Both the position numbers and the translations under genes were made by a program. DNA of 64,000 nucleotides. It comes from Bacteroidales bacterium (GTDB taxonomy: Bacteria; Bacteroidota; Bacteroidia; Bacteroidales; UBA7960). The notes below the pieces were generated by a model. The model was not told the origin of the DNA. It saw only the letters and a list, made by a program, of their open reading frames with translations, and ran no database searches. This document shows positions 1-64,000 of the stretch, piece by piece. Location of the stretch: the NCBI GenBank assembly GCA_003567205.1, contig PXAA01000123.1, positions 9,242-73,241 on the forward strand, given 5' to 3'. Each line of letters starts with the position of its first letter. The first letter of the stretch is position 1.

Positions 1-2805
1 CATGATCTCCATGGCCCTGTCCAATACGGCAATGGCTGAATCTGGCTTGTTTTCATCAAGCAGGGCAGCCGCCAGCTGCTGGAAAATATTCCGGAAACTT
101 ACCGTAAGCCGGCGATGGTCTTCATCCAAATATACCGAGGGGTCATTCATATTGCCCCATTGGAATTTATTCATCAGGTTATCATAGAGAATCCGGGTGT
201 TGATCCTGCCTAACTCATTGGGGTCACGTGCCGAGCGGATGGGTACCAGACGATAGGCCATACCTTCGAGCTGGAAATATTCTTCCAGCCCCAGGTAAGA
301 TTCGCTCCCTGTGGTGGTGGCAAAGTAAACCGGCCGGTCCCAGTTGTTTTTTGCCAGAAAATCAAGGGCCATCACATGGTTTTTGTTCAGGCCGCGTCCC
401 GGCATTTCCCATTCAACCGCATCTGCAATAAGATGTGCATCTTCGGGAGCCACTGTCCCGTTTTGAACTACTTTGGCAGAATCGACCGGCAGGCTGAATT
501 TATTGGTGGGAAAATAATCCTCCATTCCGCGATCGGTAGGCAAACGTGTGCCCGATGCATCATTTCCGACAAATTCCATGACACGCCTCAGGTTCTGGTG
601 CCCCTCCAGGCGTGTATAGAAATAAACATAATCCCTGGTACCGTCCCGGTATTGATGTCGTTCAAAGCTGAAAGGCACCGGATCAGCATCGTAGGTGGCA
701 CGTCGCAGCATATTGTTGACATACCAGTCGGTGTTGAGCAGGCTCATGTTCACCACCTTGATGTCTGTACGGATGCCCTCCACTTCCTGGGCGTACCAGA
801 GCGGAAAGGTATCGTTGTCTCCATTGGTGAAAATAATGGCATTTGGCGCACAAGACTCCAGGTAGTTGATGGCCACATCCCTTGCGCCATAGCGCCCGGA
901 ACGGTCATGATCGTTCCAGTTTTCCCTGGCCATGTTTACCGGCACCAGTAACAGGGTGATCGCCGTGGCCAGTATGACGGCCATTTTGCCTCGCCTGCCC
1001 TGAATATGGTCTTTTTTGCCATGCAAGTTCCTGAATAAGGTTTCTATCAGGGCCAGCGTACCCAGGCCCACCCAGATGGAAAATGCATAAAACGACCCGA
1101 TGTATGAATAATCGCGTTCCCTGGGCTGAAAAGGTGTCTGATTGAGATAAACGATGATGGCCAGGCCCGTCATAAAGAACAGCAAACCGACCACCAGGGC
1201 ATCATTGGGCCGCTTTTTCAATTGATATAAAAAGCCCAGAACACCCAGGAGGAAAGGCAGCATATAATAACGGTTATAGCCCGGGTTGGATGTCATGCTT
1301 TCGGGCAGGTCGCGCTGCGGGCCCAAACGCAGTCCATCAATAAAAGGTATACCGGTAATCCAATTCCCTTCCACCAGGCTGCCGTGGCCCTGTATATCGT
1401 TCTGCCTGCCACTGAAATTCCACATCAGGTAACGGACATACATATGTCCCACCTGGTAGGAAAAGAAAAAGCGAAGGTTCTCAATAAAAGTCGGTTTATT
1501 GATGATTTCCGTTGTCCCGTCGTGCCGGGCGATCCTTACAGGCCGCCCCCTCACATTGCCCCAGTCTTCATAACCCCTGGCATGTTGGTCGCGCCAGCTA
1601 TACATCCTGGGAAAAATGGTTGTGAACTGCGGGTCATAAACCGGCTCCAGTCCCTTGCGTGGATTGATGATCTCATAGCGGCCGGTTTCACGGTTCTTGC
1701 CCCAGACGGGGTTCCCGTCTTCCATATCAATGACCGGTGCATTGTAATATGGACCGTGAAGCAGGGGCCATGCACCATATTGGTCCCTGCCCAGGTAAGC
1801 TTTCATGGCCAGGGCATCTTTAGGTGCGTTTTCATTGATGGGCACCTGTGCATTGGACCGGATCACCAGCATAAAAAAGGAGGAATACCCGATCACGATA
1901 AAAGTAAATGCCAGCAAAATAGTATTCCATACGACCTTTTTTCGTTTGTGCGTAACATATAAACCATATGCAATGCCAGCGATCAATACCACAAAGAAAA
2001 CAACAGTTCCGCTGTGAAATGGCAAACCGATGGCATTCACAAAAAAGCGTTCGAACTGCCAGTCAAGATTCAGAATACCCGGAATGAGAACAGACTGGAT
2101 AAAATACAAAAGCGCCACGGACACCAGGCCGGTGGCCAGAATGCCTTTTGTGGTGGGCTGGTATTTCTTGAAGTAATACACAAAAACGATGGCCGGGATG
2201 GCGAGCAAATTGAGCAGGTGTACGCCAATTGACAGGCCAATGATATAAAATATGAGTACCAGCCATTTATGAGAATCCGGCTCATGGGCCCGGGCCTCCC
2301 ACTGGAGTATGGCCCAGAATACGAAGGCCGTGAGGAAAGCTGAAGTAACATATACCTCTGCTTCGACAGCGGTAAACCAGAAAGAATCGCTAAAAGCAAG
2401 GGTGAGGGCTCCCACCATGCCACTGCCGAAAATAGCAAAAGCCTGGGCCCTGGTCATTTCGCTGCCGGCAACAATAAGTTTCCGTGCCAGGATATTGATG
2501 GTCCAGAACAGAAACATCACCGCCAGGCCGCCGGCTACCGCCGACATGGAATTGATCCAGAACGCCACACGGGATACCTCACCGAAAGCAAACAAAGAAA
2601 AGAACCTGGCCAGCATCTGGTAAAGTGGTGCCCCCGGGGGGTGGCCGATTTGAAGTTTATAGGAAACGGCAATCCGTTCGCCGGCATCCCAGAAACTCAC
2701 CGTGGGTTCAATGGTGATCAGGTAGATCAGGGCGGCAAAAACGAAGAGTCCCCAACCGATATAATTGTTGATTTTCCGGTACAGAATGTCATCCATGGCT
2801 TTCAT
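1..2805 (-). CDS. DUF2723-family polytopic membrane protein (GT-C-like glycosyltransferase fold); C-terminus cut by window edge
   Basis: Absent from the ORF track because it has no stop in the window. My reverse translation from the ATG at 2805-2803 reads MKAMDDILYRKINNYIGWGLFVFAALIYLITIEPTVSFWDAGERIAVSYKLQIGHPPGAPLYQML... and stays open for 935 codons to position 1. The N-terminus has many TM segments. The + strand ORFs listed at 2..2871 are antisense artefacts. Confidence 0.7.
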   Translation of the reverse strand, partial: MKAMDDILYRKINNYIGWGLFVFAALIYLITIEPTVSFWDAGERIAVSYKLQIGHPPGAPLYQMLARFFSLFAFGEVSRVAFWINSMSAVAGGLAVMFLFWTINILARKLIVAGSEMTRAQAFAIFGSGMVGALTLAFSDSFWFTAVEAEVYVTSAFLTAFVFWAILQWEARAHEPDSHKWLVLIFYIIGLSIGVHLLNLLAIPAIVFVYYFKKYQPTTKGILATGLVSVALLYFIQSVLIPGILNLDWQFERFFVNAIGLPFHSGTVVFFVVLIAGIAYGLYVTHKRKKVVWNTILLAFTFIVIGYSSFFMLVIRSNAQVPINENAPKDALAMKAYLGRDQYGAWPLLHGPYYNAPVIDMEDGNPVWGKNRETGRYEIINPRKGLEPVYDPQFTTIFPRMYSWRDQHARGYEDWGNVRGRPVRIARHDGTTEIINKPTFIENLRFFFSYQVGHMYVRYLMWNFSGRQNDIQGHGSLVEGNWITGIPFIDGLRLGPQRDLPESMTSNPGYNRYYMLPFLLGVLGFLYQLKKRPNDALVVGLLFFMTGLAIIVYLNQTPFQPRERDYSYIGSFYAFSIWVGLGTLALIETLFRNLHGKKDHIQGRRGKMAVILATAITLLLVPVNMARENWNDHDRSGRYGARDVAINYLESCAPNAIIFTNGDNDTFPLWYAQEVEGIRTDIKVVNMSLLNTDWYVNNMLRRATYDADPVPFSFERHQYRDGTRDYVYFYTRLEGHQNLRRVMEFVGNDASGTRLPTDRGMEDYFPTNKFSLPVDSAKVVQNGTVAPEDAHLIADAVEWEMPGRGLNKNHVMALDFLAKNNWDRPVYFATTTGSESYLGLEEYFQLEGMAYRLVPIRSARDPNELGRINTRILYDNLMNKFQWGNMNDPSVYLDEDHRRLTVSFRNIFQQLAAALLDENKPDSAIAVLDRAMEIM

Positions 2806-2945
2806 GATTTGTTTGGCGCTGAGCCGCCTAAAATGCGTTTTAAAACAACAAGTGGCAGCATGCGAAATTAAGAAAAAAATGCCTTATCCCCGCCCGTTTT
2901 TAACATCTATTGTAATAATGCTCTTGCCGTTCAAATAATTTTTTC

Positions 2946-2953
2946 TAATTTTG
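2946..2953 (+). promoter_or_regulatory. Bacteroidota -7 promoter box TAATTTTG upstream of tRNA-Gln
   Basis: Exact match to the TAnnTTTG consensus, 16 nt before the tRNA 5' end. Confidence 0.45.
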
Positions 2954-2968
2954 CCGACCCAAGCGGAT

Positions 2969-3042
2969 TGACCGATGGTGTAACGGTAGCACTACAGTTT
3001 TTGGAGCTGTCTGTCCAGGTTCGAATCCTGGTCGGTCAACCA
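2969..3042 (+). tRNA. tRNA-Gln (anticodon UUG), CCA encoded
   Basis: Acceptor stem TGACCGA/TCGGTCA, T arm CCAGG-TTCGAAT-CCTGG, and anticodon loop TTTTGGA with TTG at positions 34-36. Discriminator A plus CCA are present. Confidence 0.85.
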
Positions 3043-3053
3043 TAATATAATTC

Positions 3054-3086
3054 AAGCCCCTGTATATAAAAACGTTACAGGGGCTT
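3054..3086. terminator. Perfect 11-bp hairpin (AAGCCCCTGTA / TACAGGGGCTT, 11-nt loop) after tRNA-Gln
   Basis: Inverted repeat read directly from the sequence. It lies between the tRNA and the 3' end of the minus-strand FISUMP gene region. Confidence 0.5.
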
Positions 3087-3119
3087 GTTGATATTGCAAC
3101 AAAAATCCGGACAATTTTG

Positions 3120-3236
3120 TTAAGCCACTAATTTTTGATTTAAATTATTTGTTTCAAAGTCCTTCATAGACTTTTTGATTGTTGTATGTATTCGGTTTTG
3201 GTTATACCATGATTCGATAAATTCAAACACAGATAT
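3120..3236 (-). pseudogene. Approx. 38-codon C-terminal remnant of an IS3-family (rve integrase-type) transposase
   Basis: The minus-strand translation SVFEFIESWYNQNRIHTTIKKSMKDFETNNLNQKLVA* resembles the conserved transposase C-terminus (..yi.wYN..R.HssLgy.sP.eFe). There is no upstream catalytic region, because the upstream part of that ORF overlaps the FISUMP gene out of frame. Confidence 0.35.
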
Positions 3237-3246
3237 GGGGATAAAC

Positions 3247-5124
3247 CTACTCCCCCCTGACACACCGCACACTGTATCCATGCGATTTATGATATTGGTA
3301 GCCGGCAACAAATTCCAGGTAGTTATGGATGCTGCGGCGCCGGGCCATTGTTCCCGATACTTCTGTGGAAGTCCACCAAAAGGCGCCAATGCCAAGGTCG
3401 GTAAAATAACCACCGCTGTGTTTGCGGCCTCCGGGGAACGCAGCAAATCCAAATTCATCGGTTCCATAGAAATAATCGTGGGAATCCCACCGGGGATGTG
3501 TGGTGGTGTTACAGTCGCCACCCAGAGGTGAATGTATCTGGCGACAGGATTTCAGGGTAGCCGCCGCGGTAAATAAAGTGAGTTCCGGATAGCCCCAGGC
3601 CAGGTAGTGGGGAAGTTGTCCCCAGTCGTTGTTGTCGGGCAACCGCCATCCGGGCGGACAGGCCTGCATGGCAGCCGGCCAGTTATACAACACCCCATAA
3701 GCCTCAAAAAACTCCGTGGCCTTTGCTGCATCTACATTTTCGCCAAAATAACCGTACACATAATAGCGGGGCAACACAACCGACTCATCAATGGGCTTAT
3801 GCACCTCCGGAAGATAAGACATGTTTTCTTTCAACCAGCATTGATCACCAATCTGAACGGTATTGTAAGTGGTTCCATCGCGCGGGTCGGTAAAAGTTTC
3901 CATGTCGGGGCACGGGCGGCCGGTATCCCTTTCTGTATGCAATACAAGGGTGTCACCATATGCCGTCCCATGTACATTCCTTGCGTAGGCCCGGACGATG
4001 GCAGGCGACTGGGGCATCAGGCCAAACAATTGACTGAAAAAGGGGCCCGGGCCACCGCCATCCTGTGAATGCAGATCAAACATCAGCAGGGGTATGGTAT
4101 CCTGGTTCCACACAAGGCCCCGGGCAAACACAGGCGCAGTACCTTCATATATTACTTCTCCCCCGCCAAAGGCGATGGAAGCATACACATCAGTAATTTC
4201 GCCTGTTGTCACAATGGGATATAAATAGTGAATCTGTGCGTTTAATTGCTGATCCGAGTCAGATATATATATATCCTTATTCTGGTTTTGGTAATCAGAA
4301 GCTTTAAACCGGATGGTCATATTGCCCCTGGGGACAGCGCCAAGTTCATATTGGCCATCCGGGCTGGTGCTTGTCTTTAATTTACTTTCCGTACCGTCAG
4401 GGTTCATCAATAAAACGGTGGCATTTCCCGCAGGCTCCCCGGAGGGGACAGATTCCACATACCCGTAAACCTTATGCGTGTATTGATTAGAGCTCATATC
4501 CACATTGTATTCATTGATCCCGTATTGAATAAAGATATTTGACAGAAAAGTGAGGTAGCCCTCCTTGGTGGCCCGTATCGCCCTTACACCAGTGTGAATA
4601 TCCTCAAAAATGTAATAACCATCGCTGCCGGTAACCGTAGACTTGTCACCGATCTCTATTTTCACGCCTTCGATGGGGATTTTCGTCTTGGCATAATAGG
4701 CAAAGCCTTCAACCCTGACTGTTTCCGGGTGTAAAAGCGTGGTAAAAGACATTTTCTCCCCATAGGCAGTACCTGCAATGTTGGTACCATATGCCCTGTA
4801 GTAATACTTTGTTTCCGGATCCAGGTTTGTAATATAGCTGGCAAAGACCCCTGCCCCTTCTCCCTCCTGGGTCATCCCGGTGTGCTGATCAAGTGTGGGG
4901 TTTGTATCTGTGGCCCATACCACCCCCCTTTGGGTGACCTTGCTCCCGCCATCGAAAACGACATTGCCCCCGCTTTTTGCACCATCATGACCAATTTCGC
5001 TTACTTCAATAGTCTCCATATTTGGCAATTTGGCTTCCTCATTATCCTTTTCGCAAGCCCAAAAAAGCAGTAAAAAGACACAAAATGTGGTCATTAAAGC
5101 AAAAAAAGGGTAAAACCTGATCAT
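3247..5124 (-). CDS. Secreted lipoprotein with two Bacteroidota beta-sandwich repeats, carboxypeptidase-regulatory-like domains and a C-terminal FISUMP (Fibrobacter succinogenes major paralogous, TIGR02145-like) domain
   Basis: The C-terminal motifs are CWLKENMSYLP, YGVLYNW, CPPGWRLPDNNDW, FWWTSTE and GYSVRCVRGE. The lipoprotein signal is MIRFYPFFALMTTFCVFLLLFWAC. I place the start at the internal ATG (5124) rather than 5169. Confidence 0.7.
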   Translation of the reverse strand: MIRFYPFFALMTTFCVFLLLFWACEKDNEEAKLPNMETIEVSEIGHDGAKSGGNVVFDGGSKVTQRGVVWATDTNPTLDQHTGMTQEGEGAGVFASYITNLDPETKYYYRAYGTNIAGTAYGEKMSFTTLLHPETVRVEGFAYYAKTKIPIEGVKIEIGDKSTVTGSDGYYIFEDIHTGVRAIRATKEGYLTFLSNIFIQYGINEYNVDMSSNQYTHKVYGYVESVPSGEPAGNATVLLMNPDGTESKLKTSTSPDGQYELGAVPRGNMTIRFKASDYQNQNKDIYISDSDQQLNAQIHYLYPIVTTGEITDVYASIAFGGGEVIYEGTAPVFARGLVWNQDTIPLLMFDLHSQDGGGPGPFFSQLFGLMPQSPAIVRAYARNVHGTAYGDTLVLHTERDTGRPCPDMETFTDPRDGTTYNTVQIGDQCWLKENMSYLPEVHKPIDESVVLPRYYVYGYFGENVDAAKATEFFEAYGVLYNWPAAMQACPPGWRLPDNNDWGQLPHYLAWGYPELTLFTAAATLKSCRQIHSPLGGDCNTTTHPRWDSHDYFYGTDEFGFAAFPGGRKHSGGYFTDLGIGAFWWTSTEVSGTMARRRSIHNYLEFVAGYQYHKSHGYSVRCVRGE

Positions 5125-5362
5125 AATTATCCGATTCAAATAAATAGTAAATAGTAAACAAAAATACATCTAGCATTATTCATGCCAAACATAACAAAAA
5201 ATAATTAGTCAAGAATTTGTAGAATCATGTGTACGATAAAATGTTTTCATTATTGTTCGTTAACGTACAACTTATTTGCGCTAATGGACGTCTGGGACAG
5301 TTGTACAGGCTCCCAGAGGCGATTCCGGAAAAAACAGTACTTTTACTGCACAAAAACAACGG

Positions 5363-8192
5363 ATGCCGTTATTTCCGAATAAATATCAACCCTCTTCTGC
5401 ATATTTTGCGCCTGTTGCTGCCCTGATGATCTTGTTCGCCCTATCCTGTCAGAGCAGCCGCCACCTTGATCCCGGACAAACAAATAAGGGGGTTTCACAC
5501 AACCGGACAATTTTAGATGCAGAACAACCCGTTGCCGTGCCGGCTTACCCCCACCCCATTGAATTTGTCCAGCCCGACAGAAGCACCATCATCATACAAT
5601 TAAAGGGCGATGAAAGGGTTAACTGGGCCGAAACACCCGATGGCTATACCATCCTGGTGACCAGTGAAGGATTTTATGAATACGCCATACATAACGATGC
5701 GGGCGAACTCGTGTTTTCCGGACACAGGGTATCAGACATCGAAGCCAGAAGCGCAGACGAAAAAAGCTTTTTGCAGGACATTCCCAACTCTGATCGCCAT
5801 TCTGATGCAAACACCCGATAAGCCCTTTGTTAAAACACAGGAGGAATTCGATGCATTGTTTAATCAGCTCAATTATGCGGTAGAAGGTGCCAGTGGGAGC
5901 GTAAAAGACTATTACCTGGAAAACTCCTACGGCCAGTTTACCCTTACGACAGATGTGGTGGGGCCCTATACAGCCCAACATAATATGGCACATTGCGGAT
6001 CATCCTGGCAGGGGGCCAGGCAACTGGCAACCGAGGCCGTCCACCTGGCTGATCCGGATGTAGACTATTCAGCGTATGATAATAGCGGCAACGGATGGGT
6101 AGATGGCGTGTACATGATCTTTGCCGGCTATGGCGAAGAAGCAGGAGGCGGGCCAAACACCATTTGGTCGCATGCATGGAGCATTGAACCGGTTCAACTG
6201 GATGGTGTATGGATCAGTCGCTATGCATGCTCTCCGGAGCTGCGTGGCAATTCAAACAGTAACATGACACGCATCGGGGTAATTGGCCATGAGTTTGGTC
6301 ATATCCTTGGCGCACCCGATTATTACGATACCGACGGAGACAATTCGGGAGGGCAATTTACGGGCACCGGCCGGTGGGATATGATGGCCGGGGGGACCTG
6401 GAACAATGGCGGCGCCACACCCGCCCACCATAACCCCTATACGAAAACCTATCTGTACCATTGGGCAAGCCCCACAACACTCAATCAGGACACCACGGTA
6501 ACACTTTTCAAAGCCTTCAATCACAGCGATAGCTTTTACCGCATCAACACCAACACTCCCGGTGAGTATTACCTTTTGGAAAATCGTCATCAGGTAGGCT
6601 TCGATGCCTATATACCCGGCGAAGGCCTGATCATCTACCATGTGCATAAAGAAGTGGCTGCCTCGGGGAATTCCATCAATGTCGGGCACCCCCAAAAAAT
6701 GTACCCGGTTTCTGCCGGGGCCACTACCAATCCTTCGGGCGCTCCCTGGACTTATGGGAACATCAGTTCCGCGGAAACTCCATTTCCGGGCAGCACCAAT
6801 CAAACATCCTTTACCGACAGCACCATACCAAACGCATTATCATGGGCCGGCGAAAACACCAATAAACCACTGACCAATATTACAAGAAATGCCAGCGACA
6901 AGACCGTCACCCTCGATTTTATGGCAAATGTGGGTGTTGTGGCCGACTGGATGCACCTGGATGACGGAAATCAGCATGGCCTGGTTGGCCTGGGAGGTGG
7001 CGGTGTATACCAGATTGCTCAGCGGTTCGAACCTGAAGACATGGTGGCTTACCAGGGATTTCAGGTTAGCAATATCCGGGTTTTTACCGGCAATATGCCC
7101 ACCAGCGCTGCCATCAAAATATGGCAGGGAGAAAGCCAGGAAAGCCTGGTGGAGGTTCTGCATCAATCGTTTACGGCCGCAGAGGAAAGCTGGGTAACGG
7201 TGGCACTGAACGAACCCCTTGAAATCGATCCGGCACTGGAACTATGGTTCGGGGCCGAATATGATGATCCGGGAGCTGGTGTGTTCACTGCTTCGCGTGA
7301 TATTGTCACCGACCACAATGGCAAAGGCAATCTGATCAGAATGGACATCACAGATCATGCCGCATGGGTACCGCTATCTGATTATAATATCGTCGGCGAC
7401 TGGAATATTCAGGCACGGGTGGTCCCATCCGGTCTGAATGTTATTTTTTTCAGTGTAACCGATGGTCAGGGCGGACTGGCAGCCGAACTGAATGGAGCAG
7501 AGATATACTCCGGCGATGGGATACCGGATGAACAAGACCTGTTGTTTACCGCAAGTCCGGATAGTGGTTTTGGGATTAAAGAATGGACGGTGAACGGAGA
7601 GGTAGTCGATGGCCACCAGGCCTCAAACCTGGAGCTGTCCGATATTTCCGGCCATATTTATGTGGAAGTTGCGTTTTATGAAATATTTCACCTTGTTGAC
7701 TTCTATGTGGAAGGCAACAATGGAACGCTGACCGCAAGTGTAGACAACAACGGGATTAACTCTGGTGATGAAATCCAGGCGGGCCGGGATATTTTATTCA
7801 CAGCAAACCCCGATGCCGGTTTTCGTGTCAAAGAGTGGACCCTCAATGGAGCAGTGGTAGACGGTGCGACAGATTTAAACTATGAGATCATTCATATTGA
7901 TAAGGACCTGACCGTTACAGTGGCTTTTGCAGAAGCCGTATCTGCAGAATACCCGGAAACCCCGAAATTATTGGTATATCCCAATCCGGCCCGCAGTTTA
8001 CTGGCCATTGAATCAAACGAAATAATCACCAGGATCCGGCTGATTGACATCAGTGGACAAATATTAAAAGATATTGCCGTTGATGCCGTGCGTGCAGACC
8101 TGAATGTACACAATTTCAATAACGGGGTTTATCTGCTGCAGGTCCGGACCATGGAAGGCGTTTTAAACGAACGGATACAGATTGTAAAATAA
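5363..8192 (+). pseudogene. M6-family (immune inhibitor A-like) zinc metalloprotease with T9SS C-terminal sorting domain; reading frame broken (+1) around 5760-5790
   Basis: ORF 5363..5821 carries the lipoprotein signal (ILFALSC) and the N-terminal domain. ORF 5664..8192, in the +1 frame, carries GSVKDYYLENSYGQ, HEFGHILGAPDYYD and the C-terminal tail PNPARSLLAIES...GVYLLQVRT...IQIVK. Neither ORF alone is a complete protein. Confidence 0.7.
7437..7934 (+). repeat. Tandem duplication of an approx. 82-aa domain inside the M6 protease
   Basis: The two units are LLFTASPDSGFGIKEWTVNGEVVDG... and ILFTANPDAGFRVKEWTLNGAVVDG..., each ending in V(E/T)VAF. They resemble divergent InlB B-repeat-like domains. 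Confidence 0.6.
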
Positions 8193-8225
8193 TCCCAGCG
8201 AGGGTTTATGATTGATAATAATTCG

Positions 8226-8233
8226 TAATTTTG
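8226..8233 (+). promoter_or_regulatory. -7 promoter box TAATTTTG upstream of dcp
   Basis: TAnnTTTG match 47 nt before the ATG. It is followed by a CA-rich leader, ACCCAAACACATAAAAAAAACACACAAACAA. Confidence 0.4.
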
Positions 8234-8279
8234 ACAATGAATCCCTTAACCCAAACACATAAAAAAAACACACAAACAA

Positions 8280-10406
8280 ATGAAAAAGTATTGGTTTTTA
8301 ATGATCCTACCTGCGTTCTTTTTGGCGTCATGTGCGCCGGCTGAGAGGGAAAATCCCTTTTTCAGCGATTATGACACCCCATTTGGCGTTCCACCCTTTG
8401 ATAAGATTGAGAATGCCCATTTTGAACCGGCCATATTGGAAAGCATCCTTCAACAGGAAGCTGAAATACAGGCCATTATTGACAACACGGCTCCTCCCAC
8501 TTTCGAAAACACCATCGAAGCCCTGGAATACTCCGGCGAGATACTGGGCAATGTCCTGCGCGTTTTTTACAACTTTAACTCTTCGCTGACCAGCCCGGAA
8601 ATACAGCAAATCGCCCAGGAGATGTCGCCCAAGTTGTCGAACCACTCCGACAATATCCGCCTGAACCTTGACTTATATGAAAGGGTCAAGGCGGTTTACG
8701 AACAAAAGGATGACCTGGGCCTGAATGAAGAACAGATGCGTCTGCTCACAGAAACACACAAAGGCTTTGTACGCAGCGGGGCCGACCTGCCAGCTGACAA
8801 ACAGGAGCGCCTGCGTGAGATAAATTCGGAACTTTCTTCATTAACGCTTCAGTTCGGCCAAAATGTGCTTGGGGAAACCAATGCATTTACCATGGTCGTT
8901 GACAATGAAGAAGACCTGGCAGGTTTGCCTGATTCTGCCATCGAAGGCGCCGCTGAACTGGCCGCTGCCGAAGGCCTGGAAGGCAAGTGGGTATTTACCC
9001 TCCACAACCCCAGTGTGATGCCATTTCTATACAATGCCGACAACCGGGAACTTCGCAAGAAAATGCAACAAGCCCACATCAACCGAGGCAACAACGACAA
9101 CGAATTCAATAACAGGGAAATCCTTGCCAAAATATCTAACCTGCGCCTTGAAAGGGCCAACATGATGGGGTACAATAATCATGCTGCGTTCAGCCTGGAA
9201 GAAACCATGGCCGGCAATATTGAGACCGTTATGAATTTTGTTGATGAAGTTTGGGACCCCGCTATTGCATTGGCCAAAGAGGAAGCCCGCTTATTGCAGG
9301 ATATGATTGATGCCGACGGGTACGACTTCAGCCTGGAACAATGGGACTGGAGATATTATGCCGAGCGGGTGCGCCGTGAACAGTATGACCTGGATGAGCA
9401 GGAAGTACGCCAGTATTTTGAACTGAACACCGTGCGTGACGGAATCTTTATGATTGTGGACAAGCTCTGGGGCCTGCAGTTTGTTGAACGCCCTGATGTA
9501 CCCAAATACCACAAAGACGTTCAGGTATTCGAGGTGCTTGAAGCCGATGGCTCCCATGTGGGCATCCTTTATATGGACTTCCACCCCAGAGACAGCAAGC
9601 GCGGAGGCGCCTGGATGAGCAGTTACCGCAGCCAGCGGGTCGACCGGGACGGCCGGTTTATCCATCCGGTGATCACCATCGTATGCAACTTCTCACCACC
9701 CACTTCTACCAGGCCTGCATTGCTCACTTACGATGAAATGACCACGTTTTTCCATGAGTTCGGACATGCCCTGCACGGCCTGCTTTCCGACTTACATTAT
9801 CCAAGCCTGGCAGGCACATATGTTGTGAGAGACTTTGTAGAACTGCCTTCACAGATCATGGAAAACTGGGCAAATGAACCCGAAGTGATGAAAACCTTTG
9901 CCCTGCATTACGAAACAGGCGAACCCATGCCTGAATCGCTGATGAACCGTATTGTAGAAAGCGCACATTTCAACCAGGGTTTTGCCACCGTGGAGTTTTT
10001 GATGTCCACCTACCTCGACATGGAATACCACACCATTACGGAACTCTTTGACGAAGGCATCCTGGATGAGGCTTCAAAGATCGTCGAGGAGCAAACCATA
10101 GAAAAATATGGCATGATCCCGGAAATTCATTACCGCTGGGCCAGCACGAATTTTAACCATATATTCTCAGGTGGGTATGCGGCAGGTTATTACAGCTACC
10201 TGTGGTCAGGGCTTCTTGATGCGGATGCCTATGAAGCCTTCCGCGAAACCGGCGATGTATATGATCAGGAAACCGCACGCTCCTTCCGCGAAAATATACT
10301 TGAAAGAGGCAATATTAAAGATGCTATGGAAATGTATGTGGATTTTCGCGGCCGTGAACCGGCTATTGAGCCACTGTTGCGCCAGCGCGGATTGCTGCGT
10401 GATTAA
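8280..10406 (+). CDS. dcp: M3-family peptidyl-dipeptidase Dcp (lipoprotein)
   Basis: Shows the FFHEFGHALHGLL zinc motif, M3 length and overall pattern, and the lipobox FFLASC. Confidence 0.8.
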   Translation: MKKYWFLMILPAFFLASCAPAERENPFFSDYDTPFGVPPFDKIENAHFEPAILESILQQEAEIQAIIDNTAPPTFENTIEALEYSGEILGNVLRVFYNFNSSLTSPEIQQIAQEMSPKLSNHSDNIRLNLDLYERVKAVYEQKDDLGLNEEQMRLLTETHKGFVRSGADLPADKQERLREINSELSSLTLQFGQNVLGETNAFTMVVDNEEDLAGLPDSAIEGAAELAAAEGLEGKWVFTLHNPSVMPFLYNADNRELRKKMQQAHINRGNNDNEFNNREILAKISNLRLERANMMGYNNHAAFSLEETMAGNIETVMNFVDEVWDPAIALAKEEARLLQDMIDADGYDFSLEQWDWRYYAERVRREQYDLDEQEVRQYFELNTVRDGIFMIVDKLWGLQFVERPDVPKYHKDVQVFEVLEADGSHVGILYMDFHPRDSKRGGAWMSSYRSQRVDRDGRFIHPVITIVCNFSPPTSTRPALLTYDEMTTFFHEFGHALHGLLSDLHYPSLAGTYVVRDFVELPSQIMENWANEPEVMKTFALHYETGEPMPESLMNRIVESAHFNQGFATVEFLMSTYLDMEYHTITELFDEGILDEASKIVEEQTIEKYGMIPEIHYRWASTNFNHIFSGGYAAGYYSYLWSGLLDADAYEAFRETGDVYDQETARSFRENILERGNIKDAMEMYVDFRGREPAIEPLLRQRGLLRD

Positions 10407-10437
10407 GAAAAACAGAAACAGAAAAACTCCGTAACAG

Positions 10438-10466
10438 AGGGGTCTGGCGCGTAAAGTCAGACCCCT
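10438..10466. terminator. Bidirectional hairpin terminator between convergent dcp and ribE
   Basis: 9-bp stem AGGGGTCTG / CAGACCCCT with an 11-nt loop, followed by TTGTTGTT. Confidence 0.6.
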
Positions 10467-10472
10467 TTGTTG

Positions 10473-11081
10473 TTACTTTTTCGCATTGAAATGCAGCTCC
10501 AGCAACCTTGCAACATATTTCCCGATCACATCAAACTCCAGGTTCACCACCGAGCCTGGTTTGAAATTACGGAAGTTGGTCACCTCGTAAGTATACGGGA
10601 TAATGGCCACCGAGAACATATTGGGCTCTGAGTCAACAACGGTGAGGCTGACGCCGTTCACCGAAATCGAACCCTTTTCAACGGTAATGTTTTTTGGGCC
10701 CGGATCGTATTCGAAAAAAAACTTCCAGCTGCCTTCAAGCTCTTCCACCCTGGTGCAAACGGCTGTCTGGTCTACATGACCCTGGACAATATGCCCGTCG
10801 AGGCGGTCATCGGCGCGCATGCAGCGCTCCAGGTTGACCTCATATCCCACCTCCCATGTGCGCATATTGGTTTTGTCGAGGGTTTCCTGTATAGCCGTTA
10901 GGATGTATTGATTTTTTTCCTTATCGACATGAACCGTGGTCAGGCAGACCCCGTCGTGTGAAACACTCTGATCAATTTTCAATTCTTTGGCAATAGGTGT
11001 TTCAATGGTGAAATGTATATTGCCGCGGTCTTTTTCAATCTTTACAACCTTGCCGGTTGTTTCTACGATTCCGGTAAACAT
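10473..11081 (-). CDS. ribE: Riboflavin synthase alpha subunit
   Basis: Starts MFTGIVETTGKV and shows the duplicated lumazine-binding repeat pattern (SVSHDGVCLTV / SISVNGVSLTV). Confidence 0.9.
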   Translation of the reverse strand: MFTGIVETTGKVVKIEKDRGNIHFTIETPIAKELKIDQSVSHDGVCLTTVHVDKEKNQYILTAIQETLDKTNMRTWEVGYEVNLERCMRADDRLDGHIVQGHVDQTAVCTRVEELEGSWKFFFEYDPGPKNITVEKGSISVNGVSLTVVDSEPNMFSVAIIPYTYEVTNFRNFKPGSVVNLEFDVIGKYVARLLELHFNAKK

Positions 11082-11113
11082 ATTCGCTCGGGTTTTTGTG
11101 TGTCATTGTTGTG

Positions 11114-11121
11114 CAAATGTA
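11114..11121 (-). promoter_or_regulatory. -7 promoter box TACATTTG upstream of ribE
   Basis: TAnnTTTG on the minus strand, 33 nt before the ribE ATG. Confidence 0.4.
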
Positions 11122-11297
11122 CATACATTTCAGGAAACAAATGCAGCGTTAGCAGATGTGTTTATTTTAACACTTTTTATTCTTTTTTTGTGTTATCTTA
11201 TAAAACATATTGCCGACTTTTGAGTTCTATAATTAGACAGTTTGCCCGATACGCATTGAATGAACTTCATGTTGTTGTTTTGGTTAGTTGATTGGTG

Positions 11298-11325
11298 ACC
11301 CCGGAGTTTTAAAGAGCTCCGGGGT
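11298..11325. terminator. Hairpin downstream of the pepP-like gene
   Basis: 9-bp stem ACCCCGGAG / CTCCGGGGT located 20 nt after the stop. The T-run lies on the + strand side only. Confidence 0.45.
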
Positions 11326-11345
11326 TTATTTTTATCCCATGTTTT

Positions 11346-12770
11346 TCACCGCCTCCCGGCCATGATCTGTTCAATGTCTGCTATGGTCTTAGGTATGGGA
11401 CGGCCCAATACGCGATAACCCTCGCCGGTTACCAGCACATCATCTTCAATCCTGACACCGCCGAAATCCAGGTATGATCTTACTTTGGTATAGTCGATAT
11501 ACTCCTTGAATTTTCCCTCTTGTTCCCATTTGTCCACCAAGGCAGGTATAAAATAAATGCCAGGTTCCACCGTAAGCACAAATCCGTTTTGCAGTTTTCG
11601 CCCCAGGCGCAAAAATGCCGTTCCAAAGATACCGGAGCGCTTCACTTCATTATCGTAGCCTACATAATCCTCGCCCAGATCTTCCATATCATGTACATCC
11701 AGACCCATCATATGCCCCAGGCCATGTGGCATAAAAAGGGCATGGGCACCCAGTTCAACGGCTTGTTCCACATCACCCTTCATCAAACCAAGGCTTTTCA
11801 GCCCCCGGGCAATCACCCCGGCAGCAAGCATATGTATGCTTTTAAACGTCTTTCCGGGCCTGATGGAACCAATCGCCTGCAACTGGGCATCCAGCACGAT
11901 CTCATAGATGCTTTTCTGGCGGTCGGTAAACCGGCCGCTTACAGGCATGGTACGTGTATGGTCGGTGGCATAATGCATGGCCGTTTCCGCTCCGCCGTCC
12001 ATCAGAAGCAGCCTCCCTTCTTCCAGTTTGTTGTTGTGTGCATGGTTATGCAGGGTTTCGCCATGAATGGAAAGGATCAGCGGAAATGACAACATGCCGC
12101 CGGCAGAAATGGCAATGCCTTCAATTACACCGGCAATTTCATGTTCATATACCCCGGGGCGGGCCATCTTCATGGCCGTAGTATGCATCAGCCAGGCCAC
12201 TTCCATGGCTTTCTCTATTTCAGCAATCTCCTGTGGTTCTTTCACCGAACGAAGTGCCACGATGGCCCCGATCAATTCCACCGAGGCCATGGATGCCTGT
12301 TCACTGGTGTTGATGCCCAGCAGTTTTTCCAACAATAATTTATTTTCTGCCCGGTATGGCGGCAAAAAATGAACGGGGCGCTTTTCACGAATGGCTTTTT
12401 CGAGTGTATCTGCAAGCTTGTCAAATGCCATGGTTTGATCTACGCCGGCATCTTTTGCCCGTTCGGCCAACGATGCCTGTGGCCCCATCCAGATAATATC
12501 ATCCAGGCTGTAATCATCGCCGAAAATAATATCATTGCCGCTGTCCACATCAATCACCCCAGCCAGGCCCTGCTGGTCCAGGCCAAAAAAGTACAGAAAA
12601 TTGCTGTCCTGCCTGAAGCGATATGTATTGCTGCGATAATTCATGGGAACATCCACATTGCCCAGGATCAGAACAATCCCTTTTTTAATATTTTTCCGCA
12701 AGTGGTCCCTTCTGCTTGTGTAAGTCTTTTTGTCGAACATGATTATTGGGTTTTGACTGTGTTTTTTCAA
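11346..12770 (-). CDS. pepP: Xaa-Pro aminopeptidase (M24B, with AMP_N N-terminal domain)
   Basis: Carries the metal-ligand motifs HGLGHMMGLDVHD, EPGIYF and GVRIEDD. An alternative start is the ATG at 12740 (MFDKKTY). Confidence 0.8.
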   Translation of the reverse strand: MKKHSQNPIIMFDKKTYTSRRDHLRKNIKKGIVLILGNVDVPMNYRSNTYRFRQDSNFLYFFGLDQQGLAGVIDVDSGNDIIFGDDYSLDDIIWMGPQASLAERAKDAGVDQTMAFDKLADTLEKAIREKRPVHFLPPYRAENKLLLEKLLGINTSEQASMASVELIGAIVALRSVKEPQEIAEIEKAMEVAWLMHTTAMKMARPGVYEHEIAGVIEGIAISAGGMLSFPLILSIHGETLHNHAHNNKLEEGRLLLMDGGAETAMHYATDHTRTMPVSGRFTDRQKSIYEIVLDAQLQAIGSIRPGKTFKSIHMLAAGVIARGLKSLGLMKGDVEQAVELGAHALFMPHGLGHMMGLDVHDMEDLGEDYVGYDNEVKRSGIFGTAFLRLGRKLQNGFVLTVEPGIYFIPALVDKWEQEGKFKEYIDYTKVRSYLDFGGVRIEDDVLVTGEGYRVLGRPIPKTIADIEQIMAGRR

Positions 12771-12873
12771 AAATACAACTTTGATACAGACAGCAGAAAG
12801 AAAGACAAACGGTGCGTGTTATTTAAAACCATTTCAAATAGTTGGCCCACTTGGAAAGTATAAACAGAGTTGA

Positions 12874-12881
12874 TATATTTG
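12874..12881 (+). promoter_or_regulatory. -7 promoter box TATATTTG upstream of sdhC
   Basis: TAnnTTTG 55 nt before the ATG. Confidence 0.45.
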
Positions 12882-12935
12882 TTCGCGACCCTTATTTTTA
12901 CTTAAATTTCTTGTCCAAATCATTAAGCCAAGCCC

Positions 12936-13613
12936 ATGAAGAAGCCAATACTCAATCTTTCATCACTCAGCCAAAAGTACATCATGGCCCTTGCGGGGAT
13001 TTTCCTGATGCTTTTTCTGATCTTCCACCTGGCCACCAATCTTTTGATGCTGGCCAGAGACGATGGCGAAGCCTTCAGTGAAGCGGTTAAATTCCTCACC
13101 GAAAACCCGGTCGTCAAAATCATGGAATACTTTCTGTTTGCAGGTTTTTTAATTCACATCATACTGGGTTTATTGCTTAAGCTCCAAAATTACATGGCCC
13201 GCCCGGTGAAATACCATAAATCACTGCAAACCGAAACGTCTACATTCTCCCGTTTTATGTTTCATACGGGCGTTATTATCCTGATTTTTTTGATTATCCA
13301 CCTGATCAATTTCTTCTTCGTAAGACTTGGGTGGGTTCCCATACCCGGCGAAGCAGGAGAAGTTGCCAACAAACATGATTTTTACAGCATGGCCCAAATC
13401 TGGTTCAAGAATCCCTGGTATTCAGCGATTTACCTTGTTTCATTTGTCTTTTTGGGTTTCCACCTGAAGCACGCCTTTCAGTCTGCATTCCAATCACTCG
13501 GGCTGAACCACACCAAGTATACCCCGGTCATAAAGGTGATTGGCACCATATATGCCATAGCCATCAGCGTTGGGTTTGCCATCATCCCGGTGTATTTCTA
13601 CTTTTTTCACTAA
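12936..13613 (+). CDS. sdhC: Succinate dehydrogenase / fumarate reductase cytochrome b subunit (Bacteroidota type)
   Basis: Five-TM protein of 225 aa, placed first in the sdhCAB order typical of Bacteroides. Confidence 0.8.
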   Translation: MKKPILNLSSLSQKYIMALAGIFLMLFLIFHLATNLLMLARDDGEAFSEAVKFLTENPVVKIMEYFLFAGFLIHIILGLLLKLQNYMARPVKYHKSLQTETSTFSRFMFHTGVIILIFLIIHLINFFFVRLGWVPIPGEAGEVANKHDFYSMAQIWFKNPWYSAIYLVSFVFLGFHLKHAFQSAFQSLGLNHTKYTPVIKVIGTIYAIAISVGFAIIPVYFYFFH

Positions 13614-13650
13614 AAACTGATTTTCTTATCCAATAATAAATAACAAAGCG

Positions 13651-15570
13651 ATGCAAAAGCTTGATTCAAAAATTCCCGAAGGACCATTGGCGGAAAAGTG
13701 GAGTCGGTACAAAGCCGGGTTGCGCCTGGTAAACCCTGCCAACAAGAAAAAGATAGACATCATTGTGGTGGGGACCGGCCTGGCCGGGGCAGGTACCGCC
13801 AGTGCCCTGGGTGAACTTGGATACAATGTAAAGGTTTTCTGTTTCCAGGATTCCCCACGCAGGGCACACTCAGTAGCTGCACAGGGCGGTATCAATGCCG
13901 CAAAAAATTATAAGAACGACAACGATTCAGTGTACCGCTTGTTTCACGACATGGTGAAAGGAGGCGATTATCGTGCCCGCGAAGCAAATGTTTACCGTGC
14001 TGCTGAAGTCAGCAATGATGTCATTGACCACTTCACCGCCCTGGGCGTTCCTTTTGCCCGCGATTATGGCGGGTCATTAGATACCCGCTCTTTTGGCGGG
14101 GTCCAGGTATCACGTACATTTTATGCCAAGGGACAGACAGGGCAACAATGTTTGCTGGGGACCTATTCCTCGCTCAACCGTCAGATCGCCAAGGGGACGG
14201 TGAAAATGTTCCCCCGGCGCGACATGCTGGATGTGGTGATCATCGACGGCAAAGCCAGGGGCATCATTACACGGAACCTGCTTACGGGGGAACTCGAACG
14301 CCACTCGGCACATGCCGTGGTACTTGCCACTGGTGGCTACGGCACTGTTTTCTATCTTTCAACACTTGGCTTGGGTAGCAATGCATCTGCCGCATGGAGC
14401 GCCTACAAGAAGGGCGCCCTGTTTGCCAACCCCAGTTTTATCCAGATCCATCCCACCAGCATACCGGTACTCAACGATTACCAGTGTAAACTGACCCTTA
14501 TGTCTGAATCGCTCAGAAACGACGGACGGGTATGGGTGCCCAAAGAAAAAGGCGATAAACGGCATCCAGGTGAGATTCCGGAAGAAGAAAGGGATTATTA
14601 TCTTGAAAGGCGGTATCCGGCATTTGGCAACCTGGTACCCCGTGATGTGGCATCGCGTGCTGCCAAAGAGCGTTGCGATGCCGGCTATGGCGTGGGCGAT
14701 ACCGGCCTGTCAGTCTATCTTGATTTTAAAGATGCTATCGAAAAACAAGGGCAAAAGGCCATTAAAGACAAATACGGCAACCTTTTTGAAATGTACGAAA
14801 AGATCACCGGCATCAACCCCTACACCCAGCCAATGCGCATTTATCCGGCAGGTCACTATACCATGGGCGGATTGTGGGTAGACTATAACCTGATGACAAC
14901 CATACCGGGTCTGTATGCCATCGGGGAAAGCAATTTTTCTGATCATGGAGCCAACCGTTTGGGAGCCAGTTCGCTGATGCAATGTTGCGGCGACGGCTAT
15001 TTCATCCTGCCAAATACCATCGGCCACTACCTTGCCGACGATATCCGGACAGGAAAGATACCTGCGGATGACCCCGCTTTTGAAGAAGCCGAAAAAACAG
15101 TGGCAGACCGCATCCAGCGTATCATAGCTGTAGGCGGCAAAGAAACCGCTTCTTCCTTCCACAAGCGGTTGGGCAAGATTATGTGGGATCACTGCGGCAT
15201 GCGGCGCGACGCCGAAGGATTGAAAAAAGGAATGGAATTGCTAAAGCAACTGGAAGAAGAGTTCTGGAAGAATATCTGCATCCCGGGCAGCGAAAAAGAC
15301 TTGAACCAGGAGCTCGAAAAAGCGCTGAAAGTGGCCGATTTCTTTGAAGTGGGCATGCTTATGTGCGAAGATGCCCTGCAAAGAGAAGAATCGTGTGGGG
15401 CCCACTTCCGCGAAGAACACCAGACCGAAACCGGTGAAGCCAGGCGCGACGATGCCAACTTTGCTTATGTGGGTGCGTGGGAATACCTCGGCCCAAAAGC
15501 AAAACCAAAACTATATAAAGAAGCACTCAGGTTTGAGTTTGTCGAATTGAAGGAGCGGAGTTATAAATAA
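13651..15570 (+). CDS. sdhA: Succinate dehydrogenase / fumarate reductase flavoprotein subunit
   Basis: Shows the FAD motif [10 protein letters not shown], the HSVAAQGGI covalent-FAD His region, and HYTMGG. Confidence 0.9.
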
Positions 15571-15590
15571 GCCTTTAACATCTTGAAAAA

Positions 15591-16346
<756 letters not shown>

Positions 16347-16509
16347 ATCAATTACTGGCCATGCCTCGCATGCTGCACATATTCCGGTCTGCCCTGACGA
16401 AATAGCTATATTTCCCAGTCAACCTATGTGCAGGAGTGCTTTTCCTGTATATATGCATAAAAATTATATGAAAAACCTAGAATATACTAGGATATATTTA
16501 TATATTTCT

Positions 16510-16517
16510 TACATTTG
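16510..16517 (+). promoter_or_regulatory. -7 promoter box TACATTTG upstream of the first ArsR gene
   Basis: TAnnTTTG 40 nt before the ATG. Confidence 0.4.
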
Positions 16518-16556
16518 TGAAAAGCACGGTTTAAACGAACTAAAAATATCAGCGTT

Positions 16557-16850
16557 ATGGCCGATCCGAAACTTGATCCCAAAAAACTGGAAGAGGCGGC
16601 AAGCAAACTGCGGGCCATCGCCCATCCCATGCGCATTGCAATCATTGGCCTCCTGGAGAAAAAAGAGCAGATGAATGTAACACAGATCTACGAAGCCCTG
16701 AAAATTGAACAAGCCTCCGCTTCGCACCACTTGAATATTTTAAAAACCAAAGGGGTGCTTGACTCCCGGCGCAGCGGTAAAAACACATTTTATTTTCTGA
16801 AACATGAAGCCCTCAGTCAGATGATTGACTGTCTGAACAGGTGCCATTAG
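16557..16850 (+). CDS. ArsR/SmtB-family transcriptional regulator (no CVC site; C-terminal CLNRCH)
   Basis: Winged-helix pattern: LRAIAHPMRIAIIGLL ... TQIYEAL ... QASASHHLNILKTKGVL. Confidence 0.8.
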   Translation: MADPKLDPKKLEEAASKLRAIAHPMRIAIIGLLEKKEQMNVTQIYEALKIEQASASHHLNILKTKGVLDSRRSGKNTFYFLKHEALSQMIDCLNRCH

Positions 16851-16891
16851 GTTAAGTAAGTAATTGGTGTTTAGCATTTAGTAATTAGTCG
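16847..16891 (+). repeat. Degenerate 7-nt tandem array (TTAGnnn type) starting at the ArsR-1 stop codon
   Basis: In-phase units are TTAGGTT AAGTAAG TAATTGG TGTTTAG CATTTAG TAATTAG. The core re-phases as TTAGCAT TTAGTAA TTAGTCG. Confidence 0.5.
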
Positions 16892-16957
16892 TCCAGGGTT
16901 GGGAGATGCTTGCTGTTTATTAATTGCTGATAATTTCATTATTTAGTAAAATACCAG

Positions 16958-17254
16958 GTGAGTTCCAGGGATCAATATACGGAAGCCAATATTCAGATTG
17001 CCAAGTTTTGCAAGGCACTCGCCCACCCTGCCAGAATAACCATCATTCAATTGTTGTTAAGCAAAGATTCGTGTGTCTGTGGTGATATTGTAAAAGAAAT
17101 TCCACTGGCCCAATCTACCGTTTCACAGCATTTAAAGGAGCTCAAAAAAACAGGACTCATACAAGGCAACATTACCCCGCCTCAGGTTAAATATTGTATT
17201 AACAAAGAAAACTGGCAAACCCTTCGCGAAAGTCTTAAATCATTAATAAAGTAG
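16958..17254 (+). CDS. ArsR-family metalloregulator with CVC arsenite-type site
   Basis: Reads CKALAHPARITIIQLL, SKDSCVCGDIV and QSTVSQHLKELKKTGLI. It uses a GTG start. Confidence 0.8.
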   Translation: MSSRDQYTEANIQIAKFCKALAHPARITIIQLLLSKDSCVCGDIVKEIPLAQSTVSQHLKELKKTGLIQGNITPPQVKYCINKENWQTLRESLKSLIK

Positions 17255-17275
17255 GTTTGGTGATTTCATAAGTTT

Positions 17276-17291
17276 ATCGTATTTTTGCGAT
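17276..17291 (+). promoter_or_regulatory. Extended promoter/operator motif ATCGTATTTTTGCGAT (contains the -7 box TATTTTTG)
   Basis: Matches the motif at 18961-18976 at 15 of 16 positions. It has an ATCG..CGAT inverted-end structure and lies 20 nt before the thioredoxin-like gene. Confidence 0.45.
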
Positions 17292-17310
17292 GTAGCAATA
17301 ATCGATCTAT

Positions 17311-17556
17311 ATGAAAATCATAGTATTGGGTAGTGGGTGCCCTACCTGTAAAAAACTTGAAGAAGCCACCATAAAGGCTGTTGCAGAATTGGACATCCCC
17401 GCCAGCGTCATCAAAGAAGAAGATTTTTCCGCCATGATGTCGTATGGGGTGATGCGCACTCCGGCACTTGTCATTAACGATAAGTTAGTGCTTAGTGGCC
17501 GTTTGCCTTCTGAAAAAGAGTTAAAAGAACTCATCCGCAATCATTCCGCTGAATAA
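17311..17556 (+). CDS. Small thioredoxin-fold protein (redox-active disulfide protein 2 / Thioredoxin_3 type)
   Basis: Starts MKIIVLGSGCPTCKKL with a CxxC motif and is 81 aa long. Confidence 0.75.
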   Translation: MKIIVLGSGCPTCKKLEEATIKAVAELDIPASVIKEEDFSAMMSYGVMRTPALVINDKLVLSGRLPSEKELKELIRNHSAE

Positions 17557-17573
17557 GCAACTGCTCAAACACA

Positions 17574-18878
17574 ATGGATCAAAAAAAAGAATTCAAGATA
17601 CTGGCCTGGCTTCTGGTATTTTTTCTGCTTGCCTATTTTATGCCGCTGGAAAAGGAAGTCTTTTCAGGAGCCATTTATGAGGCACTGTATCTTGTTCGGT
17701 GGTATGCCCGTGAACATATACTCTTATGCCTGATCCCTGCATTTTTCATTGCTGGCGTAATTGCCATTTTTGTTCAACAGGGGGCTGTGATCAAATACTT
17801 TGGGGCAAAGGTTGTCAAATGGAAATCATACCTGGTGGCATCTGTTTCCGGAATGATTCTTGCCGTATGCTCCTGCACCATACTGCCATTGTTTTCAGGA
17901 ATTCATAAAAGAGGGGCCGGCCTGGGACCCGCCATTGCCTTTTTGTATTCCGGACCGGCAATCAATATCCTGGCCATCATCCTGACCGCACGCATCCTTG
18001 GGCTGGAACTAGGCCTTGCACGTATAGCCGGTGCAGTAGTTTTTGCCGTTGTCATTGGATTGATGATGGCTTTCATTTTTCGAAAAGAGGAAAAACAGCG
18101 AACCGAAGAAGCCATGGATTTCCCTGAAACTGCTGAAGAAAGGCCAATGTGGCAAATCGCTGTTTTTTTCTTCTCACTGGTAGGAATCCTCATCTTTGCC
18201 AACTGGGGACAACCCGGAAGCAGCAATGGCCTTTGGTATTGGTTGTCAAATAACCAATGGGCCATCACCGCTGTATTTGGGCTGGTTTTTGCCCTGTCAT
18301 TGCTATTTATCATCCGGCTGAAACCTGCTTTTGTATTGGCCTCCGTAGCTGCAGTAGCCGTTTCCGCGGCATTCTGGCCCAATCAGCCGGTCATCCCCTT
18401 TACGGTGGGTTTTGTTGCACTGAGCATGATCACCGCCATGAGTCCCGGTGAACCGCGCGAATGGTTATTATCGACCTGGGAGTTTACCAAACAAATCATG
18501 CCGCTTCTGTTTATTGGCGTTTTTGTGGCTGGTTTCCTGCTGGGATCTGCCGAAGCAAATGGACAGGGGGTCATCCCAAATCATTGGGTTTCCGGCCTGG
18601 TTGGTGGAAACTCCCTGACGGCTAACTTATTTGCCTCATTGTTTGGTGCATTCATGTATTTTGCCACCCTCACAGAGGTACCCATCATACAGGGTTTGGT
18701 TAACAGCGGCATGGGAAAGGGACCCGCACTGGCCCTGTTGCTCGCCGGACCGGCCATCTCCCTGCCCAATATGTTGGTTATACGCAGTGTGCTGGGCACA
18801 AAAAAAACCATTGTCTTTATAACATTGGTTGTGATCATGGCCACTATAAGCGGGATGATCTATGGAAATTTATTTTAA
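17574..18878 (+). CDS. COG0701/DUF318 permease (ArsP-like putative organoarsenical/thiol-ligand permease)
   Basis: Polytopic membrane protein of 434 aa with a vicinal Cys motif, ILAVCSCTILPLF. The gene context is arsR followed by trx-like. Confidence 0.65.
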   Translation: MDQKKEFKILAWLLVFFLLAYFMPLEKEVFSGAIYEALYLVRWYAREHILLCLIPAFFIAGVIAIFVQQGAVIKYFGAKVVKWKSYLVASVSGMILAVCSCTILPLFSGIHKRGAGLGPAIAFLYSGPAINILAIILTARILGLELGLARIAGAVVFAVVIGLMMAFIFRKEEKQRTEEAMDFPETAEERPMWQIAVFFFSLVGILIFANWGQPGSSNGLWYWLSNNQWAITAVFGLVFALSLLFIIRLKPAFVLASVAAVAVSAAFWPNQPVIPFTVGFVALSMITAMSPGEPREWLLSTWEFTKQIMPLLFIGVFVAGFLLGSAEANGQGVIPNHWVSGLVGGNSLTANLFASLFGAFMYFATLTEVPIIQGLVNSGMGKGPALALLLAGPAISLPNMLVIRSVLGTKKTIVFITLVVIMATISGMIYGNLF

Positions 18879-18960
18879 TTTTTTTTTGAAAAGTACCGCG
18901 GCATCAAAAGCAATAAAATATTAATTTTATACATATTTTTTTTGTAGTTCAAAAATATAT

Positions 18961-18976
18961 ATCGTATATTTGCGAT
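18961..18976 (+). promoter_or_regulatory. Extended promoter/operator motif ATCGTATATTTGCGAT (contains the -7 box TATATTTG)
   Basis: Near-identical copy of the motif at 17276-17291, located 42 nt before the DUF1573 ATG. Confidence 0.45.
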
Positions 18977-19017
18977 TATTCGATACATTAAAATCAAGCA
19001 CCTTAAATCATTTACTT

Positions 19018-19425
19018 ATGATACAAAGAGTTTTTCCTTTGGCTGGCTTAATGATCTTGATTGCATTCTTTGCCAACGCCAATGATGATGGCAAAAAAGG
19101 GCCTCAACTCACGTTTGAGAATTCCAGGCACGACTATGGCACCGTTTATGTTGACGAGATGCCGGAAACCAAATTGGATATTAAATTCACCAATACAGGC
19201 GACGAACCCTTGGTATTGAGCAATGTGCGTGCTTGTTGCGGCACAAGGGTAACCCAATGGCCCAGGGAACCCATTTCGCCCGGCGAGGAGGGGATCATCA
19301 AAATAGAGTTCCGTCTGGCACCACGGCCACAAAGGATCAGTCGTTCAGTCACCGTAAACTACAACCATCCTGAACGGCCAATCGAAAGGTACCGCATAAC
19401 CGGCCAGGTGGTTGAAAGGGAATAA
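19018..19425 (+). CDS. DUF1573 domain-containing secreted protein
   Basis: Shows the signal peptide MIQRVFPLAGLMILIAFFANA and the motifs FENSRHDYGTV and FTNTGDEPLVLSNVRACCGT. I place the start at ATG 19018, not TTG 18970. Confidence 0.7.
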   Translation: MIQRVFPLAGLMILIAFFANANDDGKKGPQLTFENSRHDYGTVYVDEMPETKLDIKFTNTGDEPLVLSNVRACCGTRVTQWPREPISPGEEGIIKIEFRLAPRPQRISRSVTVNYNHPERPIERYRITGQVVERE

Positions 19426-19433
19426 TTTCTTGT

Positions 19434-20549
19434 ATGAAGTATATTGTTTGGCTATCACGGATTCTATTCGGGGGTATATTTATTTTCTCAGGCTTTGTAA
19501 AAGCCATTGACCCGCTTGGTTCTGCTTACAAGTTTCAGGATTATTTTCTGGCCTTCGGCATTGAATGGATGGTTTTCCTGGCTTTGCCCCTGGCCATTTT
19601 GCTTAGCACCCTCGAATTCATCATCGGGGTGGGGATATTGTTTGGGATTAAAATGCGATGGAGTGCCTGGGGTGGCTTGCTTTTTATGGCCTTTTTCACG
19701 CCACTTACACTTTATATCGCCATCACTGACCCCGTGCCCGATTGCGGATGTTTCGGCGATGCCATCATCATCAGCAACTGGGAAACATTTTATAAGAATG
19801 TCATTATCCTGGGGGCGGGCATCATTGTCTTTATATATCGTAATAAAATAAAACCACCCTGGTCAAAAACCATTGATCATGTGCTGATAATTCTTATCGC
19901 TGCAGGCATATTGTGGTTATCTGCATATTGCCTGCGCAATCTGCCCATTATTGATTTCCGCCCCTGGAAGGTGGGTAATGACGTTACCAAACTTGTGATG
20001 CCTGCAGAGGAAATAGCCGAAATATACCTGCTTTTTGAAAATCAGGAAACCGGCGAAATAAAAGAATATCCTTCTAACGACTTCCCCTGGGACGATCCCG
20101 AATGGACAGAAGTCTGGCAGTTTAAAGACCAGCGCAGAGAGATTATTCAACCTTACCAGGACGCCGAGATCGATGATTTCTATATTGAAGACGAATTTGG
20201 GAACGACCTTACCGATTTTTTCATCACCAAACCGGGATATCTCTTCATCATTGTGGCCCCTGACCTGCACCGTACAAACACAAAGGCATTCGAACAAAAA
20301 ATAGGCCCCCTGGCCAGGGAAGCTGAAAAACACGGATATCCTTTCATTGTATTGACAGGATCCGCATTTGAGGTTATTGAAGAATTCCGTCACGCTTATC
20401 AGACAACCTATCCCTTTTACCTCTCGGATGAAATCGAATTAAAAACCATTATCCGGTCAAATCCGGGCCTGGTTCTTATGAAAGAAGGGGTCGTTAAAGG
20501 CAAGTGGGCGCATCGCAACATCCCGCCATTTGACGAGATAATCAGGTAG
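19434..20549 (+). CDS. MauE/DoxX-type membrane protein fused to a Cys-less thioredoxin-like (TlpA-like) C-terminal domain
   Basis: The N-terminal four-TM region reads SRILFGGIFIFSGFVKAIDPLG and contains a CGCFG motif. The C-terminal approx. 200 aa have a TlpA-like pattern, with VAPDLHRTN in place of CxxC. Confidence 0.6.
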   Translation: MKYIVWLSRILFGGIFIFSGFVKAIDPLGSAYKFQDYFLAFGIEWMVFLALPLAILLSTLEFIIGVGILFGIKMRWSAWGGLLFMAFFTPLTLYIAITDPVPDCGCFGDAIIISNWETFYKNVIILGAGIIVFIYRNKIKPPWSKTIDHVLIILIAAGILWLSAYCLRNLPIIDFRPWKVGNDVTKLVMPAEEIAEIYLLFENQETGEIKEYPSNDFPWDDPEWTEVWQFKDQRREIIQPYQDAEIDDFYIEDEFGNDLTDFFITKPGYLFIIVAPDLHRTNTKAFEQKIGPLAREAEKHGYPFIVLTGSAFEVIEEFRHAYQTTYPFYLSDEIELKTIIRSNPGLVLMKEGVVKGKWAHRNIPPFDEIIR

Positions 20550-20997
20550 TCCTTTTGCTGTTGAAAAAATCTTTTAACAGGCTTGCAGCGGCCTGGCTTT
20601 CTATCCCTTTCTTTACTTTGGTCCTGGGATGCAACAACTGGTTCGAATATTTGGTAAAGCCATGTTTTTCGTCATCGGCGCTGTAAACGAGCTTGCCAAT
20701 CTGTGCCCAGTGTAAGGCACCGGCACACATTACACAGGGTTCCAGGGTTACATACAGGCTACACTGATCCAGGTATTTTCCTCCCAGGTGATTTGCTGCT
20801 GCGGTGATGGCCTGCATTTCGGCATGTGCCGTTACATCATTGAGTCGCTCCGTTAAGTTATGGGCCCGGGCAATAATGCGCCCATCGCAAACCACCACTG
20901 CACCCACCGGCACCTCATCAGCATCACGGCCTTTTTGGGCTTCTTTGAGGGCCTCGCGCATGAAGTGAGAATCAGAAAGCAATTTTTGGACAGACAT
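20542..20997 (-). CDS. tadA: tRNA adenosine(34) deaminase
   Basis: Carries the HAEMQAI and PCVMCAGA zinc motifs and is 151 aa long. Confidence 0.9.
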   Translation of the reverse strand: MSVQKLLSDSHFMREALKEAQKGRDADEVPVGAVVVCDGRIIARAHNLTERLNDVTAHAEMQAITAAANHLGGKYLDQCSLYVTLEPCVMCAGALHWAQIGKLVYSADDEKHGFTKYSNQLLHPRTKVKKGIESQAAASLLKDFFNSKRTT

Positions 20998-21000
20998 GTG

Positions 21001-21049
21001 TTAGGGGTTTGGAGTTTGGGATTTGGAGTTTGGGGTTTGTAGTTTTGCC
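21001..21049 (-). repeat. Seven tandem 7-nt units (sense strand CYCCAAA; + strand TTTGGRG)
   Basis: The + strand reads TTAGGGG TTTGGAG TTTGGGA TTTGGAG TTTGGGG TTTGTAG TTTTGCC. The array encodes the crtB tail KLQTPNSKSQTPNP* and ends 3 nt before the tadA ATG. Confidence 0.8.
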
Positions 21050-21882
21050 TTCATCCAGTCAAATTTATTCCGCAAATAACATTTTACAAGCAAAATAAAC
21101 TTATGGGTATTAGGTACGCGAACCCGTTCTTCCTGCACCTGTCCGGGACCGGCACTTTGTATCTTGCGCAATAATTCCAGATAATACCGATAGGCAAGAT
21201 AGACCCCAAGCCTTACTTCCTTATTCAAAGATTTAATACCGGTAAAGGCATCCTCAAAGTCCTTCCGGATCTCCTGCTCAATTTTGTTCTTGTCATCTGC
21301 TGAAAAATTCTTCAGGTCTATTTCGGGGAAGTACACCCTTCCTCTTTCATCCATATCCGATCGCATATCGCGCAGGAAATTCACTTTCTGAAATGCTTCG
21401 CCCAGCTTACGGGCTGCAGGGAAAAGGGCGCGGTACTCTTCGTCGTTGCCGGAATAGAACACCCGCAGGCACATCAGGCCAACCGCCTCTGCCGAACCGT
21501 ATATGTATTGCTTGTATTCTTCCGCTGAAAACTCCTTTTTGTGGAGGTCCATCTCCATGCTGAACAAAAAGGCATTGATCAGTTCCCGGTCGATCCGGTA
21601 TGTATTCACCACCCACTGAAAACCGTGCAGTATCGGGTTGGTGCTCATTTTCTGATCGATGGCCTCATAGGTCCTTTCCTTAAAATCCCTGAGCAATGAG
21701 GCCTTGTCCTGATCATGAAATGTATCTACGATCTCATCGGCAAAACGCACAAATCCATAAATGGCGTAGATGGCCGGACGGTACTTTTTATCCAGTGTGC
21801 GAACCCCCATCGAAAAGGAAGTACTGTAGTTCTTTGTGGTGATTTCGCCACATTTCAGTGCATTACGTGTGTAAAGGTCCAT
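21001..21882 (-). CDS. crtB: Phytoene/squalene synthase family (phytoene synthase)
   Basis: Reads YSTSFSMG and RFADEIVD (first Asp-rich motif), and LRDMRSDMDERGRVYFP (second motif). It overlaps crtI by 20 nt. Confidence 0.85.
   Translation of the reverse strand: MDLYTRNALKCGEITTKNYSTSFSMGVRTLDKKYRPAIYAIYGFVRFADEIVDTFHDQDKASLLRDFKERTYEAIDQKMSTNPILHGFQWVVNTYRIDRELINAFLFSMEMDLHKKEFSAEEYKQYIYGSAEAVGLMCLRVFYSGNDEEYRALFPAARKLGEAFQKVNFLRDMRSDMDERGRVYFPEIDLKNFSADDKNKIEQEIRKDFEDAFTGIKSLNKEVRLGVYLAYRYYLELLRKIQSAGPGQVQEERVRVPNTHKFILLVKCYLRNKFDWMKAKLQTPNSKSQTPNP
21060..21067 (-). promoter_or_regulatory. Candidate internal -7 box TAAATTTG inside the crtB 3' end, upstream of tadA
   Basis: TAnnTTTG on the minus strand, 63 nt before the tadA ATG. 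If used, the 7-nt array would be the tadA 5' UTR. Confidence 0.35.
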
Positions 21883-23350
21883 ATGCCCTGGTTATACGTT
21901 CTACAAGCAATTTTGAGCTGATCACGGCCATGGGCAATCCGGTGCCTGGCACAGTGGATGCCCCGACATAAAAGACGTTTGCAAATTCTTCATCAACGTT
22001 TTTTGGCCTGAAACCACCGATCTGGTCCAGGTTATGCCCCAGACCAAGGCCGCTGCCCTTATATAAATTGAATGAGTCACGCCATTCAACCGGGGTCATC
22101 AGGGTTTGGGATACGATATGCTTTTGCAGATCAATGCCGATTCGACCTGACAAGTCGCCGATGATATTGGCAGCGACCTGCTCGCGATCCGACCAGTCCG
22201 GCTTAAAACGCATATCGGGTACCGGACAAAGTACGAATACACTTTCGCAGCCTTCAGGAGCACTTTCAGGATCAGACTTCGACACCACATTCATATAATA
22301 GTAAGGTTGGTCAAGCTTCATGGCGTTCTTAAAAATCTTGCCCGAATACTCCTTGAAATTGTCCCCAAGAAAATAATTATGCAATGGCACATCAGGCAGT
22401 TTGGTGTCCAGCCCGAGATACATGGTAAACGGTGCCAGCGTCCACTGCAGTTTATTCATCCGGGGTTCAGAGAATTTTTTTCGCTTAAAAATCTTGTGCC
22501 GGAACCAGGCGGCATCGGCATTCACAACAAAAAAATCGGATTCCCAGGCCTTCCCATGCTGGTCGATCATGGCCGTGATTTTCCCTCCCTCTTGCCTGTA
22601 ATCCACAATCTCCGTATCAAAATGCATCAATACACCGGCCTTGTCAAGTTCTTTGCGCAAACCATCCACGATCTTGTACATTCCACCCACCACATTATGA
22701 TAGCCATCATGCACCAATTCGGTGTATGACAAAATGGTATAGATGGCCGGGGTATCAAAAGGGGCTGCCCCCAGGAAAAAAGCCACCAGTGAAAAGATCT
22801 CTTTCACTTCGCGCGATTCAAAATGCCGCTCCATCTCTGACCATACCGAGCGCAGCAATTTGGGCGAATGCCTCACGGGGACCCGGAGCAGGGTTAACAG
22901 GTATTGAAACAGGGAATCATAGTTTCGTTTCAGGACCAGGTATTCCGTGTCGTGGAAAAACCTGGCTGCCTCTGTCAGGAATTTGTCCATCTTCTGGCGG
23001 AAATCCGGCTCCACCGCTTCAAACTCCCTGGCAAGGCGGTCAAGGTCGCGATAAATCATATAGCGTTTGTCGGATCCCCTGAAATTAACGGCATACAGCA
23101 CATCCAATTCGCGGAAGGTAAAAGGTAAATTGTTCAGGACCACATCCTTGCGGAATTCCTCAAATTCATAGGTCATGCTGAAAAAAGTCGGTCCCAAATC
23201 AAAGGTGAAGCCATCTTTTTTCAGCTGGTTAAGTCTGCCGCCGGGCTGATGGTATTTTTCCACCATTTCAACGGCATATCCACGGCTTGCCAAACGAAGG
23301 GCTGAGGTCATGGCACCCAATCCAGTACCCACAACGACTGCTTTTTTCAT
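21863..23350 (-). CDS. crtI: Phytoene desaturase
   Basis: Shows the N-terminal FAD fold VVVGTGLGAMTSALRLA and the C-terminal VGASTVPGTGLPMAVISSKL, and is 495 aa long. Confidence 0.85.
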   Translation of the reverse strand: MKKAVVVGTGLGAMTSALRLASRGYAVEMVEKYHQPGGRLNQLKKDGFTFDLGPTFFSMTYEFEEFRKDVVLNNLPFTFRELDVLYAVNFRGSDKRYMIYRDLDRLAREFEAVEPDFRQKMDKFLTEAARFFHDTEYLVLKRNYDSLFQYLLTLLRVPVRHSPKLLRSVWSEMERHFESREVKEIFSLVAFFLGAAPFDTPAIYTILSYTELVHDGYHNVVGGMYKIVDGLRKELDKAGVLMHFDTEIVDYRQEGGKITAMIDQHGKAWESDFFVVNADAAWFRHKIFKRKKFSEPRMNKLQWTLAPFTMYLGLDTKLPDVPLHNYFLGDNFKEYSGKIFKNAMKLDQPYYYMNVVSKSDPESAPEGCESVFVLCPVPDMRFKPDWSDREQVAANIIGDLSGRIGIDLQKHIVSQTLMTPVEWRDSFNLYKGSGLGLGHNLDQIGGFRPKNVDEEFANVFYVGASTVPGTGLPMAVISSKLLVERITRAYGPLHT

Positions 23351-23391
23351 TTTTAGTATATTGGTTGTGAATATAATGAATATCTTGCAAT

Positions 23392-24474
23392 ATGAAACAA
23401 AAAAGTGCGGTCATAGGTTCAGGGGTGGCAGGAATTGCCTCTGCAATCCGCCTGGCTGCCAAAGGTTATCTGGTGCAGGTTTTTGAACAGGCATCAGGGC
23501 CCGGAGGAAAATTATCTGAACGCCGCCACGGTGGATTCCGCTTCGATACCGGCCCCTCGTTGTTTACCCTTCCCGAACTGGTGACAGAGCTTTTCGAGTT
23601 ATGCGGGAAAGACCCACGCAATTATTTTACCTGTAAACTTCTGGATGCCAGCTGCAGATATTTCTGGGAAGACGGTACGGTGATCAATGCCTGGCATAAT
23701 TCTGATGATTTTGCCAAAGAAGTGGGCGTACAATTTCATTTCAACACAGCGGTGGAATCTGTCAGGGTGCAAAACAGGCGGGCAACCGGTTTACGGGCCG
23801 GAGGCAAGGACGTTGATTTTGATCTCATCGTAAGCGATGTGGATGTGGTGAACTTCTATAAAAAACTGCTTCCGGCGCATCCGCTTCCCAAAAAACTGCT
23901 ATCACATGAACGCTCCAGTTCAGCACTGATCTTTTATTGGGGGGTGAACAAAAACTTTCCGGAATTGTCATTGCACAACATCTTGTTTTCCAAAGACTAT
24001 GAAAAAGAATTCCGTCATTTATTCAGTGAAAAAAGCATCACCGGCGATCCCACTGTATATATTTTTATAAGTGCCAGGGAAGTCCCGGATGACGCCCCAA
24101 CAGGACAGGAAAACTGGTATGTGATGATCAACGCCCCGGAAAACACAGGACAGGAGTGGGATTCCATGGTATGCAATGCACGTAAACACATCGTCTCAAA
24201 AATCAAACGAATACTGGGAGTGGATATTGAACGACACATTGTAACAGAATCCCATGCCGATCCGCGGAGTATTGAGAACGATACCGGGTCCTATAACGGT
24301 TCCCTGTATGGCTTGAGTTCCAACAATAAATTTGCCGCATTTTACCGGCATCCAAATTTTAAACATTCAATAAAAACCCTTTATTTTACAGGCGGAAGTG
24401 TACACCCTGGCGGGGGGATCCCCTTGTGTCTGGCCTCGGCAAAAATTATTGACAAAGAAATTTCAGCGATATGA
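23392..24474 (+). CDS. CrtI/CrtD-family carotenoid desaturase paralog, internally shortened (360 aa versus approx. 490)
   Basis: The N-terminus (VIGSGVAGIASAIRLA ... GGKL ... FDTGPS) and the C-terminus (YFTGGSVHPGGGIPLCLASAKI) are intact. About 135 aa between FAKEV and GVQFHFNT are missing when compared with CrtI in this same window. Confidence 0.6.
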   Translation: MKQKSAVIGSGVAGIASAIRLAAKGYLVQVFEQASGPGGKLSERRHGGFRFDTGPSLFTLPELVTELFELCGKDPRNYFTCKLLDASCRYFWEDGTVINAWHNSDDFAKEVGVQFHFNTAVESVRVQNRRATGLRAGGKDVDFDLIVSDVDVVNFYKKLLPAHPLPKKLLSHERSSSALIFYWGVNKNFPELSLHNILFSKDYEKEFRHLFSEKSITGDPTVYIFISAREVPDDAPTGQENWYVMINAPENTGQEWDSMVCNARKHIVSKIKRILGVDIERHIVTESHADPRSIENDTGSYNGSLYGLSSNNKFAAFYRHPNFKHSIKTLYFTGGSVHPGGGIPLCLASAKIIDKEISAI

Positions 24475-25130
24475 CAAAAAGTAAAACAGTCCGGGTTGCC
24501 GGATATTTTTTTGTGGTGTATTACCTGGTAGGATTTGTTGGGTTGAGCCTGCCCGTCTCACGCGAGGTATTCACCGGATTGATGCCACTGTCTTTGTTGC
24601 TGAGCACAGCCATTCTCTTATTTTTTCACCGCACATGGCGTTCGGCCGACGCCATTGTGCTGATCTTTATTGCCATTACCGGATATCTTATTGAAGTGCT
24701 TGGCGTGCTGACGGGCCATGTGTTCGGCGCGTATTGGTACGGCAGTGCTCTGGGATTGCAAGCATTTAACACCCCGCTGATTATCGGGATCAATTGGATG
24801 ATGCTTGTTTACTGTGTATTTGCAATAATGGAAAGAATCCGGCTCTTCTGGCTGCTCAAAGCCATTGCCGCCGCCATCTTGCTGGTGGCCTACGACGTTG
24901 TGATGGAGCCGGTGGCCATGCGTCTCGATATGTGGAACTGGGAAACCTGGCATTGGGAGCATGTGCTCGCACCCATGCAGAATTACCAGGCCTGGTTCAT
25001 CATATCCCTTGTTTTTCTTGCCACCATGCATCTGGCAAAGATCAAGACAGGCAACCGCGTTGCCCCCTGGCTTTTTGGGGTGCGGTTTGCCTTTTTTCTT
25101 GCATTAAATGTGACCCTCAGGCTGCTATAA
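24471..25130 (+). CDS. Carotenoid biosynthesis membrane protein (DUF422/Caroten_synth; CruF-like 1',2'-hydratase family)
   Basis: Reads GHVFGAYWYGSALG and NTPLIIGINWMMLVY and has about seven TM segments. It overlaps the upstream gene by 4 nt. Confidence 0.7.
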   Translation: MTKSKTVRVAGYFFVVYYLVGFVGLSLPVSREVFTGLMPLSLLLSTAILLFFHRTWRSADAIVLIFIAITGYLIEVLGVLTGHVFGAYWYGSALGLQAFNTPLIIGINWMMLVYCVFAIMERIRLFWLLKAIAAAILLVAYDVVMEPVAMRLDMWNWETWHWEHVLAPMQNYQAWFIISLVFLATMHLAKIKTGNRVAPWLFGVRFAFFLALNVTLRLL

Positions 25131-25131
25131 T

Positions 25132-25470
25132 ATGATCAAAGCCAAACACAACAAAGCATTCGTACTTTTTTTTGATGTTTTGTTCATTGCGCAAAGGGTA
25201 AACAATTTGGTGTTTAAACGCAAGATGCATGTGATGATGCTGGAAGAAGAACTGCATAAGCGGTCTTTTTTGAGGAAACTTGGCGCCTTCTCCATACGAA
25301 AAAACAGCCTGAGCGCCTTGCATTCGTTAAAATATGCCACAAAAATCCTTTCAAAACCCAAAAACCTGCTCCTTCTTTTTCCGCAAGGCAGTTTTCAGTC
25401 TGCGCACCGTTATCCTGCACTCAACGTATATCTGATCTGCACCTTTTTGTGTATTTTTACCCCAATTTGA
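25132..25470 (+). pseudogene. Remnant of a PlsC/LPLAT-type acyltransferase (CruD-like position in the cluster)
   Basis: Retains VMMLEEELHKRSFLRKLGAFSI and LLLFPQG blocks. The H(x)4D motif is degenerate (HNKAFVLFFD). The ORF stops about 100 aa short, and there is an in-frame stop 21 nt upstream of the ATG. Confidence 0.5.
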
Positions 25471-25475
25471 ATCCC

Positions 25476-26570
25476 ATGTTTTACCTCGCACTCTTTGTTT
25501 TGATTTTTACCGGGTGTCGGTTAATGGTGGCTGCCGCCAACCTGCTCACGCGCCAGTGGCTTCAAACGGGTGATCCCGGGAGCAAACAAACAATTTCTAT
25601 ATTGATCCCGGCCCGCGACGAAGAACAAAACATCGGGGCCTTGCTTGAAAGCATCATTGTCCAGGAATACACACAATGGGAATGCTTGGTTTATGATGAC
25701 CTCTCTGTTGACCGTACGTCTGAAATTGTACTTGCCTGTGCCCGGAAAGATTCCCGCATCCGGCTTATTAAAGGCAGGGAACTGCCCAAAGGCTGGCTTG
25801 GGAAAAACCATGCCTGCCATCAACTGGCGCAACAGGCCACCGGCCATTATTTCCTGTTTGCAGATGCCGACGTACGTATGGGCAAAAGCCTGCTGAACGA
25901 TTCGCTGGCCCATTTGCAAAAACACTGCCTGGCCATGTTTTCTATATTCCCTCAGCAAATCATGTACAGCCCGGGCGAGAAACTGAGTGTTCCGCTGATG
26001 AACTGGATACTGGTAAGCCTGCTTCCACTGATTTTGACAAGGACATCCCGCCATCCATCACTGGCCGCAGCCAACGGACAATTCATCTTGTTTGATGCAG
26101 AAATATACAGGCAAAACCATTTCCATCAGTTATTCCGTAATAAGGCCGTGGAAGACATTGCCATTGCACGCTATATGAAGAAACAAGGCCTGCGCATTCA
26201 CACCATACTGAGTAAAGGCCAGGTGCAATGCCGGATGTACCGGTCATTGCATGAAGCCATGCAGGGTTTTTCGAAAAACGTGATGGCATTTTTTGGTTTC
26301 AGCACCCTGCTGGGGCTTTTTTATGCGTTGATCACCACTTTTGGGGTAATTCCTGTATGGCTGGCAATGGGGACACCATGGGCTGTTGCCTACCTGGCCG
26401 CCACCCTGATGATCAGGATGCTGGTTGCCTTTGCAAGTAAACAAAGCATCATGCACAATACCCTGACAGCTCCGCTGCAGCAACTTGTTTTTGTCGTGGT
26501 TATGATCATGGCCCTTTACAATAAGTCACAAAAGAAAAACATATGGAAAGGACGCTATATAGACGCCTGA
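25476..26570 (+). CDS. Family 2 glycosyltransferase, membrane-bound (CruC-like candidate carotenoid glycosyltransferase)
   Basis: Reads ISILIPARDEEQNIGALLESI and FADADV (DxD) and has C-terminal TM segments. I prefer ATG 25476 over GTG 25449. Confidence 0.7.
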   Translation: MFYLALFVLIFTGCRLMVAAANLLTRQWLQTGDPGSKQTISILIPARDEEQNIGALLESIIVQEYTQWECLVYDDLSVDRTSEIVLACARKDSRIRLIKGRELPKGWLGKNHACHQLAQQATGHYFLFADADVRMGKSLLNDSLAHLQKHCLAMFSIFPQQIMYSPGEKLSVPLMNWILVSLLPLILTRTSRHPSLAAANGQFILFDAEIYRQNHFHQLFRNKAVEDIAIARYMKKQGLRIHTILSKGQVQCRMYRSLHEAMQGFSKNVMAFFGFSTLLGLFYALITTFGVIPVWLAMGTPWAVAYLAATLMIRMLVAFASKQSIMHNTLTAPLQQLVFVVVMIMALYNKSQKKNIWKGRYIDA

Positions 26571-27313
26571 GCACAGTGACCCTCTTGCTGTTACTCTTTT
26601 GGCAAACACAGGCCTGGCCACAGGAGAGGCCTTGTGTCGGGCTAACCTGCCAGAACCTGATCTACCGGTCTTATGTGGAAGACCGCATGTCACTATGGGA
26701 AAGCACACTGGAAACCATGGAATTTGAATACTCGCTAAGGCCCGACGATGCCCTGCTGTATGATATCCTGCTGTCGCAATACGGTCTCATCGGGTACTAT
26801 CTGGGTTCGGACAGGAAAACAGAAGGCAGGTCCTTGCTGAACAAAGCAGAAAAATATCTGGAGATACTTGAAAACGCACCGGGCTACGATGCGGCCTCCA
26901 GGTTATTCCGGGCAGCATTCTATGCTTACCACATGGCAATTCGGCCCTGGCGCAGTGTGCAGCTGGGTATTGCCAGCGAGCGACTGATCAATGAAGCCAT
27001 TGAACTACGGACTGATTATCCCCGGGGATATCTCGAAAAAGGAAATATGTTGTATTTTGCACCAGCCATTTTCGGGGGCTCAAAAAAAAGATCCATTGAA
27101 TATTATTCGCAAGCGGTATCACTGTTTGAGCAGAACATACAAAACAACCACCGCTGGCTTTACCTGAGCACCCTTGTTTCCCTTGCCAATGCCCATGAGG
27201 GCACGGGGGATATAACAGCCGCCAAGGCCACTCTTGAAAAGGCACTCGAATTTGAACCCGGGTTCAAATGGGTGAAGGAAGAGCTTTTGCCCGAACTCCA
27301 ATCAAAAAAATAA
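26543..27313 (+). CDS. Secreted helical-repeat (TPR-like) protein of unknown function
   Basis: Shows the signal-like N-terminus LSTVTLLLLLFWQTQAWPQ and a C-terminal TPR-like motif, ANAHEGTGDITAAKATLEKALEFEP. It overlaps the GT2 gene by 28 nt. Confidence 0.5.
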   Translation: MERTLYRRLSTVTLLLLLFWQTQAWPQERPCVGLTCQNLIYRSYVEDRMSLWESTLETMEFEYSLRPDDALLYDILLSQYGLIGYYLGSDRKTEGRSLLNKAEKYLEILENAPGYDAASRLFRAAFYAYHMAIRPWRSVQLGIASERLINEAIELRTDYPRGYLEKGNMLYFAPAIFGGSKKRSIEYYSQAVSLFEQNIQNNHRWLYLSTLVSLANAHEGTGDITAAKATLEKALEFEPGFKWVKEELLPELQSKK

Positions 27314-27363
27314 TATCCGTCCGAACCAAAATAATTCATAACCAATGTAAATTGAATAATCAA

Positions 27364-30129
27364 ATGAAAAGACAACTGTTCTTACTGCATCTTATTCTGA
27401 CCTTTGCTATTTCCCTTCCGGGCTTTGCCCTCACGGAAAAGATCCCGCTCGACCATACGGTATACGATGACTGGAAAAACATTTCCAGGCCGCAGTTATC
27501 TGCCGATGGACGCTGGGCAAATTATGAAGTGAACCCGCAAAAAGGGGATGGCTGTTTAATCCTGGTGAACCTCCTGACAAATGAACAAGACTCCATTACC
27601 CGTGGTAGCCGTGCCGTTTTTTCTCCGGGATCTGATTTTGTAGCATACCTGATTTTTCCGAAAGAAAAAGATGTCCGCCAGGCAAAAGTGGAAGACAAAC
27701 ACCGCATTGAAATGCCCAAGAACCAATTGGGCATCAAGCGTCTGTTTGATGATGAACACGTGGTGACAGACAATGTGCAGTCGTTCGCTGTTGCCAAAGA
27801 AATATCGTCGTGGATGGTTTTTCAAATGGCCGAAATGACCGGCGACACCCTTACAGGCACGCAGCTCACTATTTTTAACCCTGTCAATCAGATAAGGCAT
27901 TCGTTCGACCACGTGACCGACTATGTTTTATCAGAAAATGGCCGGATGGTTGTTTTTATCCAGGCCCTTGACCAAAACGGGCGCTATGGCCTTCAGGTAT
28001 TCAACACTGAAACACAAACGCCGGCAACCATTTTTGAAAATCAGGGACGCATACGGCAGATCGCCGTTGACAGCCAGGGCACACAAACAGCATTTTTATT
28101 TTCTGAAAATGATGATGAACCGTACATCTATAGCCTGTTTCACTGGCAGGAAGGCGATGACGCTGCGATGGCCATTGTTGATCCGGACAAGTCCGGAATG
28201 CCCGATGGCTGGAGTGTCAGTGAACACCTATCCCCTGATTTTACCAAGGAGGGTACCAGGCTTTTTTTCGGAACAGCACCCACGCCATTGCCCGAACCGG
28301 AAGACACACTGCTTCCGGAGGAAAAGCACCGGCTCGATATATGGCATTACAGGGATCCGCTGATTCAACCCATGCAACTGGTACAGGCAGAAAGTGAGAA
28401 AAAGCGCGCCTATATTGCTGTTTATCATTTTAATGACGGACAGATGGTGCAACTGGCCGACAAAAAAATGCCCGATGTAAGCACCCGGCAATATGGCGAC
28501 GGCCGACTGGAAATGGGTGAGTCAAAACTGCCCTATCTCATTCCAAATTCTTTTGAATCAGGCGAATACCGGGATGTTTACCTGGTGGATGTTTTGACAG
28601 GAGAGCACACCATGGTACTGGAAAAACACCGGGGATCTGTGCACCGTTCAACCACCGGCGATCCAAGGCTTTCACCCGGCGGGAGCTTCCTGCTGTATTA
28701 TAACCAGGCAGACCGGAATTGGTATACGCTATCGCCGGGTGAACATAATGCGATAAATATCACTGAGGCCATTCCCTACCCCTTGTATGACGAATTGCAT
28801 GATACGCCCAGTGATCCGGACCCGCATGGTATTGCAGGCTGGGTGGAAGACGACCGCTTTGTGCTCATTTATGACCGCTTCGATATCTGGCGGGTAGATC
28901 CCACTGGAACGGAAACACCTGTATCCCTGACAAGTGGTTACGGACGCGAAAACAACATCCGTTTCCGCATTGCAGAACTTGACCCGGACAAAGTCCATAT
29001 CGGGCAACACGAACGCATTATGCTGTCAGCTTTTCATATCTTCAATAAACAGAGCGGTTTTTATAATATATGGATGCACCGCCCTGACAAGCCCGAACAG
29101 ATAGTGATGGATGATATACGCTTTTTTCGCCCACGCAAGGCAAGTGATGCAGAAGTCCTGCTCTGGCAGAAAAGCACTTTTAAAACCTATCCCAACCTCT
29201 GGGTGAGTGACCTGTTTTTTAACAACCCGCGCCGGATCTCGGATGCCAATCCCCAACAAGACAAGTATCTCTGGGGGAATGTGCAATTGGTGGAATGGCT
29301 GTCTTTTGCCGGTGATTCCCTGCAGGGTTTGCTCTATCTGCCGGAAAACATCGACCCGGACAAACAATACCCAATGATCGTATACTTCTATGAACGTTCA
29401 TCCGACGGGTTGCATTTTCATCAGGTGCCAGCCCCCAGCCGGTCTACCATCAACCGGTCGTATTGTGTGAGCAACGGATATATCGTTTTCGTTCCCGACA
29501 TTCGTTACAGGACAGGCTATCCCGGGCAAAGCGCCTATGATGCCATTGTTAGTGGCACCAAGGCCATGCTCAGCCAGTTTGACTTTATTGACAGCGAACA
29601 TATAGGCCTTCAGGGACAAAGCTGGGCTGGATATCAGATCGCATGGCTGATCACCCGCACCGATATGTATAAGGCCGCCATGGCCGGGGCCCCGGTAAGC
29701 AATATGATCAGTGCCTACGGCGGCATCCGCTGGGTCACCGGCATGAGCCGGATTTACCAGTACGAAGAAACCCAAAGCCGCATCGGCGGCACCATATGGG
29801 ACAAGACACTCCGGTATATTGAAAATTCACCGGTCTTTTTTGCCGACAGGGTCAACACCCCGCTTCTGATGATGCACAACGATGCCGATGGGGCGGTACC
29901 GTGGTATCAGGGCATCGAATACTTTATGGCGTTGCGGCGGCTCGACAAACCTGTATGGATGCTAAATTATAACGACGAAGCCCACAACCTGACACGCAGG
30001 CCCAATATGATGGACCTCAGTATACGGATGTACCAGTTTTTTGACCATTACCTGAAAGATGAACCCATGCCTGTATGGATGAAAGAGGGGGTGCCGGCCA
30101 TCAAAAAAGGAATCGAAGACGGGTATTAA
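27364..30129 (+). CDS. S9-family serine peptidase (prolyl oligopeptidase / DPP-like) with N-terminal beta-propeller
   Basis: Shows the signal peptide MKRQLFLLHLILTFAISLPGFA, the nucleophile elbow GLQGQSWAGY, and the C-terminal sequences NDADGAVP and NDEAHNL. The start is set at ATG 27364. Confidence 0.75.
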   Translation: MKRQLFLLHLILTFAISLPGFALTEKIPLDHTVYDDWKNISRPQLSADGRWANYEVNPQKGDGCLILVNLLTNEQDSITRGSRAVFSPGSDFVAYLIFPKEKDVRQAKVEDKHRIEMPKNQLGIKRLFDDEHVVTDNVQSFAVAKEISSWMVFQMAEMTGDTLTGTQLTIFNPVNQIRHSFDHVTDYVLSENGRMVVFIQALDQNGRYGLQVFNTETQTPATIFENQGRIRQIAVDSQGTQTAFLFSENDDEPYIYSLFHWQEGDDAAMAIVDPDKSGMPDGWSVSEHLSPDFTKEGTRLFFGTAPTPLPEPEDTLLPEEKHRLDIWHYRDPLIQPMQLVQAESEKKRAYIAVYHFNDGQMVQLADKKMPDVSTRQYGDGRLEMGESKLPYLIPNSFESGEYRDVYLVDVLTGEHTMVLEKHRGSVHRSTTGDPRLSPGGSFLLYYNQADRNWYTLSPGEHNAINITEAIPYPLYDELHDTPSDPDPHGIAGWVEDDRFVLIYDRFDIWRVDPTGTETPVSLTSGYGRENNIRFRIAELDPDKVHIGQHERIMLSAFHIFNKQSGFYNIWMHRPDKPEQIVMDDIRFFRPRKASDAEVLLWQKSTFKTYPNLWVSDLFFNNPRRISDANPQQDKYLWGNVQLVEWLSFAGDSLQGLLYLPENIDPDKQYPMIVYFYERSSDGLHFHQVPAPSRSTINRSYCVSNGYIVFVPDIRYRTGYPGQSAYDAIVSGTKAMLSQFDFIDSEHIGLQGQSWAGYQIAWLITRTDMYKAAMAGAPVSNMISAYGGIRWVTGMSRIYQYEETQSRIGGTIWDKTLRYIENSPVFFADRVNTPLLMMHNDADGAVPWYQGIEYFMALRRLDKPVWMLNYNDEAHNLTRRPNMMDLSIRMYQFFDHYLKDEPMPVWMKEGVPAIKKGIEDGY

Positions 30130-30163
30130 ACAATGAATCAGTCAATCAATTAAACTTGATCCT

Positions 30164-30628
30164 ATGAAAACACCAGGCATTTTATTGATTCTTCTGCTGG
30201 TTTGCCTGCAGGAAGGTGATGATATCACACTGGAGGTTTTTCGCAATGGCCAGGCCATGGAATTAAAAGGCAAAGCGAGTGGTTTTATGAATGGACGCCA
30301 CTATACCTTCTGGCAGGAACTACAGGATACCCGGCTTTTTGCCGCCTGGAGCCAGACCAGGTCCCACGTCCTGTCAATGCATGGGAAAGGCGAATACGTG
30401 GCCTTCAATCCCTATGAACACCAGCTCATTGCCGACATTGTAAATCACTACAATCCGGGAAAGGCCACCTTTATGCGTATACCTGATATCGACCATGCTT
30501 TTACCTATGTAGAAGATCTGGAGCACTCCATCTCCGTCCGCAACGACCGTGAATACCAACTCAACAATTTCCATCCCGGCATTGTGGACATTTTGTATGA
30601 ATGGATGGAAGAGCTTATTAAACAATAA
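30164..30628 (+). CDS. Hypothetical protein; looks like the tail of a PDZ plus alpha/beta-hydrolase protein
   Basis: [17 protein letters not shown] resembles a PDZ end. [11 protein letters not shown]...[10 protein letters not shown] resembles the C-terminal Asp/His region of a hydrolase. No nucleophile region is present. Confidence 0.3.
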
Positions 30629-30689
30629 CAGCCGGAATTGTTTCAACAATCTTCCTACCTTTGCCCTCTGTAACATAAATCAGACCCAT

Positions 30690-32444
30690 ATGCTCAGAAC
30701 ACATACCTGCGGAGAGCTCCGCATCAAGGACACCGGAAAAGAAGTTACACTCTGCGGCTGGTTGCAGCGTGCGCGTGATTTGGGCGGCATGACTTTTATC
30801 GACCTGCGCGACCGTTACGGCATCACCCAGCTGGCCTTCAATATGAATACCAATAAAACCCTATGCACACAAGCCCGGGAACTGGGGCGGGAATATGTTT
30901 TGCAGATCACAGGAAAGGTGACAGAACGCAGCAACAAGAACCCCAAAATGCTCACGGGCGACATTGAGATTATCGTGTCAGAAGTTAAAGTACTTAACAA
31001 AGCCCAGACCCCACCCTTTACCATCGAGGAAGACACCGATGGCGGGGACGAACTTCGCATGAAGTACCGTTACCTGGACATCCGTCGCGAGGTGGTGCGC
31101 CGCAACCTGGAGCTACGCCACAGGATGGCTTTGGAAACACGTAAATACCTCCACGATCAGCAATTCATCGAAGTGGAAACACCGGTATTGATCAAGTCAA
31201 CACCCGAAGGGGCCCGCGATTTTATGGTGCCGTCACGCATGCATGCAGGCCAGTTCTATGCACTGCCACAATCACCACAAACCTTTAAGCAGTTGCTTAT
31301 GGTGGGTGGCCTCGACCGTTACTTCCAGATCGTGAAATGTTTTCGCGACGAAGACCTGCGCGCCGATCGCCAGCCCGAATTTACCCAGATCGACTGCGAG
31401 ATGTCATTTGTAACGCGCGACGATGTGCTGGAAACCTTTGAGGGGCTTGCAAAACATCTTTTCAAGTCCGTGAAAGGTGTCGACCATGTTGAATTCAATC
31501 GCATAAGCTACCAGGATGCTATGAGATTTTACGGCACCGACAAGCCGGACACCCGGTTCGGGATGCGCTTCGAAGAGCTTAATGAACTGACCAAAGACAA
31601 AGGGTTTAAGGTATTCGACAACGCTGAACTTGTGGTGGGAATCTGTACCGAAGGTTGTGCAGAATACAGCCGCAAGCAGCTGGATGCCCTCACTGAATGG
31701 GTGCAGCGGCCACAGATCGGTGCCAAAGGCCTTGTATATGTGAAATACAATCCGGATGGCAGTTTTAAGTCGTCGGTAGATAAGTTTTTTAAACAGGAAC
31801 AGCTGAAATCGTGGGCTGATGTGTTTAGCGCCAGGCCCGGCGATCTTTTGCTGATCCTGGCCGGAGACACGGATGCCACACGCAAGGCATTGGGCGAATT
31901 GCGCCTGGAAATGGGCAGGCGCCTTGAATTGCGCGATCCCGATATGTATGCATGCCTGTGGGTCACAGACTTTCCCCTGCTGGAATGGGATGAAGAAACA
32001 CAACGCTTTTACGCCATGCATCACCCATTCACCTCCCCCATCAGGGAGGATATCCCGCTGCTGGACAAAGATCCGGGCAAGGTGCGCGCCAACGCCTATG
32101 ATATGGTGATCAATGGTGTGGAGATCGGCGGTGGTTCCATACGGATCTTTGACCGCCCCTTGCAGGAAAAAATGTTTGAAGTGCTTGGATTCACCCCCAA
32201 AGAAGCACAGAACCAGTTCGGCTTCCTGATGCAGGCCTTTCAGTTCGGCGCCCCGCCCCACGGCGGCGTTGCTTTCGGATTCGACCGCTGGTGTGCTCTG
32301 TTCGGCGGCTCCGAAACCATCCGCGACTACATCGCCTTCCCGAAAAATAACGCCGGCCGCGATGTGATGATCGACAGTCCCAGCCCCGTTGCCCCCGAAC
32401 AACTAAAGGAACTTCACCTGAAACTCATAACTCATAACTCATAA
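30690..32444 (+). CDS. aspS: Aspartate--tRNA ligase
   Basis: Reads [11 protein letters not shown] and shows the class II motifs FYALPQSPQ and [23 protein letters not shown], and GGGSIRI. The start is set at ATG 30690. Confidence 0.9.
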
Positions 32445-32450
32445 CTCAAA
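32423..32450 (+). repeat. Four tandem 7-nt units ACTCATA ACTCATA ACTCATA ACTCAAA
   Basis: The array forms the aspS tail (LITHNS*) and runs into the A of the ABC-F ATG at 32450. Confidence 0.75.
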
Positions 32451-34396
32451 TGTTCTCCGTCAGCAAGCTGTCCGTCCAATTCTCCGGCGAAGTGCTTTTT
32501 GATGATGTTACATTTATCATTAACAAGCGCGACCGGATCGGGCTGGTGGGAAAGAATGGTGCCGGGAAAACCACATTGATGAAGATCATCACCGGACAAT
32601 TCCGGCCGGAAAACGGGACAGTGAGCATGCCATCGGGCAGCACAGTGGGATACCTGCCCCAGGAAATGCACTTTCACAGCCGGCAGCAGGTGCTGGAAGA
32701 AACCCTGAATGCATTTTTGGAAGTCAAAGCACTGGAGAAGCAAATCAGAAATCTCACCGAAGAAATTACCCAAAGATCAGACTATCAAAGCGCAGCCTAC
32801 AGGCAGATGACACAAAAACTGGCCGAAGCAAGCGAACGATACGAACTTATGGGGGGTAGTACCCAAAGGGCAAGGGCCGAAAAAGTGTTGCTGGGCCTGG
32901 GTTTTGAACGAAGTGATATGGAAAGGCCCCTGGCTGAGTTTAGTGGCGGCTGGCAAATGCGCGTGGAACTGGCCAAGTTGTTGTTGCAGAGCCCGGAACT
33001 TTTACTGCTCGACGAGCCTACCAACCACCTGGATATCGAATCCATCCAGTGGCTGGAAAACTTCCTGCTGGATTATCCCGGTGCAGTGATGCTGGTCTCA
33101 CACGACCGGACATTTTTGGATACCATCACCAGCCGCACCCTGGAGCTGAGCCTGGGCAACCTCTATGATTACAAGGCCTGTTATTCCGATTATGAATTGC
33201 TGCGCCAGGAACGAATGGAGCGCGAGATGGCAGCCTTCAATAACCAACAGCGCGAAATTGCTCATATTGAGCGTTTTATCAGCCGTTTCCGGGCAAAGGC
33301 CACCAAGGCGCGCCAGGTGCAGTCGAAAGTGAAATTGCTGCAAAAAATGGAGAAGGTCGAAGTGGACGAATTGGATAAAAGCGCCATCCATTTTCGCTTT
33401 CCGGAAGCCCCACCCTCGGGGAAAATAAGCCTGGAAGCCAAAAACATCAGCAAGCATTATGGCGAAAAAGAAGTGCTCGGGGCTTTGAATTTCATTATCG
33501 GACGGGGGGAGCGCATTGCTTTTGTGGGACGAAACGGAGAGGGGAAGACTACCCTTGCCCGCATCATCATTGGTGATCTTCAACACCAGGGTGTCATAAG
33601 GCTGGGTCACCAGGTAAAGATCGGATACTTCGCCCAGAATCAGTCGGAATATCTGGATGGCGGAAAAACCGTATACCAGACACTGGACGATGTGGCCGTC
33701 GGTGATGTACGCAAACATATACGCAGCATCTTGGGTGGATTCCTGTTCAGCGGCGACGATATCGAAAAAAGGGTCAAGGTGTTGTCGGGCGGTGAAAAAG
33801 CCCGCCTGGCCATCGCCAAATTACTGCTTGAACCTGTGAACCTGCTGGTACTTGACGAGCCCACCAATCATTTGGATATGCGTTCAAAAGACATCTTGAA
33901 GAATGCATTGTTGCAATTTGGCGGCACCATCATCGCAGTATCGCACGATCGTGACTTTTTGCAGGGGCTTACAGACAAGGTGTTTGAATTCAGAAATCAC
34001 CGTATCAGGGAGTTTTTCGGGGATATATACGACTTTATTGCCAGCCGGCGCATCGAATCCCTCAATGCCTTGGAAGCAGCGACAAACAAAATTAGTCCGG
34101 GCAGCGACAAAGCGTCGCCTGGTCGCCAATCATACGAACAGAAAAAAGATTATGAAAGGGAAGTCAGGCGACTGGAAAGAAGCATAAGCGATTGCGAGAC
34201 CAAAATCGAAACACTGGAAAAACAAGCCCGGGCCCTGGAGCAAATCATTGCCAATCCATCATTGGACCAGGGAAAGGTGGATAGCGGCCAGGTATTTGCC
34301 GAATACGAAGCCCTGAAAAAACAGATCCGTGAACAAGAATCTATTTGGGAAGAAGCCCACCTGAGGCTGGCAGAACTCAAACCAGAGGGGTTTTAA
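32450..34396 (+). CDS. ABC-F family ATPase (two ABC domains, no TM; translation-factor type)
   Basis: Has two Walker A motifs (GKNGAGKTT, GRNGEGKTT), two signature motifs (FSGGWQMR, LSGGEKAR) and a C-terminal coiled coil. Confidence 0.85.
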   Translation: MFSVSKLSVQFSGEVLFDDVTFIINKRDRIGLVGKNGAGKTTLMKIITGQFRPENGTVSMPSGSTVGYLPQEMHFHSRQQVLEETLNAFLEVKALEKQIRNLTEEITQRSDYQSAAYRQMTQKLAEASERYELMGGSTQRARAEKVLLGLGFERSDMERPLAEFSGGWQMRVELAKLLLQSPELLLLDEPTNHLDIESIQWLENFLLDYPGAVMLVSHDRTFLDTITSRTLELSLGNLYDYKACYSDYELLRQERMEREMAAFNNQQREIAHIERFISRFRAKATKARQVQSKVKLLQKMEKVEVDELDKSAIHFRFPEAPPSGKISLEAKNISKHYGEKEVLGALNFIIGRGERIAFVGRNGEGKTTLARIIIGDLQHQGVIRLGHQVKIGYFAQNQSEYLDGGKTVYQTLDDVAVGDVRKHIRSILGGFLFSGDDIEKRVKVLSGGEKARLAIAKLLLEPVNLLVLDEPTNHLDMRSKDILKNALLQFGGTIIAVSHDRDFLQGLTDKVFEFRNHRIREFFGDIYDFIASRRIESLNALEAATNKISPGSDKASPGRQSYEQKKDYEREVRRLERSISDCETKIETLEKQARALEQIIANPSLDQGKVDSGQVFAEYEALKKQIREQESIWEEAHLRLAELKPEGF

Positions 34397-36000
34397 ACGG
34401 CAAACTGCCTGACATAAAATTCCGGATTCAGTTCGCTGCCAGTTGCCTGGCGGATCATCTCCGACCAGTGATAACGTGCCCCAGGGGCAAAAACCTTTTC
34501 GCGGAAAAACTTCCCGATAACAGGTGACCCAACATATCCCCCGCCTTGCTGTTCCGGACGGACTGGCAGTTGTTTTTCTATACAGGCATAGAGCTGCGAA
34601 GCAAGCAATTCGCCCAGCAAATAATTATGGTAATAGCATGGCGCTGTAGCCACATGGATCTTGGAGGCCCAGTGCGGATAAGACAAATCATCGGGCGGGG
34701 CCAGCCCCTGGTATTTATTCACCAATGACCACCACAGTTGGTTCAGGTCCTGCCGGGGATCGGCGTACATGGATTGCTCAAAGCGATACATTACCTGTGC
34801 CCAGCGCGAAAACAGCAATTGCTCTGTTTGCATATTTTCTGTGGCCAGAGGGGTAATTACTGCGGCCTCCCCAGGTCTGATAATGCCCATGGCAGACATC
34901 CAGTGCGGATCAGAAGCCAGTCGGCCAAAAAACATGGCCACGGCTTCGGTGGTAAAAATATGGGCAGGTTCACGCAGTATAAAAGGTAAATCATTTGCGT
35001 AATATTTTTCATACACCGCATGTCCGTACTCATGCAACATGGTATTCATCCATTTCCTGTTTGGTTTTATGTTGCACAAAACCCGGACGTCACCACATCG
35101 GTCTATATGGATGCAGAAAGCATGCTGGTTTTTTCCGGGTTTTTCGAACAGGTCACTGTTTTTGATCAAATCGTCCACAGGCATCCCGATGCCTTCAAAA
35201 TACCTGGCAGTTAAAGTAACCAGGTCCTTGTCGGCATAATATTTATCGAGATCCAGTGTGTTTATCTTCGGGGCTTCCTGAAAAAACCTGTTCTGGTAAT
35301 GCCAGGGGCGCAGATCTGAAATATCTATACCGAATTTATCCGCCAGGAATTTGTCCACACGATCTTTAACCCTCCCGAAACCCTTGGCCGTCAATTTGTC
35401 CAATTGATCAAACAAGGCAATCACCTTTGCAGGGTCAAGCTCGCTTAATCGAAGGCTCATGTCGTGGTAGTCGGGATAACCGAGCAATCTGGCCGCCTGG
35501 TTACGCATCTCAACCAATCTGCGCACATCCGCCTCCACCAGTCCGCCCACCATTTTTGAAGCCTTCCAGGCCTTTTCCACTGCTGCCGGGTCGGTTGAAG
35601 TTTCCAAAATGTCCTCTACCTGGTTATCGGTAAGCCGGTGGCCATCCACCTCAGCACGGAAAAGGGAAAATTTATTGGCCACTTGCGTTTCAAGGTGTAT
35701 GATGGCTTCCTGGAGATCACCAGGAAGTTGGTGGGCTTTGTATATATGGTGCAGGATTTTTGCCTGGCGCTTGAGCAGTGCATCATCCAGGGCTCCGGGT
35801 TTCTGCAGTCCGTCCAGAAACCCATAACTGCCATCGGCTCTCAGAAACCGGGCATGGTCTATTTCTAGCCTGGCATACAGGTTATAGTATCTCTTTTTGC
35901 CCGTAACCGCCGCATTAAAATATGCCACATGTTTTTTCTTTTCCAGACGGGACACTGTATCCCTGTACTTATCAATAAAATCAAAGAATTTATTCTTCAT
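34393..36000 (-). CDS. M2-like (ACE / peptidyl-dipeptidase A-like) gluzincin metallopeptidase, no signal peptide
   Basis: Shows the HExxH motif in MLHEYGHAVY, a downstream TEAVA Glu ligand, and the ACE-like block LWWSLVNKYQGLAPP...ASKIHVATAPCYYHNY. Confidence 0.55.
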   Translation of the reverse strand: MKNKFFDFIDKYRDTVSRLEKKKHVAYFNAAVTGKKRYYNLYARLEIDHARFLRADGSYGFLDGLQKPGALDDALLKRQAKILHHIYKAHQLPGDLQEAIIHLETQVANKFSLFRAEVDGHRLTDNQVEDILETSTDPAAVEKAWKASKMVGGLVEADVRRLVEMRNQAARLLGYPDYHDMSLRLSELDPAKVIALFDQLDKLTAKGFGRVKDRVDKFLADKFGIDISDLRPWHYQNRFFQEAPKINTLDLDKYYADKDLVTLTARYFEGIGMPVDDLIKNSDLFEKPGKNQHAFCIHIDRCGDVRVLCNIKPNRKWMNTMLHEYGHAVYEKYYANDLPFILREPAHIFTTEAVAMFFGRLASDPHWMSAMGIIRPGEAAVITPLATENMQTEQLLFSRWAQVMYRFEQSMYADPRQDLNQLWWSLVNKYQGLAPPDDLSYPHWASKIHVATAPCYYHNYLLGELLASQLYACIEKQLPVRPEQQGGGYVGSPVIGKFFREKVFAPGARYHWSEMIRQATGSELNPEFYVRQFAV

Positions 36001-37549
36001 GGTCTTTCAAAAACAAAAAGTAATTATGAAAAAACACAAAAAAGGAAAGGCCTGCCTGGGTGTCGATGGTGTCTTCATTGAGCATAGATATCCATAATAT
36101 CACAAAAAAGGCAAGAAAAGGAAGGTGTCTGAAACGGTTGAGTTTCCTGGCCGGATATACCATAGCAAACAAGATCCATAGTGCACCGGGAATTCCGAAC
36201 AATACAGCAAAGGACAGGTATTGGTTATGCGGTTTCATCCAACGTTCAAACTGCAGTGAAGTGTTGATTTGTTCCAAACCGTATTGTGATGCCTCCCTGA
36301 TATCACCGGTGCCCCACCCCAGCAGGGGTTTTTTCTTGATGGCTTCCCATGCCGCTTTCCAGAATTCCAGCCGCTGGGCCAGGCTGTGCCCGGCAGAATC
36401 ACCCGTAAGCCGGTATTGCTGAATCTCCCACATGCTTTGATGAAGGCGTGTAACGACCCAAGGCCAGGTGGTATACCTGACATTGGCGATGCCCTTTTCG
36501 ATAGCCTGCAAATCCCTGTCGCTTAATTCTTTAAAATCACTGGCATCTTTACGTAAGCCCAATGAACTCATATACCTTAACAAGACATGCCTCACGGGTT
36601 CCCCCCGGTGGTTATAGCCATCATAATCAAGTTCACTGTAACGATTCCAGGCTTCCCTGAGCTCTTCCTCTGCCAGGTAAATGTATACCTGGTAACCGTT
36701 CTCCCGCAAGGGGTTATCCACGTTATGCGTATAGGGTGTATCCAGCGAGGAAAATTCTTCCAGTGCACCAGGACTGATCGCCTCCTTTTTTGTGACATTG
36801 CTCCACAACAAGGCCAACAGCAAACCGGCAGCGATCACAAAGAGTGAACCCGCCGCAATCAGAGCCGCCCGCCACGGATAAGGCATTGTCAGAACCTGTC
36901 TGACTGCCAGAACCATGATCACTGCCAGAAATACAGCTACACCCGATAAGGAATGCAGCAACACAAGATAAAACACGTGATAACCGGCCAGCCCGTATGA
37001 AAAAACCTGCCAAAACCGGTGGCCGCGAAAACCGCGACCGGCAAGATATAAGAGGGAAAATACCGATAAGGCCACCATCAGGCTCAAACGGATATGAGAC
37101 ACAAAGGGCGATAATTCGCGGTAGTCGATGAAATTCCCGGCAAAATATACATAGAGGCTAAAAAACGAAACCACCGTAATGGAGCCGGAAAAGGCCAGCA
37201 AAATCCAGCGCTTAAATCCTTTTGGAAGCGATCCGGAAGAAACCACCACGAGGGTGAGCAGAAATATGGGCAGGCGGGTACGCAGGGTGCTGACCCCGTA
37301 ATCCCAGTTGGATGAATAAAACAGCGCCACGATGTGCACAAGGTAAATGGAAGCGAATATCATGGCGGCTTTGTTGTCAAAAAACCGCCTGAATTTCTCC
37401 CCAAAACGACCTTCGATCAGCCAGTTTAAAAACAGGATAATCTGCGATACGCTCATCAAAAAAACCGAAGAAGGTAATCCGATGGCCAGGAGAGTCAGCC
37501 CTCCGAAATAAATCCATTGATGCATGTTTCGTCTGTATGTCACACTCAT
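35990..37549 (-). CDS. O-antigen ligase / Wzy_C-family polytopic membrane protein
   Basis: Has many TM segments and a periplasmic loop, and reads PHNQYLSFAVLFGIPGA. The start is probably ATG 37549 or 37525; 37660 would overlap the upstream gene by 95 nt. Confidence 0.6.
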   Translation of the reverse strand: MSVTYRRNMHQWIYFGGLTLLAIGLPSSVFLMSVSQIILFLNWLIEGRFGEKFRRFFDNKAAMIFASIYLVHIVALFYSSNWDYGVSTLRTRLPIFLLTLVVVSSGSLPKGFKRWILLAFSGSITVVSFFSLYVYFAGNFIDYRELSPFVSHIRLSLMVALSVFSLLYLAGRGFRGHRFWQVFSYGLAGYHVFYLVLLHSLSGVAVFLAVIMVLAVRQVLTMPYPWRAALIAAGSLFVIAAGLLLALLWSNVTKKEAISPGALEEFSSLDTPYTHNVDNPLRENGYQVYIYLAEEELREAWNRYSELDYDGYNHRGEPVRHVLLRYMSSLGLRKDASDFKELSDRDLQAIEKGIANVRYTTWPWVVTRLHQSMWEIQQYRLTGDSAGHSLAQRLEFWKAAWEAIKKKPLLGWGTGDIREASQYGLEQINTSLQFERWMKPHNQYLSFAVLFGIPGALWILFAMVYPARKLNRFRHLPFLAFFVILWISMLNEDTIDTQAGLSFFVFFHNYFLFLKDHEE

Positions 37550-37565
37550 CAGCAAAGCAATTGGT

Positions 37566-39233
37566 TCATTCAATGCCGGCCAGGATATTGCGGTAAAATG
37601 TTTGGTCAGCCAACAGTTCAAGGGCTTTTTCCACGTCTGGATCGGAAGCCAGTGAAACAATCACCCGTCCCTTCTGGTAATAATAGCGGGATACAATTTC
37701 CTCGCGCAATAATTGTTCAACCTCCTGACGAAAAGTAATCAGATCCTGTGCTTTTTCGTCCTGGATCATTTGCTGGAGCCGGTAATATTCTTCTTCTATG
37801 GCCGCAAAGTATTTATCACCGGTTGCAGCCTTTTTCAGGTCTTTCAAAACATTTTCACTATCTGTATCATAGGTGAAATCGTGTCCTGCAATAAACCCTA
37901 AAAAGTCCTCATACAAATCGTTGGTAATAAAAAATGATTCCGGCCCGGGAAGCGTATCATGCAGACGCTGAAATTTTGTAGCAAAGTCGAATATTTTAAA
38001 TTCCCCCGACAGTCCGCGGGCAACATTGCTCAATGCGGGCCTTGTAACACGGATGTCAGGATCGATGCCTCCCCCGTCATAAACCCTTCTTCCACCCCTG
38101 GTCTGGTGAGGCATTTTCAGCGAATCCGGAATTTCAGCCACGCTGCCGTCTGCCCGCCTTTCTGCATAGTTGATGGCCTGAATGCTACGCCCGCTGGGAA
38201 TAAAATACTCGGCAACGGTTACTTTGAGCTGGGTGTTATAACTCAACGGGACCACATTCTGCACCAACCCTTTGCCAAAAGTCCTGTTGCCAATGATTAC
38301 ACCCCTGTCAAAATCCTGGATGGCTCCGGCCACAATCTCTGATGCCGAAGCACTGCGACGGTTTACAATTACCACCAGGGATATATCTACATCTATGGGG
38401 TCATTCAGGGTCCGATGCGTGGTGCTTCGGTCTGGCAGACGCCCTTTGGTGCTTACAACCAGTTGATCCTTTTCAATAAAAAGGTTGGTAATGTTAACTG
38501 CCTCATGCAGCAATCCGCCACCATTGTCACGCAAATCCAGGATAAGGCTTTCGGGTTTGTTCTCTTCGTATAATTCCAGAAAGGCATTCCTGACCTCACG
38601 GCTGGCACGTTGGGTAAACCCCGATAGTTTGATATATGCGGTTCGTTCATTGAGCATTCCGTAATAAGGGATGTTGTCTATACGGACCACTTCGCGTTCC
38701 AGGCTTGTTGACCATAGCTCCCCATCCCGGTCGATCAGAAGGCTCAAAGTGGTTCCGGGTTGTCCCTGCAAAAGGGCCCTGACTTCATCTTCATCACGTC
38801 CCATGGTTGACTGGCCGTTGATCTCCAGGATGAGATCGCCTGGCAGCAGACCGGCTTTGAATGCAGAAAAACCCTCGTGTGGCTCCACGATCATGATGTG
38901 GTCACCCCGGGGCCTGATCACTGCACCAATACCGCCATACTGTCCTGTGGTCATAAAACGGACATCCTCAATTTCCGACTCTGTGATAAAGGTAGTGTAC
39001 GGATCAAGGGTTGACAACATGCCGTCAATTCCTGATTTCATCATTTCAGAAACATTGATTTCGTCTACATAATTCACCACAAGCTCCTTGAACATGCTTG
39101 AAAAAATATCGAGATTCTTGACGATCTCAAAATTTCTGCTGCCTGCACTTGTCAGCACGATGGCAGATGAAGTAAAGATCAGGATCAAAAAGACCCATCT
39201 GATCTTGGTAGAGATTTTTTTTATCTGGTTCAT
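37566..39233 (-). CDS. S41-family C-terminal processing (tail-specific) peptidase with PDZ domain
   Basis: Shows a PDZ sequence (AGLLPGDLILEINGQS) and the motifs LDLRDNGGG, SASASEI and GNRTFGKGLVQ. The start is set at ATG 39233 (MNQIKKIS...). Confidence 0.8.
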   Translation of the reverse strand: MNQIKKISTKIRWVFLILIFTSSAIVLTSAGSRNFEIVKNLDIFSSMFKELVVNYVDEINVSEMMKSGIDGMLSTLDPYTTFITESEIEDVRFMTTGQYGGIGAVIRPRGDHIMIVEPHEGFSAFKAGLLPGDLILEINGQSTMGRDEDEVRALLQGQPGTTLSLLIDRDGELWSTSLEREVVRIDNIPYYGMLNERTAYIKLSGFTQRASREVRNAFLELYEENKPESLILDLRDNGGGLLHEAVNITNLFIEKDQLVVSTKGRLPDRSTTHRTLNDPIDVDISLVVIVNRRSASASEIVAGAIQDFDRGVIIGNRTFGKGLVQNVVPLSYNTQLKVTVAEYFIPSGRSIQAINYAERRADGSVAEIPDSLKMPHQTRGGRRVYDGGGIDPDIRVTRPALSNVARGLSGEFKIFDFATKFQRLHDTLPGPESFFITNDLYEDFLGFIAGHDFTYDTDSENVLKDLKKAATGDKYFAAIEEEYYRLQQMIQDEKAQDLITFRQEVEQLLREEIVSRYYYQKGRVIVSLASDPDVEKALELLADQTFYRNILAGIE

Positions 39234-39255
39234 TTTTACGTAATATTTAATTCGT

Positions 39256-39498
39256 TTATGGGACCGGGTCATGGCCATTGCCTCCCCACGGATGGCATGA
39301 AGCAATGCGTTTGAGGCTCAGCCAGCCCCCTTTGAACGGGCCATGTTTCTTAATGGCATCCACACCATACTGCGAACAAGTGGGCGTGTACCGGCATGAC
39401 GGTGGGAAATAAGGTGATATGGCCCCCTGGTAAAAGCGTATCAGCCCTATGAACAACCATCCCAATGCGTATTTTATTCCATATAACAGGCCTTTCAC
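39256..39498 (-). CDS. yidD: Membrane protein insertion efficiency factor
   Basis: Reads [32 protein letters not shown] and is 80 aa long. It lies downstream of rnpA. Confidence 0.9.
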
Positions 39499-39510
39499 GA
39501 ACTATCAATT

Positions 39511-39972
39511 TTAGGTCAAGGCATGCAGGCCATCCAGACCACCAGATTCTATCTCTTCCTGCAGCCTATGCAACGATTTCTGAAGGCTGCTTTCTATATC
39601 ATCAAAGCCCATTTCTTTGTCTGCCGCATATATCAGTGCGAACAGGCATCTGGCCTCCTTTTGTTCTAAAAACGAGTAAAACGGGCTTTTGTTTTTACGG
39701 TAGGCCTCTTTTACCAGCCGTTTGACACGATTCCGCCCAACCGCCTTTTTAATTCGCCGCCCGGATACACCGATGAGGCACTTGGCTGGATATGGGAATA
39801 AGCCGTTTTTCGGAAATACCTTCCGGTGCTGAAAGATCATCGGGATATCTTCGCGGGGCAGGCACAGATAAACGACACGGAACGGGTGCTGAAAAAAATG
39901 CCTGCCCTTTCTGAAAAGCAAACTACGCAGCCGGAAATTGCCCAACCGTTCGTTCTTTTTAAAAGTATACAT
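39511..39972 (-). CDS. rnpA: Ribonuclease P protein component
   Basis: Shows a basic N-terminus (FKKNERLGNFRLRSLLFRKG) and KAVGRNRVKRLVKEAYR, in rnpA-yidD synteny. Confidence 0.8.
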   Translation of the reverse strand: MYTFKKNERLGNFRLRSLLFRKGRHFFQHPFRVVYLCLPREDIPMIFQHRKVFPKNGLFPYPAKCLIGVSGRRIKKAVGRNRVKRLVKEAYRKNKSPFYSFLEQKEARCLFALIYAADKEMGFDDIESSLQKSLHRLQEEIESGGLDGLHALT

Positions 39973-40019
39973 AGCGTGCTATCCTCTGTGGGAATCGGAC
40001 AATAAAAAACCGGAAAATA

Positions 40020-40763
40020 TTATTTGCCCGGTTTTTCCATGAATTCCTTCATGGCCATCACCATAGACGGGGCCGTTTTGGTTGGTGCAATAATGTGTAT
40101 CTTCAAGCCATCCTTTTCGGCGGCTTTTTGCGTGGCTTTCCCGAATGTGGCAATGACGGTATCCCCTTGTTCATATTCCGGGAAATTCAACCGCAAGGCC
40201 TGAATGCCGAAAGGACTAAAGAAAACCAGCATCTGGTATTTGCCAATATCAACATCCGAAAGGTCTTCCGGAACAGATCGGTATATCGGTGCTGCAGAGA
40301 ACTGAATTTTCTGTTGCTTTAACAGTTGGGGGATCTCTTTCTTATGATTTTCGGCGCATGGAAACAGGAATTTCTCGTCCCTGTGCTTTTTGATTACATC
40401 CAAAAGGTCAAAAAAATGATTCTTACCAAAAAATATTTTGCGCTTCCTGAATTGTACATATTTCTGAAGGTACAAGGCGATGGCCTCAGAGGTACAAAAA
40501 TACTTCATCTGTTCGGAGATCTGCACACGCAGTTCCTCACACAAACTGAAGAAATGATCAATAGCGTTTTTTGAAGTAAAAATAATCGCCGTATGTTCAG
40601 GAATCTGAATGCGGTGCTTTCTGAATTCCCTGGCGCCAACGCTTTCTATTTTGATAAACTTCCGGAAGCAAACATTCAGGTTGTACTCATTGATCAGGTC
40701 GGCATAGGGCGATTTATCATTCTCCGGCGGTGGTTGCGATATTAAAACATGTTTAAATTTCAA
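40020..40763 (-). CDS. hemD: Uroporphyrinogen-III synthase (HEM4 family)
   Basis: Fits the Bacteroidota HemD pattern (ILISQPPPEN-like start, AIIFTSKNAIDHFF, two-lobed architecture) and shows the usual pairing with DUF4271. Confidence 0.7.
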   Translation of the reverse strand: MKFKHVLISQPPPENDKSPYADLINEYNLNVCFRKFIKIESVGAREFRKHRIQIPEHTAIIFTSKNAIDHFFSLCEELRVQISEQMKYFCTSEAIALYLQKYVQFRKRKIFFGKNHFFDLLDVIKKHRDEKFLFPCAENHKKEIPQLLKQQKIQFSAAPIYRSVPEDLSDVDIGKYQMLVFFSPFGIQALRLNFPEYEQGDTVIATFGKATQKAAEKDGLKIHIIAPTKTAPSMVMAMKEFMEKPGK

Positions 40764-40781
40764 AGTCCTTCTCCTCTAACT

Positions 40782-41675
40782 TTATTGATTAAACAAATAT
40801 ACAGACGCCGCTTTACCCAGTATCAGCAAAGGAGCCAATTCAACGCCACAAAGGTACAAAAATAAGTAATACACAGAAAAACCAGATACCCGGTACCCCA
40901 GCAAAGCACCCCTGATTATTTTATAAATATTAAACAGAATAACAACGACCCAAGAGGCATACAAGCCATAATAGGTGGTGCTGAAAGCGTGGTAAAATAT
41001 AAATGGAAGGATTAACAATCCGACAAATTGATTAAATAAAAACAGGTTAGTAAAATATACCATTGTAGCCTTTCTGGTATGGAATATCCAAGCAAGAAAG
41101 CCCAGCATCAATTTTTTCATCAAATAGAAACCACTGAAAAACAAAACAATCAATCCAAAGATTAACAAATCATGGGTGTCTTGCCAGGGGGCAATCAAAT
41201 CAAAATATTTCAGGGTTTGCAATAACAAGAGGGAAATGGCCAGAATAAAATTAATGATGAGCAGGTAGCTGGGTGTTTCCCGGAACATCACGCCTTCTTT
41301 ATCGACAAAGGAAAAAAAACGATAGCCAAACACGGCCATCAACAATTGCCTGATGCGTCCCGGGAAAAAAAACCGGGCAATGGCCAGCTGAACCAGACAC
41401 AGAATAAACACAACGGCAATCCAGTCATTGGATATGGTTTCCTCAATGGGAATTTCCTGATAATTTGTAATGGGTTCAAGTAAATGGGGTGTGTCGAAAA
41501 ACTCACTACTACTAAATACCTGATTTTCCAAATCATCTGAAATATATACGCTGTCAGTGATAATATATGCCGGAAAATCCGCCGTATCCTGTAACCCGGG
41601 ATAAGCATGAGCCGAAACCATTGCAGGACCAAAAAGTAATACGTATGCTTGAAAAACCAGGGAAAGCAGCATCAT
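40782..41675 (-). CDS. DUF4271-family membrane protein
   Basis: About six TM segments after a signal-like N-terminus, with the conserved Bacteroidota position upstream of hemD. Confidence 0.55.
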   Translation of the reverse strand: MMLLSLVFQAYVLLFGPAMVSAHAYPGLQDTADFPAYIITDSVYISDDLENQVFSSSEFFDTPHLLEPITNYQEIPIEETISNDWIAVVFILCLVQLAIARFFFPGRIRQLLMAVFGYRFFSFVDKEGVMFRETPSYLLIINFILAISLLLLQTLKYFDLIAPWQDTHDLLIFGLIVLFFSGFYLMKKLMLGFLAWIFHTRKATMVYFTNLFLFNQFVGLLILPFIFYHAFSTTYYGLYASWVVVILFNIYKIIRGALLGYRVSGFSVYYLFLYLCGVELAPLLILGKAASVYLFNQ

Positions 41676-41828
41676 TTTTTTTACAAAAGTAATCCTTTTC
41701 TATAAAAAAAGGTCTGGTTTTTGTGGCCATTCCGGGGAATGTTATTTTTTTCACAAAATATGGATTAATTTTTGTGTGGGATAACAAAAAAATAACATAA
41801 ATCTTTTTGATGACAATTAAATTAATCC

Positions 41829-41836
41829 TAATTTTG
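41829..41836 (+). promoter_or_regulatory. -7 promoter box TAATTTTG upstream of pta
   Basis: TAnnTTTG 49 nt before the ATG. Confidence 0.4.
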
Positions 41837-41884
41837 TTGCTCATTGAATTTCAACCATATCCATCTTCATAAATCTTTTAATAA

Positions 41885-42889
41885 TTGATGCAATTCATCG
41901 AATCAATCAAACAAAAAGCAAAAAAACAGAATAAAACAATTGTACTTCCCGAAAGTCTGGATGAGCGTACTTTGCAAGCAGCCGATGCAATCATTTCAGG
42001 GGGTATTGCCCGCATTATTTTACTGGGTGAGCGGGAAAGCATCATGCGGGCAGCGGCCACAAACAAACTAAAATTCATCGAACAGGCCAGGATCATTAAT
42101 CCGGAGCAATTTGAAGAGAAAGAAGCCTATGCAGAAAAGCTTTACCAGATAAGACTGCACAAGGGGATCACGAAAAATGAAGCATTAACCCTGGTGAAAG
42201 ACCCCTTGTACCTGGCTACACTGCTGATCAAAGACGGAGTTGCTGACGGTGAAGTGGCCGGAGCTATGAATGTCACCGCAAATGTATTGCGCCCGGCATT
42301 TCAGATTATCAAAACTCTGCCCGGGATCAGTGTTGTATCGGGGGCATTTTTAATGATCATGAAAGAGAATCACTGGGGGGAAAATGGCATCATTGTGTTT
42401 GCAGACTGTGCGGTCCATCCCGATCCCAGTTCCAAAGAGCTGGCTGAAATCGCTGTAATGACGGCACGTACCACCCGTGCCATTGTGGGGGCAGAACCAA
42501 GGGTGGCCATGCTGAGTTTTTCTACCAAGGGTAGCGCCAAACATCCCATGGTTGACCGGGTAATTGAAGCCACCCGCCTTGCAAAAGGAATGGAGCCATC
42601 ACTGCTCATCGATGGAGAGATGCAGGCCGATGCCGCCATTGTCGAATCAATCGGCAAAAGCAAAGCACCCGGAAGCCCCATTGCCGGAAAAGCCAATGTA
42701 CTGGTATTTCCAACACTGGAAGTAGGAAACATTGCGTATAAACTAGTGCAAAGGCTTGCCGGGGCCGCAGCTGTCGGGCCGGTATTGCAGGGGCTGGCGG
42801 CACCCATCAATGATCTTTCGCGGGGATGTTCCGTTGATGACATTGTAAACATGGTGGCCATTACCGTAAACCAGGCCGCCGGACAATAA
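41885..42889 (+). CDS. pta: Phosphate acetyltransferase
   Basis: PTA_PTB pattern: IVLPESLDERTL, ADCAVHPDP, LVFPTLEVGNIAYKL and DLSRGCS. Confidence 0.9.
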   Translation: MMQFIESIKQKAKKQNKTIVLPESLDERTLQAADAIISGGIARIILLGERESIMRAAATNKLKFIEQARIINPEQFEEKEAYAEKLYQIRLHKGITKNEALTLVKDPLYLATLLIKDGVADGEVAGAMNVTANVLRPAFQIIKTLPGISVVSGAFLMIMKENHWGENGIIVFADCAVHPDPSSKELAEIAVMTARTTRAIVGAEPRVAMLSFSTKGSAKHPMVDRVIEATRLAKGMEPSLLIDGEMQADAAIVESIGKSKAPGSPIAGKANVLVFPTLEVGNIAYKLVQRLAGAAAVGPVLQGLAAPINDLSRGCSVDDIVNMVAITVNQAAGQ

Positions 42890-42944
42890 TCTGAAACTAT
42901 ATTTGTTATTATCAACATATCATAAAAAAACCCATCTGAAGAAA

Positions 42945-44171
42945 ATGAAAATCCTAGTTCTCAATTGTGGCAGCTCTTCCATTAAGTATCAATTGATTGA
43001 TATGGCCAACAACGCTGAATTGCTGGCCAAAGGTTTACTCGAAAGAATTGGCCTTAAAGACAGTGAGTTCAAGCATCAGCCCAAGGGAAAAGACCCCTAT
43101 ATGCTGATTCAGGACGTAAAGAACCATGAAATTGGCATCAATCTGATATTAAAAGCATTGCTTGATCCCAAGCATGGTGTTATAAAAAGCGTAAATGATA
43201 TTATTGCAGTAGGGCACAGGGTGGCGCATGGTGGCGAAAAGTTTAGCGCCAGTGCGTTGATTACCAATGAAGTGAAGAAAAACATCAAAGAGGTTATTGA
43301 ACTTGCCCCACTGCACAACCCGGCAAACCTTAAGGGCATTGTGTCGATGGAAAAACTGGTCCCAAAAATTCCGCAGGTAGCTGTTTTTGACACGGCATTT
43401 CATCAGACCATTCCGCCGCACGCTTATATGTACGGGCTCCCGTATGAACTTTACGAGCGGGATAAGATCAGGCGTTATGGTTTCCATGGCACCAGTCATA
43501 AGTACGTATTCGAAAAGGCCTGCGATGCCCTGTTTATGCGCAAAGACCACGTAAAGGCCATCACCTGCCATTTGGGCAACGGCGCTTCAATTACCGCCAT
43601 TAAGAACGGGAAGTCAGTAGATACATCCATGGGGCTGACCCCAGTCGAAGGCCTGATCATGGGTACCCGCACAGGTGACCTGGACCTCGGTGCACTACTC
43701 TATATCATGAATAAAAAGGGACTTAGCATCGATGAGGCAAATAATCTGATCAACAAAAAGAGCGGGGTATTGGGTGTAAGTGGTGTATCATACGATATGC
43801 GTGACATTGAAAATGCTGCCTGGCACGAAGGCCATAAAAGGGCCCAGTTGGCACTGGATATGTATTTTTACCGGATCGTCAAGTATATCGGAGCATATGC
43901 TGCGGCCATGGGAGGTGTAGATCTGATCATATTCACCGGGGGTGTCGGCGAAAATGGACCCGAAACAAGGGAGGAAATATGCAAGAACCTGGAATTTATT
44001 GGGGTGGTTTTTGACACAGAGAAAAACACAGGGTTGCGCGGCAAACTGGAAATGATCTCCAAGCACGACTCAAAAGTGAAGGTCATGGTGGTTCCCACCA
44101 ATGAAGAACTGGTGATTGCACACGATACGCTCAGGGTTGTTACCCAGCACGACAACAACGACGTTATTTAG
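42945..44171 (+). CDS. ackA: Acetate kinase
   Basis: Reads MKILVLNCGSSSIKYQL, VGHRVAHGG, RRYGFHGTSH and FTGGVGENG. The start is set at ATG 42945. Confidence 0.9.
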   Translation: MKILVLNCGSSSIKYQLIDMANNAELLAKGLLERIGLKDSEFKHQPKGKDPYMLIQDVKNHEIGINLILKALLDPKHGVIKSVNDIIAVGHRVAHGGEKFSASALITNEVKKNIKEVIELAPLHNPANLKGIVSMEKLVPKIPQVAVFDTAFHQTIPPHAYMYGLPYELYERDKIRRYGFHGTSHKYVFEKACDALFMRKDHVKAITCHLGNGASITAIKNGKSVDTSMGLTPVEGLIMGTRTGDLDLGALLYIMNKKGLSIDEANNLINKKSGVLGVSGVSYDMRDIENAAWHEGHKRAQLALDMYFYRIVKYIGAYAAAMGGVDLIIFTGGVGENGPETREEICKNLEFIGVVFDTEKNTGLRGKLEMISKHDSKVKVMVVPTNEELVIAHDTLRVVTQHDNNDVI

Positions 44172-44198
44172 GATTACCCGGTACAAAAGGGCCTTGCT

Positions 44199-44982
44199 TT
44201 ATACCTGCGGGTATTTTTTAAGCAGTTCAAAAGGCTTCATCAGCAAATCGACATATTGTGCCCGCTGATAAGCATAAGGGTCTTTGACCCTGGCTTTGGA
44301 AAGTTTGCCTCGGAAATCATCCGGGCTGGCTGAGGTTAAACGGAAAGTGATGGTCTTGTGTTTTCAGATCGATATCCGGTTGAAACAACCTGTTAAACAA
44401 AACAAACCCGGCCACACCCTCTTTATCCATCCGGCGAATAAACGCCAGTGTGTTTGAATAAAAGGGACTCAACTTAACACTGATGGGAATACCCACCTTG
44501 CTTTTTACATCTTTAAGTATCTGTAATTGTTCTTTTTCCACATCGTCTGAAGACCTGTCAAAATTGCCCGGGTTGGCATAAAAGTTTAGTTCAAGCCCGT
44601 CTACACCGGTCTTTTCCATTTCCACGGCATAATCCACCCAGGTACCCGGATTGATACAGTTCAAACTGCCGATAACCGGTATATCCAGTGCTTTTTTAAT
44701 TTTTGAGAGTTTATCCAGGTGTTCTTCCGGTCCTGCATGCCTGATGCCCGGAAAAAGACTGATCATTTCAGCATGCCGTTCGGCATATTCACTGAGTTCT
44801 TCCTCCATTTGCAGGCTCTCCAGGTTTATCTACTCTTCAAACAACGATTTGAATACAATGGCCGATGCACCGGCATCTTCCATTTTCCTGGCCAGGTCTG
44901 TTTCCATGCTTAGATTGCAGGCACCAACCATCAGCGGGTTTTTCAGATCCAGACCCATGTAGTTAGTCGATAAATTTGCCAT
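44199..44982 (-). pseudogene. Dihydroorotate dehydrogenase-like (class 1 DHOD/DHPD fold) gene with an in-frame TAG, an internal deletion and a frameshift
   Basis: The ATG at 44982 gives MANLSTNYMGLDLKNPLMVGACNL...FKSLFEE. An in-frame TAG follows at 44832-44830. The same frame then continues through ORF 44317..44808. The C-terminal 43 codons (DDFRGKLSKARVKDPYAYQRAQYVDLLMKPFELLKKYPQV*) are in the +1 frame, and about 70 aa in between are missing. Confidence 0.65.
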
Positions 44983-45169
44983 ATTGCTTCTTATTTTTGG
45001 TTTTGGATTTAAAAGATAAATGTAAATATATATTCTGTTTTATACAACTTTTTACAAATGCCACCATTCATATCAATGATTATTCCAGTGAAATTGTTTG
45101 ATTGTTTGCCTTAATTTTTTTTCTTCATCATTTTTTTGTATTTTAGTTTCCCAGACAAAAAATGCAGTC

Positions 45170-46234
45170 ATGCAGAAGCATAACAGACGAAAATTTTTGC
45201 GTATCCTGGCCACATTGCCGGCAGCTACAATGGCCGGCAACCTTATGCTGAAAGGTGCTTTCCAAAACACCACACATGCGGCAAACACTGAAGCAATGCA
45301 CACAAAAAAACCCTCCTATGCCCCCAGGTATGTTGAATTGCACAAAACCGGTGAACTAAAGGCACGTGCAGAAATCCTTTACGAAAGAATGCGGCATTGC
45401 GATTTGTGTCCGCGCGATTGTGCAACAGACCGCTTACGTGGCCAACGCGGCAATTGCAATGCCAACGGCGATCTGGAGATCTCTTCGGCAAGCGCGCATT
45501 TTGGTGAAGAAGAAGAGCTTGTGGGGCAATTTGGTTCGGGGACCATCTTTTTCACGAATTGTTCCATGCATTGTGTGTTTTGCATCAATTATGAGATCAG
45601 CCAGCTCGGTCAGGGCCGGAAATACAATACCAGGCAACTGGCCAATATGATGCTTTTATTGCAGCGCCGGGGATGCCACAACATCAATGTTGTAACCCCC
45701 ACCCACTATGTACCGCATATTCTTTTCGCCCTCGACCGCGCAGTGCCCGACGGACTGAATATCCCCCTTGTTTACAACACCAGTGGCTGGGAAAAAACCG
45801 ACATCCTGGAGTTTCTGGATGGGGTGGTGGATGTATACCTGGCAGACTTCAAATATGCCGACCCCCAGGCAGCAAACATTTATTCGCCGGGGGCTGTGCG
45901 CTATCCCGAAGTGGCTCAAAAAGCAATGCTCGAAATGAACAGGCAGGTGGGTGTCGCCCATGCCGATCCCAATAGCGGTCTGATGAATCAGGGGTTGATG
46001 ATCCGCCACCTGGTAATGCCCGACAATGTGGCAAGAAGCGACCGGGTGTTGCGCTGGATTGCCAATAACCTGCCCAAAGACACTTACGTAAACATCATGT
46101 CGCAATATACGCCCATGTTCAAAGCCTTTGATCATTCGGAGATCGCCAGGCGGATCACACGCTCTGAATACAATAATGCAGTGGGAATAGCAAGAAGTGC
46201 CGGCCTAACAAATCTCCGCCTGCAAATGCGGTAA
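45170..46234 (+). CDS. PflX-like (COG1313) radical SAM protein with a twin-arginine-type N-terminal signal
   Basis: Shows the CxxxCxxC motif in NCSMHCVFCINYEIS and an upstream CDLCPRDC cluster. The N-terminus reads MQKHNRRKFLRILATLPAATMAG. The start is set at ATG 45170. Confidence 0.7.
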   Translation: MQKHNRRKFLRILATLPAATMAGNLMLKGAFQNTTHAANTEAMHTKKPSYAPRYVELHKTGELKARAEILYERMRHCDLCPRDCATDRLRGQRGNCNANGDLEISSASAHFGEEEELVGQFGSGTIFFTNCSMHCVFCINYEISQLGQGRKYNTRQLANMMLLLQRRGCHNINVVTPTHYVPHILFALDRAVPDGLNIPLVYNTSGWEKTDILEFLDGVVDVYLADFKYADPQAANIYSPGAVRYPEVAQKAMLEMNRQVGVAHADPNSGLMNQGLMIRHLVMPDNVARSDRVLRWIANNLPKDTYVNIMSQYTPMFKAFDHSEIARRITRSEYNNAVGIARSAGLTNLRLQMR

Positions 46235-46241
46235 AAATGGC

Positions 46242-46272
46242 GCGGGAGGAGTCAAGGGCAGACACCTCCCGC
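46242..46272 (+). terminator. Hairpin after the radical SAM gene
   Basis: 8-bp GC-rich stem GCGGGAGG / CCTCCCGC with a 15-nt loop, 8 nt after the stop. The T-tract is weak. Confidence 0.4.
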
Positions 46273-46421
46273 AACTTTCTACCACCAAAACAAAAACAAC
46301 ATTAACCAGTAAACAAAACCATCCAAAACTGATAGAAAGCCAAATTCGTTTCGAACAGCGTTACAATTTAGTGAATTTTTTATTTTTCCCCAAATATTTT
46401 TCCGTTTTTTTTCAAAAAAAA

Positions 46422-47084
46422 TCACCACCTGCCACCACGGTGGAACGGCATGGGGCTGTGGAAAGCCCCGAACGGAGATCGGTTAAAATGCAATGGTGAA
46501 TAGGGGTCAAAGCCCGAGGAGAAATTGACCTCTGCCCCAAAACGCAAGTTTTCCGAAACCCGGTAATCAAAACCAAGCATCATCCCCCGGGGGTTTTGCT
46601 GAAAAGCATAAGGGTTCATCGGACTGTCTTTCATATCATATTCCGATCGTTCTATCCATGTTGCCCCGACAAGACTTAATCGCGGGTTGACCTGATAGGT
46701 GCCAACAGCGTATGCCGTGCTGGAAAACAAACTTCCACCCTGACCAGCATACATCTGCTCACCACCAGCCATATGCGGGGCGAAAGGAAAGGTTCCTTGC
46801 ATGAGATCCGTACGGGTGGTGGAAAAGATTGTTCCCACCTCCAGGTGAAAATTCCGGCCAAGGCCCCAATTGATTTGCGGTGCAATAGAATGCCTAAAAA
46901 AATTGCCTGCCGACCCGGCTGTTGTAAAGCTGCTGCCAAATTGCAGAGAAAAATCGGGGGAGGTAGAAAAAACAGGCTCCCTGTCATTAAAATAGTCACC
47001 TGCTGCCTCCTGCGCAGGCAATGGAGAAGCCAGCAAAAGGAAAAATGCCAGGGTGAGGCCGATGATGGTGTGCTGTACTTTCAT
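46422..47084 (-). CDS. Putative small outer-membrane beta-barrel protein
   Basis: Shows the signal peptide MKVQHTIIGLTLAFFLLLASPLPAQE, alternating Gly/aromatic-rich strands and a C-terminal aromatic residue (..GGRW). The start is set at ATG 47084. Confidence 0.45.
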   Translation of the reverse strand: MKVQHTIIGLTLAFFLLLASPLPAQEAAGDYFNDREPVFSTSPDFSLQFGSSFTTAGSAGNFFRHSIAPQINWGLGRNFHLEVGTIFSTTRTDLMQGTFPFAPHMAGGEQMYAGQGGSLFSSTAYAVGTYQVNPRLSLVGATWIERSEYDMKDSPMNPYAFQQNPRGMMLGFDYRVSENLRFGAEVNFSSGFDPYSPLHFNRSPFGAFHSPMPFHRGGRW

Positions 47085-47103
47085 ATGATCCTTATTTTCA
47101 TTA

Positions 47104-47111
47104 CAAATATA
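47104..47111 (-). promoter_or_regulatory. -7 promoter box TATATTTG upstream of the beta-barrel gene
   Basis: TAnnTTTG on the minus strand, 20 nt before the ATG. Confidence 0.35.
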
Positions 47112-47223
47112 CACGAATATAGTGGTTTGTCCAAATGCTTTTGGTTTATCGCTTGTTTTACATACGATCATTCATTAAATTTACACCCTTCAGACCCTCT
47201 GAAATTACCTAAATCATCTACCA

Positions 47224-47979
47224 ATGAAAAAGAAATACAAATACGGCCTTGTACTCAGTGGCGGGGGCACCCGAGGTTTTGCACACCTGGGGGCGATCAA
47301 GGCTTTGGAAGAAAGCGGGATCAAACCAGACATTATCTCCGGGGTCAGTGCCGGAAGCATTGTCGGGGCCCTCTACGCCGACGGACAGGATGCAGATAAA
47401 GCACTTAAAGCCCTGATCAGCAAAAACCTTCTCGGCTTTTTAGGGCTGATGTTCCCTAAAACAGGGCTGCTAAAAATGACCGGTTTCGAAAGAACACTGA
47501 AAAAAGCCTTGCGGGCCAAACGCTTTGAAGACCTCAGCATCCCGCTGATCATACATGCGGTTAATATCAACAAGGTGGAATACACCCGGTTCGACAAAGG
47601 CGACCTAATACAAGCCATCAAGGCTTCGTCCTCCATACCTATTGTGTTTCCGCCCGTTGAAATTGACGGATGCCTGTATCTGGACGGAGGCCTTGTAAAT
47701 AATTTCCCGGTGGAACCCCTGGTGGATATATGTGACACCATTATTGGCATAAACGTAAATCCCCTTGGAGAAGATTTCAAGATTGGCAATCTGAAAACCA
47801 TCGCCATCCGTTCATTTCACCTTTCGATGCGGAACCACGCCGAAAGCCGAAAAGACAAATGCGACATTTACATTGAACCGGAAGGGTTGGAGTATTTTGG
47901 TATCCTGGACCTTTCAAGCGCCGAAAAAATCTTTGAGTTAGGCTATAAAAAAACACTGGAAGTGCTGAAAAAGAAATAA
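47224..47979 (+). CDS. Patatin-like phospholipase
   Basis: Shows the [11 protein letters not shown] oxyanion motif, the GVSAGS nucleophile and the YLDGG Asp motif. Confidence 0.85.
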
Positions 47980-47983
47980 ATAT

Positions 47984-49462
47984 ATGGCAAAGAAAGCATT
48001 ATACATATACAACTCCCTCACACGCAAACGGGAGGAGTTCTCCCCGCTGAACCACCCATTTGTCGGATTATACGTTTGCGGACCCACCGCTTACGGAGAT
48101 GCCCATCTGGGGCATGCGCGGCCGGCAGTGACTTTTGACCTGGTGTTCCGCTACCTTAAACACCTTGGATACAAAGTACGTTACGTGCGTAATATCACCG
48201 ATGTGGGGCACCTTGAAAGCGATGCCGACCTGGGCGAAGACAAAGTCCTGAAAAAAGCCAGGCTGGAACAACTGGAGCCCATGGAGGTGGTACAATACTA
48301 CTCCGACCGTTATCATGCCGATATGGACAAATTGAATGTGCTGAAACCAAGCATAGAACCCAGGGCTTCGGGACACATTATTGAGCAAATCGGGATGGCC
48401 CAGGCCATATTGGATGCAGGGTTTGCCTATGAGGTAAATGGCTCGGTGTATTTCGACGTGCAAAAATACAACCGGGAACATCATTACGGGAAGCTCAGTG
48501 GCAGGTCGGTCGATGATATGATATCCGGAGGCCGCCAGCTAAACGGGCAAACAGAAAAGCGCTACCCGGCCGATTTTGCTCTCTGGAAAAAAGCAGGCCC
48601 GGGCCACATCATGCGCTGGCCGTCTCCCTGGGGTGAAGGTTTCCCCGGCTGGCACCTGGAATGTTCTGCCATGAGTGCCAAATACCTTGGTGAAGCGTTT
48701 GATATCCACGGAGGGGGCATGGACCTTCTGTTCCCGCACCATGAATGCGAAATCGCCCAGTCCAAAACCGCTTTCGGGAAAGATACCGTTCGCTACTGGA
48801 TGCACAACAATATGGTTACCATCAACGGGCAGAAGATGGGAAAATCGCTGGGCAACTTCATCACTCTCCGCGAATTCTTCGAAGGCAGCCACAAGGCGCT
48901 AAGCAGGGCTTTCGAACCCATGACCATTCGCTTTTTTATTCTTCAGGCACATTACAGGAGTACCCTGGATTTCAGCAATGAAGCATTGGAAGGGGCCGAA
49001 AAAGGCCTGAGAAGGCTGTTGCAGGGCATGGAAACACTAAACAGGCTGGAGGCCTCCGAAATTTCTTCCGTTGACCTGAGTGCCCTGCCGGACAAATGCC
49101 ATGAAGCCATGCTTGATGATTTCAACAGCCCCATGGCCATCGCCCATCTGTTTGACGCGGTAAAAAGTATCAACGCAGTAAAAGAAGGGCAAGCCACATT
49201 AAGCGGATCCGATTTGGAGCTGCTGCGTAAAACCTTCTGTGACTTTGTAGTGGAGATCTTTGGGCTTACACAGCAACAAGCAATGGGCGAAGCACATAAC
49301 AAAGAGATCATTCATGGATTGATGGAGGTCCTGCTGGATTTGCGGCAAAATGCCCGCCGGCAAAAAGACTGGGCCACAGCCGACAAACTACGGGATGCCC
49401 TTCAAAGGCTGCATATCACTGTAAAAGATGGCAAGGACGGGGCAAGCTGGGAAATTGAATAA
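47984..49462 (+). CDS. cysS: Cysteine--tRNA ligase
   Basis: Shows HLGHAR (the HIGH motif), KMGKSLGN (the KMSKS motif) and the WHLEC zinc site. Confidence 0.9.
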
Positions 49463-49479
49463 TTTGTATATTATTAAGC

Positions 49480-49698
49480 ATGAATGCAGCACCTGCCACA
49501 GATAAGCACGAGTTATACCTGAACCATATTCTGAAAGGAAATTGCCGGGACGCGTCGAACCTGGTGAAACAGTGGATCGGCCAACAACTGTCTGTAAGAG
49601 ACCTTTATGAAATGGGTTCTTCGGAAGTCCGGCGTACTTCAATTCCCAAAAAGAGAAATCTACAAGTATTCCAGTATCCTTCCCGAAAGATGCAATAG
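49480..49698 (+). pseudogene. Possible N-terminal fragment of a cobalamin-binding (B12-binding_2 helical bundle) protein
   Basis: ELYLNHILKGNCRDASNLVKQWIGQQLSVRDLYEM fits the B12-binding_2 pattern. The similarity ends around 49612, the ORF then runs into the 3' end of the convergent TolC gene, and no Rossmann DxHxxG part follows. Confidence 0.3.
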
Positions 49699-50979
49699 GG
49701 ATATCTCCGCCAGCTTGGCCTGGTATTGAATGGACACAAGCCTTTCTTCCGCCTCCAGGAGGTTCTTCTGAACTTCCCGCAATTCAATCCCCGACAGATC
49801 ACCCAGGCGATAACGTTCCATGGCAATATCAAGTGTCTCATAGGCCACGCCAAGGTTTTGTGATTCCATCTCTATCAGGCGCAAATTATTCAGGTAAATA
49901 TTGTAGGTGGTGATCAGACTCGACATCAGGCTGTTCTCGGTGTCTTCATAACGCAGGCGGCTGTTCTCGACCGCTATGGTGGCATTGTTTACCCGGCGGC
50001 GCTGGTTAAACCCGTCAAACAGGTTAATCCCAAAGGTAATGCCATAATTCATCCCGTACGTTTGCTGGTCACTGAATGTGCCCGATTGAAAGGTGTTGTG
50101 CGAAAAAGCATAAGCCGAACTCAGGTTCACGTAAGGGTATGCCTGGGAAGAAGCAATCCGCCGGTCATACCCGGAAACCGTTTTGTCATTTTCAGCAAGC
50201 CGCATGGCTGTATTATTCTTTCTTGCAGAAGCTTCAAGGGTCTCAAAAATCAGGATGTCATTCAGGGGAATAATGGTATCTGTGGGTTGCAGGTTGAAAC
50301 GCAGGTTTTCCATGGCCATCAGTTCATTCAGGCGGATACGGGAAGCCCTGACCACTTCTTCCTGCCTGGTCATCCGGGAGCTGTCGGCATTCAAAAAAAC
50401 CTCTGCCTGAAGGAGTTGCAGTTTAGAGCCAGATCCCAGCAAAAAACGCTCCTCATCAATGCGAACCCGTTCCCGCGACAAGTCAACGGCAAACTTCAGG
50501 TTGTTGAGCAGCCGTTGCTGCTGGATCAGGTTAAAGTACTCGGAGGTGAGGCTTGCCACCAGGTGTTCAATGGCCATCCGGGTATTCAACTCCCCCATCT
50601 CTTTCAGTGCCGCCAGTTTGTCGTAGGTGATCTGCACACGGAAACCGTCAAATATGGTCCAGCCAAGGCCTACATTGGCATTGGCCACCGTGTTGTGAAT
50701 GTTCCGCAAAGCGGTTTCGTTGCCGTCAAAATCTGTCCGGCCGGTATTGTTGTATGTTCCGGAATACTGGGTGCGCAAATCAACAGAAGGCAGAAATCCG
50801 GCATTGCCGAGGCTGTAATTGTTGGCAGATATCTGCTGATTATTTCTTGCCATCCGGATGGAATAATTGTTTTCCAGTCCGATGGAAATCACATCCTGCA
50901 GGCTCAACGACTGCTGGGCGTGGAGGCCGGTAGCCACACATAAGATAAACGCATTAAGAATCAACTGCTTGAAATTCAT
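49660..50979 (-). CDS. TolC-family outer membrane efflux protein
   Basis: 439 aa with a signal peptide and a duplicated OEP repeat pattern. It is the last gene of the RND operon. Confidence 0.8.
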   Translation of the reverse strand: MNFKQLILNAFILCVATGLHAQQSLSLQDVISIGLENNYSIRMARNNQQISANNYSLGNAGFLPSVDLRTQYSGTYNNTGRTDFDGNETALRNIHNTVANANVGLGWTIFDGFRVQITYDKLAALKEMGELNTRMAIEHLVASLTSEYFNLIQQQRLLNNLKFAVDLSRERVRIDEERFLLGSGSKLQLLQAEVFLNADSSRMTRQEEVVRASRIRLNELMAMENLRFNLQPTDTIIPLNDILIFETLEASARKNNTAMRLAENDKTVSGYDRRIASSQAYPYVNLSSAYAFSHNTFQSGTFSDQQTYGMNYGITFGINLFDGFNQRRRVNNATIAVENSRLRYEDTENSLMSSLITTYNIYLNNLRLIEMESQNLGVAYETLDIAMERYRLGDLSGIELREVQKNLLEAEERLVSIQYQAKLAEISLLHLSGRILEYL

Positions 50980-53900
50980 CTTTTATATTTTTTGAGTCTG
51001 AAGATATATAAGAATAAACGGCAGGTACCACAAAAAGGGTCAGAAAGGTCGAAAGAATTAATCCGCCAGTTACAGCTATACCCATGGCCATACGGCCCTC
51101 AGCACCATCGCCGAACCCCAATGTCAGCGGCATTACACCCAATATGGTCGACAAACTGGTCATCAGGATTGGCCTGAAACGCGCAGCAGCGGCATATTTG
51201 ATGGCTTCCATTTTCACCATGCCGGCTTGTTTGCGCTGATTGGCAAATTCCACCATCAGGATGCCGTTCTTTGACACCAGCCCGATCAGCATAATGATGC
51301 CGATCTGACTGAATATGTTCATGGTGATGCCGAAATACCACATAAAAACCAGGGCACCGGTCATGGCAAGCGGTACGGTCATCATCACAATAAACGGGTC
51401 TTTAAAACTTTCAAATTGTGCCGACAATACCAAAAAGATGAGGATAATGGCCAGAACAAAGGCAAACACCAGGCTGGAAGAACTTTCCTGGTAGTCCTTA
51501 GAGTCGCCGGCCAGTGCCGTCCTGAAGGTCTCGTCCAGCACTTCATCGGCGATCTTATCCATTTCGGTAATGCCCTCGCTGATGGTTCTGCCGGGGGCCA
51601 GGTTGGCCGAAACCGTCGCCGACACAAAACGGTTGTAACGATAGAGTTGGGGCGGCGCAGTGTGTTCCCGCAAGGTCACCAGGTTGTCTAACTGGATCAT
51701 ATCGCCGCTATTGCTGCGAACATACAGTGATTTTAAATCGAGCGGGGTGTTCCTGTCTTCGCGGCGCAGTTCTCCAAGTACCTGGTATTGCTTACCGTGC
51801 ATAAAGAAATACCCGAAACGTTGACCGCTCAGGGCCAGCTGCAGGGTTTGCCCGATGTTTTGTGTCGAAACGCCCATGGCATTGGCCTTGTCGCGGTCAA
51901 TATGAATCTGCATCTCCGGAAGATTGAAGCGCAGGTTTACATCGGCCATCTGCAAAATGGGATTGTCATTGACTTTTTCCATAAACTCGGGCAGCACATC
52001 CCTCAGCCGGTCAATGCTCTGGGCCTGCAACACATATTGTATCGGCCGGCCCGACCGGCGGCCACCAAAAGTAGATTGCTGGTTCACAAAAGCGATGGCC
52101 CGTGTCTTGTCGCGCAGCACAACGGAAAGCCGGTTGGCGACATCCTGTTGGCTTGCCTCTCTTTGATTGGGCCTTTTGAGCATAACACGCACATTTGACC
52201 AGCCGCCAAATACCATGGAAGTGATAGACTCCCTTTCAGGCACCAGCTCCTCAGCCAAATCGGCAATATCATCAATATAATCGCGCATGAACTCATAGGT
52301 AGTCCCTTCAGGCGCCCGGGCATTGATGGTCAGCATCGACCGGTCTTCCAGTGGTGCCATTTCACCCGGGATATTGCTGTACAGCAACACGACCATCCCG
52401 GCTGCTGCAAACAAAATGACAATAGCCAGCCAGCGACGGGCTAAAAAACGATCCAGGGCATTGGTATACAATTGGTTCAACCTTTTGAAAAATCCTTCTG
52501 TCCGGGTATAAAACCGTCCTTTTTTGGTGCGTTGCTTGAGTATCTTGGTGGAAATCATGGGGGTAAAACTCAGGGCAACAAAGGAAGAGATCAGCACGGC
52601 ACCCGCAATCACAATGCTGAACTCCCTGAACAACCGGCCTGTCATTCCCTCCAGGAAAACGATGGGAAAGAAGACCGCCACCAGGGTGATGGTTGTGGCA
52701 ATAATGGCAAAGAATATTTCTTTGGAACCAGCCAGACCCGCCTCAATGGGGGTCATGCCCTTTTCCACTTTAACGTAAATGTTCTCCATCATTACAATGG
52801 CATCATCCACCACCAGCCCAATGGCCAGTACGATGGCCAGCAGGGTGAGTACATTAACGCTAAATCCGGCCACATACATAATAAAAAATGAACCGATCAG
52901 TGAAACGGGTATGACCAGCACCGGGATGATGGTAGTGCGCCAGTCGCGCAAAAACAAAAAGATAATGATCACCACCAGAATAAAGGCAATAAAAATGGTG
53001 TTGCTTACCTCCCGTATAGATGAACGGATAAAATCCGTATTGTCAAATCCAATATTGATGGCGACATCATCGGGTATATCCCTTTTGATATGTTCCAGGC
53101 GGCGATAAACCTCATCGGCAATATCAATATGGTTGGAGCCTGGCTGCGGAACGATGGCATTGCCCACCAGGGGAACCCCATCGCGACGGACAATTCCACG
53201 CAGATCTTCAGGTCCGAGTTCGGCACGCCCGATGTCCCTGAAGCGGACCACACGGCCGTTATCTTCACTGATAATCATATTGTTGAATTCATCCGGGGTG
53301 GACATCAGCCCAAGGGTCCGTATGGTAAGTTGCACGGTATTTCCTTCAATGCTTCCTGACGGGAACTCTACATTTTCTCTCAACAGGGCATTTCTTACAT
53401 CCAGCGGGGTGAGTCCGTAGCCGGCCATCTTGGCAGGATCGAGCCACAAACGCATGGCATAGCGCTTTTGGCCCCAAATGTGGATTCCGCTGACACCCGG
53501 GATGGTCTGCAATTGTTCACGTAGGGTAAGTTCAGCAATTTCAGACAGTTCCAGCAGGTTCCGGGTTTCGCTCTCCACGGTTACAAACATGATGGGACTG
53601 GCATCGGCATCGGCTTTGGAAACGATGGGCGGATCTACATCCCTGGGCAGCCTGCGCTGCGCCTGGGCTACCTTGTCACGCACGTCATTGGCAGCGGTTT
53701 CCATATCCACGCTTAATTCAAACTCAACAGTGATATTGCTGCTTCCCTGGCGGCTCACACTGGTAATGGTCCGGATCCCGGGCACGGCGTTGATGGCTTG
53801 CTCAAGGGGTTCTGTAATTTGTGTCTCAATTACATCTGAATTGGCCCCGGGATATGATGTGCGAACCGATATAATCGGCGGATCCACGCTGGGAAACTCC

Positions 53901-54004
53901 CGCACGCCGAGATAAGTCATCCCGATAAATCCGAACAACAGGATGACAATGGTAAATACGGAGGCCAATACAGGCCTTTGAATGCTTAATGATGAAAGAC
54001 TCAT
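50954..54004 (-). CDS. RND efflux transporter permease (AcrB/HAE1 type)
   Basis: 1016 aa with a 12-TM architecture and VVDDAIVMMENI in TM4. Confidence 0.9.
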   Translation of the reverse strand: MSLSSLSIQRPVLASVFTIVILLFGFIGMTYLGVREFPSVDPPIISVRTSYPGANSDVIETQITEPLEQAINAVPGIRTITSVSRQGSSNITVEFELSVDMETAANDVRDKVAQAQRRLPRDVDPPIVSKADADASPIMFVTVESETRNLLELSEIAELTLREQLQTIPGVSGIHIWGQKRYAMRLWLDPAKMAGYGLTPLDVRNALLRENVEFPSGSIEGNTVQLTIRTLGLMSTPDEFNNMIISEDNGRVVRFRDIGRAELGPEDLRGIVRRDGVPLVGNAIVPQPGSNHIDIADEVYRRLEHIKRDIPDDVAINIGFDNTDFIRSSIREVSNTIFIAFILVVIIIFLFLRDWRTTIIPVLVIPVSLIGSFFIMYVAGFSVNVLTLLAIVLAIGLVVDDAIVMMENIYVKVEKGMTPIEAGLAGSKEIFFAIIATTITLVAVFFPIVFLEGMTGRLFREFSIVIAGAVLISSFVALSFTPMISTKILKQRTKKGRFYTRTEGFFKRLNQLYTNALDRFLARRWLAIVILFAAAGMVVLLYSNIPGEMAPLEDRSMLTINARAPEGTTYEFMRDYIDDIADLAEELVPERESITSMVFGGWSNVRVMLKRPNQREASQQDVANRLSVVLRDKTRAIAFVNQQSTFGGRRSGRPIQYVLQAQSIDRLRDVLPEFMEKVNDNPILQMADVNLRFNLPEMQIHIDRDKANAMGVSTQNIGQTLQLALSGQRFGYFFMHGKQYQVLGELRREDRNTPLDLKSLYVRSNSGDMIQLDNLVTLREHTAPPQLYRYNRFVSATVSANLAPGRTISEGITEMDKIADEVLDETFRTALAGDSKDYQESSSSLVFAFVLAIILIFLVLSAQFESFKDPFIVMMTVPLAMTGALVFMWYFGITMNIFSQIGIIMLIGLVSKNGILMVEFANQRKQAGMVKMEAIKYAAAARFRPILMTSLSTILGVMPLTLGFGDGAEGRMAMGIAVTGGLILSTFLTLFVVPAVYSYISSDSKNIKDEFQAVDS

Positions 54005-54014
54005 TGTTTGTCGA

Positions 54015-55088
54015 TTATAAATTATCCAAAACTACCGGAAGCCCATGGCGGAGCTGCAAAACACCGGTGGTAAGCAAAGTGTCGCCGAATACCAGCCCGT
54101 CGAGTATCTGAACCCTGTCTTCTGTCCGGATCCCGGTCCTGACATAAACGGCCTGTGCCTGCCCTGACCTGTAAACAAACACCCTGTCGCCCTCCATTTC
54201 CGGGATCAGGGCTTCCGATGGAATAGCAATGGCATCGAGTGTTTCAGAAAGCTGCATGGCGATGGACGCAAAACGGCCGGGTTTCATCTCTTCGTCCACA
54301 TTATCGTATAGTGCACGTACACGGATTGTACGTGTCCTGTCGTCTACCACAGGATTTACTGCATAAACTTCTGCCCGCATTGGCTCCAGAACGCCATCAA
54401 CACGAAAATTAATGGGGAAACCAGGCATAATCTCGCCGGCATAACGCTCGGGCACGGTAAATTCCAGCTTCAGCGGACTGACTTTGATCAGCCGTGCCAG
54501 TTGTGTACTGGGCGAAGCATAGCTGCCTTCACTCAGGTAACGTAACCCGACAATACCATCAAAGGGTGCACGGATTTCTGTTTCAGCAATACGGGCCTCA
54601 AGCAGTTCAATATCTGCATCCAGGGTCTCCAGTTCGGTAACAGCCTGGTCGTAGGCTTCCTGGCTGATGGCATCCCTTTCCAGAAGGCTCCGCTGGCGAA
54701 ATTCCCTTTCAACAAGCAGGCGTCGCTGGGCCTGCAGCTTTTGCAACTGGGCCTGGAGGTGCCTGTCGTTCATTTTGGCAAGCAAATCACCCTCCTGCAC
54801 ATGCGAGCCTTCCTGAAAATAGAGTCCAACCACCTTTCCGCTGGTCTCAAAAGCCAGGTCAACCTCCTCATCCGGGAGCAACGTTCCGGTGCTTCTCACC
54901 TGGTCCCGTATTGGAGTTGGCGACAATATGTAGCCACTAACACTTAAGGGACGACGTTGCTGGGGCTGAAAGGCTGTTTCTTCATCTGTTCCGCCAGGGA
55001 ACAATGGCCTGACCTTCGGATAGGCAATGATCCCGACAAGCAGGGTCAAAATGGCCAGGTTTACAAAAAATCGGATGTTTTTATTCAT
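54015..55088 (-). CDS. RND efflux periplasmic adaptor (membrane fusion protein)
   Basis: Shows an N-terminal anchor, a coiled-coil hairpin (LQAQLQKLQAQRRLL) and barrel domains. Confidence 0.85.
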   Translation of the reverse strand: MNKNIRFFVNLAILTLLVGIIAYPKVRPLFPGGTDEETAFQPQQRRPLSVSGYILSPTPIRDQVRSTGTLLPDEEVDLAFETSGKVVGLYFQEGSHVQEGDLLAKMNDRHLQAQLQKLQAQRRLLVEREFRQRSLLERDAISQEAYDQAVTELETLDADIELLEARIAETEIRAPFDGIVGLRYLSEGSYASPSTQLARLIKVSPLKLEFTVPERYAGEIMPGFPINFRVDGVLEPMRAEVYAVNPVVDDRTRTIRVRALYDNVDEEMKPGRFASIAMQLSETLDAIAIPSEALIPEMEGDRVFVYRSGQAQAVYVRTGIRTEDRVQILDGLVFGDTLLTTGVLQLRHGLPVVLDNL

Positions 55089-55258
55089 TGAAAATGATCT
55101 GTATATAAAACAACATTAGCATTTGACTAACTTAATCATAATAGGTTTTAATACCAGGGAATATTTTCCAGATTATTTATTATCTAAACAGTTGAACCGA
55201 TAAAATGTTTCAGTGGGTCAGACATCCCCCAATTTGTTTATATGTAGATCATTTTGTT

Positions 55259-55270
55259 AATTTGCAAATT
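55259..55270. promoter_or_regulatory. Perfect 12-bp palindrome AATTTGCAAATT upstream of the lipid gene set
   Basis: Self-complementary as read, 49 nt before the GTG start at 55319. Confidence 0.3.
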
Positions 55271-55318
55271 GTCACTCCCGCAAAAGTAGTGGGTTTTGAC
55301 TGAATTATCCGCTACAAA

Positions 55319-55894
55319 GTGCAGTTTAGAAAAAGAATTAACATACCTAATTTATTGTCCTTTTACCGGCTACTGTCTTTCCCGGTAATTCTGTTCCTGG
55401 CTTTGGCCGGCTTCCAGCAGGCCTTTGCCGTAATGATCATCATCAACCTGATTACGGATGTGCTGGACGGACTTCTTGCCAGGATGCTGAAGCAACAAAC
55501 CGAATTTGGGGCCCGGATCGATACCATTGCCGATATAGGTACCTATATTCTGGTTTTCCTGGGAATCTGGTTATTTAAAAGAGCGGATTTTGCCCCGCAT
55601 GTAGTGAGCTTCTCTGTTTTTATCGGGTTGCTGGTTGTCGCCCTCGGCCTTTCACTTATTAAGTTTGGCAGGTTTCCCAGCCTTCACCTCTATTCCTGGA
55701 AAATCGGGGGTTACATTCAGGGAACATTCTTTTTTACGCTCTTTGCCTTTGGTTTTATTACCCCGTTTTACTATATCATGGTATACTGGGGGATTTTCGC
55801 TTTTCTGGAACACATCATTATCCAGCTTATTATTCCGGAGATGAGGAGTAATGTGAAGGGACTGTATTGGGTGGCTAGGGGAAGAAGTAGTTAG
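55319..55894 (+). CDS. CDP-alcohol phosphatidyltransferase family protein
   Basis: Carries the full motif D(x)2DG(x)2AR(x)8G(x)3D(x)3D in TDVLDGLLARMLKQQTEFGARIDTIAD. It has about six TM segments and a GTG start. Confidence 0.8.
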   Translation: MQFRKRINIPNLLSFYRLLSFPVILFLALAGFQQAFAVMIIINLITDVLDGLLARMLKQQTEFGARIDTIADIGTYILVFLGIWLFKRADFAPHVVSFSVFIGLLVVALGLSLIKFGRFPSLHLYSWKIGGYIQGTFFFTLFAFGFITPFYYIMVYWGIFAFLEHIIIQLIIPEMRSNVKGLYWVARGRSS

Positions 55895-55939
55895 TAGTTA
55901 GTAATTAGTAATTAGTATTTAGTATTTGGTAATTAGTGG
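55884..55939 (+). repeat. Eight tandem 7-nt units of TTAGTAR type
   Basis: Units are GAAGTAG TTAGTAG TTAGTAA TTAGTAA TTAGTAT TTAGTAT TTGGTAA TTAGTGG. The stop codon of the upstream gene (55892-55894) lies in unit 2. The sense strand of the array contains no C. Confidence 0.85.
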
Positions 55940-55989
55940 GGAGAATTGTGGGTTTAGTATAAAATTTGTTTATAAATGAATTTTTGCTG

Positions 55990-56739
55990 ATGGAGGGGGT
56001 ATTGTATCAGGTCATATTGGGTTATTTCGTTCTGGGGGCGATTGCGTTTGCTTTTATAGGCCGGGGAAAAAGCAGGGAGCAAAAAAAGGAGATCTGGCTG
56101 AAATACGGCACCTATGTGATCATTATCCACGCCCTGTTTGGCAGCATTTATTTCGGGCCACATTATTTCTCTTACCTGGCCTTCCTGTTTGTGGCCGTGG
56201 GTTACACAGAGCTGATAAAAGTATGGTGGGCCGGAAGGGCACATCGCAAGATCAAGGGGTCGCATCCCAAACCGTATTTCTTTTTCCTGTCTGTTGTATG
56301 CTATACCATCCTGGCGCTTCCGTTCCTGTTGTTCAGTTTTTCAGACCGGGGGGCCTTGTATTTTGTTTTTGCTGTGGTAACCGTCTTTGACGCATTCAGT
56401 CAAATAAGCGGCCAGCTGCTGGGCGGAAAAAAACTGATCCCGTCTGTCAGTCCGCGCAAAACAATAGCCGGTTCGGCTGGCGGCGCATTTTTTGCACTGG
56501 TCACAGCGATATTCTTAGTGGGCTTCATTAATACTGGCAGGGGATCTGCCTTGCTTTTTAGCGCAATCATCGTTATCTTTGCATTGTTGGGGGATCTTCT
56601 GGCATCCTATTATAAAAGACAATATGATGTAAAGGATTTCGGCAGCTTGCTGCCCGGGCATGGCGGGTTCCTCGACAGGTTTGACAGTCTGATAGCCGGT
56701 GGTGCCGTCATGTATTTTTTAAACAGCCTGATGTCATGA
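55990..56739 (+). CDS. Phosphatidate cytidylyltransferase (CdsA/CTP_transf_1) family protein
   Basis: Shows the signature SPRKTIAGSAGG ... YYKRQYDVKDFGSLLPGHGGFLDRFDS. I prefer ATG 55990; the ORF track uses TTG 55966. Confidence 0.75.
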   Translation: MEGVLYQVILGYFVLGAIAFAFIGRGKSREQKKEIWLKYGTYVIIIHALFGSIYFGPHYFSYLAFLFVAVGYTELIKVWWAGRAHRKIKGSHPKPYFFFLSVVCYTILALPFLLFSFSDRGALYFVFAVVTVFDAFSQISGQLLGGKKLIPSVSPRKTIAGSAGGAFFALVTAIFLVGFINTGRGSALLFSAIIVIFALLGDLLASYYKRQYDVKDFGSLLPGHGGFLDRFDSLIAGGAVMYFLNSLMS

Positions 56740-57407
56740 GCCAGGAACTCTTCTTTACCATTCTGTATATCATTGCCTTTGTTGCTATACTGGCCACCGG
56801 CGAAATCCTGTATTCCATCCTGAAAGTTAAAACAGAGTATACCAGGAAATTTGCACACGGCACCGCTTCACTGCTCTCGCTTACCTTTCCACTGATCTAT
56901 AATTCCTATGAATACGTCCTGGTAATGGGCATTGTATTCTTCTTCTTGCTGCTTATTGCCAAATGGCGCAATTTGTTACGGTCAATTGACGATGTTTCCA
57001 GAAAAACCTATGGCGGCATATTGCTGCCTGTGGCTATTGCCGGCTCCTTTATTGTGTCCGTATGGCTTGACGACACCAAATTATTCATAATCCCTATCCT
57101 TCTGCTGGGTGTGAGCGATTCTCTGGCAGGGATCACGGGAGTATATTTTGGCGAAAAACTACGCAAGGTCATGATATATAAGCTGCAGCTTAATAAAACC
57201 TACCTGGGCAGTACCGTCTTCTTTTTTACATCACTGGCCATTTCTTTATGTACACTGTATTATTTTATGGGCAATTACAGCACACAGACCATCATGATGG
57301 CCATATCGGTGGCTGCCGGGGCTGCCCTTGTGGAAGTTTTCAGTTCAAAAGGTCTCGATAACTTTACCGTCCCCCTCACTGCCCTGATTATTTTATTGAT
57401 GTTTTAA
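56736..57407 (+). CDS. COG0170-type polyprenol/phytol/dolichol kinase-family membrane protein
   Basis: 223 aa with about seven TM segments. It reads SRKTYGGILLPVAIA and LLGVSDSLAGITGVYFGEK. An ATGA overlap links it to the upstream gene. Confidence 0.55.
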   Translation: MSQELFFTILYIIAFVAILATGEILYSILKVKTEYTRKFAHGTASLLSLTFPLIYNSYEYVLVMGIVFFFLLLIAKWRNLLRSIDDVSRKTYGGILLPVAIAGSFIVSVWLDDTKLFIIPILLLGVSDSLAGITGVYFGEKLRKVMIYKLQLNKTYLGSTVFFFTSLAISLCTLYYFMGNYSTQTIMMAISVAAGAALVEVFSSKGLDNFTVPLTALIILLMF

Positions 57408-57424
57408 CCAAGGATGCGTTAGAT

Positions 57425-60400
57425 ATGCACGTTTACAGTGGTCTTCGCAAAAAGTACCTGCTTCCGGATAACTTGTTCGCACCCGACGGAAAATTGTCAA
57501 TCACCGGTTTTCCCGCCCTGCGCCGTTTGGTTTTTATACTCAACAGCCATAAACAAGACGGTGAACCATTGTATCCCGGCGAACTAAGGGCCTCTTCGTT
57601 GCTCCTGGAAATTTCACAATTCCTGCTTGGCGTCTATGCAAAACAGATTAAAAGAAATGTTTTCTCAGAAGCAAGCGCTAAACTGGAAGAACAAATGGGG
57701 CGCAATGTCCTTTTTTCCCTGGCAGAAGATATTACAAAGCGTTTTCCTCCAGCGGATGTCTTTAATCAAAGCATAACAGCCGCACAATACCTGGCCAAAA
57801 AAACGGGCAACCGGCCGCATCTTCATCAGGCCATCGAAGAAGCCCTGATTTTGCACCTGGCCAACGAAAACCCCGTCAACAATAAACTGAAGATCCTTTT
57901 CGACAAAGCCTATTTGGATAATCCGGAGGATTTTGACGGACTGATTAACAAAATGGAAAGTTTCTTAAAGACAATGCCCCCTTTCGGGCCAGAGCATACA
58001 GACATCTGTTCCTTTTTAAAAACCCCTTTCAGGGTTTCGCCCAACAATATCGATGGCCAGGTGGATTATGTCCTTACGCAATGGAAACATATACTCCCCG
58101 AAGCATTGTTGCTGAAACTTATCCGGAGCAAAGACCTGATGAAGGAGGATTACAATATGACCGGCCATGGGGCCGGAGGGGCCCCGCCAAGCGTGGTTCC
58201 GGGATATGGGAAAAAGGGTCAACCGGGCGAAATGCGCCTCGGTAAATCAGGATTTGACGCTATAAAGGCTGCCGCCGAAGACTACGAAGAAGCCGAAGCC
58301 TTCACCCCCGACACCCATTGGATGCCGCGCGTGGTATTGATTGCCAAAAACACCTATGTATGGCTCGATCAGCTTTCGAAAAAATACCAGCGCGAAATAC
58401 GCAGGCTCGACCAGATTCCGGATGAGGAGCTGGACCGTTTGGCCGGATGGCATTTTAACGGACTCTGGCTTATCGGCATTTGGGAAAGAAGCACTGCCTC
58501 GCGCAAGATCAAACACCTGATGGGCAACCAGGATGCCATATCTTCGGCCTATGCACTCTATGATTATGAGATCGCCAGTGATCTGGGCGGTGAGCAAGCC
58601 TACCACACCCTGAATGAGAGGGCACGCATGCGGGGACTGAGGCTGGCCAGCGATATGGTACCCAACCATACGGGCATTTATTCCAGGTGGGTAATAGAAC
58701 GCCCGGATCATTTCATCCAATCGGGGCATCCACCTTTTCCGGGCTATTCTTTTACAGGTGAAAATCTGTCCGGTCATCCCCATATCGAAATCCGCATCGA
58801 AGACGGGTATTACAATAATACCGACGCCGCCGTGGTCTTTCAGCGTATAGACAGGCAACACGGTGATGTCCGTTACATCTATCACGGGAACGATGGCACC
58901 ATGATGCCATGGAACGATACCGCACAACTCGACATGATCAAGGCGGAAGTGCGTGAAGCAGTGATGCAGAAAATCTTCGATGTGGCACGTAAATTCTCTA
59001 TCATCCGTTTCGATGCCGCCATGACGCTGGCAAAAAAACATTTTTCCAGGTTGTGGTATCCCCGGCCAGGAAGCGGGGGCGATATCCCCTCACGGGCAGA
59101 CCATGCCATGTCAAAAGAAACCTTTGACAGGATGTTCCCGGTGGAGTTCTGGCGCGAAGTCGTCGACCGCATCAATACAGAATTGCCTGACACATTATTG
59201 CTGGCCGAAGCATTCTGGTTCATGGAGGGCTATTTTGTCCGAACGCTTGGCATGCACAGGGTATACAACTCTGCGTTTATGCACATGCTAAAGAATGAAG
59301 AAAATGAAAAATACAGAGATCTGATTACCAACACCCTGGAGTTTGAACCGGAAATCCTGAAGCGCTATGTAAACTTCATGAGTAACCCCGACGAGGAAAC
59401 GGCGATACAGCAATTTGGCACAGGGGACAAATATTTCGGCATTTGCGTGCTGATGAATACCCTGCCCGGGCTTCCCATGTTTGCTCACGGCCAGATCGAA
59501 GGCTTTACGGAAAAGTACGGTATGGAATACCAGCGGGCATATTACCACGAAAAACCCAATCAACACCTGGTGGAAAGGCACGAAAGGGAGATATTCCCCC
59601 TGATGGGGAAACGTTACCTGTTCAACGAAGTAAAGCACTTTAACTTTTATGATTACATCAGCCATGATGGCCGCATTAACGAAAATGTATTTGCCTACAG
59701 CAACCGCCATGACAATGAAAAAGCCCTTATCCTGTTCAACAATAAATATGAGATGGCCAGCGGGCATATCCGTGTGTCAGTCCCCAGGCTGGTAAGTGAA
59801 GGGAGTCAGAAAATAATAAACACTGCCGCATTGGCCGTCGCCCTTGGCATGCAAAATGCCGGCGATGTTTATTATCACGCCCGCGAGCATGTTTCCGGCA
59901 TGGAATATTTGTTCATGGGAGCAGATATCCACCGCGATGGTTTTCACTGGTCTTTACAGGGATTTGAATATCGTGTATTTTTGTCTTTCAGGGAGCTCCG
60001 CGATTCGGACGGAAGCCTGGGGGAACTGCACAGCCGGCTGCAAGGCCGGGGGACGGAGTCGCTGGAAAAAGCACTGGCACTGCAAAAACTGGGGGATGTC
60101 CACGCTGCTTTTGAACATATATTTGAACATGAATCCCTGCACACCTTTATTGAAAACACCATTCGCACCGGCAAACCCGGCACCCATGAAAAAAGCATTG
60201 ATTTGCTATGCAGCAGATTTCAAAGTTTTGCAGGTATTGCCTGCCGTAAACTGAACATCCCCGACAATTCCGCTCAATTAAACAAAGCGTTCCGGCAGCA
60301 CCTGGAAACCATTCCTGAAGGTATGCATTTTCTATCCATTCCTGGTCACTGGACAAAACCCAGGCCGGCCGACAGTACATTTCTTTTACCAGAATACATG

Positions 60401-61054
60401 ATGGTGCTGGCCAGTACCAGTGCGTATTGCGAAAACACCATGCTGCTGCTGGCCTACTATGTATTGAAGACCATGCAGGAAGGTATCAGGGCAAGCGGGC
60501 AGGAACCGGGAAATATCAGCACAAACGGACGGGAATTCGGGCTCATAGGACAGTTGCTATTGGAATGGCCGCTGGAAAACGTATTAAAACACACCGGCCG
60601 GAGTGCCCTGGATATACACAAAGACAAACAACTGGTGGTGATCCTCCTGAGGTTCGGAGACCATGCCTTCTGTTTTCAGGACAAAACAAGCACACGGGGC
60701 AGGCCCGGCAAAAAGACCGGGAAAGACCCGGCCATGGCCAAACAATTTGGAATTGTAATAGAGATGCTTGATGATCCGCTGGTACGCGAATACCTTGGGA
60801 CCAACCAATATGAAGGTACCTGGTACTATAGCAAAGAACAGTTCGGCCAACTGACCCGGTGGCTGTTCTCTACATCCTATCTGTCCTGTTTCAGGCAAAA
60901 GCAAACAGCACGCAGCAAAAACAAGTTGCTGTTGACAATACAACGCATGGCCGGTTTTTTGCAGAAAATTACGGGACTCTCCGACCAGGCTTCCTATCAG
61001 CTTCACATACTATCCGAAAAGCTCCAACACCACAAAAAATCACTTCAACCCTAA
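57425..61054 (+). CDS. Large (1209 aa) alpha-amylase-family (GH13-like) protein with long N- and C-terminal extensions
   Basis: Shows GH13 regions I to IV: ASDMVPNHTG, SIIRFDAAMTL, LLLAEAFWF and NFMSNPDEE (His replaced by Pro). It starts 17 nt after the kinase-like gene. Confidence 0.65.
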   Translation: MHVYSGLRKKYLLPDNLFAPDGKLSITGFPALRRLVFILNSHKQDGEPLYPGELRASSLLLEISQFLLGVYAKQIKRNVFSEASAKLEEQMGRNVLFSLAEDITKRFPPADVFNQSITAAQYLAKKTGNRPHLHQAIEEALILHLANENPVNNKLKILFDKAYLDNPEDFDGLINKMESFLKTMPPFGPEHTDICSFLKTPFRVSPNNIDGQVDYVLTQWKHILPEALLLKLIRSKDLMKEDYNMTGHGAGGAPPSVVPGYGKKGQPGEMRLGKSGFDAIKAAAEDYEEAEAFTPDTHWMPRVVLIAKNTYVWLDQLSKKYQREIRRLDQIPDEELDRLAGWHFNGLWLIGIWERSTASRKIKHLMGNQDAISSAYALYDYEIASDLGGEQAYHTLNERARMRGLRLASDMVPNHTGIYSRWVIERPDHFIQSGHPPFPGYSFTGENLSGHPHIEIRIEDGYYNNTDAAVVFQRIDRQHGDVRYIYHGNDGTMMPWNDTAQLDMIKAEVREAVMQKIFDVARKFSIIRFDAAMTLAKKHFSRLWYPRPGSGGDIPSRADHAMSKETFDRMFPVEFWREVVDRINTELPDTLLLAEAFWFMEGYFVRTLGMHRVYNSAFMHMLKNEENEKYRDLITNTLEFEPEILKRYVNFMSNPDEETAIQQFGTGDKYFGICVLMNTLPGLPMFAHGQIEGFTEKYGMEYQRAYYHEKPNQHLVERHEREIFPLMGKRYLFNEVKHFNFYDYISHDGRINENVFAYSNRHDNEKALILFNNKYEMASGHIRVSVPRLVSEGSQKIINTAALAVALGMQNAGDVYYHAREHVSGMEYLFMGADIHRDGFHWSLQGFEYRVFLSFRELRDSDGSLGELHSRLQGRGTESLEKALALQKLGDVHAAFEHIFEHESLHTFIENTIRTGKPGTHEKSIDLLCSRFQSFAGIACRKLNIPDNSAQLNKAFRQHLETIPEGMHFLSIPGHWTKPRPADSTFLLPEYMMVLASTSAYCENTMLLLAYYVLKTMQEGIRASGQEPGNISTNGREFGLIGQLLLEWPLENVLKHTGRSALDIHKDKQLVVILLRFGDHAFCFQDKTSTRGRPGKKTGKDPAMAKQFGIVIEMLDDPLVREYLGTNQYEGTWYYSKEQFGQLTRWLFSTSYLSCFRQKQTARSKNKLLLTIQRMAGFLQKITGLSDQASYQLHILSEKLQHHKKSLQP

Positions 61055-61088
61055 CGCCGGAAAACCTCCACAGAACCATATAATTATA

Positions 61089-61123
61089 AAACTAAATACC
61101 AATTACTATCTACTAATTACTAA
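61089..61123 (-). repeat. Five tandem 7-nt units of TTAGTAA type on the minus strand
   Basis: The minus strand reads TTAGTAA TTAGTAG ATAGTAA TTGGTAT TTAGTTT. The array starts 1 nt after the stop of the minus-strand lipoprotein gene and is inverted relative to the 55884-55939 array. Confidence 0.75.
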
Positions 61124-61124
61124 C

Positions 61125-61694
61125 TCAAATCGGTTCTGTAAGATCAAAATCTGCCTGAAACACAATGTCGCCATCGTAGAGCAGGCGGTAAGAAAAAGTG
61201 GTCATCTCTTCGTCCATCACTACATGCCATTCCCGGCCAAAGTTCCCATCGAGCAATTCCCTGGAATATTCATCCTTGGGAAAATATTGCGCATAAGCCG
61301 TTCCCTTTCCGTCTGAATAACCTCCATAAAGGGTATTGGCTTCAGGGGTTCCATCAGGGTACCTGTGGTCGTGGCGAAAACGCAGACGGCCATCCTCTAC
61401 AAGAAACATCCAGGTGCGTGAAGTATCGTCCGACAGATGAAAAGGAATCAGCACGCGGTCTTCTTCACAAAGGGTCACATGCATTATAAAATCAAGATGT
61501 GCCCAGCTATCGCGTCCATCCGCCATAAATGTTTCCTCCCCACGGAATGATTGTCCGCATAAGCTGGCCAGATTATCCAGAAAAGCCCGCTCTTCGGCTG
61601 ATAACTGAACCTCTTCGGCAGTTTCGCGAGGTGTCTGCCCGCAGGCAGAAAACAAAACGATGGCTGTCAACGCCACAAAAAATAGTCTGTACAT
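61125..61694 (-). CDS. Hypothetical lipoprotein
   Basis: Shows the lipobox VLFSACGQ. I recognise no family. Confidence 0.5.
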   Translation of the reverse strand: MYRLFFVALTAIVLFSACGQTPRETAEEVQLSAEERAFLDNLASLCGQSFRGEETFMADGRDSWAHLDFIMHVTLCEEDRVLIPFHLSDDTSRTWMFLVEDGRLRFRHDHRYPDGTPEANTLYGGYSDGKGTAYAQYFPKDEYSRELLDGNFGREWHVVMDEEMTTFSYRLLYDGDIVFQADFDLTEPI

Positions 61695-61832
61695 GTTTAC
61701 GTGTTTTTAGTTCATTGAATGTTTGGCTATGCGAACATAGTAATTTTTTTGATGATCCGGTGTAACTTTTTTCAGGAGCACTGCGTCATACGTTCGAAAA
61801 CAAACACAAACACCTCACACAATCACAAAACA

Positions 61833-62582
61833 ATGCATATGCAAACAAAAAAAACAATCCAAAAGCCATTCCTGCTGCTTATCTTTATTGTGGCGGGATT
61901 TCTGTTGCAAAGCTGCTATGTTGGCAGCAACAACATAATCAAGGGGGATGGCAATGTGCTGACCACCACCCATCAGCTGGAGCATTTCAAGATCATTAAC
62001 ATCACCGGAATGTATGATGTAAAACTTTTGGCCGGCCAGGAGGCTGTTGTGGTGCTGGAAACAGACAAGAACATCCAGGATCTGACTGAAATCAAGGTGA
62101 AAAACAACACCTTGTATATCCGCAACTTAGAAGAAGGGGTTTACCGTCCTACCAAAATGGAAATGCACATTACATACCCGGACCTGGAGCAGATCATGAT
62201 CGGGGGTGCTTGTAAGCTGCAGTCTGAAACCACTGTGAGCAGTGAAACACTTTTGATTGACATTGGCGGGGCAGCCGACATTACCATGGAGCTGGATGTG
62301 GAAGAGTTGATCACAAAAATAGCGGGTGCGGCCAATATTTTTTATGAAGGCCGTGCAAGCTTCCACCAGGCAACTTTGTCGGGGGCCAGCAATATGCGCG
62401 CAGAAAACTTGCTAACCCGTGAAACCCGCATAAACCTCTCAGGGGCAGGCTCCGCACATGTGCATGCCAGCCGTCACCTGCATGCCATACTCAGCGGTGT
62501 TGGTTCCATCAGGTACTACGGCAATCCTGCCGAAATCATTACCGAAAGAAGCGGATTGGGAAATATCCGCAGCGCAGAATAA
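61833..62582 (+). CDS. DUF2807 (head GIN domain, putative adhesin-like beta-helix) lipoprotein
   Basis: Shows the lipobox FLLQSCY, the sequences GDGNVLTTTHQLEHFKIINITGMYDVKL and NTLYI, and repeated GAA/GSG-containing turns. The start is set at ATG 61833. Confidence 0.6.
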   Translation: MHMQTKKTIQKPFLLLIFIVAGFLLQSCYVGSNNIIKGDGNVLTTTHQLEHFKIINITGMYDVKLLAGQEAVVVLETDKNIQDLTEIKVKNNTLYIRNLEEGVYRPTKMEMHITYPDLEQIMIGGACKLQSETTVSSETLLIDIGGAADITMELDVEELITKIAGAANIFYEGRASFHQATLSGASNMRAENLLTRETRINLSGAGSAHVHASRHLHAILSGVGSIRYYGNPAEIITERSGLGNIRSAE

Positions 62583-62622
62583 AACAAAAAACGAATAAAA
62601 GAATCTAATAAATTATTTAACC

Positions 62623-64000
62623 ATGAAAACAAAAATGATGATCACAAAGATCCTGCTGGCATTAATGGCAACCATCCCTGCCACATTAACGGCGCAAAGC
62701 GTCACCGAATCAAGGCAAGTTGGCCCGTTCAACGGAGTGGAAGCAAGCAGCGTATTCCGGGTATCCGTGACCCAAAACGATGAATATTTCCTCGAAATCG
62801 AGGCCCCGGAAGAACACATGGAGTACATTGAAACCATCGTAAAAGACGGCATCTTATTCATCGACTATGGCAGAAGTTTTCGTAATCTGAGAAACCTGGA
62901 AGTACGCGTCACTGCCCCTGAATACATTTACTTACATGCCGGCGGGACTTCTTCCATCAACAGCACAAACACTCTGAGCGCACCTGCCATGCAGTTGAAA
63001 GTTTCAGGGGCTGCCTCCATGGAAGTTTCGTTAATTGCCGACCACCTGATCTCCACTGTAAGCGGGGCAAGTAATTTGACAGTCAGTGGGGAAGCCCTCC
63101 TGCATGAACTTACCGTAAGCGGTGTGTCCGGAATACGGGCCTTTGAACTGGAAACCAGCACAACCGATGCAAAGAGCTCGGGAACTTCCAGCGCACGCAT
63201 CAGGGTGCAGGATGCCCTGACAGCACAAGCCAGCGGCACCTCAGGCATCATTGTACGCGGAAACCCGGCTGTGGCAGATTACACAACTTCAGGTACTGCC
63301 AGCGTACGCGGTGTCAATGCCACCCCGGCCCCTGTGCCCGAAAAAGCACCCAATGCCGAAATAAAAACAAAAAATGATGACACCCTGGTGATCAGTGTAG
63401 GCCACAGGGAAGTGGTAATTATTGATGGAAAAAGTCCCCGGGTCACGACCAGGAAAGTATACCGGAATATCTGGCGTAATGAATGGTCAGGGTTCTATCT
63501 CGGGATCAACGGATACATGACCCCGGACAGAAGCCTTAACCTGAATCCCGGCGACCAATACCTGGATCTTGAATACAATAATTCCATCCAGGTGAACCTC
63601 AACCTGTGGCAGCAAAGCATGGTTCTTATTAGCGGCAGCAACAGCGCGCTGGGCCTTGTATCCGGAATCGGATTCAGCTGGAACAATTACCGTTTCTCAG
63701 AAAACATCCGCCTGGTTCATGAGCAAGATTCCCTGGGCTACTTTTTTGACGATGATTTCAGTTTCAGGAAAAACAAACTGACCGTTTCCCACCTCAACGT
63801 GCCCCTGATGCTTGAATTCCAGACCAGGCAACATTACGGAAGCAGAACCCCGTTTCATATATCGGCCGGGATCAACGTGGGGCTTCGTCTCCGCAGCCAC
63901 ACCAAGCAGGTATACAAGGATAATGGCAGCCGCCAGAAAGACAAGGATTTTAAGAGTTTTCACCTGGCACCCTTCCACTACGAGGCCATAGCTCGCATTG
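62623..64000 (+). CDS. DUF2807 (head GIN) domain fused to a C-terminal outer-membrane beta-barrel-like region; 3' end beyond the window
   Basis: Absent from the ORF track because it has no stop in the window. My translation reads MKTKMMITKILLALMATIPATLTAQSVTESRQVGPFNGVEASSVFRVSVTQ..., then ...WSGFYLGINGY...LVSGIGFSWNNYRF...LNVPLMLEF. Confidence 0.55.
   Translation, partial: MKTKMMITKILLALMATIPATLTAQSVTESRQVGPFNGVEASSVFRVSVTQNDEYFLEIEAPEEHMEYIETIVKDGILFIDYGRSFRNLRNLEVRVTAPEYIYLHAGGTSSINSTNTLSAPAMQLKVSGAASMEVSLIADHLISTVSGASNLTVSGEALLHELTVSGVSGIRAFELETSTTDAKSSGTSSARIRVQDALTAQASGTSGIIVRGNPAVADYTTSGTASVRGVNATPAPVPEKAPNAEIKTKNDDTLVISVGHREVVIIDGKSPRVTTRKVYRNIWRNEWSGFYLGINGYMTPDRSLNLNPGDQYLDLEYNNSIQVNLNLWQQSMVLISGSNSALGLVSGIGFSWNNYRFSENIRLVHEQDSLGYFFDDDFSFRKNKLTVSHLNVPLMLEFQTRQHYGSRTPFHISAGINVGLRLRSHTKQVYKDNGSRQKDKDFKSFHLAPFHYEAIARI

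Follow-up and report, generated by a model that had tools for sequence, protein, structure and literature searches.

Four co-directional genes, named P1 to P4 here, lie together in the window, the 64,000-nucleotide stretch of Bacteroidales DNA that was analysed. They raise the question whether a lipid-activating route and a large GH13-like protein belong to one pathway, as the initial annotation had proposed, or merely stand side by side. Our comparison of related loci makes it somewhat more probable than not that P4 stands alone and is independent of a lipid-head-group operon formed by P1, P2 and P3 (the trio). As described before, all four reading frames are on the forward strand, with the families and tight junctions that had been reported, and the ATGA overlap of P2 and P3 at 56736-56739 and the 17-nt gap between P3 and P4 at 57408-57424 both read exactly so. 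The features of the region are as follows.

47224 to 49462, forward strand: patatin-like gene and cysS, synteny anchors common to the related genome L010 (61% and 70% identity)
49660 to 55088, reverse strand: RND efflux operon (OMP, pump, MFP), from open reading frames, with Pfam labels via the near-identical contig L001
55319 to 55894, forward strand: P1, CDP-alcohol phosphotransferase of a distinct subfamily, 191 aa (PF01066, motif)
55886 to 55937, no strand: AGTAATT heptamer array, 7.4 copies (Tandem Repeats Finder)
55966 to 56739, forward strand: P2, CdsA-type CTP:lipid-phosphate cytidylyltransferase paralogue (PF01148, signature)
56736 to 57407, forward strand: P3, COG0170-type (SEC59/DGK1/VTE5-like) membrane protein, putative CTP-dependent lipid-alcohol kinase, 223 aa
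57425 to 61054, forward strand: P4, soluble GH13-like protein, 1209 aa (PF00128)

Family assignment of P1, P2 and P3

P1 belongs to the CDP-alcohol phosphatidyltransferase family, scoring 65.4 bits against PF01066 in the Pfam search (cut-off 22). The motif D-x2-DG-x2-AR-x8-G-x3-D-x3-D is complete, as had been claimed, and in the family alignment (A3) all its positions (D47, D50, G51, A54, R55, G64, D68 and D72) are invariant, as is the family-specific block FGRFPSLHLYSWKIGGYIQG. P1 is the most conserved member of the trio, with 1238 relatives and 60-70% identity across Bacteroidota. It stayed below all the specific NCBIfam equivalog cut-offs, namely ClsA (48.9 bits, cut-off 240), PgsA (40.7, cut-off 109), PIP synthase (29.6, cut-off 170) and PssA (27.7, cut-off 107), and in a PDB profile search its match to the solved PssA and PIP-synthase structures was confined to the shared N-terminal motif. 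The AGTAATT array runs over the stop codon of P1 into the spacer before P2; its copy number varies among close relatives, and more distant ones have none.

P2 is 257 aa long if read from a TTG and 249 aa from the internal ATG at 55990, which is the likelier start. The Pfam search gave 133.6 bits against PF01148 (cut-off 24), and the signature KR-x4-KD-x5-PGHGG-x-LDRFD was present in the window and kept in nearly all trio loci; both agree with the CdsA-type assignment made earlier. Against the E. coli-type equivalog NF008635, P2 scored 76 bits, short of 385, as expected for a protein from a distant phylum or a paralogue.

The assignment of P3 is closer to threshold. Its score against PF01148 was 23.6 bits, 0.4 below the cut-off of 24, no NCBIfam model matched, and the CdsA signature loop is missing. 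PF01940 (DUF92/VTE6-type), which had been suggested for this protein, gave no match at E<=0.01 in the Pfam search, and this part of the suggestion falls. The COG0170-type label stands on the near-threshold PF01148 score and on JGI names of relatives ('dolichol kinase', 'phytol kinase' and 'phosphatidate cytidylyltransferase/phytol kinase'). The AF2 model (pLDDT 87) is all-helical and polytopic, and had no significant structural neighbour in the PDB. As shown by the alignment, TRKxxH, D128-x6-G135, K154 and E200..G206-x-D208-N209..P213 are invariant. An Arg-Lys pair and an Asp occupy the positions expected for R76/K77 and D177 of yeast Dgk1, as placed by motif and without alignment; mutation of these Dgk1 residues abolishes its CTP-dependent kinase activity (PMC2459266, PMC3486869). 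The PF01148 score, the family labels and these motifs together make P3 a candidate COG0170-type kinase.

The trio as a unit

All three proteins are predicted to be polytopic in the membrane, and the family alignments showed that each keeps its catalytic motifs. P1, P2 and P3 occur together without P4 in L088, L093 and L108 as well as in some 20 metagenome loci, and the contexts are unrelated. Among 45 loci whose P1 has less than 70% identity, 32 contain P2, and at least 19 of the 35 that were informative contain P3. In 35 of 41 loci P2 and P3 overlap (-4 or -1), and natural CdsA-P3 fusion proteins exist (P0341, P0343, P0347 and P0374). The independent contexts, the translational coupling and the fusions are those of a three-gene operon, and we regard the trio as one unit because of its gene order, the kept 4-nt P2-P3 overlap, the fusions and the recurrence in unrelated contexts, which upholds the earlier view of a coherent kinase-like, CdsA-like and CDP-alcohol-transferase set. 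The distribution is patchy, and P1-P2 pairs without detectable P3 were seen in L094, L129, L141, L148 and others. In a further group of loci (context B), P1 stands with CarS-like cytidylyltransferases and a PEP-synthase/Rph-like phosphotransferase in place of P2 and P3, and this parallel set of partners supports a three-step logic of the trio. A literature search found no described pathway of this composition, as had been stated before. Taken at the level of sequence comparison, these results indicate that the trio is a real and conserved lipid-head-group operon, widespread in Bacteroidota and uncharacterised so far.

P4 as a GH13-like protein

P4 scored 29.2 bits against PF00128 in the Pfam search (cut-off 22), which places it, like the alpha-amylases, in GH13. 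Its family has more than 8000 relatives in several phyla, and no characterised member was found among them. Across an 18-sequence family alignment D410/N414/H415, D530, E595 and D656 are invariant, which confirms that the three catalytic carboxylates (D530, E595, D656) are kept; among them are the Asp proposed as nucleophile and the Asp of region IV, as in GH13 enzymes. When P4 was compared with solved structures, region I (DMVPNH) and the region III Glu aligned with 3dhu and 5zcr and no other regions did, regions II and IV being assigned by inspection only. P4 differs from GH13 alpha-amylases in its N-terminal (about 290 aa) and C-terminal (about 450 aa) regions, which have no family match, and in region IV, which reads NPDE where GH13 has NHD, the His being replaced by Pro. 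It also falls far under every NCBIfam equivalog cut-off. P4 has no hydrophobic segment and is thus predicted to be soluble and cytoplasmic.

Genomic context of P4

The proposal that all four genes serve one pathway, in which a CDP-lipid route and P4 together yield a lipid carrying glucosyl or maltooligosyl units, or a lipid-primed glucan, draws on several observations. The genes are co-directional, the 17-nt P3-P4 gap has no terminator-like site, one soda-lake Bacteroidales lineage has P4 behind the trio in 15 of its 16 informative loci, and in E. coli the CdsA paralogue YnbB feeds the glycolipid MPIase (PMC6362211). The soda-lake loci, however, are syntenic throughout their neighbourhood and hence are not independent observations, and the adjacency is limited to that lineage. 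In the neighbourhood comparison of P4, which had been named beforehand as able to refute the proposal, no homologue of P1, P2 or P3 lay within 10 kb in any of 80 genome loci with P4 homologues of 41-57% identity, also when the threshold was relaxed to E<0.1, and none of 23 informative divergent trio loci had P4. The association is thus absent in relatives, with P4 usually elsewhere, and these counts give no conserved co-localisation of a four-gene cluster across independent lineages. No functional neighbour of P4 was kept across lineages. The P3-P4 gap ranges from 16 to 193 nt among loci, whereas the P2-P3 spacing is steady, and P4 lacks a membrane segment. We therefore consider a joint pathway very improbable; P4 appears to be an unrelated neighbour of the trio, and the comparison lends the glucosylated lipid or lipid-primed glucan no support and indicates no glycolipid pathway.

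The related genome L010 offers an account of how the adjacency could have arisen. There, patatin (61%), cysS (70%) and P4 (48%) are contiguous, cysS overlaps P4 by 4 nt, which couples P4 to cysS, and the trio is absent. In the window, the RND efflux operon and the trio occupy the cysS-P4 interval that is empty in L010. This order suggests that the ancestral position of P4 was directly after cysS and that a lineage-specific insertion put the trio beside it, the direction (insertion here versus deletion in L010) following from parsimony only. Under this account, the RND operon and the trio would have entered the cysS-P4 interval in a single soda-lake lineage of Bacteroidales, next to a very divergent GH13-like enzyme of a multi-phylum family that is normally alone, and the adjacency would probably lead to read-through transcription into P4 without functional coupling. 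Co-transcription, and some lineage-specific joint use of P4 with the trio, may occur.

Proposed pathway of the trio and its alternatives

The analysis shows the families, the conserved motifs, the co-occurrence counts, the fusions and the synteny directly. Beyond this, the trio most likely takes a lipid alcohol to a lipid phosphate, then to a CDP-lipid, and then to head-group transfer, a scheme in which the substrate, the sequence of steps and the role of P3 as a kinase are deduced. P3 would use CTP to phosphorylate a lipid alcohol of the membrane, a reaction like those of yeast Dgk1, dolichol kinase and phytol kinase. The lipid phosphate would then become a CDP-lipid through the CdsA paralogue P2, whose catalytic signature is intact, and P1 would hand the lipid-phosphoryl group on to a polar alcohol with release of CMP. 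Such a pathway would be self-contained and membrane-embedded. A conservative guess at the substrate is diacylglycerol; it may also be a prenol or some other lipid alcohol.

The same genes could instead carry out housekeeping phospholipid synthesis, with P2 as the sole CdsA, P1 as a PgsA-like or cardiolipin-synthase-like enzyme and P3 as an accessory. The complete CdsA signature of P2 fits this, as do the JGI names of P1 relatives ('cardiolipin synthase (CMP-forming)' or PgsA) and the position of the L093 trio near rsfS-ftsH, which we take to be the usual cdsA site in Bacteroidales. The 64-kb window and the compared loci contain no second CdsA-type gene, an uninformative absence, as they cover too little genome to bear on copy number. 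Yet P1 lies under the PgsA and ClsA cut-offs, NCBI calls its relatives only 'family protein', L140 has three P1 paralogues, and elsewhere P1 is partnered by CarS-like proteins and not by P2. The patchy distribution, the missing trio segment between cysS and P4 in L010 and the non-essential E. coli operon of a CDP-alcohol transferase and a CdsA paralogue speak in the same direction, and we consider a housekeeping role unlikely. It is similarly doubtful that P3 is no kinase and acts as a non-catalytic or otherwise catalytic partner of P2 (it could flip lipids, be a phosphatase-like enzyme or serve as a second subunit for substrate binding), with P2 and P1 drawing on phosphatidate for a specialised phospholipid. 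The sub-threshold Pfam score, the lack of an NCBIfam match or a significant structural neighbour, and the P1-P2 loci without detectable P3 are in line with such a role. In the trio clade the Glu of the K-[ST]-x-E-G motif is replaced by Leu or Ile, but this is uninformative because E. coli CdsA has Gln there. Against a non-kinase P3, the acidic and basic residues expected of a CTP-dependent kinase are invariant, the CdsA fusion and the translational coupling point to catalysis in succession or together, and JGI labels given independently name dolichol or phytol kinase.

Comparison with known systems

The reaction order proposed for the trio is that of the yeast CTP-dependent DAG kinase route, in which Dgk1 is followed by Cds1 and CDP-alcohol transferases. 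P3 has the fold superfamily PF01148 in common with Dgk1, SEC59 dolichol kinase and VTE5 phytol kinase (COG0170), and the Asp and Arg-Lys pair essential in Dgk1 have motif-level counterparts in it. The P3 clade differs from these proteins, with which it was compared by motif only, in its own motif variants (KTx[LI]G[ST]) and in falling under the Pfam cut-off, and the eukaryotic enzymes are neither clustered nor fused, unlike the trio. Bacterial CdsA/PgsA and archaeal CarS with archaetidyl-transferase likewise pass a CDP-activated lipid to a PF01066 enzyme, and P1 relatives pair with either CdsA-like P2 or CarS-like proteins. Here the differences are that P1 fails every specific NCBIfam equivalog and that a kinase-like third gene is integral to the operon.

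The closest analogue of the trio is ynbA-ynbB of the E. coli ynbABCD operon. A CDP-alcohol phosphatidyltransferase-family gene precedes a CdsA paralogue in both, ynbA and ynbB overlap by a 4-nt start/stop, and in L094 an alpha/beta hydrolase comes after the P1-P2 pair as ynbC does in E. coli. A COG0170 member is missing from ynbABCD, as is a YnbD-type phosphatase from the trio.

Orthology of P1 and P2 with ynbAB was considered and ruled out. P1 is nearer to E. coli PgsA (48.5 bits) than to YnbA (34.7 bits), and P2 is equidistant from CdsA (75.9 bits) and YnbB (73.9 bits). As an analogue, the ynb operon is non-essential and accessory, and its YnbB makes CDP-DAG that feeds a specialised (glyco)lipid (PMC6362211).

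Four co-directional genes in the window

Four co-directional ORFs were found in the window where the initial annotation had proposed a candidate glyco/phospholipid pathway; the ATGA overlap (56736-56739) and the 17 nt separating P3 from P4 both read as it had described.

55319-55894, + strand: P1, CDP-alcohol transferase (PF01066, 65 bits)
55966-56739, + strand: P2, CdsA-like protein (PF01148, 134 bits)
56736-57407, + strand: P3, COG0170 kinase-like protein (PF01148, 23.6 bits, 0.4 under the cut-off)
57425-61054, + strand: P4, GH13-like protein (PF00128, 29 bits)

The complete CDP-alcohol transferase motif of P1 and the CdsA signature of P2 were seen, and the catalytic carboxylates noted in P4 (D530, E595, and D656) are kept and are invariant in the P4 family, as is the DMVPNH block in the family alignment. 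PF01940, which had been proposed for P3, gave no match in the Pfam search, and no NCBIfam model matched P3. P1, P2, and P3 are predicted from sequence to be polytopic membrane proteins, while P4 has neither a hydrophobic segment nor a signal peptide. A sigma-70 promoter scan, which does not cover Bacteroidota promoter types, returned 10 sites against 10.8 expected in shuffled sequence. Terminator-like sites numbered 14, about twice the shuffle mean of 7.5 (sd 2.9), and none of them fell in the P3-P4 interval. An array of the heptamer AGTAATT (7.4 copies, 55886-55937) covers the P1 stop codon and the P1-P2 spacer; its copy number varies among the close relatives L001, L082, and L083, and it is missing from L084, L086, and L089.

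P1, P2, and P3 form a lipid module

P1, P2, and P3 (the trio) are a genuine three-gene lipid module that was previously undescribed. The view that these genes act as a coherent unit was borne out by their recurrence in unrelated contexts, by the conserved P2-P3 overlap, by fusion proteins, and by the catalytic motifs of P1, P2, and P3, all of which are kept across loci. P1 has 1238 relatives, many at 60-70% identity, in Bacteroidales, Saprospiraceae, and Lewinellaceae MAGs. For P3, a word search gave 44 relatives, and an exhaustive profile search raised this to 5920 cluster representatives (E<=1e-3), 527 of them at E<=1e-30. When metagenomes were scanned with the P1 alignment, 80 loci were obtained. 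Where P1 was at least 70% identical, informative loci contained P2 in 19/19, P3 in 18/18, and P4 in 15/16 cases; below 70% identity, P2 was present in 32/45, P3 in at least 19/35, and P4 in 0/23. Three loci (L088, L093, and L108) carry P1-P2-P3 without a GH13 gene in wholly different neighbourhoods. P2 and P3 overlap by 4 nt or 1 nt in 35 of 41 loci, distant ones included, and P3 and P4 are separated by 16 to 193 nt. Furthermore, in four top P3 matches (P0341, P0343, P0347, and P0374) a single protein joins a complete CdsA domain to a P3 domain on its C-terminal side, making each a Rosetta-stone fusion.

Other arrangements were also observed. In a second fusion class, P3 is followed by a polytopic domain of about 230 aa (P0325, P0326, P0335, P0372, and P0426) that matches no Pfam or NCBIfam model. 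At L134 (5505-7573) and L137 (1-1674) the genes are rearranged to P2-P3-P1, so that the P2-P3 pair stays joined while P1 moves. At L140 (7001-11275), three P1 paralogues (7001-7567, 7663-8232, and 10721-11275) surround a single P2-P3 pair, suggesting that several head groups or acceptors are fed by one CDP-lipid supply. A TauE/SafE-family (PF01925) membrane transporter gene accompanies the trio in 16 loci, between P1 and P2 in most (L174, 7594-8397; L129, L134, L140-L142, L144, L148, L154, L155, L158, L161, L167, L169, L171, and L172), which hints at an anionic, possibly sulfonated, solute tied to the pathway.

P4 and the origin of its adjacency to the trio

The initial annotation had also tied the GH13-like enzyme to the lipid genes, and the comparative data did not support this coupling. 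More than 8000 relatives of P4 were scored, most of them unnamed or merely called 'alpha-amylase family', and a scan of one genome per species gave at least 588 P4 loci, distributed over Bacteroidota, Ignavibacteria, Chloroflexota, KSB1, Spirochaetes, and others. Of these, 80 loci at 41-57% identity were retained, and no homologue of P1, P2, or P3 was detected within 10 kb of P4 in any of them (tblastn, E<=1e-5 and E<0.1); conversely, P4 was absent from all 23 informative divergent trio loci. Neighbour clustering around P4 gave lineage-specific synteny blocks only, with no recurrent carbohydrate or lipid partner. The four-gene arrangement is confined to close relatives with P4 48-98% identical, in which the surrounding block is also kept (RND pump, a 189-aa protein, DUF2807 genes, YebC, and an ABC-F protein). 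Since the whole block is conserved, these relatives represent one lineage and not independent observations. The AF2 model of the P4 catalytic core had a pLDDT of 46, and only GH13 regions I and III aligned with solved enzymes (HMMER). The 189-aa protein (61125-61694, - strand) has no Pfam match, and throughout this soda-lake lineage it lies directly downstream of P4; a paralogue about 50% identical lies about 5 kb onward in L001, L082, L086, L089, L090, and L091.

A locus without the trio indicated how the adjacency may have arisen. In L010, a 388-kb uncultured Bacteroidales contig, a patatin-like gene, cysS, and a P4 homologue are contiguous (61%, 70%, and 48% identical to the window, respectively). 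The last two genes (8331-13525) share a 4-nt overlap, so translation of the GH13-like gene appears to be coupled to that of cysteinyl-tRNA synthetase there. In the window, a divergent RND operon (49660-55088) and the trio come after the same patatin gene and cysS, and P4 lies beyond them. The contiguity in L010 implies that the trio and P4 became adjacent as a side effect of an indel of about 8 kb, more parsimoniously an insertion within the soda-lake lineage, because P4 everywhere else occurs without the trio. L002, which has an RND operon right upstream of P4 and no trio, was considered as a syntenic empty site and rejected, as its pump is only 26% identical to that of the window. Overall, the genes, motifs, junctions, and three-gene lipid module of the initial annotation stand, and its GH13-like link is not supported.

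Proposed function of the trio

PF01148 joins cytidylyltransferases (CdsA, CarS) and CTP-dependent lipid kinases (Dgk1, Sec59, VTE5). P3 has an invariant TRK close to its N-terminus and retains D128-x6-G135; it has no CdsA signature loop, and an E200...D208-N209 pair stands at the position of GD...LDRFD in P2. A fold comparison of the P3 model gave no significant PDB neighbour. Its relatives carry the JGI labels 'dolichol kinase' and 'phosphatidate cytidylyltransferase/phytol kinase'. Dgk1 requires R76 and D177, the latter being the Asp common to all cytidylyltransferases (PMC2459266, PMC3486869), and in archaea COG0170 domains are also fused to other superfamily members (PMC5898192). Loss of Glu in the K-T-x-E-G motif was considered as a sign of inactive P2/P3 and dropped, as E. 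coli CdsA has Gln there. P1 scores far under every specific NCBIfam model and its alignment to the PssA and PIP synthase structures is limited to the N-terminal motif that they have in common; its invariant FGRFPSLHLYSWKIGGYIQG block is family-specific. Judged from these sequence features, the trio is most likely a dedicated CDP-lipid head-group operon, in which P3 would phosphorylate a membrane lipid alcohol (DAG, prenol, or other), P2 would make the CDP-lipid, and P1 would transfer the lipid-phosphoryl group to a polar alcohol.

Eleven loci contain P1-family genes, about 65% identical to P1, without P2 or P3 (L092, 489-8561; L114-L116, L130, L136, L145, L146, L159, L168, and L170). Their partners are one or two CarS-like (PF01864) proteins, a PEP-synthase/Rph-like phosphotransferase, a UbiA prenyltransferase, an HMG-CoA-reductase+APH fusion, and a divergent ICMT/PEMT-like methyltransferase. 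The lipid cluster that they form, in Lewinellaceae/Saprospiraceae-type bacteria, has an isoprenoid character; by analogy, it would build the same kinase, cytidylyltransferase, and transferase logic from other parts and supports the proposed reaction order.

Discussion

No second CdsA, PgsA, or YnbA-like gene was found in the window, which covers 64 kb of this genome, or in 2.2 Mb of fetched loci, a result that carries no weight on the housekeeping question. We consider it quite probable that the trio is accessory rather than the sole CdsA/PgsA-type enzymes, a role favoured by its patchy distribution, the indel, the presence of more than one P1 paralogue in L140, the CarS-like partners that P1 has elsewhere, and the example of ynbAB. 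It is a bolder and rather unlikely proposal that the trio lipid lies outside the ordinary phosphatidate pool. The P3 substrate would then be a prenol, phytol-like, or other lipid alcohol, the dedicated CdsA paralogue would form a CDP-lipid without bacterial precedent, and the P1 subfamily, which has a unique invariant acceptor-side motif, would attach an unusual head group. The clustering of P1 relatives with CarS-like, UbiA, HMG-CoA reductase, and phosphotransferase genes and the anion-transporter genes at the 16 trio loci are consistent with this proposal, which, if true, would mean a new class of Bacteroidota membrane lipid.

As a head-group operon, the trio would give bacteria a compact, self-contained route from a lipid alcohol to a finished phospholipid. 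It combines a CTP-dependent kinase family scarcely studied in bacteria, a CdsA paralogue that appears dedicated to this route, and a CDP-alcohol transferase subfamily with thousands of members, and the small size of the operon would allow expression in E. coli and a direct test of its product. The P1 relatives beside CarS-like genes bear on the 'archaeal-type' lipid pathway of the FCB group, in which the CarS step was reported as undetected (PMC7852524). Annotation of the GH13-like gene as a glycolipid-pathway member should be avoided; its large multi-phylum family is a matter independent of the trio.

No account of an operon that combines COG0170, CdsA, and PF01066 members turned up in the literature searches, in agreement with the earlier statement that no pathway of this composition is known. 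Among described systems, E. coli ynbA-ynbB comes closest, with a CDP-alcohol transferase gene that overlaps a CdsA paralogue gene. This pair is not essential; YnbB synthesizes CDP-DAG as well as the first intermediate in the formation of the glycolipid MPIase (PMC6362211). At L094 (6924-10872), P1-P2 are followed by a 799-aa chlorophyllase-like alpha/beta hydrolase in place of P3, which recalls ynbC after ynbAB. Orthology with ynbAB was rejected, as P1 is nearer PgsA than YnbA and P2 is as distant from CdsA as from YnbB, and the resemblance between the trio and ynbAB is one of architecture only.
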